This document shows, in pieces, positions 1-64,000 of a stretch of DNA of 64,000 nt; the first letter of the stretch is position 1; every line of letters begins with the position of its first letter. Location: contig JAUVNS010000002.1 in assembly GCA_030599585.1 (NCBI GenBank), positions 128,001-192,000 on the forward strand, given 5' to 3'. The notes beneath the pieces were generated by a model. The model did not search any database. It worked only from the letters and a program-made list of their open reading frames with translations, and was not told the DNA's origin. The DNA comes from Promethearchaeota archaeon. GTDB taxonomy: Archaea; Asgardarchaeota; Lokiarchaeia; Sigyniarchaeales; SOKP01. The translations under genes and the position numbers were made by a program.

Positions 1-2
1 AC

Positions 3-359
3 CCGGGACATGTATATACAATAGAAAGACACAAAGAGTTAGCAGATAAAGCTGAAGAAAGTTTAATTAATACAGGTTACGGAGATATAGTGACGGTTAT
101 TTGTGGAGACGGTACGTTAGGATATCCTCAAGAAGCACCATTTCACAAAATTTTAGTCACTGCATCCTCACCAAAGAAAGTACCTCCTCCCTTAAAGAAA
201 CAATTAAAAAATGGAGGAATTCTCTGTATTCCCGCAGGTTCAAAAGAATGGGGTCAGGATCTTTATATAATTTCTAAAAAAGAAAATAAATTCGATTCTA
301 AGAGAGTTACGGGAGTACGATTTGTTCCTTTGATTGGAGAATGGGGTTTTCCCGAATAG
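3..359 (+). CDS. pcm: Protein-L-isoaspartate O-methyltransferase, 3' part (truncated by window start)
   Basis: Frame open from position 3: VYTIERHKELA..GDGTLGYPQEAPFHKILVTA..QLKNGG..VRFVPL, typical PCMT motifs. Confidence 0.9.
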   Translation, partial: PGHVYTIERHKELADKAEESLINTGYGDIVTVICGDGTLGYPQEAPFHKILVTASSPKKVPPPLKKQLKNGGILCIPAGSKEWGQDLYIISKKENKFDSKRVTGVRFVPLIGEWGFPE

Positions 360-396
360 AATTTAATTCCTAAAAGATAGGATTAAGATGTTAAGC

Positions 397-540
397 TTAA
401 TTAGGAGAAGGTTTTTTTAATCGTCCTTCCATTAATTTTTTACGAACATTTTGTACAAATTCATTGTTATCTATTCGTGTTTTTACAGATTGATTAGTGT
501 ACGTATAACCGTTTTGTTTTCCTTTTTTATTATCTCTCAT
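397..540 (-). CDS. Small basic hypothetical protein (47 aa)
   Basis: Manually read ORF MRDNKKGKQNGYTYTNQSVKTRIDNNEFVQNVRKKLMEGRLKKPSPN filling an otherwise empty gap; below the ORF-track cutoff. Confidence 0.4.
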   Translation of the reverse strand: MRDNKKGKQNGYTYTNQSVKTRIDNNEFVQNVRKKLMEGRLKKPSPN

Positions 541-694
541 AAATGTATAAACTACGAGTTTTTAATGAGACTATAGTTGTTATTGTACCCTTAACATATA
601 TAAAGCTATTTAAAACCGACAATTTTAAAAGAAAAAATCATGGTCTTAATTTTATTGTTCTAATTTGAATTCGATGTTAGAGAGTGAAGTGTGA

Positions 695-1384
695 TTAGTT
701 AGATTCTTCTCCAGTTTTTTTGAAAAAATCATAGTACTTATTCTGCTTTTTCTTCGTATCATCATCTAAGGGGACACCGAATTGCGGTTGAATAATATAG
801 CCCAAAATTATCGGTAGTACTGGGAAAGCCATTAACCAGAGGAATAATATAACATATTCTACTAAATCCATATTATATAAATCCTGGGTGCTCAAAGGGA
901 TTGTTATTCTTAAAACAAAATCGAATGTTTCATTTTGAACGAAAGTATTAGAAATAAAGGAGACATTAACAGACCCACTCCATATAATACTTTCATCTTT
1001 TTTCAATCGCACTGAAGAAGTGTATGCAAATTGTTCTCTAGGGGAACTCCAATAATGGACACTCGATTTGATCGGTGATCCTTTGGCGATAACAGTATAA
1101 TTGAAAAAGGTCATGCCAACAATTTCTACTGCACTACCCGTTGATAAATGAGCTGTTAAGCGATAGGAATATCTATCCGGAAGAGTATTATCTAAAGCCA
1201 TATCCATCTTCAGTTCCCCATATCCATCACTATAGTCGACGGTATAATCCTTTGAAGTGCTAACATGCCCGATGCCAAAAACTTCATCAAAGTTAAATAT
1301 AGCAGGAGTAGCTAATGCTAGTAAAAAAATGGTTAATACTGTAGAAAAAACAAAAGAATATTTCCTTATTTTTAATCGATTTAT
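695..1384 (-). CDS. Membrane-anchored hypothetical protein (N-terminal signal/TM, C-terminal TM plus basic tail); start probably upstream of the tracked ATG at 1207
   Basis: Frame stays open upstream of 1207 and encodes a signal-like segment (RLKIRKYSFVFSTVLTIFLLALATPA); C-terminal TM VILFLWLMAFPVLPIILGYII. Confidence 0.6.
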   Translation of the reverse strand: MNRLKIRKYSFVFSTVLTIFLLALATPAIFNFDEVFGIGHVSTSKDYTVDYSDGYGELKMDMALDNTLPDRYSYRLTAHLSTGSAVEIVGMTFFNYTVIAKGSPIKSSVHYWSSPREQFAYTSSVRLKKDESIIWSGSVNVSFISNTFVQNETFDFVLRITIPLSTQDLYNMDLVEYVILFLWLMAFPVLPIILGYIIQPQFGVPLDDDTKKKQNKYYDFFKKTGEESN

Positions 1385-1580
1385 TTTAAAAACCTTCCAA
1401 TTTTGCTTATAAATATATTTTGAAAGAAGAGATTTTGTATCCTAAATAGTTAATATTAAAAAATTTATGTATATTAATAAACTTTTATTTCAGGAATTTA
1501 CATTTAATTTTCATATCACTAATAACTAAAAATTTTTCTTACTGCTTCTTAGTAATTATCCCGTCAAAATATAAGTAAAA

Positions 1581-3767
1581 TTAATAAATCTTGATTGTAA
1601 TATTAATCTCCAGTTCTTTGCTAAGTTTAAACTGAGGTATCACATTTATACCTTGGTAAATTGTTTTGTAACCCTCATCAGTGAATGCATATGAAACAAC
1701 CGGAAATTTTAATATTTCTATTAATCCAGTATCTGCCTTTGTTTCGCTTTGTAGAGAATATTCAAGGTTTAAATTATAAGATAAATCTTGGGCTTTGAAA
1801 TGACTACCTGTAAATTGAAATGGTTTAATTAACTCATTTTTTGAATCATTTAAAAAAAGCAATTGGTTACTTTCCCATTGAAATTTAGTAGTATCTCCAT
1901 TAAAAAAGAAAGGAAGATCAATTCCCAAGTTCAAATTTGTTATGATATTTTGGACCAAATCTTCTTTTTCAGGTATTTTCTTGAACTTAATTTTTAGATT
2001 TATTTTAATTTGATTTTCCTCAACCTTTATTATTTTAACGATAGAACAAGGATAAATCTCATTCGAATCTGGAACGATTACGCTTCCTTTTTGTTCTAAT
2101 TCTATAACGGCTGAATTTCCATTTTTTTCATTTTTGATAACTAAAAATTCACCATCAACAAAAGATCCGTATTCTCTATATCGATCTGCTTCGATAGCTT
2201 CGAATGTCTCGTTCTTGTGATAAAATCTTACCCTTAACATATTTTTCTTAAACCTATCAACCATTATTTTATCTTTATCGACATCTTCGTTATCGTGATA
2301 CGCTTCAGGCCACCGGGTTAATGTGTTTAAAATATTATAGGATTTTGGTTTATAATCTATCTCAAAAATAGTACCTCCGTCTGAAGGATTAAGATAAATG
2401 TTCAAAAGATCAGATTCGATTATGATATCCATTCTACTGTCTTTGTTGAAGTCTATAGGAATGACTGAGATATATTTATTCTCCAAGGAAAGGAACTTCT
2501 TATTCAAACTGTCAATGATGATTTCAGAATTGATAAGATGAGTATAAACAGAAAACCGCAAAAATTGTAAATAGACTCCACCAAATAAGCCATGCCAATA
2601 GCAATCGTTGCATTGTGATTTATATATTTCTGTCCAAGCTTCTTTTATTAGTTTGTTAGCTTCATTTCTACTTTCTTGCCTCACTAACTTATCTAAATTG
2701 TTTTCAACACGAATGAGTTTATCTCTAACATGGAGCATTTTCTTATGCATATTATTTGATTCCGGATATTTCACTAAGTAAAATCTCCAGAAACCTCCTT
2801 TCAAGAATAGATAATCGTCCTGCTTTCCAGGATCCCACCTTAGATTTTCTCTAATATTGATAAAAGATTTCCTTAAATCTTTTGGTAAAACCCACGCTTC
2901 CATTTTATCATAACTTGCGGTTGGTAGATATATTAAACTTCTTGCATGATATTTTTCCATATATTCCGAAAGCGTAATAGACTTTATCCAGTTATTGTTT
3001 ATTATTTGGTCGAAGAAAGCGGGAATAAATGGTTTCCCATTGTCTCCCTCTTCATGGCCATGGCCCTCTACATAGCAGATTTGGTGTGTAGTTGCCCAAA
3101 CACCCATTTTTTCTGCATCAGATATGAATACAACGCACCTATCACCTTTTTCATCCGCAGCATTTTTCAAATATTCAATCGACATATATGTAGGCTTCCA
3201 AGGAGCCATATACCTCAAATACTCATTAATTGAAAAGACTCTTAATGTCTTTCCTTCATCCTCCGTAATATAGGAATAAAATGTCTCTTTTTCAGTAATA
3301 CCTGTTGAGCGAAAATGATTATCATCAACAATCACATATTTTAAGCCAGCATCGTGTAGGAAAGAAGGGTAATTCGGCTCCCACACTCTTTCCGACAACC
3401 AAGCTCCTTTCACTTCTAATCCGAATTCTTGTTTAATTAAATCAGATAGCTTTTTCATTTGAGCTATTCTATCGCGATAAGGGATAATTGCGAATATGGG
3501 CTCATAATACCCCCCTCCAATAATCTCGATTTGTCCTCTTTTTGCCATAACTTTTAATTTCTCAATAAAATCTGGCTTGTTCTCAAGGAACCATTCTAAT
3601 AAATTCCCAGAAAAATGTAGCGTGAATTTTATATCCTTATAATGGAATATATTGTCGATAAGGGGTAAATATGATTTTTGATAAACATCATCATAAATCA
3701 AAACCTTTTGATCAACCGGTTGATGAAAATGAAATATAATGGGAAAGTGAATTTGTTTTTCGGTCAT
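1581..3767 (-). CDS. GH57 alpha-amylase / 4-alpha-glucanotransferase (AmyA type)
   Basis: GH57 motifs HFHQP, GGGYYEPI, WLSERVW (catalytic E), DAEKMG (catalytic D), QCNDCYWHGLFGG. Confidence 0.92.
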   Translation of the reverse strand: MTEKQIHFPIIFHFHQPVDQKVLIYDDVYQKSYLPLIDNIFHYKDIKFTLHFSGNLLEWFLENKPDFIEKLKVMAKRGQIEIIGGGYYEPIFAIIPYRDRIAQMKKLSDLIKQEFGLEVKGAWLSERVWEPNYPSFLHDAGLKYVIVDDNHFRSTGITEKETFYSYITEDEGKTLRVFSINEYLRYMAPWKPTYMSIEYLKNAADEKGDRCVVFISDAEKMGVWATTHQICYVEGHGHEEGDNGKPFIPAFFDQIINNNWIKSITLSEYMEKYHARSLIYLPTASYDKMEAWVLPKDLRKSFINIRENLRWDPGKQDDYLFLKGGFWRFYLVKYPESNNMHKKMLHVRDKLIRVENNLDKLVRQESRNEANKLIKEAWTEIYKSQCNDCYWHGLFGGVYLQFLRFSVYTHLINSEIIIDSLNKKFLSLENKYISVIPIDFNKDSRMDIIIESDLLNIYLNPSDGGTIFEIDYKPKSYNILNTLTRWPEAYHDNEDVDKDKIMVDRFKKNMLRVRFYHKNETFEAIEADRYREYGSFVDGEFLVIKNEKNGNSAVIELEQKGSVIVPDSNEIYPCSIVKIIKVEENQIKINLKIKFKKIPEKEDLVQNIITNLNLGIDLPFFFNGDTTKFQWESNQLLFLNDSKNELIKPFQFTGSHFKAQDLSYNLNLEYSLQSETKADTGLIEILKFPVVSYAFTDEGYKTIYQGINVIPQFKLSKELEINITIKIY

Positions 3768-4029
3768 AATAACGATGTTATAATTTTGTAATATAACAAA
3801 ATTAAGAAAGAATACCTATAAATCTATTTGGATTCACTTACTTCGTCTAGAAGAAATCCTTAGAAACCTAGTTTCAAACCCTTAGTTATAATCGAATCAA
3901 ACTTCTAATGTGTATCAAAATAGAAAAACATTTTAAAACTCTAAAAATATTAAACATTTTAAGGAGATACATATTATAAAAAAAATACCCATGAAAACTT
4001 TAGAGAAATGTATCTTTAATTAAAACTGA

Positions 4030-5781
4030 GTGGTATTTATAATTATGAGAAATTTTTTTGATAAAAATTTGTTCCAAGAAGTATTTAATTCTAACGAGTT
4101 TAAAGGATGGCTTCTTTCGAGAAGATGGTTTGGTGATAAATCGTTTTTATCTAATTTACTATTTAAGGTATCTATTTACGATTTCAATATCATCTCGGAA
4201 CATATTTTTTTAACGATAATTGAGGTTACCTACGATGAATATTCTAAAAAATACTTCCTTCCGATTATAATCTATGAAAAAATTCAAGATATACTTGAAC
4301 CTAACGAAAATACAAGAGAAAATATTGTTAAACTAACTGAAAACACATTCAGCAAAATTCTAGCACTAAGCGTTCATGATAATACAAAAGAAAAGATAAC
4401 TTATCTGAATCTTATTGAAGCAGAGTATTGTGTTTTATTCTGGAAGAAAATGTTATTTGATAAGACGATATCTGAAACTTTCCCTAGCATGTCTTTAGAA
4501 CTCACACTATATACTGAACAGTTTGAAGACGAATTTAATATGTTGAAAGTACGCAATTTAATTGAAGCTAGTTTATACCCTGAACGATACGAATATGGGT
4601 TACAGCAGTTAGGTGGTGGGAACACAACAAATTTGTTATTTGCATTAAAAGTATCAAGTAAGAAAAATCCGCACGAAAAACCTATTTCGTACGTTTTAAA
4701 ATCGTATAAAGACTTTTCAGGTTCCTTGGAACCAAGGAAATTGTTTGTGTTAGTGAAAAACAATTTTCCAAATGCTCCAAAAATATTTGGTATGATAAAA
4801 TTACACGATAGAGAAACAATTGGGATACTTGAAGATGTCCCAAATAGTGGAAATTTGGGAGATATATTTTGGAATGAGCTTAATAACATGATAAATTCGA
4901 TTTTTGGAGATCCTGATGGCGATGATCCCTCCTTAAGCGATAAAGATAAAATATCTGGATATATAAAAAACTACTGTGCTAATTCGTTACAAATTTCTGA
5001 AAAAATCGGATTCCAGATAAAAAAATTACACGAAGCCTTAATTCTACAAGATGATCCACTATATTCAAAGGAAACAGTCTCAAGCGTGGACTATTTAAAA
5101 GATTACACGAGCAAATTACTTGAGATGGTAGAAAAAATGCAAGAAACCATGAGTAGAAGTTCAGAAGGAGCTTTTTACTCCTCCCCAAAAGTGTTATCTA
5201 TTTTAATTGATATCAAGGATATAATTGAGAAATTTCGTTCAGAATTTAAAGCGGATACGATTAATATTCAACCAGTCCATCAAGATCTCCACTTCCAACA
5301 AATTCTTGTTAACAAATCTAACGGCGATTATATGTTCTATTTTATTGATTTTGAGGGAGATCCGCAACTCGACAACAAGAAAAAAGAACAGAAATTCCCA
5401 ATTTCCAAAGATTGGGGCAGTCTTTTAAGATCACTTAGCTATATTAAATTTAATACTCTGCTTAGATTTATTGAGGATAAAATAATAGATAAAGATAAGA
5501 TTGAAGTTCCAGCGGAATTCCTTTTTAATCTCTACTTCAGAAAATCTTCAAAAATCACGAAAAAGCACAAACTTTTGGAAAATGCCTTAAAAATCCTTAA
5601 TGTTTGGGAGAATAAATTAATGGGTAAAATTTTTGAACAAAGTCCAGATATTCACATCACTTTAATTAATTATTTTACGATTGATAGAATATTACATGAA
5701 TTATCTTACGAACTGCTTTTTAGACCTGACTCAATTCTTATTCCAATTCTTGGTTTGAAAGAAATTATAGATAAATATTAG
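4030..5781 (+). CDS. Maltokinase-like protein (Mak/Pep2, APH-like kinase fold)
   Basis: N-cap WLLSRRWFGDK; HQDLHFQQIL; IDFEGDP; D..LLRSLSY; ELSYELLFRP..IPI. Confidence 0.8.
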   Translation: MVFIIMRNFFDKNLFQEVFNSNEFKGWLLSRRWFGDKSFLSNLLFKVSIYDFNIISEHIFLTIIEVTYDEYSKKYFLPIIIYEKIQDILEPNENTRENIVKLTENTFSKILALSVHDNTKEKITYLNLIEAEYCVLFWKKMLFDKTISETFPSMSLELTLYTEQFEDEFNMLKVRNLIEASLYPERYEYGLQQLGGGNTTNLLFALKVSSKKNPHEKPISYVLKSYKDFSGSLEPRKLFVLVKNNFPNAPKIFGMIKLHDRETIGILEDVPNSGNLGDIFWNELNNMINSIFGDPDGDDPSLSDKDKISGYIKNYCANSLQISEKIGFQIKKLHEALILQDDPLYSKETVSSVDYLKDYTSKLLEMVEKMQETMSRSSEGAFYSSPKVLSILIDIKDIIEKFRSEFKADTINIQPVHQDLHFQQILVNKSNGDYMFYFIDFEGDPQLDNKKKEQKFPISKDWGSLLRSLSYIKFNTLLRFIEDKIIDKDKIEVPAEFLFNLYFRKSSKITKKHKLLENALKILNVWENKLMGKIFEQSPDIHITLINYFTIDRILHELSYELLFRPDSILIPILGLKEIIDKY

Positions 5782-5797
5782 TTTATTGCTTTAATTT

Positions 5798-6406
5798 TTA
5801 TTTTTCTTTATTGATTCTAGCGAACTCATAAGAATAATGAGAAGAGGAGATATCTAATTGTTTAATCTGATTTTTATACTTCTGTCGTAGACTCTTATTT
5901 CCTTTCATTTCTTCTTCAATGTAATTAGGATTCAATTCTTTTTGTTCAAATAACCGCCATAGAAAGGCTTCAGCAAATTTAACTGGTCCAAATTTCTTTT
6001 CTACTAACACATAGTTGCTTTCATCAAGTAAATTATTGAAAAAGCCAAGATTATCGCAAAAATCAATTTTAAACTCAAGATCCTCTTGTTTTCCATAGAT
6101 TCTAGCAATGTCGTTAATAAATCTTCCTAGTTTATCTCCAAAGTTTATTTGATCCGTTTCCTCCATGCGTTCGAGAAGATTTCTAAGAAAACTCCTTTTA
6201 ATTACAACTAAATCACGATCGTTTAATGATTGAATTGTTGATTTCCGTTTTAAGAAGTATTTGCTGAGCTCTAAGTAATTTTTAATAAGACTATTTTTAT
6301 TGATACCCATTCGATCTTTCATTCTATCTAAATTTTCATTCAATTCTTGATCTATCCTTATTGTAATAACTTTGGTTTGCTTTTTTGGTTCAATTTCTTT
6401 GCTCAA
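5798..6406 (-). CDS. Ribbon-helix-helix (CopG-like) DNA-binding protein with C-terminal extension
   Basis: N-terminal VITIRIDQELNENLDRMKDRMGINKNSLIKNYL matches the RHH pattern. Confidence 0.7.
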   Translation of the reverse strand: MSKEIEPKKQTKVITIRIDQELNENLDRMKDRMGINKNSLIKNYLELSKYFLKRKSTIQSLNDRDLVVIKRSFLRNLLERMEETDQINFGDKLGRFINDIARIYGKQEDLEFKIDFCDNLGFFNNLLDESNYVLVEKKFGPVKFAEAFLWRLFEQKELNPNYIEEEMKGNKSLRQKYKNQIKQLDISSSHYSYEFARINKEK

Positions 6407-6459
6407 CGGTCATCACTTCAAATTAGATTAGTAGTAATGTTTGTATGCATTTATAATCG

Positions 6460-6485
6460 TATGCAACAATTGTAAGTAATGTAAC
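6460..6485. promoter_or_regulatory. Candidate operator, copy 1 (TATGCAACAATTGTAAGTAATGTAAC)
   Basis: 21/26 identical to 6873-6898; TGYAW boxes at 9-bp spacing; upstream of the RHH gene. Confidence 0.5.
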
Positions 6486-6872
6486 CTAACTAATATAATT
6501 TTGTGATCCGGTAGTGGGATATTTATGTGAATTTATCATCTTAAAAATTTGTCGCTGAGAATGAATATAACTACAGTAAAAGGCATTTACCATTATCAAT
6601 CAGCTTGTACCGATAAGTAATCCTAGATTGCGTAGCCATTTTGCCTAATTATTTTTGGATTAATAATAGTGTATAAAAATTTGCAACTCGTTAAATGTAA
6701 TTCTTTTTAAATAAACACCCTTTTGAATAAAATCAAGGATCACTTATTAAGCAAACATAAATTAAAAAAACGATTACACTATAAATCAATCAATTTAAGA
6801 AACTCTTTGATCAGATTGAATAAAGTTTTAATGATCCTACAATTTTGATAATTTTCATTTTACACTATTTCT

Positions 6873-6898
6873 TATGCATCGTTTGTAATTTATGTAAC
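6873..6898. promoter_or_regulatory. Candidate operator, copy 2 (TATGCATCGTTTGTAATTTATGTAAC)
   Basis: 21/26 identical to 6460-6485; upstream of the ArsR gene. Confidence 0.5.
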
Positions 6899-7021
6899 TA
6901 TTATAGTTAAATGTTATCAAAAGAATATTGAATTAGACTTATAAGGATAAGTTAACTTTGTAAATATGTATCCTAAGATCAAAGTTCTTCCAAGATTGTA
7001 ATAAAGGGTTGAAAATAATTT

Positions 7022-7402
7022 ATGGAGTTAAGTGAACCTAACCTATCGAGTAATGAAATAACAAACTCAGATATAAATGAAGTAGAAATCGAAAATGTTT
7101 TAGAATTAGAATTATTCGATGATACTCACAATTCATTAAAATCGAATGTTACTGTTGAAAATGTAGTGAAAGCACTTTCTTCACCAACGAGACGCCTTAT
7201 TTTACGCCAGATTCAGGATTCGAAGGAAGGAATGGATGTTTCTAATATTGCTTCATCATTAGGCATGACAGAAGCTAACATTTCTGCTCAAATTAAAAAA
7301 CTTCAGGAAGCGGGTTTAATTTTTTGTAACTATTGTTCTGGTAATCATGGAGTAAGAAAAATTAGTAATATAAAATTTAGTCAAATAGTTATTAATTTGT
7401 AA
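7022..7402 (+). CDS. ArsR-family winged-helix transcriptional regulator
   Basis: KALSSPTRRLIL..VSNIASSLGMTEANISAQIKKLQEAGLI..GVRK. Confidence 0.85.
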   Translation: MELSEPNLSSNEITNSDINEVEIENVLELELFDDTHNSLKSNVTVENVVKALSSPTRRLILRQIQDSKEGMDVSNIASSLGMTEANISAQIKKLQEAGLIFCNYCSGNHGVRKISNIKFSQIVINL

Positions 7403-7442
7403 CTATACATATTCCCTTTCACCGAATAATTTAGGGATAAAG

Positions 7443-8603
7443 TTAATTCTGCTGGAAGTTCGAAATCAACACGTTCTTAATGTTTTCAAAATGTCCTAAG
7501 TTAATCAACAGTAAATCGTTTAATGCATCTGTCAATCCGGCAATTTCTATTTTTTCAACAATTTTATAGTAAGGACTTTTTTTCAGACGTTTTATTAGAG
7601 CTTTATTTTCTTCAATTCCGTCCAATAAATAATCTCTACATTTAATTTCTTTGCTTCCTAATATCCTTTGAATAATAGCAAGCAACATAGTATCAAAAGT
7701 GACCCTTAGTATGATTTCTCGGTCAAAATCTTTTTTAATTTTAAACAGATAATCTTTTAGTAGTAAAATTGATTCTTTAAAAAGTTCAATTGAATCGTTC
7801 CCAAGTTTTTCAATTCTTTCCTTAAACTCAGCCTTTTTTGTTGTAAGTAAACAGATTGCTGAAACCGTTTGGTATTCAGCAACAAAATGGATGAACCTTG
7901 CCTTGGTGTTAAGCGTTGTATCTTTAGATTCAGCATCTTTTAGCAATTCGTCGAGGTTAGTTAATGATTTTTTGAAATAAGTAGAAATCATATAAAATTT
8001 TTCTGCCGCAGCTTCGAATTCTTTATTTAGTATTAAGAGTCGAGCTTGTTTTTCTTCTTCTTGATAAAGTTCGTCAAATTCATTGATTTTCATTACAGCT
8101 TTTAATATTAATCGTTTTCCTTTATCTTTTGTAATGTGAGATCGTTCAAGCGCTTGCCCCGCCTCTAATAGGAGTATTGAAGACAGGCTAGAATATTCTT
8201 CAGGATCTGATTCATATAAATAATTTGATGCGCTTTCCCAACTTTCACCAGCTGTTTCCCAGTCTTTCATTCGAAATGAGATATTACCTAGCTGGATTAA
8301 TAGTTTTGCCGATATCTCATATAGTTTTAATTCTTCAGTTTTTCGTATAATTGATTTCAAGCGATAAGTTGCTTGAATATTACTTTTAAACTGAGATATA
8401 ATTTGTGTTATTCTAATATATATTTCGTCTAACTTAATGTAACTTCCTAAATCAAGATGAATCTGAGCTGCTTTCTCGTATTCCTCAATAGATTCATTTC
8501 CCCTTCCTTTATCTGCTAAATCCTCAGCAAAATCAATTAATCTTATCGCTTCAGCTTCCATTTCATCTTTTTCGTCGTTATTATACATAATCAAATTCCC
8601 CAA
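7443..8603 (-). CDS. TPR / alpha-SNAP-like alpha-solenoid protein
   Basis: Repeated EEYEKAAQI / AGESWESASNY / AAEKFYMIS helical-pair motifs. Confidence 0.6.
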   Translation of the reverse strand: MGNLIMYNNDEKDEMEAEAIRLIDFAEDLADKGRGNESIEEYEKAAQIHLDLGSYIKLDEIYIRITQIISQFKSNIQATYRLKSIIRKTEELKLYEISAKLLIQLGNISFRMKDWETAGESWESASNYLYESDPEEYSSLSSILLLEAGQALERSHITKDKGKRLILKAVMKINEFDELYQEEEKQARLLILNKEFEAAAEKFYMISTYFKKSLTNLDELLKDAESKDTTLNTKARFIHFVAEYQTVSAICLLTTKKAEFKERIEKLGNDSIELFKESILLLKDYLFKIKKDFDREIILRVTFDTMLLAIIQRILGSKEIKCRDYLLDGIEENKALIKRLKKSPYYKIVEKIEIAGLTDALNDLLLINLGHFENIKNVLISNFQQN

Positions 8604-8736
8604 AATATTTAGAATAATCAGTTTAAATTAGATTTATAGGTCTATTAAGTAATCCAAATGCGATAGTTCTTTAGTTATTGTATAAAATTAAGCTTATTTA
8701 AATTTTGATACTAAAAAATAGAATTCTATTCAGGCA

Positions 8737-9618
8737 CTACAAATTGTCAAAAAGCCTGATATTCTCTTTTTTCATAACTTTTTTAAGCTCAATAGCCTGA
8801 TAGACAGACGCAAAGCATTCTTTTGCGTCTTCAATTGCCCCATAAAAAATAAAATTAGAATACCAAGAAGCAATAAACATTATACTAGCTTTCCGAGCCT
8901 TTGTGTGAAATTTTTTGTTTAATCTAGGCGAAGAATATTTAAAGAGAAAAAGAGTTGGTGCCGTACCTACAGGGAGTTTGAGAGCCCTGCTAACAATTTG
9001 TTGAGTTTCAAGGATGTGTGAGAAACTCTCAATATCGATAACTCCACCATCTATCCATATTTTTTCAACCCCTATTTTCTTTAAACCTTCTATGATGTTA
9101 GTATTTCCAGGTTGGTTATTCTCTGTAACGTAAGCGTATCTCTGTGTCGATCGCATGTTAGTAGGTCCAAGTATTAAAACCACGGCCGATGTTATTTTAT
9201 ATTTCTTGATTAACTCCGTTTCTTTTGTATTTTTGAGATTTGATATGGAGTTGTAAATATAATCCTCTGGTTTTATCCCTCGTTCGTTTAAATGCTCAAC
9301 TCCAGCAATTCTTGCTTCGAAACTGCCACCTAAAACAAAGGGAGGGTCATATAAATCTAAGTAAAAATCTAAATATTTCACCATTGCTTCAGGTGTTGTA
9401 GCAGAGATTTCGACTAAATCTGAGAGTTTATATTTAGAGGCTAGACTTTTTTGAGCATCGATTCTTTTTCTTGCTTTCGATACATCAAATTGTAGTCCAT
9501 TTTTTCTATCCACCAATGTTTGACCTTGGTAAAACATTGTACCGATTAAAATGGGAGGTAAGGTGAAATTTCCATACCCTAGCTTAACATTGCCGTATAA
9601 ATAATAGTCATCATTCAT
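8737..9618 (-). CDS. mtrH: Tetrahydromethanopterin S-methyltransferase subunit H-like (pterin-binding methyltransferase)
   Basis: PPILIGTMFYQG, IYNSI, LPVGTAP, FIFYGAIE motifs of the MtrH family. Confidence 0.8.
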   Translation of the reverse strand: MNDDYYLYGNVKLGYGNFTLPPILIGTMFYQGQTLVDRKNGLQFDVSKARKRIDAQKSLASKYKLSDLVEISATTPEAMVKYLDFYLDLYDPPFVLGGSFEARIAGVEHLNERGIKPEDYIYNSISNLKNTKETELIKKYKITSAVVLILGPTNMRSTQRYAYVTENNQPGNTNIIEGLKKIGVEKIWIDGGVIDIESFSHILETQQIVSRALKLPVGTAPTLFLFKYSSPRLNKKFHTKARKASIMFIASWYSNFIFYGAIEDAKECFASVYQAIELKKVMKKENIRLFDNL

Positions 9619-9716
9619 GGTTGCTTTAAAGCATAATTATGTATTTAAGAAATTATATTTCACATCAATTATAATTTATCTCATTTAATTGAGTAGATAC
9701 AACGATGCTGTTGATA

Positions 9717-10916
9717 TTAAAATTTATGCAATTTCACTCCACAGTTTTTACAGCGACTATCGGTTAAATCTTTAAAACAGTGCTCATGGTAAAGGGTTTT
9801 GCAATTATCACATCTTAAGATATTTTGCAAATCTTCAAATATAAAATTGCACACCGGACACGAGTTAAACATATCATCCGAATCTAAATCGCTAAAATTG
9901 ATTAGTTCTACATGTGAAAGTTCAGGTGGTTTAGGATCTTTTTTAGATTTTATTCTTGGTTTGACAAGAGAGGTGAGCTTTTGAACTTGAGATACTTCAG
10001 TTGGAATTTTTAACAAATAGAAGCAATGAGGACATCGAACTGTTCCCGCTTGTTTCATTTTTCTGTCTTTTTGAGAATTAGCCCAAGAAGATAAGCAATG
10101 AATATGATAAGGAGTTTGACAATTCGGGCAATAGCGACCGCCAACATAAAAGGAACTTTTAGTGTAGGGATTTACATTTGAAAAGCAGATCGAGCATTTT
10201 TTATAATCTACTAAGCCTCTTATCTGTAACAATCGTTGTTCTTGATCTTTTGTCAGATCTTGGACTCTTAAAAGATCAGCTGATATTTTTCTAATAAAAG
10301 CAGGATTTTCAATAGCTGAAGTTGTCCCATCGCCATAAGTTTTAATATTAGATCCTGCTAAGTCATGAGCCGCTTGTAATAAAGATTGAGCGTCATTATT
10401 GTAATAATAGTTTCCCCCGGTGAGGTCGCTCATCCTTTTTAAGATATTGAGAGGAGAGAGTTCACCCAATCGAAATGTATCTATCTTTACATTCAATCCT
10501 TGAGCTAAACGCGCCATTTTCAAAGGATCAATAGAAGTTGTAGTAAAATTGCCATCCGAAATAACAAGGATTCGAGGAATTTTAGCGGCGATCTTCCGTA
10601 ATTCAGAAATAATTAATTTAATAGAAAGTCCTAGGGCTTCTCCCAAAGCAGATTTTCCAGAAACTTCTAAATCATCTAATACTTCAAAAAGTTTAGTTTT
10701 ATCGTTTGTAAAATCAATTATTTTTTTTGGCTTATTCGAAAAATTTATTATTGCAAACGCGCTCGATGTATCTTGAGCAAATCTCTCACTAATTAACTTT
10801 TTTAAAGCATCTATACTACATTTAAATCGATTTGGGGTATAATCTGCTCGATACATTGATCTGGAGGTGTCGATGCAAACTACTATGTTTTCTGGGTGCC
10901 GTTCGGACAAATTCAA
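9717..10916 (-). CDS. vWA domain protein with two C-terminal C4HC3 RING-like zinc fingers
   Basis: MIDAS DTSRSM and ISDG; CSIC..CPNC..HIHC..W..CPHC and CPVC..CDNC..HEHC..CKNC. Confidence 0.85.
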   Translation of the reverse strand: MNLSERHPENIVVCIDTSRSMYRADYTPNRFKCSIDALKKLISERFAQDTSSAFAIINFSNKPKKIIDFTNDKTKLFEVLDDLEVSGKSALGEALGLSIKLIISELRKIAAKIPRILVISDGNFTTTSIDPLKMARLAQGLNVKIDTFRLGELSPLNILKRMSDLTGGNYYYNNDAQSLLQAAHDLAGSNIKTYGDGTTSAIENPAFIRKISADLLRVQDLTKDQEQRLLQIRGLVDYKKCSICFSNVNPYTKSSFYVGGRYCPNCQTPYHIHCLSSWANSQKDRKMKQAGTVRCPHCFYLLKIPTEVSQVQKLTSLVKPRIKSKKDPKPPELSHVELINFSDLDSDDMFNSCPVCNFIFEDLQNILRCDNCKTLYHEHCFKDLTDSRCKNCGVKLHKF

Positions 10917-11089
10917 ATACCGTTTAAGCTCTTACTAGAGCCCTTAATTAGTTCTAATTATGAAATAAAATAAAAAGAATAAATAATTATGTTTTTTCAC
11001 AAAACTAAAATTTTATTAATTAGATATTTTACTATAAAAGTAAGTTACACTATAAATTAAAGTAAAATTGATTTTAAATCCGATGTATT

Positions 11090-12298
11090 ATGTCTGAAGA
11101 GGAAGCAAAAAGCGTTGTGATTAAAGACTTTTTCAAAAGGTCTGTGTTAATCAACGAATTAGATGAAGTGTTAAAATTCAAACCAGATTCGTTAATTGGA
11201 ATTGATCAAATTTCCTCAGACAAATTAGTAGAAAATAATGTAAAAACCATCGAGGAGCTAGCGAAACTATCGATCGAAAGTCTTCCAACTATTGAAGAAA
11301 TTCCTCCTAAAATTCTTCACAAATGGGTAAGAATCGCACAAGTACTTGAAAAAGCAATTAGAGAGAAAATAAAAACCCATAAGAAAATTTTAATGATAGG
11401 TTTAGATAATGGGGGAAAAACTAGCATTTTAGCAGTTCTCCAGGATAAATTTTCAATTATTAAGTCTCTTCTCCCCACAAGGGGAGTTAAACGCGAAAGA
11501 CTGGACTTTTTTGGTTACCCCATACTTAGTTGGGATTTGGGAGGTCAGGTGCAATATCGCGAAAAATTATATTTTAACAGACCTGAATTGTTCTTTACTG
11601 AAGCTGATTTAATACTTTATGTTATCGACACACAAGATAATGATAGATTTGCTGAAGCTGCAAATTATTTCCGTCAAGTATTAAAAGCATTGGTAGAATT
11701 AGATGAATCCCCTCCAACCATGATAGTTCTCTCAAAGAGCGATAAAGATATTCGAACTTCTCTCGAATGGCAAAATAATGTAACTGCAATAAAAAATAAA
11801 TTCAACAACATAATAGGCGAATATGGAAATTTAACAATCAGCTATTCTGATACAACTATATATCAGAAAGAAACTATAATGCAAATGTTCAGTGAAGCTT
11901 TGAAATTAGTTTCTGAAACTTCAGAGATAATTGAGAATATCATAGAGGATTTTACTCATACTATTGAAGGCAAAGCTGCGAGCTTAATTTCAATGGATGG
12001 TTTAATCTTTGGAAGCTTCACGAGCTCAGATATTGATGAAGCCTTGTTAAATAATACAGCACTAATTATGCAAACGCTTTCGAACTTTCATAGCTCGATA
12101 GGGTTAACTAGAGAACCATCAATAACGCTTGATTTTCCCTTAAATGGATTTTCAATTCGAGGAGAAAAACTTTTTGAATATTCTGAGCTAAAAATACCTG
12201 TATATTTGTGGTTACTTAGTGATAATTTCGAGCTATTAAAGGAGAAAATCGATTATTTCAAACAACAGCTACTACCTTTGATAAATTTATTTCTATAA
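11090..12298 (+). CDS. Arf-family small GTPase with N-terminal HhH-like region and C-terminal roadblock-like domain
   Basis: G1 GLDNGGKT, G2 PT, G3 WDLGGQ, G4 SKSD; C-terminal AASLISMDGLIFGS roadblock-like strand. Confidence 0.85.
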   Translation: MSEEEAKSVVIKDFFKRSVLINELDEVLKFKPDSLIGIDQISSDKLVENNVKTIEELAKLSIESLPTIEEIPPKILHKWVRIAQVLEKAIREKIKTHKKILMIGLDNGGKTSILAVLQDKFSIIKSLLPTRGVKRERLDFFGYPILSWDLGGQVQYREKLYFNRPELFFTEADLILYVIDTQDNDRFAEAANYFRQVLKALVELDESPPTMIVLSKSDKDIRTSLEWQNNVTAIKNKFNNIIGEYGNLTISYSDTTIYQKETIMQMFSEALKLVSETSEIIENIIEDFTHTIEGKAASLISMDGLIFGSFTSSDIDEALLNNTALIMQTLSNFHSSIGLTREPSITLDFPLNGFSIRGEKLFEYSELKIPVYLWLLSDNFELLKEKIDYFKQQLLPLINLFL

Positions 12299-12411
12299 CC
12301 AAATATTTTTTCGTAAGTTATCATTTAGGCTTTATTTGCTCAAAACTTCTTTTGTTGAAATTATAACTTTGAAAATAAAGAATAGAAAATGTAAAAAAGA
12401 AAAATTCTACC

Positions 12412-12951
12412 ATGGTAAAACATAGAAAAACGGGAGCATATGAACACTTTTGTGTTCTTATTTTCGCACAAGGAATTTGGAAAGAAACTGATAAGGACAG
12501 TGTCAGAAATTTAATAATGGAAAAACTAAAAAGTTTGAAAGGGGCAACTTATAATATATTCCATAAGTTAACTTATCGAGATCAGATGCCTATTTATGCG
12601 GATTGCCATATATGCCAACCTATCTATAAAATGTTTGAGGAAATTAAGGGGAATAACGATGGGATTCTGTATCAAGGCCACCACTATCTTATTCCAGAAG
12701 ATGATTTTGAAGACATGAAACATTTAGCAAACTTGATTGTTTCTCACAGTAAAGTTAAAAAAATTTATTTATTATATCTTGATGGTTTCAAAGAGATTAA
12801 GAAAACTATTCTAAGCGAAATGAATTTAGAAGAATTTAAAGAAAAATTAAAATTCAAAAAATCTAGTATTAATGATTTTATCTTGATGATTGACAATAAT
12901 AAATTTAAGAATAGAACAGTCTATGAAATATCTAAAAGCCATTTCCTTTAA
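12412..12951 (+). CDS. Hypothetical protein
   Basis: 179-aa ORF with one CxxC and no recognised family. Confidence 0.6.
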   Translation: MVKHRKTGAYEHFCVLIFAQGIWKETDKDSVRNLIMEKLKSLKGATYNIFHKLTYRDQMPIYADCHICQPIYKMFEEIKGNNDGILYQGHHYLIPEDDFEDMKHLANLIVSHSKVKKIYLLYLDGFKEIKKTILSEMNLEEFKEKLKFKKSSINDFILMIDNNKFKNRTVYEISKSHFL

Positions 12952-12983
12952 AATATATGTACCTTAAATTCCAGTATTTCTAC

Positions 12984-13193
12984 TTACAGTTCAAGTTCTT
13001 TTCTTGCTGAAAGTAAAAATTCGGTACTCTTATCCATCATCTCGATTGCTTTATCTAGCTTTTCTACTACTGTAAGTAAATTTTTCTCTCTCGCTATTTC
13101 TCTCCATTTTATAAAACTTTCTTTATGAGAATCGTTATGATTCGCCCAATGTTCGCATAATTTGGAAAGTTTTAGAATTTGTTTATCTACCAT
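12984..13193 (-). CDS. Small His-rich helical protein downstream of CODH (possible metal/Ni-binding)
   Basis: HWANHNDSH..F.KW motif; co-oriented directly after cdhA. Confidence 0.6.
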   Translation of the reverse strand: MVDKQILKLSKLCEHWANHNDSHKESFIKWREIAREKNLLTVVEKLDKAIEMMDKSTEFLLSARKELEL

Positions 13194-13286
13194 AATATTG
13201 TCTTTATTGATAATTGTGCAAATAAAAAAAAAGTGATTATTAAAATTGTTATTCTAATTTTAAAATAAAATAAAAAAAGGATTTAA

Positions 13287-15641
13287 TTATCGACATATTC
13301 TCTTTAAAAGGGTAGGATCGATTATTTCTTTAGGTTGCCAATCTCTTTCCTTAAGATATTCTTGAACTTCTGTTTTCAAATTGATAGGAATATCAGCTTC
13401 AACCCGAATGAACTTTTCTAAGTCGTTTGGAAAGTCTACTCCTTTATATTTTCGCTCTAAATCAATCCAATGAGATAATTTAATCATACGACCTTTACTA
13501 TTATCGGCAGGTCTTATTGCTAATTTTGCTACAAGGCAAATAGCTTGTTCTATTGATTCTGCGGTTGTTAAAAGATGCTCAGGAGCGGGTCCAATTAAAT
13601 GATTCGCTGTTCCATCCCTTGCGTTAAATACAGTCCAAGTTTCTTCATCATCTGACCGGCCTATGTATAACCGCCTATATTCTGAGGCGTGTGGTCCGAT
13701 AACTGCAGGGATACCCAAACCGTTTGCCATGCTTGCGATACTAGCCGCTTTCTGAGAATAAGCCCCCCAGGCTACTCCAACGGCCCCTACGCGATTTAAG
13801 ATGTAATCTGCAATTTCTTCATAATTGCCCCTTAGAGGTCTTCTAGCGAATATGTTAGCAACTTTACATGCTGCTCCGGCAATATGAGCGTCAGCTACAC
13901 AGGATCCAACATTTACGATACAGCCTCTATCAAAATCTCCGGGATACCGATCATAAATGGTTTTACCATCCTCATCTTTAACCAAACCAATGTCCATAGC
14001 AGCACAACCACTTACAAGAACGATGTAATTACGTTTACAGAATTCTTCCGCCATTGTATGTAATTCTTGAATCTCGTGAGAATAGTTACTGCAACCGATT
14101 ATTGCAACAATTCCAGGAATTTCGCCTAAAACGATAGGAGCGCCAACATTTCGTATTTCCGTGTCGAGAATGGGTCCCCTTCCAGAACGACAATTATATT
14201 TTTCGTTTTTAATATAATCTCTTGCTCCATGGTTTATTAAAGTAAGAGGAGAAACATTCTGCATGCAATCCTCTTCGCACCTTCCACATCCGAGACACTC
14301 ATGGAATAGGTCGCCTAAGAATGCAAAATTACCATCTTTTGCAAGATTAACTCCTTCTACAAGAGGGAGATCGTTTGGACAATTTCTCTGACAGTTTCCG
14401 CAACCGTTGCATCTCATAGCCATGGATTGACAACCCGCATCATCTGGTACAGCACTCTTCCCTTTTCTTAGCGGTTTAATTTTGATCGCAGTTTCAGCCG
14501 CTACAACTCCAGCTTTAATGGGATCTAATATTAATACGCCTTGTTCTCGGCCACTTACTAAGTCGTCAATGATTTCTGATACAGGATCGTCAGTTCTATC
14601 AACTAAACCCCCCATAACTTTTGCGTTAGTTGTAATATAAGGTGCTCCAACAGCTTTAGCCTCCTCAAATGTCCTTAAATTAACACATTGCTCATCAACC
14701 ATGACAACATCCGCAAAACCTAAACGAATGTAGGGAATTTGTCTTGAAAAAGAACCAATAACTTTAGCACCTTCGTAATATCGAGTTAAATCGTGAGCAG
14801 TACAACAAATTGCTCCTACATCGATTTTTTCATCGTAATTTTTTTCTCGCATATAATCAACTAACTCTACTCCTGGAGCTACGTTGTGCCCAATCATAAG
14901 AATTGTTGCTTTATTTGTATCCATTGTTCCCATGCCAAGTTCAACAATTGGAACATCTGGATCACCTATTGGCATTCCGTAGGCTACCATTTGCGCTACA
15001 TCAGAAACTTCCATCCCAACGGTATCGCATAGACCGGCTAAGAAGCTTTTTGCTTCAAAATCAAGATTACTTGATTCTTGGCCAGTATGACCAGCAGATA
15101 AAAGCTGAGTGATAGTAAAGTGAACCCAATTCATTGCAGTTTCTAAATCCTCGAGATTTTCAGGTTTCATACCAACAATTAATCGAGTCATTGGCATTTC
15201 AACGGCAATGCTATTTCCCATGTTTAGAGGAACATTACCGTATTTCTCTTTTAGCCAATGGAGTAAGTGATCACCATGTGATGAATGACAAGCTGCTCCC
15301 ACACAACAAGCTATTTCGACAATTCTTGATTGCTGTGTCTCCGAGTTAATACCGCACGCCCCCCGTCTTCCTTTTGAGAGGTTACATTTTCCATAAGTAC
15401 ATAAACAACAGAGGTCACAGATAGGCATATAAAATGGTTTATATCGTTCCAGGAGCTTAAAAAACCAGGATCGAAGTGTTGGAATTTCAGGTTTTGGATG
15501 GGGTCCCATTGGTTCCCATTCTGATTCATCTCCTTCTCTTATAATATTGCCAGCAGTGAGTTCGAATCCTTTAATTTGCCCGAAAGGACCAGAATAACTG
15601 TCAATTTTGATTTTTGCGCCTTTTTTTTCCATAATTTCCAC
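13287..15641 (-). CDS. cdhA: CO dehydrogenase/acetyl-CoA synthase complex alpha subunit (archaeal type)
   Basis: CDLCCLCTYGKC, GAACHSSH, IGHN, GAICCTAHD, two CxxCxxC ferredoxin motifs, GSCVAD, WGAYSQKA; start may be ATG at 15632. Confidence 0.97.
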   Translation of the reverse strand: MEIMEKKGAKIKIDSYSGPFGQIKGFELTAGNIIREGDESEWEPMGPHPKPEIPTLRSWFFKLLERYKPFYMPICDLCCLCTYGKCNLSKGRRGACGINSETQQSRIVEIACCVGAACHSSHGDHLLHWLKEKYGNVPLNMGNSIAVEMPMTRLIVGMKPENLEDLETAMNWVHFTITQLLSAGHTGQESSNLDFEAKSFLAGLCDTVGMEVSDVAQMVAYGMPIGDPDVPIVELGMGTMDTNKATILMIGHNVAPGVELVDYMREKNYDEKIDVGAICCTAHDLTRYYEGAKVIGSFSRQIPYIRLGFADVVMVDEQCVNLRTFEEAKAVGAPYITTNAKVMGGLVDRTDDPVSEIIDDLVSGREQGVLILDPIKAGVVAAETAIKIKPLRKGKSAVPDDAGCQSMAMRCNGCGNCQRNCPNDLPLVEGVNLAKDGNFAFLGDLFHECLGCGRCEEDCMQNVSPLTLINHGARDYIKNEKYNCRSGRGPILDTEIRNVGAPIVLGEIPGIVAIIGCSNYSHEIQELHTMAEEFCKRNYIVLVSGCAAMDIGLVKDEDGKTIYDRYPGDFDRGCIVNVGSCVADAHIAGAACKVANIFARRPLRGNYEEIADYILNRVGAVGVAWGAYSQKAASIASMANGLGIPAVIGPHASEYRRLYIGRSDDEETWTVFNARDGTANHLIGPAPEHLLTTAESIEQAICLVAKLAIRPADNSKGRMIKLSHWIDLERKYKGVDFPNDLEKFIRVEADIPINLKTEVQEYLKERDWQPKEIIDPTLLKRICR

Positions 15642-15878
15642 GAAGTTATTTTTTTGAATTATAATTCATTCTAAAGATAAATAGAACTAATTATAGTGTT
15701 ATTAAATTATTAAACAATTTATATTTTTTATTGAGAGAATAATTGTGTGAATTTAAAGATATTTAGAATATTCTAAAATACAAATTAATAATTTATTTTC
15801 AAAAAATTAGTGTGAATTTTCATTCATTGCATTTCATCGTTCAGATTTCTATAAGATGAAGAGATTAGAAACTACCCT

Positions 15879-16475
15879 TTAAAGGGAAGCTAAGAAATCA
15901 GAAACAGCGGCGTCAGAAAGCTGTTCGTCTATTAAGGCATTATCAATTTCTTCTGAGAGGAGATCAAATTTGTATGAACATTTCTCTGCTCCAGTTAAAA
16001 CGCACTCTACTTCACTACCATCAACATCAATCCCTACTATATCAAAAATGCTATTAAAAATTCCAAGATATAATAAACATAAGTTTTTAGCCAAAATATT
16101 GCCTATTTCTTGGGTTGCTAAAGAATCGTACACATCTATGATAATGTGGTCTTTTTTAAACATCCCTGTGAGCCCACCGTACCCCATAAGCGTTAAAGCC
16201 TCGAGAGTTCCCAAGACAACTTCCTTCTTAGTCGCTAGTGTTTCATTACTCCAATCCTTGTTAGAAAAAAACTTCTCCAAAAATATTTTGCCAAGAGACT
16301 TCCCCACCCAAATCAAGATATCTTCAGCGTTGGTTCCAGCAAATTCGCAAAATTCCATTATTTCATTTGGACGTAGCATCACAAGTCGCATGTCTTTATT
16401 CTTTTCGCCCAAAAATAGTTGTCCTTCTTTTTCCTCTATATTTATCTGTAATTCTTTTTTGAGACGCTTAAACAT
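15879..16475 (-). CDS. V4R domain protein
   Basis: GYG motif, LCLLYLGIF, EVECVLTGAEKCSYKF. Confidence 0.8.
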   Translation of the reverse strand: MFKRLKKELQINIEEKEGQLFLGEKNKDMRLVMLRPNEIMEFCEFAGTNAEDILIWVGKSLGKIFLEKFFSNKDWSNETLATKKEVVLGTLEALTLMGYGGLTGMFKKDHIIIDVYDSLATQEIGNILAKNLCLLYLGIFNSIFDIVGIDVDGSEVECVLTGAEKCSYKFDLLSEEIDNALIDEQLSDAAVSDFLASL

Positions 16476-16605
16476 GATAAATTCCTTTATTATTGTTATA
16501 TCTCTTAATTAGCAATACATTTAAACAAATTTATTATAATAGAAATTTAATCGGCTAGGCTTATAAATTTATTGATACACCAAAATTTGGATAGATTTTC
16601 TAAGT

Positions 16606-17637
16606 TTAGACTAATGTAAAAATCGTGTTTACTACTTTTTCAATATTATAGCTAGTTTTAACGGAGGTAAAAACAAATTCCCAATTGTTATGCTGTAAAC
16701 TATCAAATTCAAAAAAGTCAATAATTTCTTTTTCTGTTCTTTTTAATTGTTCATCGTTATTGCTATTGTTATGATTAATTAGATCAATCTTGTTACCTAA
16801 AATAAGAAGCGAGACGCCCTTAAATTCATTTTGGTTAAATAATTTCCAAAATTCTGTCTTTGATTCTTCAAACCGTAATTGATTGGCAACATCAATCATA
16901 AACACTAATATATTCGAATCCTGAAGCCCTCGGAGCCATCTGTCTCGAAAAAAAGCTTGCCCTGGGACCGTCCATATCGAAAAAAGACCATTTTTTCTCT
17001 GGATATACTCAATGTTAAATCTTTTACTAGGTGTAAAAAAATTATCGTTAAACTTTCCTGTTTTAATTCTCCTTGTAAAGCTAGATTTACCCACTTCGTC
17101 TATCCCAAAAAGGAAAACCTTTGTAAATAATCCAGAGGGATGAAAGGAAACATCATGAGCTTTTTCAAGAGTTTCGTCCCCAAATCTTTTTATATCAATA
17201 AACAATGTAATTAAGAAATTTTCTATTGCAATATCGTCTTTAAACGAGCAACATTTTTCAATATTTAATAGTTCGTTAGACATGTCAACAAAAATTTCTC
17301 TGTAATCGTAAGGATTATCTTCTTTTTCAAATACTAATCCGATAAGCAATTCACCATTAATGCATATAGTATAGAGGTTCTGGTCTCCAATCAATTGAGA
17401 AACGGGATTACCTATTACAAACGGATGAGAAGTAGTTTGCGTAGACTTTACTACGTGTTCTGATTTGAGATTATCACAACAATTATTTTCTAGGGATTCT
17501 TGATCATGTCCTTGGATGATTTTTAACACTATATCTTTATTATCCTTCTTGTCTATATCTTCAGGATAGCTATAGATATCAAGATTGGTTAAATCATTAG
17601 ATTTTTTGCGCTTTAATAAAAATATTTTAGATAACAC
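16606..17637 (-). CDS. Arf-like small GTPase with N-terminal longin/DENN-like domain
   Basis: G1 GIDEVGKS, atypical G3 WTVPGQ, G4 GNKID, G5 TSVK; N-terminal LLIGLVFEKEDNPY. Confidence 0.8.
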   Translation of the reverse strand: MLSKIFLLKRKKSNDLTNLDIYSYPEDIDKKDNKDIVLKIIQGHDQESLENNCCDNLKSEHVVKSTQTTSHPFVIGNPVSQLIGDQNLYTICINGELLIGLVFEKEDNPYDYREIFVDMSNELLNIEKCCSFKDDIAIENFLITLFIDIKRFGDETLEKAHDVSFHPSGLFTKVFLFGIDEVGKSSFTRRIKTGKFNDNFFTPSKRFNIEYIQRKNGLFSIWTVPGQAFFRDRWLRGLQDSNILVFMIDVANQLRFEESKTEFWKLFNQNEFKGVSLLILGNKIDLINHNNSNNDEQLKRTEKEIIDFFEFDSLQHNNWEFVFTSVKTSYNIEKVVNTIFTLV

Positions 17638-17803
17638 AGAATTTTCCTAATCATTTATTCCCTTAAGGAAGTAAATAAAAAATGCTTAAAAAAAGTTTGG
17701 AATTAGCAGATGTTCTTTCTAATAAACTTTATGCTATTGACTCCTTAATAAGCAAAAAGTAGAAGCGCACCTAGTGCAAAAATAAACTTTAGAAAATAAT
17801 TTT

Positions 17804-19234
17804 TTAAGGATCGTTATTTTCTTCAGAAGAATCGGCTTCTTGTTCGGGATCGTCAGTTTGACCATCTTCAGATGGTTCAATTGGTTCTTTTTTTTCTTCC
17901 TGTGAAGGTTCGTCTGTTCCACTTTCAGGGGGTTCTTTTGACACAGGAGTCTCACACACCGGGCATTTTGACCAACCAGGTCTTAAACTATATCCACAAC
18001 TCGAGCATTCGAGCATATCTTGATCGGGTTTCCACTCGGGAATATTTAATCCCCCTCTTCTTCTTTTCTCTGCCAACTCCTGCAAGTCATCTTCTTTCCA
18101 TACTTCCATTCCCGCAGGGATTCCCGAACCGCGCTCTTTAGCTAATTTTTGCAGGTCTTCTTCGTTCCATGCAGGAAGGTTTGGTTGTGCAGCTAACCTT
18201 TTTTGAGCCTCGCTGGCGAGCTCTTCAGCAGTCCAACTTTTTAATTCTTGACCCCCCGGAGTTCTAACCCCTCCAATTGAAGGTCCAGATACCTGTCCTC
18301 TGGAGATAGGCTGTTGTGGCGCTGGTGAAGGAATCTGACAAGATGCAGCAGACAATTTTAATAAAGCTTCAAAACAATTTCCGAACCGAGGTTGGCCTTT
18401 ACCTTCATCAGAAATAAGGACGATACTTTTTTTTTCGGAAGGAAGAGGAATTATAATACCACAAACAGCAGTGTCTGATTTACCTCTCTCTGCTTCTATA
18501 GAAGTCGTAATTTTTCCCATAGAGCTATTTAAATCATCATCTTTCATTAAAAAATCGCAAATTGGGTCGCCATGTCTTTGAAATTCCTCGTGATACTTCG
18601 ATAATTGATTTTTAGTAATAGTAGAATCTAATGAATTAATTATAGCGCTTATATAGGGGAAAATGTGAGATTTAGGTTCTTTCTGTGATTCATCTAGTTT
18701 ATATCCCCTTAGATCAATGGTTCCCGTAAAAGGAGCGAACAATGGTTCTTGACCTTTAATTTTCCCATATACTGTTGTCCTCCCAACAAAACATTTTATC
18801 TCCCCATAATACGCAATAGCATTATCCATTAGTTGAACTTTGTCATGATAAGATATTCGAGGAATAGTGCGAAAAATTACATTCACCCAAGGAAGTTCTT
18901 TTACAGGAATAATGACGACACAAGTCTTAATAATTAATTCTGATAATTTTTTAAGATATTCCTTTAGTCTCTTTTTTATTTCTTTATATTTGTCTTTTTC
19001 TAATTCCGTCTCAGCCTTTTTCGTAAACTCTTTGAACTTGTCTTCATTCTTTTTTACAGAACCACCATACGATTTTAAATCTCCTACGATATTATCCTTT
19101 AAAATGAAAGTAGCATCTTTGACGATATCATTTTGTAGTTCTGTAAGCTCTTCTACTAAATAATCACTTACATCAAAATCCAAGCTGTTTATAAAGATTT
19201 GAAACAATTTCTCTTCAGACAATTTTAAAACCAT
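17804..19234 (-). CDS. Hypothetical protein with WxxE(E/D)L repeats, C-terminal zinc ribbon and acidic tail
   Basis: CSSCG..CPVC; SWTAEEL / AWNEEDL / VWKEDDL repeats. Confidence 0.7.
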   Translation of the reverse strand: MVLKLSEEKLFQIFINSLDFDVSDYLVEELTELQNDIVKDATFILKDNIVGDLKSYGGSVKKNEDKFKEFTKKAETELEKDKYKEIKKRLKEYLKKLSELIIKTCVVIIPVKELPWVNVIFRTIPRISYHDKVQLMDNAIAYYGEIKCFVGRTTVYGKIKGQEPLFAPFTGTIDLRGYKLDESQKEPKSHIFPYISAIINSLDSTITKNQLSKYHEEFQRHGDPICDFLMKDDDLNSSMGKITTSIEAERGKSDTAVCGIIIPLPSEKKSIVLISDEGKGQPRFGNCFEALLKLSAASCQIPSPAPQQPISRGQVSGPSIGGVRTPGGQELKSWTAEELASEAQKRLAAQPNLPAWNEEDLQKLAKERGSGIPAGMEVWKEDDLQELAEKRRRGGLNIPEWKPDQDMLECSSCGYSLRPGWSKCPVCETPVSKEPPESGTDEPSQEEKKEPIEPSEDGQTDDPEQEADSSEENNDP

Positions 19235-19358
19235 CCTATTCAGATTTAATAATCCTATAATTATAGGAACGAATTGAATATAAAAATTTATTTAAAACAC
19301 AATCAATTCACTATTAGATATTGATGTGTAATATTTTTAAAAGAGATGTAATGAGAAA

Positions 19359-20384
19359 GTGAATAGTAAGAAAACAATAGTCTGTTTTAGCTCTAAAGTT
19401 TCTATTGAAGTCCAAAATCATCTAAAAGAAAATTTAAAATCGCTTTCAAATGTAATACTTATGTTTCCAGAAGATACATCGGATGATTATCTAAAAAACA
19501 TAGTTTCGGAGGTAGATGTCCTAATCGGATGGAGGCCGTCTAAAATTTTATTAGAATCCGGAAAAAATTTGAAGGTATTTATTAATCCAGGAGCAGGTGT
19601 TAACCATCTGTTAGACTTATTTATTGAATTAAATAGATCGAGAAAAGTCACCTTAATTAACGGGCATGGAAATTCCTACTTTGTGGCTCAACATGCTGTC
19701 GCATTGCTTCTAACTCTTACCAATAAAACAATACCACATCACATTTGGTTGAAAGAAGGAAAATGGAGGACTGGCGATCAAGATGCTGCTTCAATTCCGT
19801 TGCGTTTTCGTGAAGTTGGGTTGCTAGGTTATGGTGCAATTAATAAAAGGGTTCATCAATTTCTTGCTGGTTTTGACATAAAGTTTCATATTCTAAGAAA
19901 AAATTGGAATAAACAACATGATAAATTACCGACAGAAGCAAAGAAATATAGTATTGCTGAGTTAGATGCTTTTTTAAAAGATATAGATGTTTTAATGATA
20001 GCTGTCCCCCACACTTCACTAACTTCGGAGATGATTAAAATTAGAGAGCTTACTCTATTAGGACCTAAAGGACTGATTATCAATGTTGCAAGAGGAGATA
20101 TAATAAATCAAGAAGATTTATACCACGCTTTAAAAAATAAGACAATTTTGGGAGCAGCTATAGATGTCTGGTATGATTATCACCCCAAAGTTAGCAAGGA
20201 AGGATTAAAATATCCGTACGAATTTCCCTTTCATAACCTCGATAACATTGTTTTATCACCTCATAGAGGCTATTCCCCTTTTAATGATCTCTTAAGATGG
20301 AATGAAGTTATCGAAAATATTAATCGAATAAGTCAAGGTCGAAATGATTTAATCAATATTGTTAATCTTAAAGAAGAATACTAA
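19359..20384 (+). CDS. D-isomer-specific 2-hydroxyacid dehydrogenase
   Basis: GLLGYGAI, INVARG, AAIDVW, SPHRG. Confidence 0.9.
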   Translation: MNSKKTIVCFSSKVSIEVQNHLKENLKSLSNVILMFPEDTSDDYLKNIVSEVDVLIGWRPSKILLESGKNLKVFINPGAGVNHLLDLFIELNRSRKVTLINGHGNSYFVAQHAVALLLTLTNKTIPHHIWLKEGKWRTGDQDAASIPLRFREVGLLGYGAINKRVHQFLAGFDIKFHILRKNWNKQHDKLPTEAKKYSIAELDAFLKDIDVLMIAVPHTSLTSEMIKIRELTLLGPKGLIINVARGDIINQEDLYHALKNKTILGAAIDVWYDYHPKVSKEGLKYPYEFPFHNLDNIVLSPHRGYSPFNDLLRWNEVIENINRISQGRNDLINIVNLKEEY

Positions 20385-20933
20385 TAGTAGAATTAAAAAT
20401 ATGTCAAAAAAAGGTGACAGTTTTTTTTACACTATTAGAAAACCATAGTTCAATAATATTTCGAATTTTTAGAGAACAAGGGAGATATTATTGGAGAATA
20501 AATAATCACTAGTAATTGATTAAAAAAATGTGTGCATTTCTAATACAGATTTATAATATAAATAAAAATTTATTAAGTTCTGATAATTTCAGAATTTTCT
20601 TGCGAAAAAGAGGATATATAATTTTTTTTTACGAATTTAATAAGTTGACATTAATTGTATTCTAATTTGAATAAAAAATGAAATTAATTCAAATAGAATA
20701 AAAATTTTTCAAAAATATTTTCAATTATTACCTTAAAATGATGGTCTTTAACTTTGGCGTAACATATAGGACCAGAATAAGATAATGGGATAAGATTTAT
20801 ACTAAATTATAAAATTGGAAAAATATTTTTTATAAAAATATATTAACCCACTAAAAAAAAATGTTTAAATAGTATTTTGTAATAAATAATTATATAACGA
20901 ATAATCAGAAAAAAATATGGTTAAGGCGATTTC

Positions 20934-21224
20934 ATGAAAATTGTTACTGTAAATGTACCTGAAAGTTATATAGAGGCAATAAAAAAATTAATTGGGCGAG
21001 ACGGATTGTACCCTAGTCGATCAGAATTGATAAGATGTGCTGTTAGAGAGTTTTTAATAAAAGAACTTAAGCTTGCTAATAATATGGCAAAATATAATGA
21101 AGTAGAAATCGAGGATTTTGACGATAAAAATTTTGTAAGAGTACCAATAGAAACTGTAAATGAAAAATCTGAACCAGTTCGGGAATTTAGAACTTATAAA
21201 ATTTTAAAGAGGTTGGAACACTAA
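20934..21224 (+). CDS. CopG/RHH transcriptional regulator
   Basis: MKIVTVNVPE..LYPSRSELIRCAVREFL. Confidence 0.88.
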   Translation: MKIVTVNVPESYIEAIKKLIGRDGLYPSRSELIRCAVREFLIKELKLANNMAKYNEVEIEDFDDKNFVRVPIETVNEKSEPVREFRTYKILKRLEH

Positions 21225-21576
21225 AAAATAAAATCATTTAATTATATACGATTTTTCTAACAAGGAATGGCAAACTTTTGCTTTTTTCTATTTTTCTTTT
21301 TTTTATGTTATTTGAAGTGTGCGTAAATGAATAATATTTTATTCACTACACTATTGTATAAATGAACAAAATTCTGTTTTTTTGCCTTATACTAGGTAAA
21401 ATTTTCATTTAACCTAGAAGTTATTCTAAGTATTATACAATCTTAATCTCAACTATATAAAACTCATTTTTTAAAGTGTTTAAGTTAAATTTTTAAGAGA
21501 AGCAAATTCTAATAATGATATTACTAATAGTAAAGGGTGTAATAATATTTCGAGCAAAAGAATATTTCCCGATTTT

Positions 21577-22812
21577 ATGGAGTGGGGTATCATCTCAACT
21601 AAAAACTTTGCTGGAAAAACAACATACGATGTTCCAATTAAAAGATGGGACCCGTTATCAACTGTGACTATAAGAACTGAAGATTTTGGCCTAAGAAAAG
21701 AAAAAATTAAATTTTATGGTCATTACGCTTATATTAGCCCCGTTCGTGGCCAAAGGCCAAAAGGTTTTACAACAATTGAAGAAAAAAGACAGTTTTACGA
21801 TTGTTCAAAGAAAAGTGCGCTCAAACATAAAGATATTTTTACTTCGATTACAGAAGGAAGGGTAATTCATGATGACTGGGGAAAACAGTTAGGTGATGGT
21901 TTTACGATTATTATTACAGAAGATGAGAAAAGAAAAGACAATCCCTTTTTAGAAATGCCACATCCAGCCCAGAGAATACCAAACGATTGTAAAGCTTTAA
22001 CCCTAATTAACAGATATCCGTCTATGGCTCGAATTGTTGATCCTGAAATTGAAAAAGTAATTACAGATAAATTACCTTTACATTTGAAACTCTCGAGGGG
22101 AATAAATTTAGTTACGATATCTAGAGATTTCTACCCCTCCTTGTGCTTTAATTTAATACCTGAAGATGTCTTAGCCGGAATTTTTCTTTCAATGAAAGCA
22201 GCAATTCTTTATTGTGTGGAAGAAGCTATCGAAAGGGATTATTACGATATTCCAGTAACACCATTCTTTAACATAGGCATTAAAGTTGGCGGCTCGCAAC
22301 CTCGTATACACGGTCAAGTCTTTATTGATTTGAATATGGACGGTCACGGAAGCCGATTAGAAGGTCATCTTGAAGCTTTTAAAGAAATGGGGGACACATG
22401 TCATCTATGTCAGACTTCTCATGGAGATAGCGATCGTGTAATATTAAAAACTGAATATTGGACTTTTTATACCACGGGAAGCCCAGTAAGGAACTATCAT
22501 ATTCGTTTTCATCCAAATGAACATTTACGAAGGTTTTCTCAATTAAAAGTCAACCAATTAAGTGATTTAGCAAAAATCCTTAGGATCATCTTTCAAGGTT
22601 TAGATGATATTTCTATCGATAAAAACCGAAATATTCTCTTTAACTGTTGTCCCTTTCACTATGACGCAAATTTTCATCTTTTTGGCGATATTATCCCGCA
22701 TGAAATTATTGGGGGCGCTGAAATGGTAGATGACATGAGAGTTGCAAGGAAATTACCCCATATCGCCGCAAAGGAGATAAGGGATTCGATTCAAAAATAT
22801 ATTACTTATTGA
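21577..22812 (+). CDS. GalT-like (HIT superfamily) sugar-1-phosphate nucleotidyltransferase
   Basis: SPVRGQRP, INRYP, NIG..GGSQPRIHGQ, CHLC, FHLF..GGAE. Confidence 0.75.
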   Translation: MEWGIISTKNFAGKTTYDVPIKRWDPLSTVTIRTEDFGLRKEKIKFYGHYAYISPVRGQRPKGFTTIEEKRQFYDCSKKSALKHKDIFTSITEGRVIHDDWGKQLGDGFTIIITEDEKRKDNPFLEMPHPAQRIPNDCKALTLINRYPSMARIVDPEIEKVITDKLPLHLKLSRGINLVTISRDFYPSLCFNLIPEDVLAGIFLSMKAAILYCVEEAIERDYYDIPVTPFFNIGIKVGGSQPRIHGQVFIDLNMDGHGSRLEGHLEAFKEMGDTCHLCQTSHGDSDRVILKTEYWTFYTTGSPVRNYHIRFHPNEHLRRFSQLKVNQLSDLAKILRIIFQGLDDISIDKNRNILFNCCPFHYDANFHLFGDIIPHEIIGGAEMVDDMRVARKLPHIAAKEIRDSIQKYITY

Positions 22813-22879
22813 AAGTGGTAATAGATTTATATCTATTATTCACCATATAAATAATTAAAAAAAAATTGAGAGGTTCAAT

Positions 22880-24028
22880 TTGAAAGAATGGTCTGCCATA
22901 ATACTTGCTGGAGGAAGAGGAAAAAGACTCTTACCTTTAACTTCGCTTATCCCCAAGCCATTAGTGAAGGTAACAAATAAACCAATGGTAGATTATTCAA
23001 TAGCTCACCTTATTTACGCAAACATCAAGCATATTGTTCTTGCACTAGCTTATATGGGTAAGGAATTAAAAGAATACATAGAAAAAACTTGGACCCCCGA
23101 TAGATTAGGCGATGTTGAGTTAGAATGTATTATTCAAGAGAGTAAAGGAACCGCAGATGCGTATCGATTATTAGCCGATAAAATTGATTCTGACAACATT
23201 GTTGTAAGTATGGCAGATATCGTTACTAACCTCCCAATGAAGAGTTTTATGGATTTTCACTTGGAGAAAGGTGGAATAAGTACTATTTCTATGAAAACCA
23301 GCGAAAGTCATACGAGCCAGTATGGTGTTGTTCTACTAGATAATAATAGGAAAATTTACTTATTTTTAGAAAAACCGGCTCCTATGGAGTTGTATTTAAG
23401 CAGCATGGCTCAAAGAACAGATTTGTTTTTACACACAAACATAATTAATACCGGAATCTATTGTTTTAAAAAAGAGATTGCTGGAATGTTACAAGAGACA
23501 GGATTAATGGATTTTGGGAGCGAAGTTTTCCCATATCTCCTTGAAAATTCCTATGATCTCTTTGGGTTTGTGAAGAATTATTATTGGTTAGATTGTGGTA
23601 ATTCCCAAACTTATTTGTGGGCAAATTGGGACTTATTACGAAAATATTCTTGGCCGATTACACCGAATGGTGAAGAATATGATGGAGTTTTTGTTATGGG
23701 AATAATTGATTCAGGACAAAATGCTAAAATTGAAAAACCTACTTGTTTTGGGAAAAATGTTGAACTTCTTAATAGAGCAAAAATAAAACCGTTAACTTCC
23801 ATAGGAAATCGTGTTAAAGTAGGGGAAGATACAATTATTGAGAAGAGTGTAATATGGGACGATGTAAAAATTGGTGCAGGGTGCCGAATAGACGAGTCTA
23901 TTGTATGTAACAATTGCGACATAGGTGATAATGTAGTCCTACATAATGCAATTGTAGCACCAAATAGCCGAATTAGTAGCGACACCCAGATAAGAGACAA
24001 AACTCTTGATTTGGGTACTGATATCTAA
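22880..24028 (+). CDS. NDP-sugar pyrophosphorylase (mannose-1-P guanylyltransferase / glucose-1-P nucleotidyltransferase family)
   Basis: LAGGRGKRLLPLT..PKP, FLEKP, NTGIY, YWLDCG, C-terminal left-handed beta-helix. Confidence 0.9.
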   Translation: MKEWSAIILAGGRGKRLLPLTSLIPKPLVKVTNKPMVDYSIAHLIYANIKHIVLALAYMGKELKEYIEKTWTPDRLGDVELECIIQESKGTADAYRLLADKIDSDNIVVSMADIVTNLPMKSFMDFHLEKGGISTISMKTSESHTSQYGVVLLDNNRKIYLFLEKPAPMELYLSSMAQRTDLFLHTNIINTGIYCFKKEIAGMLQETGLMDFGSEVFPYLLENSYDLFGFVKNYYWLDCGNSQTYLWANWDLLRKYSWPITPNGEEYDGVFVMGIIDSGQNAKIEKPTCFGKNVELLNRAKIKPLTSIGNRVKVGEDTIIEKSVIWDDVKIGAGCRIDESIVCNNCDIGDNVVLHNAIVAPNSRISSDTQIRDKTLDLGTDI

Positions 24029-24044
24029 GCTCTAAAAAAAGGTC

Positions 24045-27000
24045 TTAAGTTTGAGAATAATTATGCAAATCATCTAATAACTTAACAACCTGGAAGTTAG
24101 TGGTTTTTGAAACTTTTTTGATCATTAGATAATAATCTAATAACTTCTTTAATTCCTCATCTGTATCCTCTATTGATTTAACGAGTAATTCAATAATAGC
24201 AATTACCCACATCCATTTAATAAAATTATCAAATAATTCAGCATTATACCATAGAAGCTGTTGAAATCGGTTTACCTTTAAATATTGTTGTACTTCGGGA
24301 TCGCTAAAAAACATTTGGAAAACGGAATACAAATCCTTTTTGCCATTTATAACTAAATTAGACCAATCTTGTAAACCTATCATTAACTTAATAATTGAAT
24401 CGACTTCTAATCTCTCATCCTTTTTATCTTTGCCCAAATCATTCAATGTTTTGTTAATATACTTAGAGAGCCGCCATTCATCAAATAAACTTCGACTTAG
24501 GAACTTATAATTATCATTGGATTCAAATCGCCCTAATTGGTGAACTATAAGATACGAAAATATTATCCCCCATTCAACTTCAGAAGATGGAAGTAAGTTG
24601 ATAAAAATATCTTTATATTCCTCTGGAATTCTCAGTTCTCCTACATTATGTCTTAATTTAAGTATTACTTTACTTCTCAATATGATGTCATTCTTGATAT
24701 CCGTATAATCCTTTTGACTTGATGAATACTTTTTTACTTCAAGTAAAAATGCATCTAGATTATTGTAAATCAATTCCGCTTCTTTTTTTACTTTATTTGG
24801 ATTTAGTAGATATTTTAATGAGCTCGTATTGATTAAAATCTTAAAAGATTCATGCAAGGGTTGATATACTAGTTCGTGTAGAGTTTCATGCATGTTAGGG
24901 ACACCCCTACCATTTAAAAGATCATGAAGCTGGGCATAATGGAAAAACTCATTATCGTTGATAATTTGAAAGTCCATAAACAAGAACTTTTGATATGCAT
25001 GGAGTTCAATATATAAACCATCATCATGGAGTTCCTTATTCCGTCTTATGTATTCCAATCCAGTTATAGAATCTTTAAAGATACAATATCCCTCCACAGG
25101 TAATTTTAAACCCTCTGCTAAGGTTATCTGGATTATCTGTTTATTATCGTCTACTTTTTGCGCAATTCCAACTGAATTTTTGATATAGCCGTTTACTTCA
25201 GCGTATTTATTATGAAAAATTATTAATGCACGTTCATTATTAACCCGATTAGAATACGCAAATACATCTTCGTTAACAACACTACCGGTCCAAAAGTCAT
25301 ACAGCAAAAAATTAGTAACATTAGCATAAAGATATCGTTTCTTCATAATCGGGAATAAAATTTCCTTATGGTGCTCAAGTAAACCTAAATTGATCCCTTC
25401 ATCCCAGTAAGCGCGTCTGTATTCCATACCATACTTTTCTTTATATCCCTCGATTTGCCCATGGCCAAACATTGGAAGTCCTGGCATGGTTACCAACATT
25501 ACGCAAACACCAAAGTATTTATCTCCATCACCAAATTGCTTTATAGCAGTTTCCTCATCTGGATTACTCATAAAATTTACGAATCTTTTAAGTATTTCCG
25601 GATCGAATTGGAGTGTATTTTTTAATACTAAACGATACATAGCGTTATCTTCGTCCCTAAGCATATTCATAAAGGCGGAATTATATACACGGTGCATCCC
25701 TAATGTTCTCACAAAAAATCCTTCAAGCAACCAGAATGCCTCTGCCAGTAATAACGTGTCTGGGTTTTCCTTATTAATTCTGTCAACAACTTCTCGCCAA
25801 AACTCTGATGGCATCGCCTTATAAAACTCATCTTTGGAAATTCCTTGCTCCGCTCTTGAAGGAATAGCACCTCCAGTTCCAGGTTCTGGAAACCATAATC
25901 TTTGGTAATGTTTTCTCGTGAGGGTCATGGCGGCATCAAACCGAATAATAGGGAACATTTTAGAAATGTGCAAAATAGTCTGAATAACTGCTTCTCGAAC
26001 TTCTGGATTTAAAAAATCTAATTGCGCTGTATCATTCCATGGAAAACTAGTACCGTCATTTCCATGATAAACATACTTGATTTCACCAGTACGAAAATTT
26101 ACGTGTTTAAATGTAACGGCGGCATCGGTTCTAGTAAAATATTTATCTTCTATATATATACCTACATTAGGATCTCCAGATAAGTTCTCACCTGAAAAAC
26201 TGTAGGATGGAAACGGAGAATATGGTAGAGAAATATACCAATCGGGATGTTCTAGTACCCATTTTGAAACAATTCCAGTGTGATTAGGCACCATATCACA
26301 GGCGAGACGAATTCCTCTCTCTTTAGCCCTATTTTTTAAATTGTCATAAGAATCGTAACCTCCTAAATCATGCGCGATGACATAATCGTAAGTTGAATAA
26401 GCACTTGCTTCTGCTTCGGGATTACCACACCATCTTTTAATCGTTTTGGACGCTTGACTTCTTTCCCATAATCCAATAAGCCAAAGACCGGTAAAACCCC
26501 ATTCTTTCAGTTGAGTTAATTCTTCATTGGGAATATCATGTAATTTGGTAATTGTTCTCTCGTACTTTTTCGAAAGCTGATCCATCCACACGTAAATATT
26601 TTTGGCGATCATGATTACCTTTGGCATCCATTCTTTATCGATAGTATAATTTTCTATTTCCAAAGAATCATATTCATAAGCTTCTGAATCTCCAGGACCT
26701 AGTCCTCTTAACATCTCTTCTTCTCTTATAATATCAAGAGCGATTAAGATTTGGAATGTATACTTTCCTAATATTGACCCCCAACTGTCATGGATATGCG
26801 TTAATTGTTCTCGAATTGAATGTGGATATTTTTCTATCGGTTCTTTCAACATTTCAATTAAGTTTTGATTATTAGGTCCAAATTTAGTTTGTTCTTCAAA
26901 AAAATTAGAGATCTCATCAACTATTTCCCTATAAGCTGTCCGTTTTTCAAGCGATTCATCGTCAAATAACTCGATAAAAGGAGAATAGGAGGGATTCATA

Positions 27001-27458
27001 TTTCCGAGCCAAAGATTTACAAATTCATCAACAAAATGGATTTCGTTTTCAACTCCCTCAACCTTATCTTTTAAAAACACTTCAATTTTTTCTTCTTCTT
27101 GGTATACAATATCAGGAGGAAATTCCTCTATCAAGGAGTAGATTGCCCCATTTAATTTAGAACTGCCAATCTTTTTTTCTAAAAATTCATAAAGTTCGTT
27201 ATTTAACAGTGAATTCTGGGTTTCTTCTTTGTACAAATTGTACAGGAATTTATTAATTTCGTATATTAATGCCATTCCATTAAATTCACCAATTCGAATA
27301 GCAATTTCCGGATAATTAATTAAATCTCTTTTTTGATTTAATTTTTGAACGAGCATCCTAACTAAATGGATATTTCCGTTAAATTCAATATTACCCTTTT
27401 CTGAAAATTTAAATTCAGCAAATTCGTACTTATTCCTTGCGTCTCTCGAGATTTTCAT
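24045..27458 (-). CDS. Large GH13 alpha-amylase-family protein
   Basis: DMVPNH, IRFDAAM (nucleophile), LAEAFW (acid/base), SNPDE. Confidence 0.88.
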   Translation of the reverse strand: MKISRDARNKYEFAEFKFSEKGNIEFNGNIHLVRMLVQKLNQKRDLINYPEIAIRIGEFNGMALIYEINKFLYNLYKEETQNSLLNNELYEFLEKKIGSSKLNGAIYSLIEEFPPDIVYQEEEKIEVFLKDKVEGVENEIHFVDEFVNLWLGNMNPSYSPFIELFDDESLEKRTAYREIVDEISNFFEEQTKFGPNNQNLIEMLKEPIEKYPHSIREQLTHIHDSWGSILGKYTFQILIALDIIREEEMLRGLGPGDSEAYEYDSLEIENYTIDKEWMPKVIMIAKNIYVWMDQLSKKYERTITKLHDIPNEELTQLKEWGFTGLWLIGLWERSQASKTIKRWCGNPEAEASAYSTYDYVIAHDLGGYDSYDNLKNRAKERGIRLACDMVPNHTGIVSKWVLEHPDWYISLPYSPFPSYSFSGENLSGDPNVGIYIEDKYFTRTDAAVTFKHVNFRTGEIKYVYHGNDGTSFPWNDTAQLDFLNPEVREAVIQTILHISKMFPIIRFDAAMTLTRKHYQRLWFPEPGTGGAIPSRAEQGISKDEFYKAMPSEFWREVVDRINKENPDTLLLAEAFWLLEGFFVRTLGMHRVYNSAFMNMLRDEDNAMYRLVLKNTLQFDPEILKRFVNFMSNPDEETAIKQFGDGDKYFGVCVMLVTMPGLPMFGHGQIEGYKEKYGMEYRRAYWDEGINLGLLEHHKEILFPIMKKRYLYANVTNFLLYDFWTGSVVNEDVFAYSNRVNNERALIIFHNKYAEVNGYIKNSVGIAQKVDDNKQIIQITLAEGLKLPVEGYCIFKDSITGLEYIRRNKELHDDGLYIELHAYQKFLFMDFQIINDNEFFHYAQLHDLLNGRGVPNMHETLHELVYQPLHESFKILINTSSLKYLLNPNKVKKEAELIYNNLDAFLLEVKKYSSSQKDYTDIKNDIILRSKVILKLRHNVGELRIPEEYKDIFINLLPSSEVEWGIIFSYLIVHQLGRFESNDNYKFLSRSLFDEWRLSKYINKTLNDLGKDKKDERLEVDSIIKLMIGLQDWSNLVINGKKDLYSVFQMFFSDPEVQQYLKVNRFQQLLWYNAELFDNFIKWMWVIAIIELLVKSIEDTDEELKKLLDYYLMIKKVSKTTNFQVVKLLDDLHNYSQT

Positions 27459-27533
27459 GAGAATTACAACTCATTACTCTAACATTTATTAAAAGTACCC
27501 TAATGTTAATTGACAAATGTATTTTAAAACAAG

Positions 27534-27574
27534 CTATACTAATTATATTTATATATACTATACTAATTATATTT
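27534..27574. repeat. Perfect 17-bp direct repeat CTATACTAATTATATTT x2 in a divergent promoter
   Basis: Copies at 27534-27550 and 27558-27574. Confidence 0.7.
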
Positions 27575-27602
27575 TCGATAATTCAAAATTTGAAAAGTTA
27601 AA

Positions 27603-28988
27603 ATGTCTTCACGCGTACAAAAGTTAGATGAACTTAACAAAAATGGCCGAATTGTAGGAAGGGCTAATTATATATTTACACCCGAGATAGCGAGTTCTAT
27701 TGGTTCTATTCATGGGAGTTCTTTTAAGAAAGACGAAACTATTGTTATTGGACGAGATTATCATAACGATAGCCGCATGTTGAAGAGAGGTTATACTGCG
27801 GGAGTAATGAGTACTGGAGTGAATGTATTAAATCTAACAGAATGTACATTTCCATTATTAGAATTCACCATAAGACGATTTGGAGCAAGTGGAGGTGCCT
27901 ATTTTTCAGGAGGTCATCTATATAGTGAAGATGTAGGAGTAAGATTTGCAGATGCTGGAGGTATAGAATTAGCACCTCAAGAAATAAAAAAAATCATTGA
28001 GTCATACAATACTTACCCCGCTCAAATTAGACGCGTCGATCCCAGAAGGATTGGACGTATTATTGCAATCCCTCAGACTCAAGATGTGTATACAAAATCA
28101 TTAGAACAATTTGTCAGCAAAAAGCTTATCAAAGAGGCTGATTTAAAAATAGTAGTTGATTGTTCTTTCAGTCCAACTGGTAAAATAACTCCACTCTTAT
28201 TTAATGAAGTAGGGGTTGAAGTAATTGCCCTAAATACGCATTACCGTGAGAGGTCACTAGTTCCAGTTCCAAGCATAAATACTATTAAAAATACCGCGGA
28301 TATCGTAAAAGCATCAAATAGTCATTTAGGAGTGTGTTTTGACGTTGACGGATCACGATTATTGGTAGTTGATGAAAATGGCTTGGAGGTTAGCTTCGAG
28401 GAACTTTTGATGTTTTTCATTACATACGACCAGCGAATCCAAAAAGCTAAAAATAGTACGATAATTACAACTCCGTCAATCTCTCGCGTTGTTAAAGATT
28501 TTATAAAGGAGAGTGGGCATCCACTTAAACTTGTAGAAAATTATCCCGGAGAGCTTTCTCGTCAAATAAGACAAGAAAGAGCTTGTTTTGCTGCAGCAGA
28601 TTCCTTAAAATTTTACTTTCCTCATTATTCTCCAATAAGCGATGGAAACTATATTTTACTCAAAATTTTAGAAATTATGGCTCTTCAAAAGGATTTAATA
28701 AGTTCTCTAAACAAAGGGTTTCCCAAGGGTATAAAAGTCAATAAAACAATACCAGTTTCGGCAGAAATTTTGGAAACAATCCACAACAAATTAATAGAGT
28801 TTGCAGATGAGCATAACTTAAAGTATCAAGATATCATCAATGAATTAAAAATAATTGACGATGATGTGTACGTAAATATTAAGGTTGCTCTTAATAGAAA
28901 TGCGATCTTACTCTCTGCAGAGTCGGACGACAAACACAAATCAGAAAAAATGATATCGGAGCTCTCAAAAATACTTTCCAAATTTTAA
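27603..28988 (+). CDS. Phosphoglucomutase/phosphomannomutase-like protein with degenerate active site
   Basis: IVIGRD..SRM, KIVVDC, FDVDGSR; the TASHNP loop is replaced by FSGGHLY. Confidence 0.8.
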   Translation: MSSRVQKLDELNKNGRIVGRANYIFTPEIASSIGSIHGSSFKKDETIVIGRDYHNDSRMLKRGYTAGVMSTGVNVLNLTECTFPLLEFTIRRFGASGGAYFSGGHLYSEDVGVRFADAGGIELAPQEIKKIIESYNTYPAQIRRVDPRRIGRIIAIPQTQDVYTKSLEQFVSKKLIKEADLKIVVDCSFSPTGKITPLLFNEVGVEVIALNTHYRERSLVPVPSINTIKNTADIVKASNSHLGVCFDVDGSRLLVVDENGLEVSFEELLMFFITYDQRIQKAKNSTIITTPSISRVVKDFIKESGHPLKLVENYPGELSRQIRQERACFAAADSLKFYFPHYSPISDGNYILLKILEIMALQKDLISSLNKGFPKGIKVNKTIPVSAEILETIHNKLIEFADEHNLKYQDIINELKIIDDDVYVNIKVALNRNAILLSAESDDKHKSEKMISELSKILSKF

Positions 28989-29161
28989 GCACCCAAAAAC
29001 ACTAAAATTTAATTACATGTAAGGTTAAATTATTACTAATTTTAGCATATTATTTTAATCCACGAAGCGAAATTAAAAATGGTCTGGTATTAATTTAAAA
29101 TAACATGTTATTATTATTATTATACTAAATTAAAAATAATAATTAGAAAAGAGTTTTTATT

Positions 29162-29857
29162 ATGGCTGTATTTGATATAAATTCTATGATTTTGGTAGGA
29201 GTTTTATTTGTTATTTTTGGAGTCTTTTTATTTTTCGATCTTTTCAAAAGAAACGAAAAGTATGGGTATTTAGCGTATATTATTGCTCTAGTACCAATAA
29301 ATTTCCTATGGTTTCTTCAGTTTGATGTTCTTGGAGTATATTTAATATTATTTATACTATGGAATTTATGCTTAATAAGGGATTTATTTGGTGTAGCACG
29401 AGAAAAAGATCCAAAACAAATCAACGATATATTATTGTACTTGGTATTAGGTGTTATCATACAAATAATTATTACAGCGATTTTACCTGTGTCAATCGTT
29501 AGCATGCAAACTAATACTATACCGTACGGATTTTTCTATTTCCCGGATATTTATACTGGTTCATTTGCTATTGAACCTTGGGTGAATTCTACATTATTGC
29601 TTGGCTTCCGAATTATTGCTTCTATGTTGATTGGGTTAGTCATTGTTCCTATGCTTGTTGATCTTAGAGACGAAGAGGTACCTCTTCCGGTGTTTATAGT
29701 TATAATTGGTTTGTTTATCCTACCTTTTCTCTACTTGAGCTACATTTGGCTTCCCGAAGCGATGGTAGTATTAACTATACTAATGAGCGTAATCCTTTTC
29801 GTTGTTCTGATGATTATAACAAAGAGTGGCAAGGAAGTCCAGAAAAAAAAGAAATAA
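29162..29857 (+). CDS. Polytopic membrane hypothetical protein
   Basis: About 7 hydrophobic segments and a basic C-tail. Confidence 0.75.
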   Translation: MAVFDINSMILVGVLFVIFGVFLFFDLFKRNEKYGYLAYIIALVPINFLWFLQFDVLGVYLILFILWNLCLIRDLFGVAREKDPKQINDILLYLVLGVIIQIIITAILPVSIVSMQTNTIPYGFFYFPDIYTGSFAIEPWVNSTLLLGFRIIASMLIGLVIVPMLVDLRDEEVPLPVFIVIIGLFILPFLYLSYIWLPEAMVVLTILMSVILFVVLMIITKSGKEVQKKKK

Positions 29858-29967
29858 ACTATAATTTTTATTTTTTTGTTATTATTTTTATATATATTGA
29901 ATTATACATTATCGTAAATTATCGAAATCAGTAAAAATAATATAAAACCATAAATGGTGTTAAGGTA

Positions 29968-30963
29968 ATGGCTAAAAAAAAGGAAGAAGAAGAAGAAGAA
30001 CAAAATAGGTCAATTAAAACGGAAATAGTATACAATCTAAAAACTCTCCCTGGTGTAGGGGACACCACCGTTAAGAAATTACAAGAGGCTGGCATTACAT
30101 CAATTAGAATTTTAGCTATTTACCCCTTAACTAAACTGATGGAAGATGCTGGGATAGGGGAAAAAACAGCTAGGAAGATAATTAAAGCCGCTCAAGACAT
30201 TGAAAAAATGGGATTTAAAAGCGCTGATATAATATGGGAAAAAAGAAAACATTTGAACCGCTTGACAACGAATAGTTCTACATTAGACGAAATTTTAGCA
30301 GGAGGTATTGAACCAGGTTCTGTTACTGAGTTTTATGGGGAATATAGAACGGGTAAGACTCAAATTGCTCATCAACTCTGCGTTAATGTTCAATTACCTT
30401 ATGAAGAAGGAGGATTAGAAGGAAATGCTCTTTATGTCGATACAGAAGCAACTTTTAGGCCTGAGAGAATAATTCAAATGGCAGATGCGAAAAATTTAGA
30501 TTATAACAAAACTTTGAAAAATATTATTGTTGGCCGGGCTTATAATAGCGACCATCAAGTATTATTAATAAAAGAAGCAACAAAAATAATTAAAGAAAAA
30601 AATATTAAACTCGTAGTTGTGGATTCGATAATAGGTCATTTTCGAAGCGAATACATAGGAAGGGGCACTTTAGCAAATAGACAACAAACTCTGAACGTTC
30701 ATATTCACGATTTATTACGACTAACAGAAGTGTTTGAAGAACTCGCTGTAATTTTTACTAACCAAGTTTCCTCGAAACCTGATGTGTTCTATGGTAATCC
30801 AACAGTGGCTACAGGTGGCCATATTATCGCTCATGGTGCTACTGTAAGAATATATCTAAGAAAAGGAAAGGGCGAAACGAGGGTAGCGAAAATGATCGAC
30901 GCACCCCATTTACCAGAAGCGGAAGCTGTGTTTTCAATAACAGAAGAAGGTATAAAAGATTAA
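29968..30963 (+). CDS. radA: DNA repair and recombination protein RadA
   Basis: N-terminal HhH, GEYRTGKT, YVDTEATFRPER, FRSEYIGRG, TNQV, DAPHLPE. Confidence 0.95.
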   Translation: MAKKKEEEEEEQNRSIKTEIVYNLKTLPGVGDTTVKKLQEAGITSIRILAIYPLTKLMEDAGIGEKTARKIIKAAQDIEKMGFKSADIIWEKRKHLNRLTTNSSTLDEILAGGIEPGSVTEFYGEYRTGKTQIAHQLCVNVQLPYEEGGLEGNALYVDTEATFRPERIIQMADAKNLDYNKTLKNIIVGRAYNSDHQVLLIKEATKIIKEKNIKLVVVDSIIGHFRSEYIGRGTLANRQQTLNVHIHDLLRLTEVFEELAVIFTNQVSSKPDVFYGNPTVATGGHIIAHGATVRIYLRKGKGETRVAKMIDAPHLPEAEAVFSITEEGIKD

Positions 30964-31002
30964 GCCAGTTAGTTTAAACAAATAAAGAGAATTATAAAAA
31001 AA

Positions 31003-31440
31003 CTAATAATTAAGGTTTACATCAACATCAATTCCTTCGCGTACGGCTTGCGTGACTATACAGTATTCCTCGAACATCTTTTTACATTGATCTGCTCTCT
31101 TACGCGTATCTGGATCACTAATTCTAATATTAAGGTCAACATCTATTTTCATTACTCTCCAAAATCCCTTTTTATTGCGAGCAATGGTTAATTCTGCCTC
31201 TGCTTTTAAATCGTCTAGAGTAAGATTTTTTTTCTTCAAACAAAAGATGAAACTTGCACTCAAACATCCTAACAACGCTAATCCTAGCATCCTAGTAGGA
31301 TTAGGCCCGAGCATATCTACTTCTTCAGTATGACTATCGTCAACATAGCAATCTTTTACTTTCATGTCCCCAAGTTCGCACGAAAATATCATTTCTTCTT
31401 TTAATGATAATCCTACTTTGGTTTTCATCTCATCTGACAT
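31003..31440 (-). CDS. OsmC/Ohr family protein
   Basis: GPNP..LLGCL and EEYCIV two-Cys pattern. Confidence 0.85.
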   Translation of the reverse strand: MSDEMKTKVGLSLKEEMIFSCELGDMKVKDCYVDDSHTEEVDMLGPNPTRMLGLALLGCLSASFIFCLKKKNLTLDDLKAEAELTIARNKKGFWRVMKIDVDLNIRISDPDTRKRADQCKKMFEEYCIVTQAVREGIDVDVNLNY

Positions 31441-31608
31441 CTACTACACATCCACAATGATCTTTTTGCATTAAAATTTTATTTTCAATCCACTTGAGTG
31501 GTTATACTTTGAAACCATCATTTTACTCTTAAATCTTTTTTATTTAATTTATAAGGTCAAAGATTCGACTACAAGTCATCATCAAAAAAAAGAATATAAT
31601 TGTATTGT

Positions 31609-32085
31609 TTATTCAACGAGAATAATATATGTATTTTCTATCTTTGTTTTCACGGAATTAGCGAGAGGACACGCTTTTTCAGTTAGCTCTAAAACTTTTA
31701 AAGCCTTTTTTTTCTTCTCGGTTGATGAGATTGTCAAAGTAATTTTATTTTCTATTTTTTCCATAATTTTAATACCTGTTGAGGCACCAATGTAACCTTC
31801 TGCACTGATTTTAAGCGTTTTATATTTTAAATTTGAATTACTTGAGACTACAGAAAAAGTCGTAAAAAAACACCCAGATACAGCGGCGATAAAAAAATGT
31901 TCGGGAGTATAATGCTTCCGTAATCCATCTTCTCCTTTAGGACCATCATAAGCAAGGGGTAATTGAAAATCGATTTCAGATAAGTAAGTACTATCTGGTA
32001 TTTGAATAGTTTGAACTCTCTTCCGATTATTTTCTTTTAATGTTTCACTTTCTCGTTGAAAAATTGTTAATTTAAATATATCCAC
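31609..32085 (-). CDS. OsmC/Ohr family protein
   Basis: TPEHFFIAAVSGCF and EKACPLANS. Confidence 0.85.
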   Translation of the reverse strand: MDIFKLTIFQRESETLKENNRKRVQTIQIPDSTYLSEIDFQLPLAYDGPKGEDGLRKHYTPEHFFIAAVSGCFFTTFSVVSSNSNLKYKTLKISAEGYIGASTGIKIMEKIENKITLTISSTEKKKKALKVLELTEKACPLANSVKTKIENTYIILVE

Positions 32086-32137
32086 TCTTTTTCACCATTA
32101 TTTTATTTTATTAAATTTTTGTTAGTTACACTACTCT

Positions 32138-33499
32138 TTAAAGGCATTTCTTTCGCGCCACATTCGCAGCGATAAGAATAGGATCCCAAACTGGAGCAAA
32201 AGGAGGTGCGTAAGAAAGATCAAGCTTTTGAATATCTTCTATTTTCATTTTCGCTGCTAATGCTGTTGCTAAAACATCAATTTTCTTTCCACCTAACGGA
32301 GAGGGAGCAGTAATCTCTGCTCCTAACAGTTGATGAGTTTTGACGTCAAATAATAAATATGTTGTCATTTTGAGTTTGAATTTATTTCCTCTATTTGGAT
32401 AATAATGAGCGATTTCATTGCTTTCAATCAAAACTGAACCCGGATCATATCCCAATTCTTTTGCTTCTGTTTCTGTTATCCCCGTTTTTCCACAATATAA
32501 ATCAAATACTTTCCAAACAGATGTTCCAACTACACCAGGAAATGGATCAACAGTATTACCTGCAATTACATTTCCAGCAATTCTTCCTTGTTTATTTGCA
32601 GCTGGGGCAAGAGGGAAGAATACATTTCTTTTTAAAATTTGATGATAAACTGTTGAGCAATCACCAGCTGCAAAAACATTTTCAATATTAGTTTTCATGT
32701 ACTCATCTACAATTATCGCACCATTCATCATTTTTAGTTTTGTACTTTTAAATATATCCGTATTCGGAATGACTCCTATAGAAATCTGTATAAAATCTGC
32801 TTCTAAAGAATCGCCATCCTCAAAATTAACCCTTAATCGTTTGTCTGAAACAGCCTCTAGGTTTTTAGCGTACTTTCCGAGAATTACTTTGATTCCATTT
32901 TTTTCAAGCTCTTTTTTAATATAATCTTGGCTTTTTGTCCGGAAAATCAGTCTGGGTCCAACTATAGTTAAATCATCAATACCTTGTGATTTATAGGCTT
33001 CGACCATTTCCAGATTAATATAACCCGCTCCAAGAAGAATTCCAGATTTTAGTCCACTGCTGCCTAAGTAATTTTTTACGTTATCAGCATCCTCAATAGT
33101 ATGTACATGAAAAATATGTTTATGTTTAAGAGTTATTTCCGGACGCATTTTGGGCTTACCACCAGTCGAAATTACCAAGTAATCATAGTCTTTCTCGAAG
33201 ATTTCATTAGTCTTAATATCTTTAACTTTAACTATTTTTGCATCAAAATTTACAGATAATACTTCTTGAAAAATGTGAACTGGAATGTTCCTTTTTTCTA
33301 AAAAAGCTTCCTTGGTAATAGTAATTAACTTGTCTCGATCTTCAACTATTCCACTTATATAATAAGGAAGACCACATGAACCATATGAAATGTAAGGGCC
33401 TTTTTCGTAAACATTAATTGTCCAATCGGGACGTGCTCTTCTTACTGCACTCGCAGCACTCAAACCAGCGGGATTTCCCCCTATTACAACTAATTTCAT
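32138..33499 (-). CDS. CoA-disulfide reductase / NADH oxidase family flavoprotein
   Basis: GGNPAG, SYGSCGLPY redox Cys, AAGDC, LSYAPPF. Confidence 0.9.
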   Translation of the reverse strand: MKLVVIGGNPAGLSAASAVRRARPDWTINVYEKGPYISYGSCGLPYYISGIVEDRDKLITITKEAFLEKRNIPVHIFQEVLSVNFDAKIVKVKDIKTNEIFEKDYDYLVISTGGKPKMRPEITLKHKHIFHVHTIEDADNVKNYLGSSGLKSGILLGAGYINLEMVEAYKSQGIDDLTIVGPRLIFRTKSQDYIKKELEKNGIKVILGKYAKNLEAVSDKRLRVNFEDGDSLEADFIQISIGVIPNTDIFKSTKLKMMNGAIIVDEYMKTNIENVFAAGDCSTVYHQILKRNVFFPLAPAANKQGRIAGNVIAGNTVDPFPGVVGTSVWKVFDLYCGKTGITETEAKELGYDPGSVLIESNEIAHYYPNRGNKFKLKMTTYLLFDVKTHQLLGAEITAPSPLGGKKIDVLATALAAKMKIEDIQKLDLSYAPPFAPVWDPILIAANVARKKCL

Positions 33500-33587
33500 C
33501 GATTTTTACGCACTCAATGTTTTAAATTTATAAAAAAACAAATGATTGATTTTATTAAAACCTAAACGTATATCTTTAAAATCGAAC

Positions 33588-34178
33588 CTAGTTGCTTTCA
33601 AATCGTTTTATTTTAAAATGGCGAGTTAAATGGAAAAATAGTCCTACAAAATAAAGGGTTGTAATATAAATAAACTGAAAGGCAAACAAGATCGCAAATA
33701 CCACCATAAGTATGAATAGAATTGCTTCGATTCCCAAACTCACCTTGCTACTATAATACTTTGAATCGAAAAAAGATTCTGCTTTTTTGAATTTTGCCAA
33801 ATATTTAGGTAGGTTTTCAAATTCCTCCTTAGATATTAACAATTTTAAACCAATTTGTTTTTTTTGAAAATAGAAAAAGTTAGTACCCCAATCAAATGTA
33901 TCTATAATAACATGGATTGAATATATTGTACCACTAAAAGCTAGGACTGGCCAATTAATAATTATTCCAAACAATAACATAAGAAATCCAGGAATTATTG
34001 AATGAGAAATAAGCATCCTGTGATTGTGATTTATCGCATATTTAGCAAACAATACATCAAGATCGCAAATAAAGGAAAATAAAACGATAAAAGAGAATTC
34101 AAATAAAGAAAAGCTGTAGAAATAGTTTAAAATTGAAGCAAATATTACACCTGCGGCAAAATGACTGTTTATGTGCAT
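33588..34178 (-). CDS. Membrane-bound metal-dependent hydrolase (YdjM-like)
   Basis: SH..CDLD..HR..SHS..HVIID motifs with TM helices. Confidence 0.75.
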   Translation of the reverse strand: MHINSHFAAGVIFASILNYFYSFSLFEFSFIVLFSFICDLDVLFAKYAINHNHRMLISHSIIPGFLMLLFGIIINWPVLAFSGTIYSIHVIIDTFDWGTNFFYFQKKQIGLKLLISKEEFENLPKYLAKFKKAESFFDSKYYSSKVSLGIEAILFILMVVFAILFAFQFIYITTLYFVGLFFHLTRHFKIKRFESN

Positions 34179-34198
34179 TATTTCTACCTAAAAAGGAT

Positions 34199-35179
34199 TT
34201 AATTAATATAATTTTTACTTGCTACTCTATTTAAAATTCTTTTTCTTGCTTCAAACCCCTTTGGGCCCTTCTTTTCGACCAGGAAAGATGCTGCTGCTGA
34301 AGCTAAATGAGCGCTTTTTTCTATCTCTTCCCAACTCATATCAGAATTTAGCAATTCATATAAAAATATTGTTAAATAGACATCTCCTGCTCCTGTTTCA
34401 TCTAACACTCTTTTTGGTTTGTAAGCGGGTATTTTTAAAAGTTTTTCACCATTTTTTAAGATAAGTGATCCTGCCTCTCCCATTGTCATAATGAAGATTG
34501 CTTTGTTCCTAAATTTCTTGAAGTAATCCATTATTTTTGGATGTTCTTCATAGTTTGATAATAATTTCATCTCAACTTCAGATCCCTTAAGAATTAATCT
34601 ATCTCCAATCAAATTAATTATTGCTATCATATTTGAGATAATACCTTCATCTCTAATATACGAGACTTTCCCGTCGTCATCAATATATCTAATAAATCCT
34701 TGCAAATCAATTCCAATATATGTATTTGGGAACTTTTTTACTATTTTTGAAACATATTCAAAAGAAATTTCGTTACACAGAGGTGCTAATACTAGAATAC
34801 TAGGAGGAGTTGACAATATTTTTTCTGGAATATCTTCAAATTTTAGTTTGGGACTGCAGGATTTAAGAGTTAAACTCCTCGAATGATTTGAATAATTTAA
34901 TTCAAAATTGGTGTTATCAGTTTCGAAAGTTTTTACACCACTGAAATCAATACTTTTATCGTTAAAATGTTTTAGTAAAGATTTATTAAAATTTTGAAGT
35001 CCTAAATTAGAGATGACGCTAATTTTTGTTGATTTTGTGTAAGTTTTAAGAGCAAGGGAGCCAAAAGTCACAGTCCCACCCAAGGATGGATTTCTTTTTT
35101 GTTTAAACCGAATTATCGTATCAATTGCATGATGTCCAATGAATAAAAATGATACGTATTCTTTCTTACCAATAGCCAT
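34199..35179 (-). CDS. PfkB family carbohydrate kinase
   Basis: LGGTV, TMGEAG, DETGAGDVY. Confidence 0.9.
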   Translation of the reverse strand: MAIGKKEYVSFLFIGHHAIDTIIRFKQKRNPSLGGTVTFGSLALKTYTKSTKISVISNLGLQNFNKSLLKHFNDKSIDFSGVKTFETDNTNFELNYSNHSRSLTLKSCSPKLKFEDIPEKILSTPPSILVLAPLCNEISFEYVSKIVKKFPNTYIGIDLQGFIRYIDDDGKVSYIRDEGIISNMIAIINLIGDRLILKGSEVEMKLLSNYEEHPKIMDYFKKFRNKAIFIMTMGEAGSLILKNGEKLLKIPAYKPKRVLDETGAGDVYLTIFLYELLNSDMSWEEIEKSAHLASAAASFLVEKKGPKGFEARKRILNRVASKNYIN

Positions 35180-35277
35180 CTATTCTTCATGTAATATCTT
35201 ATTATTCATAAAACTTACTTAATAAAAAGTGTTCAGAGAACTGAATAGTTTCTACGTGAAAAAGTTTTTCAATTTTT

Positions 35278-36390
35278 TTAAAGGAGGTTAACTTTCAAAT
35301 CAGTAATTTCTTTTTCCTTTTCAGAAAGCGTTGTTTTTAACTTGTTTATGTTCTTCTGTAAATTTTCAACTAATCCCGCCATAGAGTTGCCCGGATCTGA
35401 AGTAGGAGATATTGCCGATAACTTTAAATCAGAAATCATGCTTTCCTTCTCCCTGACTTTGTTTTCAAGATTTTTAATTTTCTGTTCATATTCTTCAGAA
35501 CTAACAATTGGTGCTTTTTTCTTACTACTACTGAGAGAATTTTGTAATTCTGCAAGTTGTTTCTTAAGTAATTCGTTTTCTTTTTCTAGAGGTTCAAATT
35601 CATTATTCGTAAGATTAATATCCTTTCCTTCTAACGCACTTTTTAATTCGTTCTTTTCTTTCTTTAAATTTTCGACAATGCGTTTGTATTTAGTCAAATC
35701 TGATTGAAGATCTTGACATAAAGTTTCAAGAGGTTGAGTAGAAGTCTCCGGAGGCATAGGTTTAATTACTTTTTGTTCAGGAGCACTCGCTTGGACTACA
35801 AAGTCGACGGGTTTGCTTTTTAATTCTTCCTCGTAGTTTTGGGTTACTTGTTCTACTTTTTTTGATAATTCTGTCGTCTTACGCTCTAGATTTTTTATGA
35901 TTATATCCCTTTTCGATATCTCCGATTTCAATTCCTCAATAATTCCATTTTCTGCAATAGAACTCCTTCCAGTTTGTGTAGTTGCTTGAGATTGTAAATT
36001 TGAGATTAAATTATCTTTTGATTTTATTTCCGCATCCTTCTCTAATAATAACATTACCATGCTTTTAACTTTGTTTCCCAATTCTGAATTTTCTTGCTTT
36101 AGTTTATTTAATTGCATAGCAATTTCTGCTACAGCTTCGTCTTTTTCAATTTTAAGCTTTTCTTTTTCTCCAACTGCTTTTTTAAGAATTTCCTCAGATT
36201 TAGTAATTAAATTTATGTTCGCAGCAATTTTATTTCGTAATTGTTCGTTCTCTTTTTGGATATCTCCAATTATGGAGGGTGTGTTCTCTGTTGCTAATTT
36301 CTTTTTCCATAAAGAGATAAAATCTTCAGTTTTTTTTTCTTCTGACATAGTCCATTTAAAACATATATTATTATTATTTAAATCAATCAA
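35278..36390 (-). CDS. Coiled-coil hypothetical protein
   Basis: Several heptad-repeat segments separated by Pro/Ser/Thr linkers. Confidence 0.7.
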   Translation of the reverse strand: MIDLNNNNICFKWTMSEEKKTEDFISLWKKKLATENTPSIIGDIQKENEQLRNKIAANINLITKSEEILKKAVGEKEKLKIEKDEAVAEIAMQLNKLKQENSELGNKVKSMVMLLLEKDAEIKSKDNLISNLQSQATTQTGRSSIAENGIIEELKSEISKRDIIIKNLERKTTELSKKVEQVTQNYEEELKSKPVDFVVQASAPEQKVIKPMPPETSTQPLETLCQDLQSDLTKYKRIVENLKKEKNELKSALEGKDINLTNNEFEPLEKENELLKKQLAELQNSLSSSKKKAPIVSSEEYEQKIKNLENKVREKESMISDLKLSAISPTSDPGNSMAGLVENLQKNINKLKTTLSEKEKEITDLKVNLL

Positions 36391-36427
36391 AGAATAATTA
36401 TTTTATTATAATACCGGAGAAATATTC

Positions 36428-37327
36428 CTAAATTATAACCGAATTTTCGAGTTTTAAAACTCCCGAAAAATAACCAACACAATATCCATATCCGCCCTTA
36501 ATATCGCTACTAGTATAATATTTTAACAATTCACCTTTATTTGCGTTTAATTTTTTACAAATTAACATTAAAGTCGTTATTGTTTGGGCTCCGCATACGG
36601 TTGTTTTTGAAGCAGCTGAAAGAGTCTTTTGGGGATTTAATTCTACAAAAGCATCAATAACATCTTGATCAAATTTTTTAAACTCACTTAATTGATTTGT
36701 ATCAAAAACCTCTTTATGTGACATATCAGACGATGCTACAATAACAATATCTTTATTTAACGCCTTAATTGATGCAGAAATATCAGAGGCTATTTTTTCA
36801 AATACGGCATAATCCCTTCTAATTCCAATTTTTAGTGTTACTATCTTTACATCTTTCTCTTTAGCACAATATTTAATGAAAGGTAACTGAATTTCAATAT
36901 TATGTTCTTGTTCCATGAAGCCGGTGAAAGCAGAACGATCTTCAACAATAATTTCACTGGTATCTAAAATCTTTTTAGACAATTCATCGTCAATTAGTAA
37001 GTTTCCTAAAGGTGTTTCCCAAGCTCCATCCCCTAATAGGGCCACTTTTCCATAGCCAACATGGTCAGTTCCCAAAACAATAACAGTATCTGGGATTTTT
37101 TCTTTAAAGAGATTCAAGTAAGTGTAAGCTGCACATCTTCCAGAAAAGGCGTATCCTGCGTGAGGAGAAACTCCACCAATTATAGTTCTTGTATCTTGAT
37201 TTAATGTTTCAGGTAACAAACCGGGCCCAAATTCACGTTCAGAAAAATTATATTCTAAATCTCTAATTAAATCTTCACGATTTTTAGGATACCAACTGCC
37301 TGCGTGTGATGCTTTTCTTATTTCCAT
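36428..37327 (-). CDS. amrB: MEMO1-family protein (AmmeMemoRadiSam protein B)
   Basis: HAGSWYP, PHAGYAFSG, EHNIEIQLPF, ASSDMSH, CG, VGY. Confidence 0.92.
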   Translation of the reverse strand: MEIRKASHAGSWYPKNREDLIRDLEYNFSEREFGPGLLPETLNQDTRTIIGGVSPHAGYAFSGRCAAYTYLNLFKEKIPDTVIVLGTDHVGYGKVALLGDGAWETPLGNLLIDDELSKKILDTSEIIVEDRSAFTGFMEQEHNIEIQLPFIKYCAKEKDVKIVTLKIGIRRDYAVFEKIASDISASIKALNKDIVIVASSDMSHKEVFDTNQLSEFKKFDQDVIDAFVELNPQKTLSAASKTTVCGAQTITTLMLICKKLNANKGELLKYYTSSDIKGGYGYCVGYFSGVLKLENSVII

Positions 37328-37433
37328 TTTCTCACCTTGTTATAAATAACATTTGTTTAAAAATTTATATACTTTCATCTGGTGGAAACCAAATTGAAAG
37401 AATTATTAAACAATTTTTAATAGATCTTATTAG

Positions 37434-38036
37434 ATGACTGACGAAAAAGAACCTCCTATTTCACTAGAAGATATTGACGAAAAGGATATCCCAGAAAGAA
37501 TACCAACGACATATTTAAACAACCGCGTGATTGTTTTTAACCCCCTCTTTGCCTCGTATTTATATGTTAAAATGAAATTTTTTGGGTCTCCTTTGGGGAT
37601 AAGTAAACCCCGTTTAGAGTATTTTTCTAAACCATCAGAGTTGTCCTTAATCGAAGCCCTATTTTTGCTGAAAAATGATAAAATCACAATATTTGACCCA
37701 AAACTAGATAAGAATTACTCTTATGACGAATTTTATGATATTTGTAAAAAAATTCACCATAAATTTGAAGAGAAGTTCGTAATTTACCAAGATTTAAGGC
37801 ACAAAGGCTATATTCCTCGTCCAGGACTTAAGTTTGGAGCCGATTTCGTAGTATATAAAAAAGGTCCTGGACTAGAACATTCACCATTTATTGCACACGT
37901 ATTACCGAGTGATAGCAAGATTACAGCTATTGATATGGTTCGAGCTGGAAGATTGGCTACATCGGTTCGGAAGAAATTTGTCATCGCCAACCCTCTAACC
38001 ATGAGTTACTACTTCTTTGAATGGTTTAAACCTTAG
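37434..38036 (+). CDS. endA: tRNA-intron endonuclease (catalytic subunit)
   Basis: LSLIEALFL, YQDLR..GY..GLKFGADFVVY..GP..HS, VRKK (Tyr-His-Lys triad). Confidence 0.93.
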   Translation: MTDEKEPPISLEDIDEKDIPERIPTTYLNNRVIVFNPLFASYLYVKMKFFGSPLGISKPRLEYFSKPSELSLIEALFLLKNDKITIFDPKLDKNYSYDEFYDICKKIHHKFEEKFVIYQDLRHKGYIPRPGLKFGADFVVYKKGPGLEHSPFIAHVLPSDSKITAIDMVRAGRLATSVRKKFVIANPLTMSYYFFEWFKP

Positions 38037-38112
38037 ATAGGATTTTTTACTTTTTGATAAGAAGTAGTTGTTTATGGAAAACTTTTACTTTAAGGATTAG
38101 CTATTTAATATT

Positions 38113-40098
38113 ATGGCTAATGATGTAGTATTAGCATTGGTTCTTGGAGTAATTTTTGGGTGTGTATTTTTCATTGTAGATATATATAATGAAAATAAAA
38201 CCAAAGAGATAAATACATCACTTATTGCTGGTGTAACGATTACGTATTTTTTTATCATATTATTACCTGAAATAAACTCGGGTTTGGCAGAACTTTCATT
38301 TGGATTGTATAAATTTATAGGTATTCTAATTGGGTTTTCTTCTATTCATCTTACCGAAAAATTTATATTGTTAAGAGTAGAGCAAAAATCTCAATTAAAA
38401 TTGAAGGAAATATTTAAAGAAGAAGCCGAAATAATCGAAAAAGAAAAAGAGTTTGAGAAATCTTTAATAAATAAATTAGTGGAGCCCAACAAAGATAATC
38501 AAACAGTTGAGAATTTGGTCGAAAAATTATATGCATTAGAAGAAATAAATAAAATCCAAGAAATATGGGTTAAAGAAGAACAGAGATTAAAGGAGAAAAT
38601 CTACAAAGCCGACCTTGAAAAACTCTCCTATTTAAATATTCTCTCGGCAACAAAAGAAGTAAGTAACGTACAAAAATTATGTGCAGAAGAAGAAAGGATG
38701 CTTGAGAGTTCTTTACTGAAACATTTATTGAAAAAAAACCATGAAAATCCTGCCTATAATCTTTTAACCAAAAAATTGCAGATGATTGCAGAAATACGGC
38801 AAAAAAATATAGAATTTGGTGAAAAAGCTGACAACCTGATAGCAGTTTTAATAACAAGTTTAATGGCAGATAAACGAGATAAAATTTCAAAAGAAAAATT
38901 TCTTGAAAAACTGAATACAATAGATAACATACATCAAATACTAGATGCAGGTTTAAAGGCTGAAAAAGAAATCGGTAAAGTAAAAATTGGAGATACACGT
39001 GTTCAACAATCAGAAAAGAGAGCAACCAAACATTTATATGCCTTAGAAGTGTTAAGAAAAATTCAAGAAGCATGTATAGAAAAAGAAAAAAGACTTCAGC
39101 ATGAATTAATGGAAATTGGGCATAACCGGCTTTCGCTTCTAAATAAATTTTCAGCCTTAAAAGAGATAAGTAGAATTAGGTTGAAATGTGTAAAAGAAGA
39201 AATGAATCTTGAGAAAAAACTAATTAAGAAAGACCAGGATATTTTTTCAAAGAAACATTTAATCGAAAAACTAAATTCATTAAAGGAAATAAGTAGAACC
39301 CTAGAAGAAACATTATTAAAAGAGAGAATTCTTATGAATTCATTGATCCATAAACTAATGAAGAATGATGAACACGACAAACTTTCGATAAAAGAATTAA
39401 ATGAAAAAATATCTGAGTTAGGAGAACTACATAAAATCCAAGAAGATCGTGTTGACCAGGAAAGAAACATCGAGAGATCTATAATTTTTAGTATATCAAG
39501 AGATGATGGTGAAAGATTTTCATTACAAGAATTAGCCATGAAATTAGATACATTCTGTCAGCGTGAAGAAGAACTTGAAATACAAGATTATAATTTAAAA
39601 GTTAAGATACAAAACCGTATAAACGAGCATTTAGATGAACTTCACGGCTACACCAATTTTGTTTATCATTTAATTATTGGAATCATACTTTTCGAACTGC
39701 TAACATTTGATTTTATTACTGCAATTATGTTTTTTATTTTTGCACTATTCAAAGCGTTGACATCAAAAACATCAAATGATATTCAACTCTTTCCCGATAT
39801 AGAAGTAAATGAAGAACATAATATCCGACTTTATCAAAAGATCATAATAGCATCCGCTGGTTTAATAGGAATTTTTATTGGTTTAATGTTAAACGTTGTG
39901 TTTAACCTTCCAATGGAAATAATATTTGTGTTGTTTTCATTCATTTCAGGAGTCATCCTCTACACAATTATTAGAGAAGTTTTACCCGAAAACGAAAGCG
40001 GACGACCTCTCTATTTCTTATTAGGCATAGTCTTATTCTTAATAATAATAATTACATTCCAATCCGTTTTTTCTTTATTTACTCCTCCTGGTCTTTAA
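38113..40098 (+). CDS. ZIP-like membrane protein with ~380-aa inserted helical repeat region
   Basis: 3 N-terminal TMs (AGVTITYFFIILLPE, HLTEK) plus 5 C-terminal TMs (HLIIG, FISGVILYTIIREVLPE) separated by charged repeats. Confidence 0.65.
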   Translation: MANDVVLALVLGVIFGCVFFIVDIYNENKTKEINTSLIAGVTITYFFIILLPEINSGLAELSFGLYKFIGILIGFSSIHLTEKFILLRVEQKSQLKLKEIFKEEAEIIEKEKEFEKSLINKLVEPNKDNQTVENLVEKLYALEEINKIQEIWVKEEQRLKEKIYKADLEKLSYLNILSATKEVSNVQKLCAEEERMLESSLLKHLLKKNHENPAYNLLTKKLQMIAEIRQKNIEFGEKADNLIAVLITSLMADKRDKISKEKFLEKLNTIDNIHQILDAGLKAEKEIGKVKIGDTRVQQSEKRATKHLYALEVLRKIQEACIEKEKRLQHELMEIGHNRLSLLNKFSALKEISRIRLKCVKEEMNLEKKLIKKDQDIFSKKHLIEKLNSLKEISRTLEETLLKERILMNSLIHKLMKNDEHDKLSIKELNEKISELGELHKIQEDRVDQERNIERSIIFSISRDDGERFSLQELAMKLDTFCQREEELEIQDYNLKVKIQNRINEHLDELHGYTNFVYHLIIGIILFELLTFDFITAIMFFIFALFKALTSKTSNDIQLFPDIEVNEEHNIRLYQKIIIASAGLIGIFIGLMLNVVFNLPMEIIFVLFSFISGVILYTIIREVLPENESGRPLYFLLGIVLFLIIIITFQSVFSLFTPPGL

Positions 40099-40268
40099 CA
40101 GAGGAAAAAATTAAAAGAATTAAACCATATATCCTGTTTACAAGACTTCTTGTTATATTCTCTTGTGAATAAAAGTAATAAACACTTTAAAAATTAATAA
40201 TTTATAGTATCTATAATGTAAAATTTTCTTTAATATTAGAAAATCAAAAATTAAAGGTAAAATTTTAT

Positions 40269-40925
40269 CTACTGATATAATAAAACTCGGATTAAATCCG
40301 CAATATCGTGTACCCTATCTGCCATTTGTTCTAAAAGAACAATCGAATCTCTAACCCTTAATAATGTTCTTAAGTCTTCAACATTAGTATATATGAATTC
40401 AAGAAATTGCCTGTATGTTTTATCTATCTTTGATTCAAGCTCGTGAATAGAAGTAGTGTTCTCAAAGACTATATCTGGCTGATCTCTCAAATGTTTTATA
40501 GTGGTTTTTAAAATATCAACCATCTCAATTATCTCGTTCAATAATTTATGGTATCTCTTTTTAATTTCCTTTTCTTTTTTTTCTTTTAGGTTGATATTCC
40601 CTAACATATCGACAAATTCGAGGGGGTAATTTATAATATTATCCATCCTCAAAACTAAATTTACGTAAGCCCCCATCTTAAATGCTTGTGCTTCGGAAAA
40701 ATTTTGAATGAGACGAATTTTTAATTCATCGCCTTCTTCTTCAGATAGTTGCATCTTAACCTTTTTCTTTTCCAAGGTTTTTTTATTATTCTCGAAATCT
40801 TCGGCCCACGAAGTGTAATATACAGCCATATCACCTGTGACGCTATATATTATTCTTGAATGTTCTATGAGTAATGTTATTATTTCTTCTCTTACTTTTC
40901 TGAGGGATGACATTTTGAAAATCAC
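40269..40925 (-). CDS. DUF47 / PhoU-like phosphate transport regulator
   Basis: EEEGDELK, RMDNI, ELESKID, LEQMADRVHDIAD. Confidence 0.85.
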   Translation of the reverse strand: MIFKMSSLRKVREEIITLLIEHSRIIYSVTGDMAVYYTSWAEDFENNKKTLEKKKVKMQLSEEEGDELKIRLIQNFSEAQAFKMGAYVNLVLRMDNIINYPLEFVDMLGNINLKEKKEKEIKKRYHKLLNEIIEMVDILKTTIKHLRDQPDIVFENTTSIHELESKIDKTYRQFLEFIYTNVEDLRTLLRVRDSIVLLEQMADRVHDIADLIRVLLYQ

Positions 40926-41128
40926 TAAATTTTATATATCTAAGAATATAATATGATTAAATAAATAAAAATCATCAGTTTTTAACATTATCTAACTCAA
41001 AAAGATTATTAGCTTCAAGTATTTATAAATATTATAAGGGAGTATACACCTTATCTTTAAAAATTAGATTAATTTACACAATAGAACTATATTTTGAAAA
41101 AGAATTATAACGGTGTTTTTTAACAACA

Positions 41129-41905
41129 ATGCAATTAAAATCTTTAATTAAAAAGTGGCGCAAATATTCTGAACTATCAAATTTAGGAATAATAGTTCGT
41201 CGAAAATTCTTTAACAACGCCTTTGATGGGGCGCTTACTATTGCGGGCATAGTTAGTGGAAGTTTTATTATATTTCTTTCAAATCCAGCTCAAATTCTAA
41301 GTTCAGCCATTATTATAATAACGGGTTTTTCCACTGCTGTAGCAATTGGCATTAGTGGTTTATGGGGGGCTTTTCTTTCTGAAGAAGCCGAAAGAAAGAA
41401 AAAAATGACTGATTTAAAAAAAGATATGGTAATTTTTGAAGAAGATGAGAAAGGCAAAACAAATTTTAAAGAGATTGATTGTCTAAATAACGATGAGAAA
41501 GAAATTTTAGAAGAACAAGAGATTCAAAAAGCAATGATAACCCCCATAAATTTAAATCACTCTAATAATAAAAATTCTTTAAAGGAAAATAAAAATAAAA
41601 AAAATAATGCATCAATAATCGAACAATCTGAAAGATTTGCCACCATTATCGCATCTTTAGTCGACGGGGGAGCTCCTGTTTTAGGATCGGTACTTCCTTT
41701 GATTCCGTTTTTCTTTGGAGATACATTATCTTTATTTCATTTCATAATTTCTTATGGAGTTTTAATATCTATATTGATTTATTTAGGTATTTTTTTAGGA
41801 AAAATCTCTGGCGGGGGTCATGTTAAGTACGCAATGCATTTAGTTACAGCGGGTGTTGTGACATTACTAGTTTCTCTAATGTTACAATTAGTAATTCCTA
41901 CTTAA
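41129..41905 (+). CDS. VIT1/CCC1 family metal transporter
   Basis: RRKFFNNAFDG, ISGLWGAFLSEEAE, PLIPF. Confidence 0.85.
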   Translation: MQLKSLIKKWRKYSELSNLGIIVRRKFFNNAFDGALTIAGIVSGSFIIFLSNPAQILSSAIIIITGFSTAVAIGISGLWGAFLSEEAERKKKMTDLKKDMVIFEEDEKGKTNFKEIDCLNNDEKEILEEQEIQKAMITPINLNHSNNKNSLKENKNKKNNASIIEQSERFATIIASLVDGGAPVLGSVLPLIPFFFGDTLSLFHFIISYGVLISILIYLGIFLGKISGGGHVKYAMHLVTAGVVTLLVSLMLQLVIPT

Positions 41906-42020
41906 TTTAGCCTTCATCTATAACAAAATATCAAAAAGTTGTGAATAGAAAAAATATTTCGAAAAAACTTAACAAAAAAATCATAAAAATTAGCTTAAAT
42001 CTTATTAAAGTTAAAATAGA

Positions 42021-42734
42021 ATGATAGAAAGATTTAAAACGTACGCAAAAATTTCTGATTTTGGATCTATTGCCCGTCGTTATTTTGTAAATAACTTTTA
42101 CGACGGAATGTTAACTATTATTGGCATTCTATTAGGATTTTTTATACTCATATTTAAAGAAGGACAACAAACTGTAGATAGTCATATTGTATTATTAACA
42201 GGGCTCGCAACTTCAATTTCAATGTTTATGTCGGGATTAAGTGGTTCATACATATCTGAAAAAGCAGAACAGAAGAGATCGAAATCAGAGTTAGATAAGG
42301 CTATGGTAATATTGAAGGAAGAGGACGAAGAAGATAAGTTATTAGACAAAAATGAAATCGAGAAAGCAATGTTGACGGTTAATTTTAATGATAAAAATCG
42401 AATAAAAAATCTAAATTTAAAAAAATCAAATTATAAAAGAAGGAAAGCAAAGACACTACAAGAAAAGGCAGAAAGATTTGCTAGCGTAATTGTATCGTTA
42501 GTAAATGGATGTGCGCCGCTTTTAGGTGGAATTGTTCCATTAATTCCGTTTTTTTTTACTCTAAAAGCAACATTTATTTTCTTCATCTATTCTTTTTTAA
42601 TTGTCTTTATGTGCATTGTTCTTCTAGGCGTTTTTGTAGGTTTTATTTCTCGAGAATCATTATGGAAAAATGTTCTTAAAATGCTAGTCGCTTTTGGTCT
42701 CACTATAATAATTTCAATGCTTCTACTAGATTAA
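42021..42734 (+). CDS. VIT1/CCC1 family metal transporter (tandem paralogue)
   Basis: RRYFVNNFYDG, SGLSGSYISEKAE, PLIPF. Confidence 0.85.
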   Translation: MIERFKTYAKISDFGSIARRYFVNNFYDGMLTIIGILLGFFILIFKEGQQTVDSHIVLLTGLATSISMFMSGLSGSYISEKAEQKRSKSELDKAMVILKEEDEEDKLLDKNEIEKAMLTVNFNDKNRIKNLNLKKSNYKRRKAKTLQEKAERFASVIVSLVNGCAPLLGGIVPLIPFFFTLKATFIFFIYSFLIVFMCIVLLGVFVGFISRESLWKNVLKMLVAFGLTIIISMLLLD

Positions 42735-42814
42735 AAAAATATCTAATTTTATCGAAAAATTAAAATTTTTAAAACAATTTCATTACAAAAATAATAAATT
42801 CTATTTGATTAAAA

Positions 42815-43591
42815 TTGACTTTTATAGGTATTGATATTGGTTCTCTTGCCACAAAAATCGTTTTGCTCAGCGAGGGAAAGATGATAGATCACCGTACAGA
42901 ACGCTCAACTTATGATTTTAAAAAGATAGGTCATAATTTATTCGATGACTTATTGGATAAAAATAGTTTGAAAAAATCTGATGTGTTCGTTATGAGTACC
43001 GGTTATGGGCGGAATACGATCGATATTGCTGATGATCGGGTCACTGAAATTACTGCCCACGCAAAAGGTACGCAATACTTCTTCCCAGATGTACATTCAG
43101 TTATAGACATTGGTGGTCAAGACAGTAAGGCTATTGTAATATCTAATAAAACGGGAAATGTTGTAGATTTTCAAATGAACGATAAATGCGCAGCAGGGAC
43201 TGGCAGATTTTTAGAAGTTATGGCTCATGCTTTGGAGGTTCCCATTGACCAATTTGGAGATTTAGCTTTAAGATCTAACAAATCGGCTTCAATAAGTTCC
43301 ACATGTACTGTTTTCGCAGAGAGTGAAGTCATAAGCTTGTTTGCGAGGGGCGCTTCAAAAGAAGAAATTGCCAGTGGGATTCATAGATCAATTGCGAGAA
43401 GAGTTGCTGGAATGTCTAAACGTATCGGAGTTGGGCCAAAATTAGTTTTTTGTGGTGGAGTTGCGTTAAACCCTGCTGTGAAAAAATATCTTGAAGACGA
43501 ACTTGGATATGAAGTCGAAATTCCCGAATTTCCACAATTAACGGGAGCTATCGGTGCTGCTTTAATCGCAGAAGCGAACAACTCGCAGTAG
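42815..43591 (+). CDS. hgdC: 2-hydroxyacyl-CoA dehydratase activator (HgdC/BadG ASKHA ATPase)
   Basis: GIDIGS, TGYGR, DIGGQDSK, MNDKCAAGTGRFLE, STCTVFAESE. Confidence 0.93.
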   Translation: MTFIGIDIGSLATKIVLLSEGKMIDHRTERSTYDFKKIGHNLFDDLLDKNSLKKSDVFVMSTGYGRNTIDIADDRVTEITAHAKGTQYFFPDVHSVIDIGGQDSKAIVISNKTGNVVDFQMNDKCAAGTGRFLEVMAHALEVPIDQFGDLALRSNKSASISSTCTVFAESEVISLFARGASKEEIASGIHRSIARRVAGMSKRIGVGPKLVFCGGVALNPAVKKYLEDELGYEVEIPEFPQLTGAIGAALIAEANNSQ

Positions 43592-43703
43592 ATGAGAAAT
43601 ATTCTTTTGACTTAATATTTTTATCTATATTTTAAGTCGGTAAACTTTTTTAAAGAATTAATCTTTTTCTGACAAATAACATTAAACAGTTGACTTTATC
43701 ACG

Positions 43704-44843
43704 ATGGATGACTCTAATCTACTATCTGATTTTACTTTCTTCCTTAAGGAAAAAAAACAGGAAGGGATCAAAATTGTCGCTTACTTATCCCACGATAACA
43801 TTCCCGAGGAGTTGATTGACGCTGCTGGTTTTTTCCCCTTAAGGTTAATCTTTGGAGGGAACGATGAACTAATGGACGCAAGTCACGATTATTTGCCACC
43901 TTCCACATGTGCATTTGCACAATCATGTATTGGACTATTTTCAATTAAGCCAAACTACTACAAGTTTTTGGAATTGGTTGATTACATCATAGTTTCCAAT
44001 CACTGCGTATCAGACATTTGCGTTTCAGAAATCATTTCCAAATACTTTAACATTCCTCGTTTGAATTTTTATGTTTCGTATACAAAGAATGAAAACAGTC
44101 TAAAATATTTTAAGCTCGAATTACAAGACTTTAGAAATCAACTTGAATCTACTTTGGATAGAAAGATATCCGATGAGGATATACACAACAGCATATTAAA
44201 ATTCAATAATTTCAAAAAAAAGTTATTAGAAATTAATGAACTGGAAATGTCAGGCTCGGAAAAATTGAAATTAATTCATAAATCAATGCTATTTGGACCA
44301 GATTTTCTTCACGACTTAGAAAATTTGATTCAAAAATTTAAAGACGCACCTCAACCAGTTTCCAATACAGCTATAGAAGTTTTACTTACGGGGTGCTCTA
44401 TCTTTATTGATGACAACATGATAGACTTGATTGAGGAGGGGGGAGGTAACATTGTTTTTTTTGATACCTGGATTGGGAACCATTATTATTCACAAATTAT
44501 CGAAGATAATCTAATAGATATAGAGAAAGATCCTTTGGATTTGTTAGTTCTTAAGTTTAAAAATAATATTTATAGTGACCATAGCGTACCTGACTTTCTT
44601 GAACGGAAAGTATCACATATTCTGAGATATTCTGAAAATTACGCAAAAAATAAAGGCAGAAAGTTAGGGGTCATCAATCACATAATTAAGTTTTGCGACC
44701 ATATTTCGCTCATGTCTTCTTTCTTAAAGGATACATTACAAAAAAAGGGGATTCAAGTACTAAATTTAGAAAGAGATTATTCCAGAGCTAACCGTGGCCA
44801 ATTATCAACAAGAATAGAAGCGTATTTGGAGATGATGAAATGA
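43704..44843 (+). CDS. 2-hydroxyacyl-CoA dehydratase subunit (HgdA/B, D-component family)
   Basis: PEELIDAAG, TCAF, IKFCD, LERDY..GQLSTRIEAY. Confidence 0.88.
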   Translation: MDDSNLLSDFTFFLKEKKQEGIKIVAYLSHDNIPEELIDAAGFFPLRLIFGGNDELMDASHDYLPPSTCAFAQSCIGLFSIKPNYYKFLELVDYIIVSNHCVSDICVSEIISKYFNIPRLNFYVSYTKNENSLKYFKLELQDFRNQLESTLDRKISDEDIHNSILKFNNFKKKLLEINELEMSGSEKLKLIHKSMLFGPDFLHDLENLIQKFKDAPQPVSNTAIEVLLTGCSIFIDDNMIDLIEEGGGNIVFFDTWIGNHYYSQIIEDNLIDIEKDPLDLLVLKFKNNIYSDHSVPDFLERKVSHILRYSENYAKNKGRKLGVINHIIKFCDHISLMSSFLKDTLQKKGIQVLNLERDYSRANRGQLSTRIEAYLEMMK

Positions 44844-46198
44844 GTCTAATTGCCGATGAGATAGTATCTTTTAGTTCAGTATTACGTATTGCTTACAATC
44901 TGTTAAACGGGAGAAACTACCTAAAAAGGAAGAAATTTCGAGATAAAGAAAAATTAGTAGCTATAACTTTGCCGTTTTCGGATTTAGCTTTTGCTGCAGG
45001 CACGGTACCAGTTTTACCAATAAGGATGCACAAATTTGAAATAAGTCAATACCTAAATTACCTAGGTTCTGCTTCTAGTATTTTTGGGTGGAATTCTGTT
45101 TCGAATTTTCTAAGCTTTGTTAAAAATCTGGGCATAGAACAAGTAAGTAAAATTATTGACGATATTATAGAGGGTGTAATTGATACCATTAATATAAAAT
45201 TCAACGAAATGTATGACGTAGGAGTTGAAAATGGAATTTCAAGTGATTTCTGTTACGGATTAAAAAGTTTAGCTGGCATGTATTTTACCAAAGGTCAAAA
45301 TGTTGATGCTAGTTTAAATGTTACTATTCGATGTAGTGCGTATAATAAATATTTAGAGTCTTTGAAATCAATTCATGAAGGACCAAAACAAATCTGGGTT
45401 GATATTCCACCGAGAAATCTGGGAAACTCAGTAGAATTACTCACTGATAATATTTCAAACGCCTTAAACGAGTTCGAGAAGCTAACAGGAAATAAGGTAT
45501 CAGATAACGATTTGAGAGCCCATTTTAAAATTGGAAATCAAGTAAAAAGGTCGTATAAGAACATAATTTACGATATAAGTGCTTCTGACTTTTATCCTTG
45601 CAATCCCGCAACTTTTAGTGAAATTATGGCACTGTTAAGTATTACATTTCAAGATTATAACTCTAATGCGGTTCGATATAGAGACAACATCGTATCCCTA
45701 GAAAAAGAGATGAGAGAAAGAATTAGAAAGGGAGTTGGTATGGATGTGTCAAAAATGCCGAGGATTTTCGTGACCCCCATGTTCGGAGGATGGGAACCCA
45801 AAAGTCATGATATAATATATGAGTTAGGAGGAAGAGCTTTATACGCTGATTGGGAACTACTAAAATTCTTGGAAGAAATACCAACTGGATCACACACAAA
45901 TCCTTCTGAAGAATACGCACGATTTCTTATGAATGCTACAGAAACAGGAATAGGTTGTGATAATGACAAATTAACAGATTCCTACTTGGAAATGGCAAGA
46001 AAGCTAAATGCAGACGGTATAATATTCTTTCAATTATTTGGGTGCCATTCCATCTCAAATTGTTATGCGATGTTAAGAGAGAAAGTAAGACGAGAACTTG
46101 AAATACCGATTACAGCAATTACTTTCAATAAAATTGGGGATAATGTAGAGCAAGTGAAGACAAGACTCGGTGCCTTTATGGAAATGTTTAAATTTTAG
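44840..46198 (+). CDS. 2-hydroxyacyl-CoA dehydratase subunit (HgdA/B family)
   Basis: DFCYG, RCS, ADGIIF..GCHS, QVKTRLGAF; ATGA overlap with the upstream gene. Confidence 0.85.
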   Translation: MSLIADEIVSFSSVLRIAYNLLNGRNYLKRKKFRDKEKLVAITLPFSDLAFAAGTVPVLPIRMHKFEISQYLNYLGSASSIFGWNSVSNFLSFVKNLGIEQVSKIIDDIIEGVIDTINIKFNEMYDVGVENGISSDFCYGLKSLAGMYFTKGQNVDASLNVTIRCSAYNKYLESLKSIHEGPKQIWVDIPPRNLGNSVELLTDNISNALNEFEKLTGNKVSDNDLRAHFKIGNQVKRSYKNIIYDISASDFYPCNPATFSEIMALLSITFQDYNSNAVRYRDNIVSLEKEMRERIRKGVGMDVSKMPRIFVTPMFGGWEPKSHDIIYELGGRALYADWELLKFLEEIPTGSHTNPSEEYARFLMNATETGIGCDNDKLTDSYLEMARKLNADGIIFFQLFGCHSISNCYAMLREKVRRELEIPITAITFNKIGDNVEQVKTRLGAFMEMFKF

Positions 46199-46259
46199 AT
46201 ATTTATCCTTATTTTGGAAGAAATTAAGTTTAATAATAACGTCATGAAGTAAAACAAAT

Positions 46260-47366
46260 TTAATGACTGATTTTTGCTTTTGAACTTCTTTTTATTTCAA
46301 ACACTTCTTCTCCTTTCATTTGTTTCGTTATATAGTCAGCCAAATTTAAGTTCAAAATGTTTCTTCCCTCTTTTTTAAAATCACATCCACATAAAATCGA
46401 AGATAAATTTATGATAGAATCAATTATAGGTGTAGAAATTTCTAAGAATTCTCCTAATGACGCCATAGGTACAAGTCCAGTTGGAATATCCTCAGTGAAA
46501 TATCTAGTTATTAATTCTTTTGGAGCAGCAATGTTTTTATATGCTTTTACTTTTTGAATAGCTTTATAGATACTGTTTGCTTTAAATCCATAAGATTTCT
46601 CCACCCATTTACAAAAATTTATTTGTTTTAAATTTAACTTTTCAAAAATCTTTCTGAATTCCATTTGAAGAGTCTCAAGAATTTCACAAGTATGTGAAGA
46701 TGCCCCTTGTGCATAAAATTTGAACGTTCTTCCATAATCTATTGCACTAGCGTTCATTAATGAGAGAGTTGGATGCAATAACATCCCAATATTATTTAAT
46801 GTAACTTGCAGATAATTATCATTAGGATTCATTTGGGGAAAAACATCTTTCAATGTATCACTGATGAAAAACGTATCCTTCTCTGGAAAAGCCGAAAATT
46901 CAACAGAATCCTTGAATGTAAGAATTTGGACTTTATTTTTTTTCAATTGTCTTGATGTAAAAAGTAATGTTTGAGTTTCAGCAATAAAAATAGGGAGATT
47001 CCCTCTTTCATTTTCTATTATACTTCTAACCTCTACAGCTCCAAAAGTTCTACCTGGATTCAACAATATTGTCTGATCGTTTGTTAAAAAAGGTGCAATG
47101 TTTTTAGCAATACTTTTATGTGCTGAAGCAGGAGTTACTATTAAAATAATATCTACATCCTTAACGGCCAAATGTAATTTTTGTGTAACTAGATCAATGG
47201 GAAAAAAACCTTTTAATTTTCCTTTTGCTTTTATACCTCCCTTCTTTTTGATTTCACAAATTCTAGAATATGAACGGTTATAAAGGTTCACAGAATGTCC
47301 TTTAGATGATAAATATGCCGCAAACGCTCGACCACCATTTCCGGCTCCAATAACACAGAATCTCAT
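46260..47366 (-). CDS. NAD(P)-dependent opine (octopine/nopaline) dehydrogenase family protein
   Basis: GAGNGG, LNPGRTFGA, AETQT, NIGMLLHP, RYFTEDIPTGLVP. Confidence 0.9.
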   Translation of the reverse strand: MRFCVIGAGNGGRAFAAYLSSKGHSVNLYNRSYSRICEIKKKGGIKAKGKLKGFFPIDLVTQKLHLAVKDVDIILIVTPASAHKSIAKNIAPFLTNDQTILLNPGRTFGAVEVRSIIENERGNLPIFIAETQTLLFTSRQLKKNKVQILTFKDSVEFSAFPEKDTFFISDTLKDVFPQMNPNDNYLQVTLNNIGMLLHPTLSLMNASAIDYGRTFKFYAQGASSHTCEILETLQMEFRKIFEKLNLKQINFCKWVEKSYGFKANSIYKAIQKVKAYKNIAAPKELITRYFTEDIPTGLVPMASLGEFLEISTPIIDSIINLSSILCGCDFKKEGRNILNLNLADYITKQMKGEEVFEIKRSSKAKISH

Positions 47367-49117
47367 TTATCCAACACCTTTGTGATGGATTTTTCTTTTT
47401 GTTGTAATGAATTAGTAATATTTTTAAATGGGCTATTAAAAATAATGTCTTTTATTCTTTCAAGTTCATCGTAAGGTTTTTGTTGAGACTCATTCCATGA
47501 GTAGCAAGCACCATTAATTAAATTGGTTTTAATTTTACCTAACGCAAATTTATTATTGTTCAAATGTGGAGCGTCAAATATACCATATTTTACGAGTCGA
47601 TTTAAAACTTTATAATTGGTATATGGACTTTTCGATTCATCTTCATTTTTTGTTAAATGTGGTATTAAGTCGACTATCCATTTGGCTTGTCCTATTAATT
47701 CTTCTTTCCTTTCCTCAATTTTTTTATCTATAATGTTAATTTTACTAGAATAAACGTTATCTATAACTTGATCCACTATTTTACAACTTTCTATTATATT
47801 TTCTGGTCGAGCTGTATGGCTAGCTTCAGAAAAACTAACTACATGAACAATGTCTGGTCTAATAGCTAATTGAACAAACGTCGCTAGAGCAAGCTGTCCT
47901 TTGGCTTTATCCAAATCTAATGGGAAACTTGCTAATCCCGTCCGAACTTGTTTAATTATCGTAAAGTTCTCATTGACGAGCGTTTGAAGTAACTCATCTT
48001 TAGCGAGAATTTTTGCTAAGTCCATATCAAGTGAACTTGATGGAGGTGTATTAAACATATATTGTGCTATAAAATTTTTGACGCCTAATTTTTTCGCTAT
48101 AATTCCACTTAAATACATATCGGCAACAGCTATAGCATCAGGAGCATTTCGAAGGCTCCATTGATGTGGATCGTTTACTTCAACGGGAATATTATGCTTT
48201 CCGTACCATTCTATTGCGTTTAGATGCTGTTTAATCGATTCTTTTAAAGTTAAAGGCCCTCTTCTATCCATTTGATTGAACCAAAAAATAGGAATTGCCG
48301 CCCAAGCATTTTGAATTGTATCTCGATACAATTTTCCTAATTTAATGAAATCGCGTGTTCCAGCATATATCCTTAACATAGGATAGTTTCCAGTTAATCT
48401 TGCTTGATGGAGCTTTTCGAAATCTTGTTGAGTGCGCAAAGGAACCCCGCCCGCTCCAGATGATTCTTTATCTTGATTTTCAGGGTGGAAGTAATTTGCT
48501 TGCGTATTTTGATCGGGCGCAATTGAAATAACATCTAAGACTTTTGCTTTAGCAATTTTTTTTATTCCTTCGATTGTTTCATCGAAATTAGGTAATCCAA
48601 AGTGCGCTCTAATTACAGGATAAGGTTTCTTCCATTTTATTCGAGAAATAATGTCCATAGGGATTTCTGTTTTACTTTCTGATTTTCCTTTCTCATTTCT
48701 TAAGATAGAAATTAATTCAAATTTTGATTCCCCTCCGACAAAATATTCATCGATCCCTTCATATTTTCTTGCAATCTCAACTACTTCAGGTGTTCCCGCA
48801 AAAAATAATTTTTTTGGTTTTTTTTCTAATTTTATAAAACTTTTGAAAAATTCATTTAGTAAAGGTCTAACAGTGTCTGCCGTTAAACGATAACTTAACC
48901 CTACAATGTTAGGGTCATACTTTTTAATTTGATCGATAACAATTGAAATAGGGGTAGCAGGTCCTAAAAATAAATTATTATAACCTAACTGTTTTGAAAT
49001 TTGAATGAAATTATATGTACCAGCTACATGAACGCATTGTCCTATACATGCAGTTAAAATTCTTTTATTTTTTTTTTTCTCTAAATATGTGTTAGTCATC
49101 ATTATTGAATAAAACAC
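47363..49117 (-). CDS. Cobalamin-binding protein: N-terminal B12 domain plus aminomutase-like TIM barrel
   Basis: CVHVAG..GLSYRL..FVGG base-off/His-on pattern; DVISI..GAGGVPLR resembles the OraE barrel segment; stop overlaps the opine dehydrogenase start (ATGA). Confidence 0.75.
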   Translation of the reverse strand: MFYSIMMTNTYLEKKKNKRILTACIGQCVHVAGTYNFIQISKQLGYNNLFLGPATPISIVIDQIKKYDPNIVGLSYRLTADTVRPLLNEFFKSFIKLEKKPKKLFFAGTPEVVEIARKYEGIDEYFVGGESKFELISILRNEKGKSESKTEIPMDIISRIKWKKPYPVIRAHFGLPNFDETIEGIKKIAKAKVLDVISIAPDQNTQANYFHPENQDKESSGAGGVPLRTQQDFEKLHQARLTGNYPMLRIYAGTRDFIKLGKLYRDTIQNAWAAIPIFWFNQMDRRGPLTLKESIKQHLNAIEWYGKHNIPVEVNDPHQWSLRNAPDAIAVADMYLSGIIAKKLGVKNFIAQYMFNTPPSSSLDMDLAKILAKDELLQTLVNENFTIIKQVRTGLASFPLDLDKAKGQLALATFVQLAIRPDIVHVVSFSEASHTARPENIIESCKIVDQVIDNVYSSKINIIDKKIEERKEELIGQAKWIVDLIPHLTKNEDESKSPYTNYKVLNRLVKYGIFDAPHLNNNKFALGKIKTNLINGACYSWNESQQKPYDELERIKDIIFNSPFKNITNSLQQKEKSITKVLDK

Positions 49118-49454
49118 CCTTTAAACAATATTTGAACTACGCATTAAAGAAACTTACTTAATAACGAGTAGTGGTTATTAAAATTCGATCGAATAATAAC
49201 AGTATATAACCAGTTGCTCTAGTTATATCTCTAATTTATTGGATACAAAAATATATTCTAATATTTAGATAATTAATACCGTTTCAAGTTTCAATGCAAA
49301 ATTCTTCCTATCATACTAAATCTATTATAATATTTAAAATTAAGCGTCCTTTAAATAGAATAAGAGCCAAATTTTAATTCTGCAATTATTTAGATGCTTT
49401 TTTTAGAACTTTTTTTAATAAAAATTAAAAATTATCCTTAAAAAAAAAAAAAAA

Positions 49455-49528
49455 TTCATATTTTCATTTTCTTTTTTTAAAATTTGTTTCGTTACCATTC
49501 AGAATTAAATCATAAACCCATGGAATTT
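49455..49528. repeat. ~73-bp direct repeat, copy 1
   Basis: Matches 51657-51728 with 6 substitutions and 2 indels by manual alignment. Confidence 0.9.
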
Positions 49529-50613
49529 TAAATATCGATAAATTTCTTATGGATATAGGGACTAGTCATTGCTCTTAAAAGAGCTTCATAATTTAAATCA
49601 AAATGCAATTTTTGTCCAATCTGAAATTGATTATCTCTTATATCTACAACTAAGTAGTCGCTTGAAGCTCCAAGAATATTAATACTTTCTTTAGGATTTA
49701 ATCCTTTTACTGCAATATCTTGTCTACCTATATTTAAAAGTGCTTGTGTTCTAATTGTAACGCTTTTTTTTCCGTTGTTAATTTTTTTATTATAAGTTTG
49801 GACACTTTCCCCAAATGCATTTGATACAATAATCCCTTTGGGGATCATAGATCTTTGTTTTAATTCAACAATTTCTGTTATTAACCTAAAAGCGTCTGTA
49901 TAAAGATTTGGAATTGGTTCATAATTTATTGTTTCTTTTCCTAGAAATATAGCTTCTCCAATTCTAAAATTATTTATTTCACCAATGTTTTTACACGATT
50001 TAAACCAGTTAAAATTTGCAGAATTTCCTCCTGAAACAAATTCTAATTCCAATTCAAATTTATCCTTGATCCTAAAGACTAATTTTGAAAATTCATTCAT
50101 ATTTTCATCTGTCGGGATGATACCACCAAAACATTTGAAATTTGTACCAATTCCACTTAAATTTATATTTTTTAGTTTTAAAATCTCTTCGACAAAAAAT
50201 TCAATATTGAAGATATTTATTCCTTCTCTTAAATCTCCCATATCTACCATTAGAATTATATTATGTATCTTTTTTTGTTTAACGGCTTCATTTGAAAGCA
50301 TTCTTATGGTCTTTAATTCTGAATTTAGGCTATAATTTGCGTATTTAACAACAAGAGGAATTTCAGTAATGCTTGGAATACGAATTAAAACAAATTGAGC
50401 TCTAATATTATTTTTTTTCATTTTAATAATATTGTTAATTCGTGAATCTCCTAAATACTCTATTCCTCCTTGAACCAATGTCATTGCAATAGTAGGGTTT
50501 CCTAAGACAAGTTTTGTAATTCCAATAATAGATACATTTCGCTGAGTTAAAAGATTCTTTAATAATTTTGCGTTATGTCTAATTTTTCTCAAATTTATTT
50601 CAAGTATTGCCAT
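49528..50613 (-). CDS. PLP-dependent alanine/ornithine racemase family (Orr-like)
   Basis: GITK (PLP Lys), DSRI, NSE, MVDMGDLREG, SGGNS, RIGE, GASSD, YEALLRAMTSPY. Confidence 0.9.
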   Translation of the reverse strand: MAILEINLRKIRHNAKLLKNLLTQRNVSIIGITKLVLGNPTIAMTLVQGGIEYLGDSRINNIIKMKKNNIRAQFVLIRIPSITEIPLVVKYANYSLNSELKTIRMLSNEAVKQKKIHNIILMVDMGDLREGINIFNIEFFVEEILKLKNINLSGIGTNFKCFGGIIPTDENMNEFSKLVFRIKDKFELELEFVSGGNSANFNWFKSCKNIGEINNFRIGEAIFLGKETINYEPIPNLYTDAFRLITEIVELKQRSMIPKGIIVSNAFGESVQTYNKKINNGKKSVTIRTQALLNIGRQDIAVKGLNPKESINILGASSDYLVVDIRDNQFQIGQKLHFDLNYEALLRAMTSPYIHKKFIDI

Positions 50614-50655
50614 TTTAATTCACATAATACAATTTGTTTTTAGTTTGAATGAAAG

Positions 50656-51651
50656 TTATCCAATTCTTCTTAATGCTTCTTTTATAATTTCATCTAAGAA
50701 TTCACTACTTTTTTTGTTTTCTGCAATTGCCATAAAGCCCATGTAACTATGAGGTTTATCTTTTGGTGTACACATTAATCCTGCAAAACAATTTATTTCT
50801 AATAAAAAAGGACCTTCTTCTGATAAGATCATGTCTACACGACCATAATCTCTAAGATTTATCGCTTGAAATGCTGAAATAGCTAATTTCTGTAATTCTT
50901 TATACTGTTTCGGAGTTAATTTTGCAGGGCATTGGAATTTATCGTCATCTAACTCTTTTTTATTAAATGTTAAGAATTTTTCCTTTTCCTTGTGTATTAT
51001 TTCTAATAAAGGTAAGGCTCTAATCTTATTTCCATTACCAATAATTCCACATGTTATTTCCCTACCTTTTAAAAATTTTTCAATAAGAACAGGTTGATTT
51101 ATTGTGTTTAATCTTTTTTCAACTCCTTTAATTAATTCGTTATATGAACAGATAAGTGAGGATTCGTCGATTCCAGAACTTCCTCTCCCTTGAGAGGGTT
51201 TTATAAATAAAGGATAATCAAATGGCTTGTTTTTCTTAAAAATTTCACAATCCTCTTTTGATCTTGCTAAAATATAAGGTGATGTTGGTAATCCTTTTTT
51301 AAACCACAAGTCTTTAGTAAGAACCTTATCGGTTGCTATAACGCATCCAAAAAGATCAGACCCTACATAAGGTATCTCTAATTCTTCTAAAATAGCTGTT
51401 TCAACAATGCTGGATACATTAAATACGATATCAATGTCAAGACTTTTTAAATCAGAAATAATATTGTCGTTCCATTTTAATATTTTTACATCATAACCCG
51501 CTTCATTTAAAGCACTTAAATGATGTTCTACTTCTTGATTAGTTGTATCGATAATATTCTCGTTTTTAGCAAATTTCTCTTGTATTGAAAAATTTCCTCG
51601 TTTTTTCTCAAGTACGCAAATTTTTATTTTTTCCTTAGTCATCTTGATCAA
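50656..51651 (-). CDS. D-Ala-D-Ala ligase-like ATP-grasp enzyme
   Basis: IPYVGS, DK, FIKP..GSSGI, EKFLKGREIT, RDYGRVD, LEIN..GL. Confidence 0.88.
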   Translation of the reverse strand: MIKMTKEKIKICVLEKKRGNFSIQEKFAKNENIIDTTNQEVEHHLSALNEAGYDVKILKWNDNIISDLKSLDIDIVFNVSSIVETAILEELEIPYVGSDLFGCVIATDKVLTKDLWFKKGLPTSPYILARSKEDCEIFKKNKPFDYPLFIKPSQGRGSSGIDESSLICSYNELIKGVEKRLNTINQPVLIEKFLKGREITCGIIGNGNKIRALPLLEIIHKEKEKFLTFNKKELDDDKFQCPAKLTPKQYKELQKLAISAFQAINLRDYGRVDMILSEEGPFLLEINCFAGLMCTPKDKPHSYMGFMAIAENKKSSEFLDEIIKEALRRIG

Positions 51652-51656
51652 ATTTT

Positions 51657-51728
51657 TTCACATTTTCATTTTCTTCTTTTAAAATTTGTTTCGTTATCAT
51701 TCAGAATAAACTTAAACCCATATAATTT
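51657..51728. repeat. ~73-bp direct repeat, copy 2
   Basis: Matches 49455-49528. Confidence 0.9.
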
Positions 51729-51821
51729 ACCTAATAAATTTTATTACATTTAAATAACTAATTTTAAATTATAACTGTAGAAAATTCTCATTTTATATTA
51801 GTAACTAGAGATGAACCTAAA

Positions 51822-53186
51822 ACGAGCATATACGCTGACGATGTCCTTAGTTTTACATCCGTTCTAAAAATGGCGTCAAATTTCTTAACGGGTAGAGATT
51901 ACTTAAAAAAGAAAAAATTTAGAGAAAAGAAGAAGTTAATTTCAGTTGCCTTAGGATTTCCAGATTTAGCTTTTGCTGTTGGAGCAGTTCCAGTTTTTCC
52001 AATTCGAATGGAAACCTTCGAATTTAGCAAGTATTTGATGCCTTTACAATCTGCTACATCTGTATTAGGTTGGGAATTGACATCAAAATTTTTGGATTTT
52101 GCTCGTCAGTTCGATGTTCTAAAAATTGTTGATAAAATTCTTGAAGATGTTATTACTTCGATAAACAAGAAATATAATCAAATGTACGAATTAGGCGTCA
52201 GTAATGGCGTTCCTTCGGAATTATGTTATGGGATTAACGCTCTTTATGGAATGCATAAATCTAAGGGTAAGAATTTAGACGCTAATCTTACATTCGCAAT
52301 GCGATGTGGCAGTTGGAATACTTTTTCTGAATCGTTAAAAACGACAGTACCGAGTCAAATCATAATCGATGTTCCTTCAAAGAATTCAGATAATGAGGAT
52401 ATTGCTTTAAAGGAAATGGTTAATAATGTCAAGAATGGAATTAGTGAACTAGAGAAGATAACGGGAAATTTCGTATCAGATAATAGTTTACAGAAGCAGT
52501 TTCGTATAGGCAATCAAGTGAAAAGATTTTATAAAACTATCCTTTACGAGATTGGCGATTCTAACTTTTATCCATGCAATCCCGCTACATTCGCAGAAAT
52601 TTTAGCGCTCTTAACTATCACTTTTCAAGATTATAATTCAAACTCTCAAAGATATTTAGAAAATCTGAGTAATTTAGTTAAAGAGATGAGAGAGCGGATT
52701 AGAAAGGGCATAGGGATGGATGTTTCTCATATGCCAAAAGTATTGTTTGCCCCAATGTACCAAGGATGGGAACCAGCCGTGCACGAAATTATCTATGAAT
52801 TAGGGGGTAGAATAATTTATGCCGATTGGGATATGTTAGGTTTTTTAGAAGAAATTCCCATATCTCAAAAATCTGATCCTATAGAAGAATATGCGCGTTT
52901 TCTACTAAACGCTTCAACCAAAGGAATAGGATGTGACGATGAAAACATGACTAATTCGTATTTAAAAGCTGCTGAAAACATGAACATTGATGGATTAATC
53001 TTCAATCAAGTATATGGGTGTCCATCAATCTCAAAGACTTATGAGAGGCTAAAAGAAAAACTAAAAGCGGAGTTTAACATACCAGCTATAAGTATTAATT
53101 TCAAAAAAATCGGTGATAATATAGAACAAGTTAGAAAACCTCTCATACCGTTTATGGAAAGATTAAAAGATACAAGAAATTTTTAA
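51822..53186 (+). CDS. 2-hydroxyacyl-CoA dehydratase subunit, paralogue of 44840-46198 (tracked ATG 51870; homology extends to ACG 51822)
   Basis: Shared FYPCNPATF, ITFQDYNSN, KEMRERIRKG.GMDVS, GIGCD; N-terminus TSIYADDVLSFTSVLK aligns with MSLIADEIVSFSSVLR. Confidence 0.85.
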   Translation, partial: TSIYADDVLSFTSVLKMASNFLTGRDYLKKKKFREKKKLISVALGFPDLAFAVGAVPVFPIRMETFEFSKYLMPLQSATSVLGWELTSKFLDFARQFDVLKIVDKILEDVITSINKKYNQMYELGVSNGVPSELCYGINALYGMHKSKGKNLDANLTFAMRCGSWNTFSESLKTTVPSQIIIDVPSKNSDNEDIALKEMVNNVKNGISELEKITGNFVSDNSLQKQFRIGNQVKRFYKTILYEIGDSNFYPCNPATFAEILALLTITFQDYNSNSQRYLENLSNLVKEMRERIRKGIGMDVSHMPKVLFAPMYQGWEPAVHEIIYELGGRIIYADWDMLGFLEEIPISQKSDPIEEYARFLLNASTKGIGCDDENMTNSYLKAAENMNIDGLIFNQVYGCPSISKTYERLKEKLKAEFNIPAISINFKKIGDNIEQVRKPLIPFMERLKDTRNF

Positions 53187-53274
53187 ATGTGAATTCTCTA
53201 TCGTCTTTACAAGACAAATCCACATCCCTACGAGCTCGATTGGGTAAAACTCATCCCGTAAATTGCCCCGTTTT

Positions 53275-53844
53275 TTATTTTTTAAATAAATCACTCGGTT
53301 TCATCAGGTGAGGCTCGTCCTCGTCATCTTTCTTTTTCTTCTTTTTCCCAGGAACAAATCCGTAAACTTCTTGTTCCCCTGTTGTTGATGTAGAAGCTCC
53401 AGTTGGAGGGTTTAAGTTAATGTTAGCAGTTATTTGTTCTGGCGTTTGACCAATTGGAATTGATTGAGAAGCGGATTGGGCGTATACAGCTGTAGAACCT
53501 TTTAAAACTTTAAGTTCGCTAAGCACTTTCTCCAAATTCATTGATTGTACGCTTTTATTCATTGTGTCCATAATTTCTTGAAGTGATTTAGAAGTTTCTC
53601 TAAGCCCTTTAGGGTTAATTCCTGTAAGTAATGAATCTAAATTATCGTTGATATTTTCATTCAATTCTTTGAGAGAATCTAATACCGTGGACCAATGCTT
53701 GTTCATCTGAGATTCGATAGCAGTAATCATTTTAATTGTTTCGTTCATAAAATTGACATGGGCTTCATAACGTTCTTCGTCTTTGGCTCGAAGATCAGAA
53801 ATAAGCATTATCAACTTTCTTATTGCATCCTTCTCTTCACTCAC
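53275..53844 (-). CDS. Hypothetical helical/coiled-coil protein
   Basis: 189-aa ORF with helical N-terminus, low-complexity linker and a poly-Lys/acidic C-terminus. Confidence 0.7.
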   Translation of the reverse strand: MSEEKDAIRKLIMLISDLRAKDEERYEAHVNFMNETIKMITAIESQMNKHWSTVLDSLKELNENINDNLDSLLTGINPKGLRETSKSLQEIMDTMNKSVQSMNLEKVLSELKVLKGSTAVYAQSASQSIPIGQTPEQITANINLNPPTGASTSTTGEQEVYGFVPGKKKKKKDDEDEPHLMKPSDLFKK

Positions 53845-54046
53845 TCTTAAAATTCACTTCTTTTATTTTTCTTTATTATAGTATGATTATCTAATAATTT
53901 ATTTATATCTATTAGTAAAAAATAACAAAAAATTACACTTTGAGATTTAATCGATAATTATGTAAATAATAAAATTCATTTTTTAAATTAAGTGGTATAT
54001 TAAATAGTAATTAATCCTCAAAAATAGAATAAAAGTAAGAATTATC

Positions 54047-55537
54047 ATGCCTATCAAAGAACACTCCTGGCCAATCCATCCAAAAATATTCGAGATTAAT
54101 ACATGGCCATGGTTAACGAATTTTTCTGATATTTATGGTCGTAATATTAAATTAGATTCAATACCCATTGAATTAATAGATCAAGAATTAACTCTTTTTG
54201 ACGTCGTGTGGTTGATGGGTATTTGGGAGCGTAGTCCTATAGGGAGAGAAATTGCAATGAATCATGAGGGCTTACAGGAAGAATATCGTAAAGCATTGAG
54301 ATATTATAGCACTCAAGATGTTGTAGGATCTCCTTATTCGGTGTATTATTATCATATTAGTTCTCAATTAGGTGGTTCTGATGCACTTAAATCATTTAGA
54401 ACCGATTTAATGGATCGTGATATACTACTTATTTTAGATTACGTACCTAATCACGTTTCGATTGATCATCTCTGGACGCTTGAGAAATCGGATGTGTTTA
54501 TAAAAGGAACTTTAGAAGATTTAATGACCAAACCCTACGATTTTTTTTCTATTGGAAATATCGTTTATGCCCATGGGAAAGATCCTAATTTTCCCCCTTG
54601 GACGGACACAATACAAATAAATGCGTTTTCTTCTGAGGCTCGTTCCAAAGCGGTTAGCACTTTGCTTTCGATTGCAGAACAGTGTGATGGTGTTAGGTGT
54701 GATATGGCAATGTTAATGATTAATGATGTTTTCAGCAAAACTTGGGGTGATAAAGCTGGTTTACCTCTTGAAAAGGAGTATTGGGTTGATATCATATCTC
54801 AAGTTAAGGAAAAATATCCCAACTTTAAGTTTATTGCTGAAGTTTATTGGGATATGGAATGGGATTTAATTCAACAAGGTTTCGATTATTGTTACGATAA
54901 AAGATTATACGAGCGTTTACTACAATCTAATGTACAAGGTATAAAAGAACATCTTAACGCTGATTTAAGCTATCAAAATAAGCTACTTCGATTTATTGAA
55001 AATCACGACGAACCAAGAGCAGCTGCAGCATTTGGAGCGGATGCTTCGATGGCTGCTTCAATCATTACATCAACATTACCGGGTGCGAGACTAATTTGTG
55101 AAGGCCAAACACACGGATACGAAATCAAGATACCGATACAGTTAGGACGAGGGCCTACTGAAGAAGACAATATAGTTATTACTGAATTTTATGATAAACT
55201 TTTAAAGATACTTCCCGGAAGAGAGTGGGATGAAGCAAAATGGCTTTTATGCGATATAAAACCTACGGATTCAAACGATATTTCATTTAAAAATATTATC
55301 TCATATCAGTGGATAAAAGACGACCAGAGATTATTGATCGTAGTCAACTATAGCCCAAATCCTTCCAAGGCTCATATAATAATAAAAGAAATTGCTTATG
55401 GAATTTCTGATTGGTCCTTCACAGATTTATTAAATGAAAAAGAGTATAAGTATAACGGGAAAAATCTCAATGAAAATGGGTTATATGTCGAATTAGACAG
55501 TTGGAAGAGCCATATATTTGGCGTGAGAAAAAAATAA
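54047..55537 (+). CDS. GH13 alpha-amylase family protein
   Basis: LDYVPNH, GVRCDMAM, IAEVYW, IENHDE. Confidence 0.9.
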   Translation: MPIKEHSWPIHPKIFEINTWPWLTNFSDIYGRNIKLDSIPIELIDQELTLFDVVWLMGIWERSPIGREIAMNHEGLQEEYRKALRYYSTQDVVGSPYSVYYYHISSQLGGSDALKSFRTDLMDRDILLILDYVPNHVSIDHLWTLEKSDVFIKGTLEDLMTKPYDFFSIGNIVYAHGKDPNFPPWTDTIQINAFSSEARSKAVSTLLSIAEQCDGVRCDMAMLMINDVFSKTWGDKAGLPLEKEYWVDIISQVKEKYPNFKFIAEVYWDMEWDLIQQGFDYCYDKRLYERLLQSNVQGIKEHLNADLSYQNKLLRFIENHDEPRAAAAFGADASMAASIITSTLPGARLICEGQTHGYEIKIPIQLGRGPTEEDNIVITEFYDKLLKILPGREWDEAKWLLCDIKPTDSNDISFKNIISYQWIKDDQRLLIVVNYSPNPSKAHIIIKEIAYGISDWSFTDLLNEKEYKYNGKNLNENGLYVELDSWKSHIFGVRKK

Positions 55538-55617
55538 GTAGATCGAGATTTTGTTTAAGAGTAGCGTAATAAGATTGCACATGTAAGACAAGAATAAACA
55601 TAAAGAGATATGATTAT

Positions 55618-56859
55618 ATGGTATATAATAAAAACTCAATAATCACTGCTTTAATTGAAAAAGGAGTCAAAATACCAAATCCTTTTTCGGTTGAAATAAG
55701 CGAGGAAGTCAACATTAATCTGATATCATCTGAGGATGTTACGATACACTCAGGCTGTAAAATATTTGGTAAAAAGACACTTATTATGCCGGGAGTTAAG
55801 CTGGGCAGTAGATCCCCAGTTACTATTAAAAACTGTCAATTAGGGAAAAATGTTGAATTAAAAGGTGGATATTTTGAAGGATCAACATTTCTGGATTCTG
55901 CGAATATGGGTGATGGTGCCGAAATCCGAGAAGGATGTCTTCTGGAGGAGGAAGCTAACGGTGCTCATACGGTAGGTCTTAAACAAACAATACTTTTTCC
56001 ATTTGTGACATTAGGGAGCATAGTTAATTTTTGTGACATTTTAATGGCGGGTGGGACGAACAGAAGAAACCATAGTGAAGTGGGTAGTTCGTATATTCAT
56101 TTTAATTATACACCTAATCAGGATAAAGCAACTGCATCTCTAATTGGAGATGTCGCACATGGGGTTATGCTCAATCAACCTCCCATCTTTTTAGGTGGAC
56201 AAGGCGGAATAGTAGGCCCCAGCCAGATAGGATATAAGACCGTAATTGCAGCTGGAGTTATTTACCGAGGAGATTGTCCTCAAGGTCATAAACTTTTAAT
56301 GAATAGTGGACCTCAAAAAGAAGATATGGATTTCTATCCTGGACTATATTGGAGCGTTAAAAAAAGAGTTATAAATAGTATTGAATATATCGCAAATATA
56401 ATAGCTCTCAGACAATGGTACCTAATTGTACGTTCTAAGTTCTATCAGGGAAGTGAAATGGAAAAATTGCTTTATGAGGGTGCGGTTGAAAAACTCGAGC
56501 TTATTTTTAATGAGAGAATTAAAAGATTTAATCAATTAGTTGGTAAGATGGAAAAATCCATTGAATTGTATAAATCGATTAAGGGTATTGAAGTGTCAAA
56601 TGACTTGATAAATCAAAAAAGAGAATTATTTGAGAATATACAAGAAATAGAGAAGGGTTTTAATGAATGTCTATCATATTCTGGCGATGAGGAACTGAAG
56701 GCTGAATTTTTAAACAATTCAGATTTAAAAAATAAGGATTTTATAAGTGAGATACAAAATCTGAGTGAAGAGATCAAAAAGGTTGGAACCTCCTGGCTTT
56801 TAAGTATAGTTGAAAACACAAAAAATGTCATACTGAATTATCTTCCTTCTTTTATTTAA
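55618..56859 (+). CDS. GlmU-related left-handed beta-helix (acyltransferase-like) protein
   Basis: KGVKI.NP, hexapeptide repeats, AHTVGLK, GSSYIHFNY; no N-terminal nucleotidyltransferase domain seen. Confidence 0.65.
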   Translation: MVYNKNSIITALIEKGVKIPNPFSVEISEEVNINLISSEDVTIHSGCKIFGKKTLIMPGVKLGSRSPVTIKNCQLGKNVELKGGYFEGSTFLDSANMGDGAEIREGCLLEEEANGAHTVGLKQTILFPFVTLGSIVNFCDILMAGGTNRRNHSEVGSSYIHFNYTPNQDKATASLIGDVAHGVMLNQPPIFLGGQGGIVGPSQIGYKTVIAAGVIYRGDCPQGHKLLMNSGPQKEDMDFYPGLYWSVKKRVINSIEYIANIIALRQWYLIVRSKFYQGSEMEKLLYEGAVEKLELIFNERIKRFNQLVGKMEKSIELYKSIKGIEVSNDLINQKRELFENIQEIEKGFNECLSYSGDEELKAEFLNNSDLKNKDFISEIQNLSEEIKKVGTSWLLSIVENTKNVILNYLPSFI

Positions 56860-56872
56860 CTAAAACTATGAG

Positions 56873-56918
56873 AAGCCCCTTCTTTATTTAGAAAGTAGGC
56901 TTTATTTTCTTCTTTTTT
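56873..56918 (+). terminator. Hairpin plus T-tract terminator
   Basis: AAGCC.CTTCT..AGAAAGTAGGCTT followed by a T-rich run after the 56859 stop. Confidence 0.5.
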
Positions 56919-57137
56919 GTAATTTCTACAGACTGAACATTAAGGACATAATCTCTAGCAAGTTTCAAGATGAATTATTCCTATCCGTTATTTTACCGAT
57001 TATAAACATAAATCCTAAAAAATCTTTAGAATTTAATCGGCAAATCAGATATCTTATAAGGAAACGATTATTTTACGATCTAATTAAAAAAATGTTTACC
57101 ATTCAGTCCAGAATCAGATAATTTCTGTTGAACGCCG

Positions 57138-58943
57138 ATGCAAGATCTACAAAAACTTATAGTAATATTACTCGAAAGGCACCAGGAGCCAGTACATCTC
57201 TTCCTTGCCAAGATGGGAGGTGTTCAATATATCAAGGTTGATTGTGAAGAGGAGTCATATAATGGATTCTTGCATGCGTGTCCGATTCCTAAGGAAGAAT
57301 CATTAATGAATTCAAAAATCCAAACACGAATTCTAAGGGATTTTGAAGAAATGCATTTAAAACCCAATAATAACAATGGTAAGGTGGCGCTTCCTCCTGG
57401 AAACACAATTAAAGAAATTCTAGTTAATGTTGAACACAAGCTAGATGAAATTGAGGATGAATCAAACTCTATTATCGATTTACTCGATTTGGCTTCTACC
57501 TTGAAAAAAAAAAAAGGTCAACAACTCCATGATTGGGAAGCGACACATAAAAAATTGAATTCCAACTATAAACCTTCTATCGAACAACACACTTCGGAAG
57601 AGCTGATTTCCGAGGCTGATGGCCACCTAACTGATATCAGCAATCAACTAAAAGAGACTGGAAAAGAAATTTTGGACTTGCAAAGAAATGAGTATTCCGA
57701 AGAATATTCCCTTAGAGAAATTCCTGAAATAGGTGAAGTCCAATCGAAACTCTTGGATCTTCATGGAATGACGTTAAAAATTGATGATCTCCTTGAAGCA
57801 GAGCATGATATGGCCCATTGTGATTCAATCGTTTATTTTAAGGCATGGGTTTTAAAAAAACAGATTTTTATAGCAAAAGAGGGGATAAAAAAGATCACAA
57901 ATGGCAAATGCGTTATCGAGCTGGAAAAACCTAAATCCAACGATAACGTACCTATTGTTATCAAGCGTAAAAAACGGTTGTTTGAAGGATTTGAAATCCT
58001 AACATATTCCCTTGGATTTCCGCGCAAGGGAGAGATTAATCCGGTTTATTTGATGGCATTTGCATTTCCATTCCTTTATGGCATTATGTTTGCCGATGTT
58101 GGCCATGGTGCAATTCTCTTTTTAGGGGGTATCTTGCTCCTTATCGCGAGAAACAGGAAGGATATGGAGAAAATAGGAGAAATTCCGCGTATGGTCTTGT
58201 TTGCTGCAGGAATAATAACACTTTGTGGTGTTTCAGCGATGTTCTGGGGATACTTGTTCGGAGAGTTTTTCGGTCCATCTGGAGTTCTCCATCCCGTTTT
58301 GTTGGCTCAAATCGGTCCATTCTATTTCGGTGGATTCGATCCCGTGCATGAACCACTTAGACTATTACGGTTCACGATTTTAATTGGCGTTTCCTTTATC
58401 ACGTTAAGTTTGCTTATACGCGTAATAAACCACCTTAAGAGACGAGAAGGGGCACATGCTATCGCCGGCATTTGCTGGATATGGTTTCTTCTTGGTGGGT
58501 TCTTCATGTGGGTCTATTGGGGTGGCATTTCACAAATTACTTCTTGGTTCGGCGAAGGCTTGCCAATGCTCTTGGCATTAGTCATGGCCCCCTTGATTAT
58601 AAGCATGATCATCATGGCAAAGGCTGAAAACATAATGCATGGTGTTAACTTTACCGTCGAAGTTTTCATCGAGTCATTAGGTCACACGTTATCGTTTTGC
58701 CGACTTGCAGCCTTATTTTTAGCGCATACGGCGTTAAGCACAATGTTCCTCGATCTTGCTGGAGTCAAGAACGGTAATTTCCCTCCAAGCTCTATTCCGT
58801 TAATCGCGATCGGTACGATCTTGATCCTATGCATTGAAGGTCTTATCGTCTTTGTTCATACAATAAGGCTCCATTGGATTGAGTTACTTCCAAAATTTTA
58901 CTCCGCAAAAGGTACTTTATTTCAACCTATAGAGATCAAATAA
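57138..58943 (+). CDS. atpI: V/A-type ATPase subunit I (a)
   Basis: YGIMFADVGHG, LFGEFFG, HTLSFCRLAAL (essential Arg), HTIRLHWIE..KFY..G..F.P. Confidence 0.92.
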   Translation: MQDLQKLIVILLERHQEPVHLFLAKMGGVQYIKVDCEEESYNGFLHACPIPKEESLMNSKIQTRILRDFEEMHLKPNNNNGKVALPPGNTIKEILVNVEHKLDEIEDESNSIIDLLDLASTLKKKKGQQLHDWEATHKKLNSNYKPSIEQHTSEELISEADGHLTDISNQLKETGKEILDLQRNEYSEEYSLREIPEIGEVQSKLLDLHGMTLKIDDLLEAEHDMAHCDSIVYFKAWVLKKQIFIAKEGIKKITNGKCVIELEKPKSNDNVPIVIKRKKRLFEGFEILTYSLGFPRKGEINPVYLMAFAFPFLYGIMFADVGHGAILFLGGILLLIARNRKDMEKIGEIPRMVLFAAGIITLCGVSAMFWGYLFGEFFGPSGVLHPVLLAQIGPFYFGGFDPVHEPLRLLRFTILIGVSFITLSLLIRVINHLKRREGAHAIAGICWIWFLLGGFFMWVYWGGISQITSWFGEGLPMLLALVMAPLIISMIIMAKAENIMHGVNFTVEVFIESLGHTLSFCRLAALFLAHTALSTMFLDLAGVKNGNFPPSSIPLIAIGTILILCIEGLIVFVHTIRLHWIELLPKFYSAKGTLFQPIEIK

Positions 58944-58968
58944 TAAAAAAAAAAGAGATGATTATATT

Positions 58969-59409
58969 ATGGAACCAACAATATTAGCCATTATAGCAGC
59001 GGCTCTTAGTATCATTTTATGTTCAGGAGCGGCCCTATTAAGTATAAAAACATGTGCGCCAGCACTTGCCTCAGTGACTTCAGAAAAACCAGAATTGGGT
59101 AGCAAATTGGTGATTGCAATAATTTTAGGAGAAGCTTTAGCCATTTATGGATTGCTTATAGCATTTATGATCATAGGTCGTTTACCCGAAATCAACACTG
59201 AAGATGATGCCATGCTGACATTAATTTCAGCAATTACAATGGGTAGTACAGCTATCATGGCCAGTATTGGTATCTCATATACTGGTCCAGCGATGATGAC
59301 TGCCGCAGTTGAAAAGGACGCGAGTTTCACGACCAATATATTGGGTTTGGTATTATCCGAGGCATTGGCAATTTATGGCCTTTTAATATCTTTTATGATT
59401 CTTGGATAG
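58969..59409 (+). CDS. atpK: V/A-type ATPase proteolipid subunit K (c), duplicated hairpin
   Basis: Two EALAIYGLL motifs, 4 TMs. Confidence 0.93.
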   Translation: MEPTILAIIAAALSIILCSGAALLSIKTCAPALASVTSEKPELGSKLVIAIILGEALAIYGLLIAFMIIGRLPEINTEDDAMLTLISAITMGSTAIMASIGISYTGPAMMTAAVEKDASFTTNILGLVLSEALAIYGLLISFMILG

Positions 59410-59531
59410 AAAGTGGATCTTGAGGATTCAAGAAAATTTTTCCTTCTTTTTTTTTAATGCAACAAATCTCATCATTGACTCCAATTGATGCTACAAATGG
59501 ATAAAATAAGTACTCACTGCGGACAATCATA

Positions 59532-60626
59532 CTAAACTGATTTAAGTTGATAATTTTCAGGTAAAAAAAGTAAGTCTAGAGTTTGATCCGAATCGATGTT
59601 TCTCGCCATCGCATTGATGATACATCTCAAATTCTTTATTTCCACCCATTTCAAATTTAGGAATGCCAAGATATACCCGATATTGTAATATCGCAGATTA
59701 TTCTTCAACTCGAAAAAACTCATCTCGAACGGAGCTTTCTCCAGTATAAATTCCAGATGCGATATCGGCGTATCGGATTCTTTCACTAGTTTCGTGAAGA
59801 TAGTTCGATATACTTGATGCTTGGTTTCAACAGACCTTAAGAGGCGTTGAAGTGTAGATTTTATATCAGGTTCCTTGATAGCAGACACTAAGGCTTTTTC
59901 ATTGATTAACGCTACGGGCATCAAATTGTTTTTGATATTTTCGAGATCGATCATCAATAATTTGTGTTTTAGTATGATCTTAACATTCAAAACATCAATC
60001 TCTATTCCCAGAATATTGGTAGCAATTTTTTTATCAAGTTTATTGAGATTTTTGATCTCATTTAATATTCCCTTGTATACTTCTTTTTCCAGAGCAGCTT
60101 CCAGTGGTGATAAATCACCGATATTCTTTTGAGACCATAGTGTCTCTTTTAAAATAGAGCCAAAATCCTGATCCTGAAGAGACCCTACGATATCGCTGAT
60201 CCAATTGACATCAGAAAGAATAACTTGGCACTTTTTTTTATTATATGTTCCTAAAGGTATGATATGTGGCAGTATATCTTCGGTGTTAGTTCCAGCTTGT
60301 ACCATTCTAAACATGGTTTTAAGATTCATTGCGTCAAACTTATGTGAAATAGACATGAGTAAGTTTTTAATATATTTTGAGGAATATTTCAGCAATTTAT
60401 TGAATGTTTTTGCATAATTCAGAAAGAGAGCATCTTCGAGGAGCCCTGGTTCAACTTTATCCCCACATGCACTGACAATTTCTTCCCCGTACGCAGTAGT
60501 TGTCAAGAAACTAAAGATCCCTTCAAGATCTTTACCGATTAAACCGACTAACTCTTTAAAATCGATAAGCTTGTGATTTTCGAGTGCAACCCGAGGCATT
60601 ATAATGCTATATTTACTAGGTTTCAT
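59532..60626 (-). CDS. atpC: V/A-type ATPase subunit C (d)
   Basis: TAYG, DAMNLK..R, EIDVLNVK, EIKNLR.I; follows subunit D. Confidence 0.85.
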   Translation of the reverse strand: MKPSKYSIIMPRVALENHKLIDFKELVGLIGKDLEGIFSFLTTTAYGEEIVSACGDKVEPGLLEDALFLNYAKTFNKLLKYSSKYIKNLLMSISHKFDAMNLKTMFRMVQAGTNTEDILPHIIPLGTYNKKKCQVILSDVNWISDIVGSLQDQDFGSILKETLWSQKNIGDLSPLEAALEKEVYKGILNEIKNLNKLDKKIATNILGIEIDVLNVKIILKHKLLMIDLENIKNNLMPVALINEKALVSAIKEPDIKSTLQRLLRSVETKHQVYRTIFTKLVKESDTPISHLEFILEKAPFEMSFFELKNNLRYYNIGYILAFLNLKWVEIKNLRCIINAMARNIDSDQTLDLLFLPENYQLKSV

Positions 60627-60634
60627 AAGATTTA

Positions 60635-61282
60635 TCAGTTCCTCTCTTTTCGTTTTCTTTGAAGAACCCTTACGCGAATGGCGTCCTGTTGTTCAATTTC
60701 TTCTAGTATATATTCGATGTAGTCAATTGTCGAATCTAACTGCGGGACGATCTTGAATCGAATTCGATTAATTTGCCTTCTTTTAAGCGATATTACTTCA
60801 AGAAGTTCTCGTATTGCCGCAAGAAGGCTTGCTAGCTCGACAATGGCATCCATTACATCATTAATCTTTGAAGCGGCTTCTTCTAGCTGGATTGGAGCAT
60901 CAAACAAGCTTAAACGAGGTTTATGCTCGCTTACCTCTTGTTTGATGAGTTTCAGAGACGGGAATTGAATCCCAAGAACACCTGTTGATGAACTTGTTTC
61001 TACCTTAAAATCTTTCGGGGTAGTTGTTACTGCTAACTCCTTTACTTTCAAGCTACCACTCACCATTTCGGCTTCGATAAATTGACTATAAGACCTTAAT
61101 AAGATGTCATATAATTGTGTTCGCAAAATAGATGCTCTTTCCCTATATTTAACAAGGGAGATTATCAATACCTCGAGATCTTTCTGTAATATGTCTGCTA
61201 TTCCTTCTGCTAATGTTTTTCGGCGTTTTAATGCTAACATTTCTAAACGCGTTGGGTGTACCTCTAATCTTTCAGCAGACAT
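60635..61282 (-). CDS. atpD: V/A-type ATPase subunit D
   Basis: PTRLEMLALKRR, RRQINRI...VP, LEEIEQ. Confidence 0.9.
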   Translation of the reverse strand: MSAERLEVHPTRLEMLALKRRKTLAEGIADILQKDLEVLIISLVKYRERASILRTQLYDILLRSYSQFIEAEMVSGSLKVKELAVTTTPKDFKVETSSSTGVLGIQFPSLKLIKQEVSEHKPRLSLFDAPIQLEEAASKINDVMDAIVELASLLAAIRELLEVISLKRRQINRIRFKIVPQLDSTIDYIEYILEEIEQQDAIRVRVLQRKRKERN

Positions 61283-61293
61283 TGCAAATCACT

Positions 61294-62688
61294 TTATTTT
61301 CGGTAATTTGGATGGAATTTCTTTAATATTTCGGGATCGATTCTAGCGAGTTCTGACTCGGGTAATATTGATAGGAGATCCCAACCGATGTTAAGAGTAG
61401 TCTCGATATCACGGTTTTCATAATACCCTTGGTTGATGAATTCCTTCTCGAAACGATCCATAAATTTGAGATACAGTTTGTCTGTATCTGTCAACGCCTT
61501 TTCTCCCGAGACCATAGCCGTTCCTTGGATTATTTTTCCCTCAGCATAGGCATAATAAATTTGGTCTGACAATTGCTTGTGATCCTCCCTTGTTTTATTC
61601 AAGCCAATGCCCTTATCCATCAATCTGGATAAACATGGTAAAGGATCTATGGGGGGATAGATTCCCCTTTTGAACATATTTCGGTTCAAGATAATCTGGC
61701 CTTCTGTAATATAATTTGTTAGATCTGAGATCGGGTGCGTTACATCATCGTCAGGCATCGTCAAAATTGGGATCATAGTTATTGATCCTTTCTTTCCTCG
61801 GATTATACCTGCTCTCTCATATAACATAGCCAAGTCCGTGTACATATAACCTGGATACCCGCGACGTCCTGGAATCTCCAAGCGAGAAGCGGAAATTTCA
61901 CGTAGTGCTTCGCAATAATTGGTCATGTCAACCAAAATGACGAGTACATGGTGGTCATGCTGGTATGCAAGGTATTCGGCAGTGGTTAATGCAAACCTCG
62001 GAGTGAGCAGTCTCTCGATGGCAGGGTCTTCAGCGAGATTGATGAACATAACAACTCTTCCAATCGCCCCCATTTTCAAAAAATCATCTCTAAATAACAC
62101 CATTTCATCAGAAGTTATACCCATCGCGGCAAACACGATCGTGAATGGCTCATCTGACCCTGGAACTCTTGTTTGACTCACAATTTGGGAAGCAAGTCGT
62201 TTATGCGGCATCCCCGACCCAGAAAGAAGTGGGAGCTTTTGTCCCAGCAATAAAGTGTTTAAACCATCGATCACGGAAATCCCAGTTTGGATAAACTTTG
62301 TGGGGAATGTGCGTGAATACGGATTGATCGTTGCGGCGTGCACATTAAGATAATCCTCTGGAATTATATCTGGACCATTATCTATTGGTTTGCCGACTCC
62401 TGAAAATATACGACCAAGCATATCAGTAGAAACTGCTAACTTTATATTATCACCCGTAAAACGAATTCCTGTAGATCCAACGCTCAATCCAGATGTTTTC
62501 TCGAATACTTGAATAACCGTGAACTTATCACTCACGTCGATGACCTGACCAGTTTTTTCCTCACCGTCTCGGGTCAAAATTTTTACAACCTCACCAAAAC
62601 CGATCCCAACCACGGATTCACATATTAATAGTGAACCCTCAATTTCATTGACTGTAAAAAAATTTATATTTTTGTTGGATTTAGTCAT
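61294..62688 (-). CDS. atpB: V/A-type ATPase subunit B (probable start ATG 62688; track gives 62727)
   Basis: [48 protein letters not shown]. Confidence 0.96.
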
Positions 62689-64000
62689 TATTATTCTCCT
62701 CCTTTGCTTCTTGAATAAGGATCTCAAAATCCTTATCCATATCGGCTAAAAGCTTCGAATTATATGCATCGAATTCATTCATTGGAATGATTTTCATCCG
62801 ACTTATCCCTACTTTAACAGGAAGGGCTAATATTTTTTGTAATGGTACTTCCAATTCTATCGCAGCTCTGGTTTTTTCGTTAAACTTGAGTAAGGTTCTA
62901 AGCATTTTATAGGTTTTTTGAATGGGACAATATACATCAACTGGATGGTAGGCACTCTGCAACAGGAAATTTTCTTTCAACATCTTTGCTACTTCAAAAA
63001 CACCTCGTTGTTTATCACCTAAAATGTCGGCTCCAATAAGTGCCACGATTTCTTTGAGTTCTTCCTCCTCTCGCAACAATGCTCTCGCATCTCCACACAA
63101 TCTTTGCCAATCCCTATCAACACGTAAGAACCAATCTTCGAGAAAAGACATGTATTCGGAATAGCTCATGAACCAGTTGATAGCAGGATAATGCCTGCGA
63201 TGAGCAAGATTGAAATCAAGTGCCCAAAATACTTTGGCTAATCGGAGCGTGTTTCTTGTTACTGGCTCGGAGAAATCGCCTCCAGGTGGAGAAATTGCCG
63301 ATAATACGGTGATTGAGCCTTCTCTTTCATCCGAACCGAGTGTTTTTACGCTTCCCGCACGCGAATAATATTCAGCTAAGCGAGATGAAAGATAAGCGGG
63401 ATACCCTTCCTCACCGGGCATCTCTTCTAACCGCCCAGAAATTTCACGAAGCGCTTCGGCCCACCGCGATGTGGAATCTGCCATTATTGCAACATTGTAC
63501 CCCATATCCCTGTAATATTCAGCGATCGTAATACCGCTATAGATACTTGCTTCTCTTGCAAGGATTGGCATATTTGACGTGTTTGCTATTAAGACTGATC
63601 TACTCAAAAGCGGATGATCTGATCCAGTTTTTTTGAGATGACTGAATCTTTCTAGAACCTCTGCCATCTCGTTCCCGCGTTCACCACAACCTATATACAC
63701 AATAATATCTGCATCGATCCACACCGCAATTGTTTGTAACAAGACTGTTTTTCCTGTTCCAAATCCACCAGTAACAGCTGTGATCCCTCCCTTAGCAACT
63801 GGGAAGAAAGAATCGATGATACGCTGACCAGTTAAAAGTGGTGTGTCTATATGGAGCATTTCCTTGTATGGACGTGCCTGCCGAACAGGCCATGTTTGCA
63901 TCAAGAATACTTCCTTAATTCCATTATGCGTCTTGATCTCAGCAATTGGTTCAGTGACAGTGAAATCTCCCTCGGAATTAATGGTTTCCACGACTCCGAC
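62681..64000 (-). CDS. atpA: V/A-type ATPase catalytic subunit A, 3' part (truncated by window end)
   Basis: [48 protein letters not shown]. Confidence 0.97.

Follow-up and report, generated by a model that had tools for sequence, protein, structure and literature searches.

A glutamate-mutase-like B12 enzyme and an opine dehydrogenase beside a ligase–racemase cassette in a Lokiarchaeial genome: a candidate gene set for an undescribed amino-acid derivative

Main

Isomerases that depend on adenosylcobalamin are known to catalyse only a handful of reactions. The known system closest to the B12 enzyme considered here is glutamate mutase GlmS/GlmE with GlmL/MutL, as in Clostridium cochlearium (PDB 1CB7/6H9E) and E. 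coli O157 (ECs_0762–0764). In pyrrolysine synthesis, PylB, PylC and PylD bring together a glutamate-mutase-type rearrangement, a Ddl-related ATP-grasp ligase whose substrate is a D-ornithine-type acid, and a dehydrogenase that uses NAD. In the synthesis of the osmolyte NAGGN, ATP-grasp and AsnB-like enzymes (the Ngg ATP-grasp/acetyltransferase and the AsnO amidotransferase) cap the carboxylates of an amino-acid-derived solute. Here we analyse four neighbouring genes in a 64-kb stretch of DNA (the window) from a Lokiarchaeial genome, which an earlier note, made from the sequence alone, had read as one undescribed amino-acid or opine pathway.

Layout and exchange of the locus

The ORF read-out gives four neighbouring ORFs, all on the minus strand, for a Ddl-like ligase, an Orr-like racemase, a cobalamin enzyme (hereafter the mutase) and an opine dehydrogenase (OpDH; Table 1). 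Direct reading of the sequence confirmed the co-oriented arrangement described in the earlier note, including its coordinates, the 42-nt gap between ligase and racemase and the ATGA at which the OpDH start overlaps the mutase stop. The spacer between the two pairs, absent from the earlier note, carries on the gene strand a T15 run (positions 49440–49454), and probably holds an archaeal terminator and, after it, a separate promoter for the mutase gene. Together, this 410-nt spacer with its T15 run and the direct repeats around the ligase–racemase pair indicate two transcription units here; because the spacer divides the two pairs, their co-transcription is unlikely in this genome. A promoter and terminator scan returned counts close to the shuffled expectation, with a bacterial model that does not apply to archaea. 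ZIP and VIT metal-transporter genes lie nearby.

Table 1 Features of the locus (positions in the window; strand as read, with a dot for none)
Feature	Position	Strand	Remarks
OpDH, 368 aa	46260..47366	-	Start overlaps mutase stop (ATGA)
Single-chain cobalamin enzyme (mutase), 584 aa	47363..49117	-	N-terminal B12-binding Rossmann domain, then GlmE-like TIM barrel
AT-rich spacer, racemase to B12 gene	49118..49527	-	410 nt, read from sequence
Direct repeat copy, begins at racemase stop codon	49455..49528	.	One of only two copies in the genome
Orr-like fold-type-III PLP racemase, 361 aa	49528..50613	-	42 nt downstream of ligase
Ddl-family ATP-grasp ligase, 331 aa	50656..51651	-	First gene of ligase–racemase unit; remodelled substrate sites
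Direct repeat copy, directly upstream of ligase start	51657..51728	.	Coincides with left edge of high-identity island
Whole four-gene island	46257..51707	-	Nucleotide identity to relatives L004 and L006

The 72-nt direct repeats, which the earlier note did not report, share a 54-nt core that is 93% identical and bracket the ligase–racemase pair exactly, at a spacing of 2202 nt that is also found in relatives L006 and L112. These two copies are the only ones in the whole 4.85-Mb genome, and a dispersed mobile element was rejected on that ground. No transposase domain was found in the extra 449-aa ORF of relative L001.

Compared with L004 and L006, nucleotide identity is 88–100% inside the four-gene island and 66–81% outside it, and the edges are sharp. 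The dS values are 0.03–0.06 for ligase and racemase, 0.15–0.19 for mutase and OpDH and 1.3–1.8 for the flanking genes, whereas dN/dS within the island is 0.18–0.37. Such low dS in the block relative to its flanks indicates that in this clade the block has been exchanged as an island. We suggest that a 2.2-kb repeat-bracketed ligase–racemase cassette came to lie upstream of an older mutase–dehydrogenase pair, and that the composite 5.4-kb block later spread as one island among diverged Lokiarchaeial lineages.

Recurrence of the gene set

The earlier note had named as a refuting outcome that the two pairs never occur together elsewhere; the neighbourhood search that it had called for found the opposite, with the pairs together in at least seven gene orders. 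The four families recur together in many uncultured archaea and bacteria, and some loci are tight OpDH–mutase–ligase–racemase operons with gaps of 5–50 nt, built from paralogues 31–35% identical to the genes here. Among 80 mutase loci, drawn from Asgard archaea and Chloroflexota, 73 have an OpDH gene next to the mutase gene, and in the remaining seven the contig ends within 450 nt of the mutase gene. The mutase–OpDH pair is present in 55 of 151 sampled Asgard genomes and in ~83 of 201 Anaerolineae. Ligase and racemase form a second, rarer pair; of 85 ligase loci, 57 have the racemase after the ligase. In nine of the 24 ligase loci that were well flanked (at least 3.5 kb on both sides), the racemase, OpDH and mutase all lay within 6 kb, and in a further four OpDH and/or mutase lay within that distance (13/24 in total), against a chance expectation of ~0.03, estimated for a single-copy gene in ~40% of 3–4-Mb genomes. 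The grouping is far beyond chance.

In a rival reading, the two pairs are unrelated modules, a self-contained mutase–OpDH pair and an independent D-amino-acid dipeptide ligase–racemase cassette inserted alongside it by chance. The repeats that enclose only ligase and racemase, the T15-bearing spacer and the two tiers of dS, which suggest two events, all fit this reading, as do the nine of 24 well-flanked ligase loci that have neither OpDH nor mutase nearby, where the ligase–racemase pair stands alone, for example beside ribosomal protein genes. Mutase–OpDH also occurs without ligase–racemase in most genomes. Against it, the pairs are juxtaposed repeatedly, in all those gene orders, as diverged paralogues and in both domains of life, and the island edges here enclose all four genes; we therefore consider chance insertion unlikely, although it is the strongest of the alternatives.

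The earlier note's treatment of the four genes as one set stands as regards recurrence and the shared island, but not as regards the two transcription units seen here or the distribution of the ligase. Only 5 of 151 Asgard genomes encode the ligase, all five with the mutase (two Heimdall-like genomes hold them on different contigs), and its absence from ~50 of the 55 mutase-bearing Asgard genomes indicates that the core pair works without it. Where no Ddl-like gene is present, an AsnB-like amidotransferase or another ATP-grasp gene often follows the mutase–OpDH pair, and AsnB-like, GNAT and deacetylase genes recur beside the cluster. Rfam scans of ~44 loci and of the window returned no c-di-AMP riboswitch; the one related hit, which is a weak hint, was an nhaA-I (Li+/Na+) riboswitch ~940 nt upstream of OpDH in locus L195.

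A glutamate-mutase-like enzyme and its dehydrogenase

The B12 protein scores 33.4 bits against PF06368 (cut-off 26.6) and 22 bits against the GlmE model TIGR01503 (cut-off 390). A profile search against PDB sequences matched its B12 domain only, which corresponds to MutS (1be1), and not the barrel. For an AF2 model with a pLDDT of 79.8, the best Foldseek matches were GlmE chains 6h9e_B and 1cb7_B (E 1e-15, TM 0.63–0.65), followed, for the barrel, by OraE and KamD (E 1e-9 to 1e-11). At the sequence level the link to GlmE is weak: identity to GlmE is 18–21%, and hhalign gave a probability of 28% with the E. coli O157 GlmE. GlmE residues R149 and E171 align with R249 and D284 of the mutase, both invariant; the part that would hold Y177 and Y181 is deleted, and R66 and R100 are beyond the region that could be aligned.

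The Rossmann loop G-x-C-x-H-x-x-G reads CxHxxG rather than DxHxxG in 29 of 29 aligned subfamily members, and DxHxxG is present in a paralogous subfamily and in two Asgard genomes. Selenocysteine at this Cys was rejected, since the in-frame stops lie upstream of the true start codons. The earlier note had called the enzyme aminomutase-like; it has no PF09043 match and, in residues 1–150, the Rossmann domain where OraE and KamE bind PLP, no invariant Lys. The B12 enzyme most resembles the carbon-skeleton mutase glutamate mutase E rather than OraSE or KamDE. Its family comprises ~1000 cluster representatives, and some Anaerolineae relatives are fused to MutL/GlmL (MutL 256 bits). The genome encodes a CobA-type adenosyltransferase, and neither MutL nor a PduO-type adenosyltransferase was found in it.

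OpDH scores 131.8 bits against PF02317 (cut-off 30) and aligns over its full length (residues 3–344) with the CENDH structure 1bg6 (258 bits, E 1e-75), with the conserved His and Arg-Tyr-x-x-Glu-Asp motifs visible in the alignment. By sequence, it belongs to the opine dehydrogenase (Octopine_DH) family. Prediction of a mutase–OpDH complex gave a score of 0.00, which is no verdict in either direction.

A mutase and a dehydrogenase of these kinds could also form a catabolic core, a variant of glutamate fermentation in which the mutase would convert glutamate to 3-methylaspartate and OpDH would deaminate it oxidatively to 3-methyloxaloacetate, leading to 2-oxobutyrate, with ligase and racemase accessory or unrelated. 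The GlmE-like fold and the two invariant GlmE-equivalent residues speak for such a route, neither a canonical GlmE nor a second Octopine_DH gene was found in the genome, and the pair is widespread among Asgard archaea and Anaerolineae that ferment amino acids. However, the GlmE Y177/Y181 loop is deleted and overall identity to GlmE is low, OpDH, with its strong match to CENDH, looks like a two-substrate opine enzyme, and the recurrent ATP-consuming, amide-forming neighbours point to biosynthesis. We regard this catabolic role as improbable, more so than a chance association of the pairs.

The ligase and the racemase

The ligase scores 103 bits against PF07478, and its family profile matches solved Ddl structures at ~103 bits. 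Of the NCBIfam Ddl models, NF002378 gives the highest score, 149 bits with a cut-off of 243, and the one for archaeal pseudomurein Ddl gives 49 bits (cut-off 500). The ligase has the ATP-grasp core of Ddl, including its catalytic Arg and its Mg-binding Asp/Glu/Asn residues: R271, D273, E285 and N287 align to this core and do not vary among 22 family members. In the alignment to 4zqi, the HGxxGEDG loop of the first D-Ala site is deleted, and about six residues containing the invariant C294/K299/H301/Y303 are inserted after the Mg ligands. The enzyme thus falls outside Ddl as defined by the HGxxGEDG loop and the second-site Ser/Leu loop.

The racemase scores 87 bits against PF01168, and its full-length match to the Orr model NF040742 (racem_Orr) reaches 366 bits, short of the 480 bits that this model requires. 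The analogy that the earlier note drew to Orr supplying an aminomutase lacks its defining parts: none of the Orr partners OraSE, Ord and OrtAB was found in the 64-kb window, and the genome's only PF09043 protein sits on another contig, C26. A fermentation of ornithine or lysine like that of Acetoanaerobium, with a racemase making D-ornithine or D-lysine, the B12 enzyme as a new single-chain aminomutase and the dehydrogenase deaminating the shifted amine, draws on the similarity to Orr and the OraE/KamD matches of the barrel but is very improbable given the missing aminomutase features of the B12 enzyme, a canonical KamD with an adjacent B12-binding gene on C26, a ligase left unexplained and the lack of a racemase in most mutase–OpDH loci.

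A proposed biosynthetic pathway

We lean, by a modest margin, towards reading the four genes as this genome's version of an uncharacterised biosynthetic gene set that recurs elsewhere. Since they recur together and have moved between lineages as one block, they probably make one undescribed small molecule derived from amino acids. This upholds the central proposal of the earlier note, given families that recur in several orders and as diverged paralogues, a single island here and a literature search that found no paper describing the four-gene combination; the MK-D1 paper (PMC7015854) contains nothing on this cluster.

We propose that the core of the pathway would be the glutamate-mutase-like adenosylcobalamin enzyme and the CENDH-type opine dehydrogenase, commonly joined by an ATP-dependent amide-forming enzyme, which here would be the Ddl-like ATP-grasp ligase fed by the Orr-like racemase. 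OpDH would join an amino group and a 2-oxoacid with NAD(P)H to give an N-carboxyalkyl amino acid; before or after this step, the B12 enzyme would catalyse a radical 1,2-rearrangement of a glutamate-like carbon skeleton, and the ligase would couple one carboxylate to a D-amino acid from the racemase. The product might be a small branched opine-type compound with a D-amino acid, for example a solute, a metal chelator or a decoration. Biosynthesis of a branched, N-carboxyalkylated, amidated amino-acid derivative is our best reading of the genes, in which the substrates and the order of steps are guesses.

More tentatively, the mutase may represent a new family of adenosylcobalamin carbon-skeleton mutases acting on an opine-type or glutamyl-derived substrate, which with OpDH, ligase and racemase would yield a new class of branched D-amino-acid N-carboxyalkyl compounds, spread by islands, in Asgard archaea and many anaerobic bacteria. 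The mutase family, found in roughly one third of sampled Asgard and Anaerolineae genomes, has no assigned reaction, and its strict pairing with OpDH and recurrent amide-forming partners outline a pathway that can be tested. Should the product prove to be a solute or chelator, a metabolite class new to science would exist in the closest organisms to the eukaryote ancestor and in abundant sediment bacteria. The island-like spread in Lokiarchaeia is also a clear example of diverged Asgard lineages having exchanged genes recently.

Comparison with known systems

Like glutamate mutase, the B12 enzyme combines a B12-binding Rossmann domain with a TIM barrel, has GlmE as its best structural match and has some relatives fused to MutL. 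Unlike GlmS/GlmE, it consists of one polypeptide whose B12 domain is N-terminal, carries CxHxxG in place of DxHxxG and is missing the Y177/Y181 loop; moreover, no methylaspartase neighbours it here, and its constant partner is an opine dehydrogenase. This partner resembles the N-(1-D-carboxyethyl)-L-norvaline dehydrogenase of Arthrobacter sp. 1C (PDB 1BG6) along its full length and in its conserved motifs, but differs in that its gene is translationally coupled to that of a B12 enzyme, an arrangement for which the literature searched describes no opine dehydrogenase.

With staphylopine and pseudopaline synthesis (CntK, CntL, CntM), the locus shares the logic of a racemase and an opine dehydrogenase for a D-amino-acid opine, and the nearby ZIP and VIT genes. 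The analogy, drawn in the earlier note, fails at its defining part, as a search of the genome, whose marker genes indicate 100% completeness, returned no nicotianamine-synthase-like CntL (PF03059); in addition, the racemase here is a PLP enzyme of the alanine-racemase fold, and the ATP-grasp ligase and B12 mutase have no Cnt counterpart.

The combination of a rearrangement, a Ddl-related ligase and an NAD-dependent dehydrogenase is like that of PylBCD. However, PylB is a radical-SAM enzyme and not cobalamin-dependent and GlmE-like, PylD does not belong to the opine dehydrogenases, Ddl models give the ligase here its best scores, and Pfam identified no PylB, PylD or PylS in the 64-kb window. 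Last, NAGGN synthesis, which unlike this cluster involves no opine dehydrogenase, B12 enzyme or racemase, has in common with it the ATP-grasp and AsnB-like amide-forming enzymes, and AsnB-like, GNAT and deacetylase genes recur beside the four-gene cluster.

Organization of the four genes

The window (G+C about 30%) belongs to an assembly of 4.85 Mb in 52 contigs, and the nearest relatives of its genes lie in metagenome-assembled genomes labelled Promethearchaeota or Promethearchaeia (Lokiarchaeia-type Asgard archaea). The four minus-strand open reading frames described in the earlier note are present, and both the ATGA overlap between the B12 mutase and opine dehydrogenase (OpDH) genes and the 42-nt gap between the ligase and racemase genes are real. 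We further found a spacer behind the racemase gene and a pair of direct repeats, neither of them in that note; the repeats have no further copies elsewhere in the genome. We infer that the four genes form two transcription units, mutase–OpDH (the core pair) and ligase–racemase.

Features of the four-gene island, its flanks and related loci (L, fetched locus of a relative; G, sampled genome, G000 being that of the window; C, contig; plain numbers, window positions)
Feature	Position	Strand	Remarks
OpDH	46260–47366	−	PF02317, 131.8 bits; CENDH 1bg6 (the Arthrobacter opine dehydrogenase), 258 bits, E 1e-75, whole length
B12 mutase, 584 aa	47363–49117	−	cobalamin-binding Rossmann domain and glutamate mutase E family match
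Racemase (alanine-racemase-fold PLP enzyme, most like ornithine racemase)	49528–50613	−	NF040742, 366 bits, below cut-off of 480
Ligase (Ddl-family ATP-grasp enzyme)	50656–51651	−	under all curated Ddl cut-offs
AT-rich spacer, 410 nt	3′ of racemase		contains T15 run
Direct repeats, ~72 nt	49455–49528 and 51657–51728		54-nt core, 93% identical; exactly flank ligase–racemase pair
BcrAD/BadFG-type activase and two HGD-D (2-hydroxyacyl-CoA dehydratase-like) genes	42815–46198		convergent to OpDH
Third HGD-D gene	51870–53186		divergent from ligase
ZIP-family transporter and two VIT1-family iron/manganese transporter genes	38113–42734		just past dehydratase genes
Canonical lysine 5,6-aminomutase alpha subunit (KamD), then B12-binding gene	G000:C26:141856–144150		PF09043, 909 bits
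Two copies of mutase(–OpDH) unit	L035:1–2054 and 10001–12816; G104:C23:4242–16686		
Peptidase_C26/GATase, GGACT (gamma-glutamyl cyclotransferase) and GCS2 (carboxylate-amine ligase) trio	L009:15420–18027 and related		7–10 Asgard loci
MttB-family methyltransferase gene, Octopine_DH gene, then 1243-aa fusion	L096:1151–7563		Anaerolineae genome G225
nhaA-I (Li+/Na+) riboswitch	L195:4896–4954		50 bits, gathering score 37
DUF1611 gene, translationally close second Orr-like racemase gene, phage-integrase-family gene	L110:11667–14849		3–6 kb downstream of four-gene operon

A conserved mutase–OpDH core

With the mutase as query, 80 loci were fetched (45 Asgard, 3 Heimdall-like and 32 from Chloroflexota). 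The pairing was strict: OpDH adjoins the mutase in 73 loci, and the remaining seven contigs stop less than 450 nt from the mutase gene. No neighbour other than OpDH was common to different phyla among these loci. Of 151 sampled Asgard genomes, 55 have the core pair, as do about 83 of 201 Anaerolineae genomes; a search of 1.84 billion cluster representatives with the mutase profile returned 1039 members at E ≤1e-3 and 266 at E ≤1e-30. Both genes are single-copy in the window's genome; some Asgard genomes carry two mutase(–OpDH) copies about 9–10 kb apart.

The third gene beside the core pair is repeatedly an ATP-dependent amide-forming enzyme, either the Ddl-like ligase, a second, more remotely related ATP-grasp with a C26 amidase behind it (L196–L198), or an AsnB-like amidotransferase (L193, L195 and, in three copies, the glycan locus L194). 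AsnB-like genes lie near the core pair in six Asgard loci, two Chloroflexota loci and L108 as well. Occasional neighbours include three GNAT acetyltransferases with an MFS transporter, EamA and CitMHS transporters and a class-III aminotransferase. At L195, the riboswitch is followed by a 113-aa open reading frame and, about 940 nt further on, by an OpDH–mutase–AsnB–CitMHS operon.

The activase/HGD-D synteny around the core pair is kept across many Asgard loci and absent in Chloroflexota. In more distant Asgard genomes, an MFS transporter and the C26/GGACT/GCS2 trio stand between OpDH and the dehydratase genes, and the trio hints at gamma-glutamyl-amine chemistry around the core pair; tblastn searches of the window's genome for this transporter and the trio gave no hits.

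The mutase resembles glutamate mutase

The mutase, which databases name 'methionine synthase' or 'cobalamin-binding protein', matches cobalamin-binding Rossmann domains, MutS among them, at residues 13–91, and the glutamate mutase E family at residues 168–489 (33.4 bits against a cut-off of 26.6). We modelled its structure with AlphaFold from 29 homologues (mean pLDDT 79.8), and the top structural matches were glutamate mutase E (6h9e_B and 1cb7_B; E ~1e-15, TM 0.63–0.65), followed by ornithine and lysine aminomutases (E 1e-9 to 1e-11) and then by acyl-CoA mutases. From this ranking, the mutase is predicted to be a fused GlmS+GlmE-like enzyme and not an aminomutase. The aminomutase-like enzyme of the earlier note was thus not borne out: the protein has no PF09043 match, and the aligned members have no invariant lysine in the Rossmann domain, the PLP site of OraE and KamE. 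The window's genome holds no canonical GlmE.

All 29 aligned members have G-x-C-x-H-x-x-G as their cobalamin loop; the canonical DxHxxG was found in a paralogous mutase subfamily and in two Asgard genomes. Because the homologues in the latter (L205 and L206 of genomes G050 and G031; 44–45% identical to the window's protein, loop G-K-D-I-H-V-A-G) have the canonical aspartate in place of cysteine, the loop cysteine is subfamily-specific and not universal. In a weak alignment of the family profile with GlmE of E. coli O157 (hhalign probability 28%), invariant R249 and D284 fall on GlmE R149 and E171, and the Y177/Y181 loop of GlmE is deleted, a pattern that would fit a related yet distinct substrate resembling an acidic amino acid.

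In some Anaerolineae, the mutase is fused to MutL/GlmL (PF13941, 256 bits), an accessory protein of glutamate mutase, with the OpDH gene again preceding. This fusion supports a putative radical adenosylcobalamin enzyme over a methyl-transfer corrinoid protein. The L096 fusion consists of a B12 domain, a GlmE-like barrel and MutL, and forms of 1220–1390 aa occur in about 13 sampled Anaerolineae genomes. The window's genome encodes a CobA-type adenosyltransferase; neither MutL nor a PduO-type adenosyltransferase was found there.

Repeated association with the ligase–racemase pair

The ligase retains the ATP-grasp core and catalytic residues, lacks the HGxxGEDG loop of Ddl and carries a conserved insertion in the loop shaping the second D-Ala site; judged by its sequence, it is not a D-Ala–D-Ala ligase. 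Its family occurs in Asgard archaea at 65–75% identity and, at 55–60%, on contigs labelled Anaerolineae, Bacteroidales, Deltaproteobacteria and Methanosarcinaceae. Few genomes carry it, 5 of 151 in Asgard archaea and 3 of 201 in Anaerolineae. Of 85 ligase loci, 57 have a racemase gene behind the ligase, and a histone-deacetylase-family amidohydrolase lies directly 3′ of the racemase in eight loci. In other Asgard genomes, the pair adjoins ribosomal protein or histone genes.

Metagenome contigs were scanned with the ligase alignment and loci compared by tblastn, which found the four families together in several gene orders, the co-occurrence that the earlier note had proposed to look for. Many of the loci compared in this analysis are short metagenome contigs, and some are near-duplicates (L137/L139, L159/L160). 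Twenty-four loci extend 3.5 kb or more to each side of the ligase; of these, nine had racemase, OpDH and mutase inside 6 kb, two had racemase and OpDH, two had the mutase, with or without OpDH, and no racemase, nine had the ligase–racemase pair by itself, and two the ligase by itself. By our estimate, for a single-copy gene in about 40% of 3–4-Mb genomes, chance would give about 0.03 such neighbours.

Gene orders linking the two pairs
Order	Loci
OpDH–mutase–ligase–racemase, operons with 5–50-nt gaps	L110, L127, L137, L153, L154, L159, L167
OpDH–ligase–racemase, without mutase	L128, L151, L171, L179
Ligase–mutase–OpDH	L117; also L083/L108 at 3–5 kb
Mutase–OpDH–ligase	L118; also L095 (Chloroflexota genome G205)
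Divergent layout	L124
Ligase–racemase–OpDH	L131
Window's own order (seventh arrangement)	

These differing arrangements argue for a repeated, independent association of the two pairs. The paralogues in the OpDH–mutase–ligase–racemase operons share only 31% (mutase) and 35% (OpDH) identity with those of the window, and the window's own arrangement appears only in the six closest relatives among the 80 mutase loci. All five ligase-bearing Asgard genomes, which represent only about three lineages, contain the mutase. The L110 contig is labelled Deltaproteobacteria at NCBI; it carries three TBP genes and so is probably archaeal.

Exchange of the island between lineages

Against the relatives L004 and L006, the flanking dehydratase-like genes show 66–81% nucleotide identity; this rises abruptly to 97–100% over the ligase and racemase, and to 88–97% over the spacer, mutase and OpDH, with sharp edges at ~51650–51707 and ~46257. 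Synonymous divergence (dS, Nei–Gojobori) is 1.3–1.8 in the flanks, 0.03–0.06 in ligase/racemase and 0.15–0.19 in mutase/OpDH. The high identity and low dS of the island relative to its flanks indicate that the four genes were exchanged between diverged lineages, far later than the genomes split, either all together or through two nested transfers. Their dN/dS of 0.18–0.37 places the island genes under purifying selection. The repeat pair recurs at 2202-nt spacing, more decayed, in L006 and L112.

A proposed pathway

We propose that OpDH would make an N-carboxyalkyl amino acid, that the mutase would rearrange a glutamate-like skeleton before or after this step, and that the ligase would couple a carboxylate to a D-amino acid supplied by the racemase. 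Biosynthesis of a small molecule that the cell would export or accumulate is indicated by the use of ATP, by the transporter genes nearby and by the capping of carboxylates. Alternatively, the core pair alone could be catabolic, taking glutamate via 3-methylaspartate to 2-oxobutyrate. It is also possible that two modules lie side by side in the window's genome by pure coincidence, a reading that fits the comparative data poorly. Fermentation by analogy with Orr and an aminomutase is unlikely, given that PLP features are absent from the mutase and that a canonical KamD and its adjoining B12-binding gene sit elsewhere in the genome.

In the literature searched, no paper was found that ties an opine dehydrogenase to an ATP-grasp/racemase cluster, to a glutamate-mutase-like protein or to a cobalamin enzyme. 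For the biosynthetic reading, there are weak hints of two kinds of product. A chelator is suggested by the ZIP, VIT, CNNM and CitMHS genes nearby and by the proposed chemistry, which is similar to that of staphylopine synthesis; a solute is suggested by the Li+/Na+ riboswitch upstream of the one operon at L195 and by the enzyme logic of the four-gene cluster, which resembles that of synthesis of the osmolyte NAGGN.
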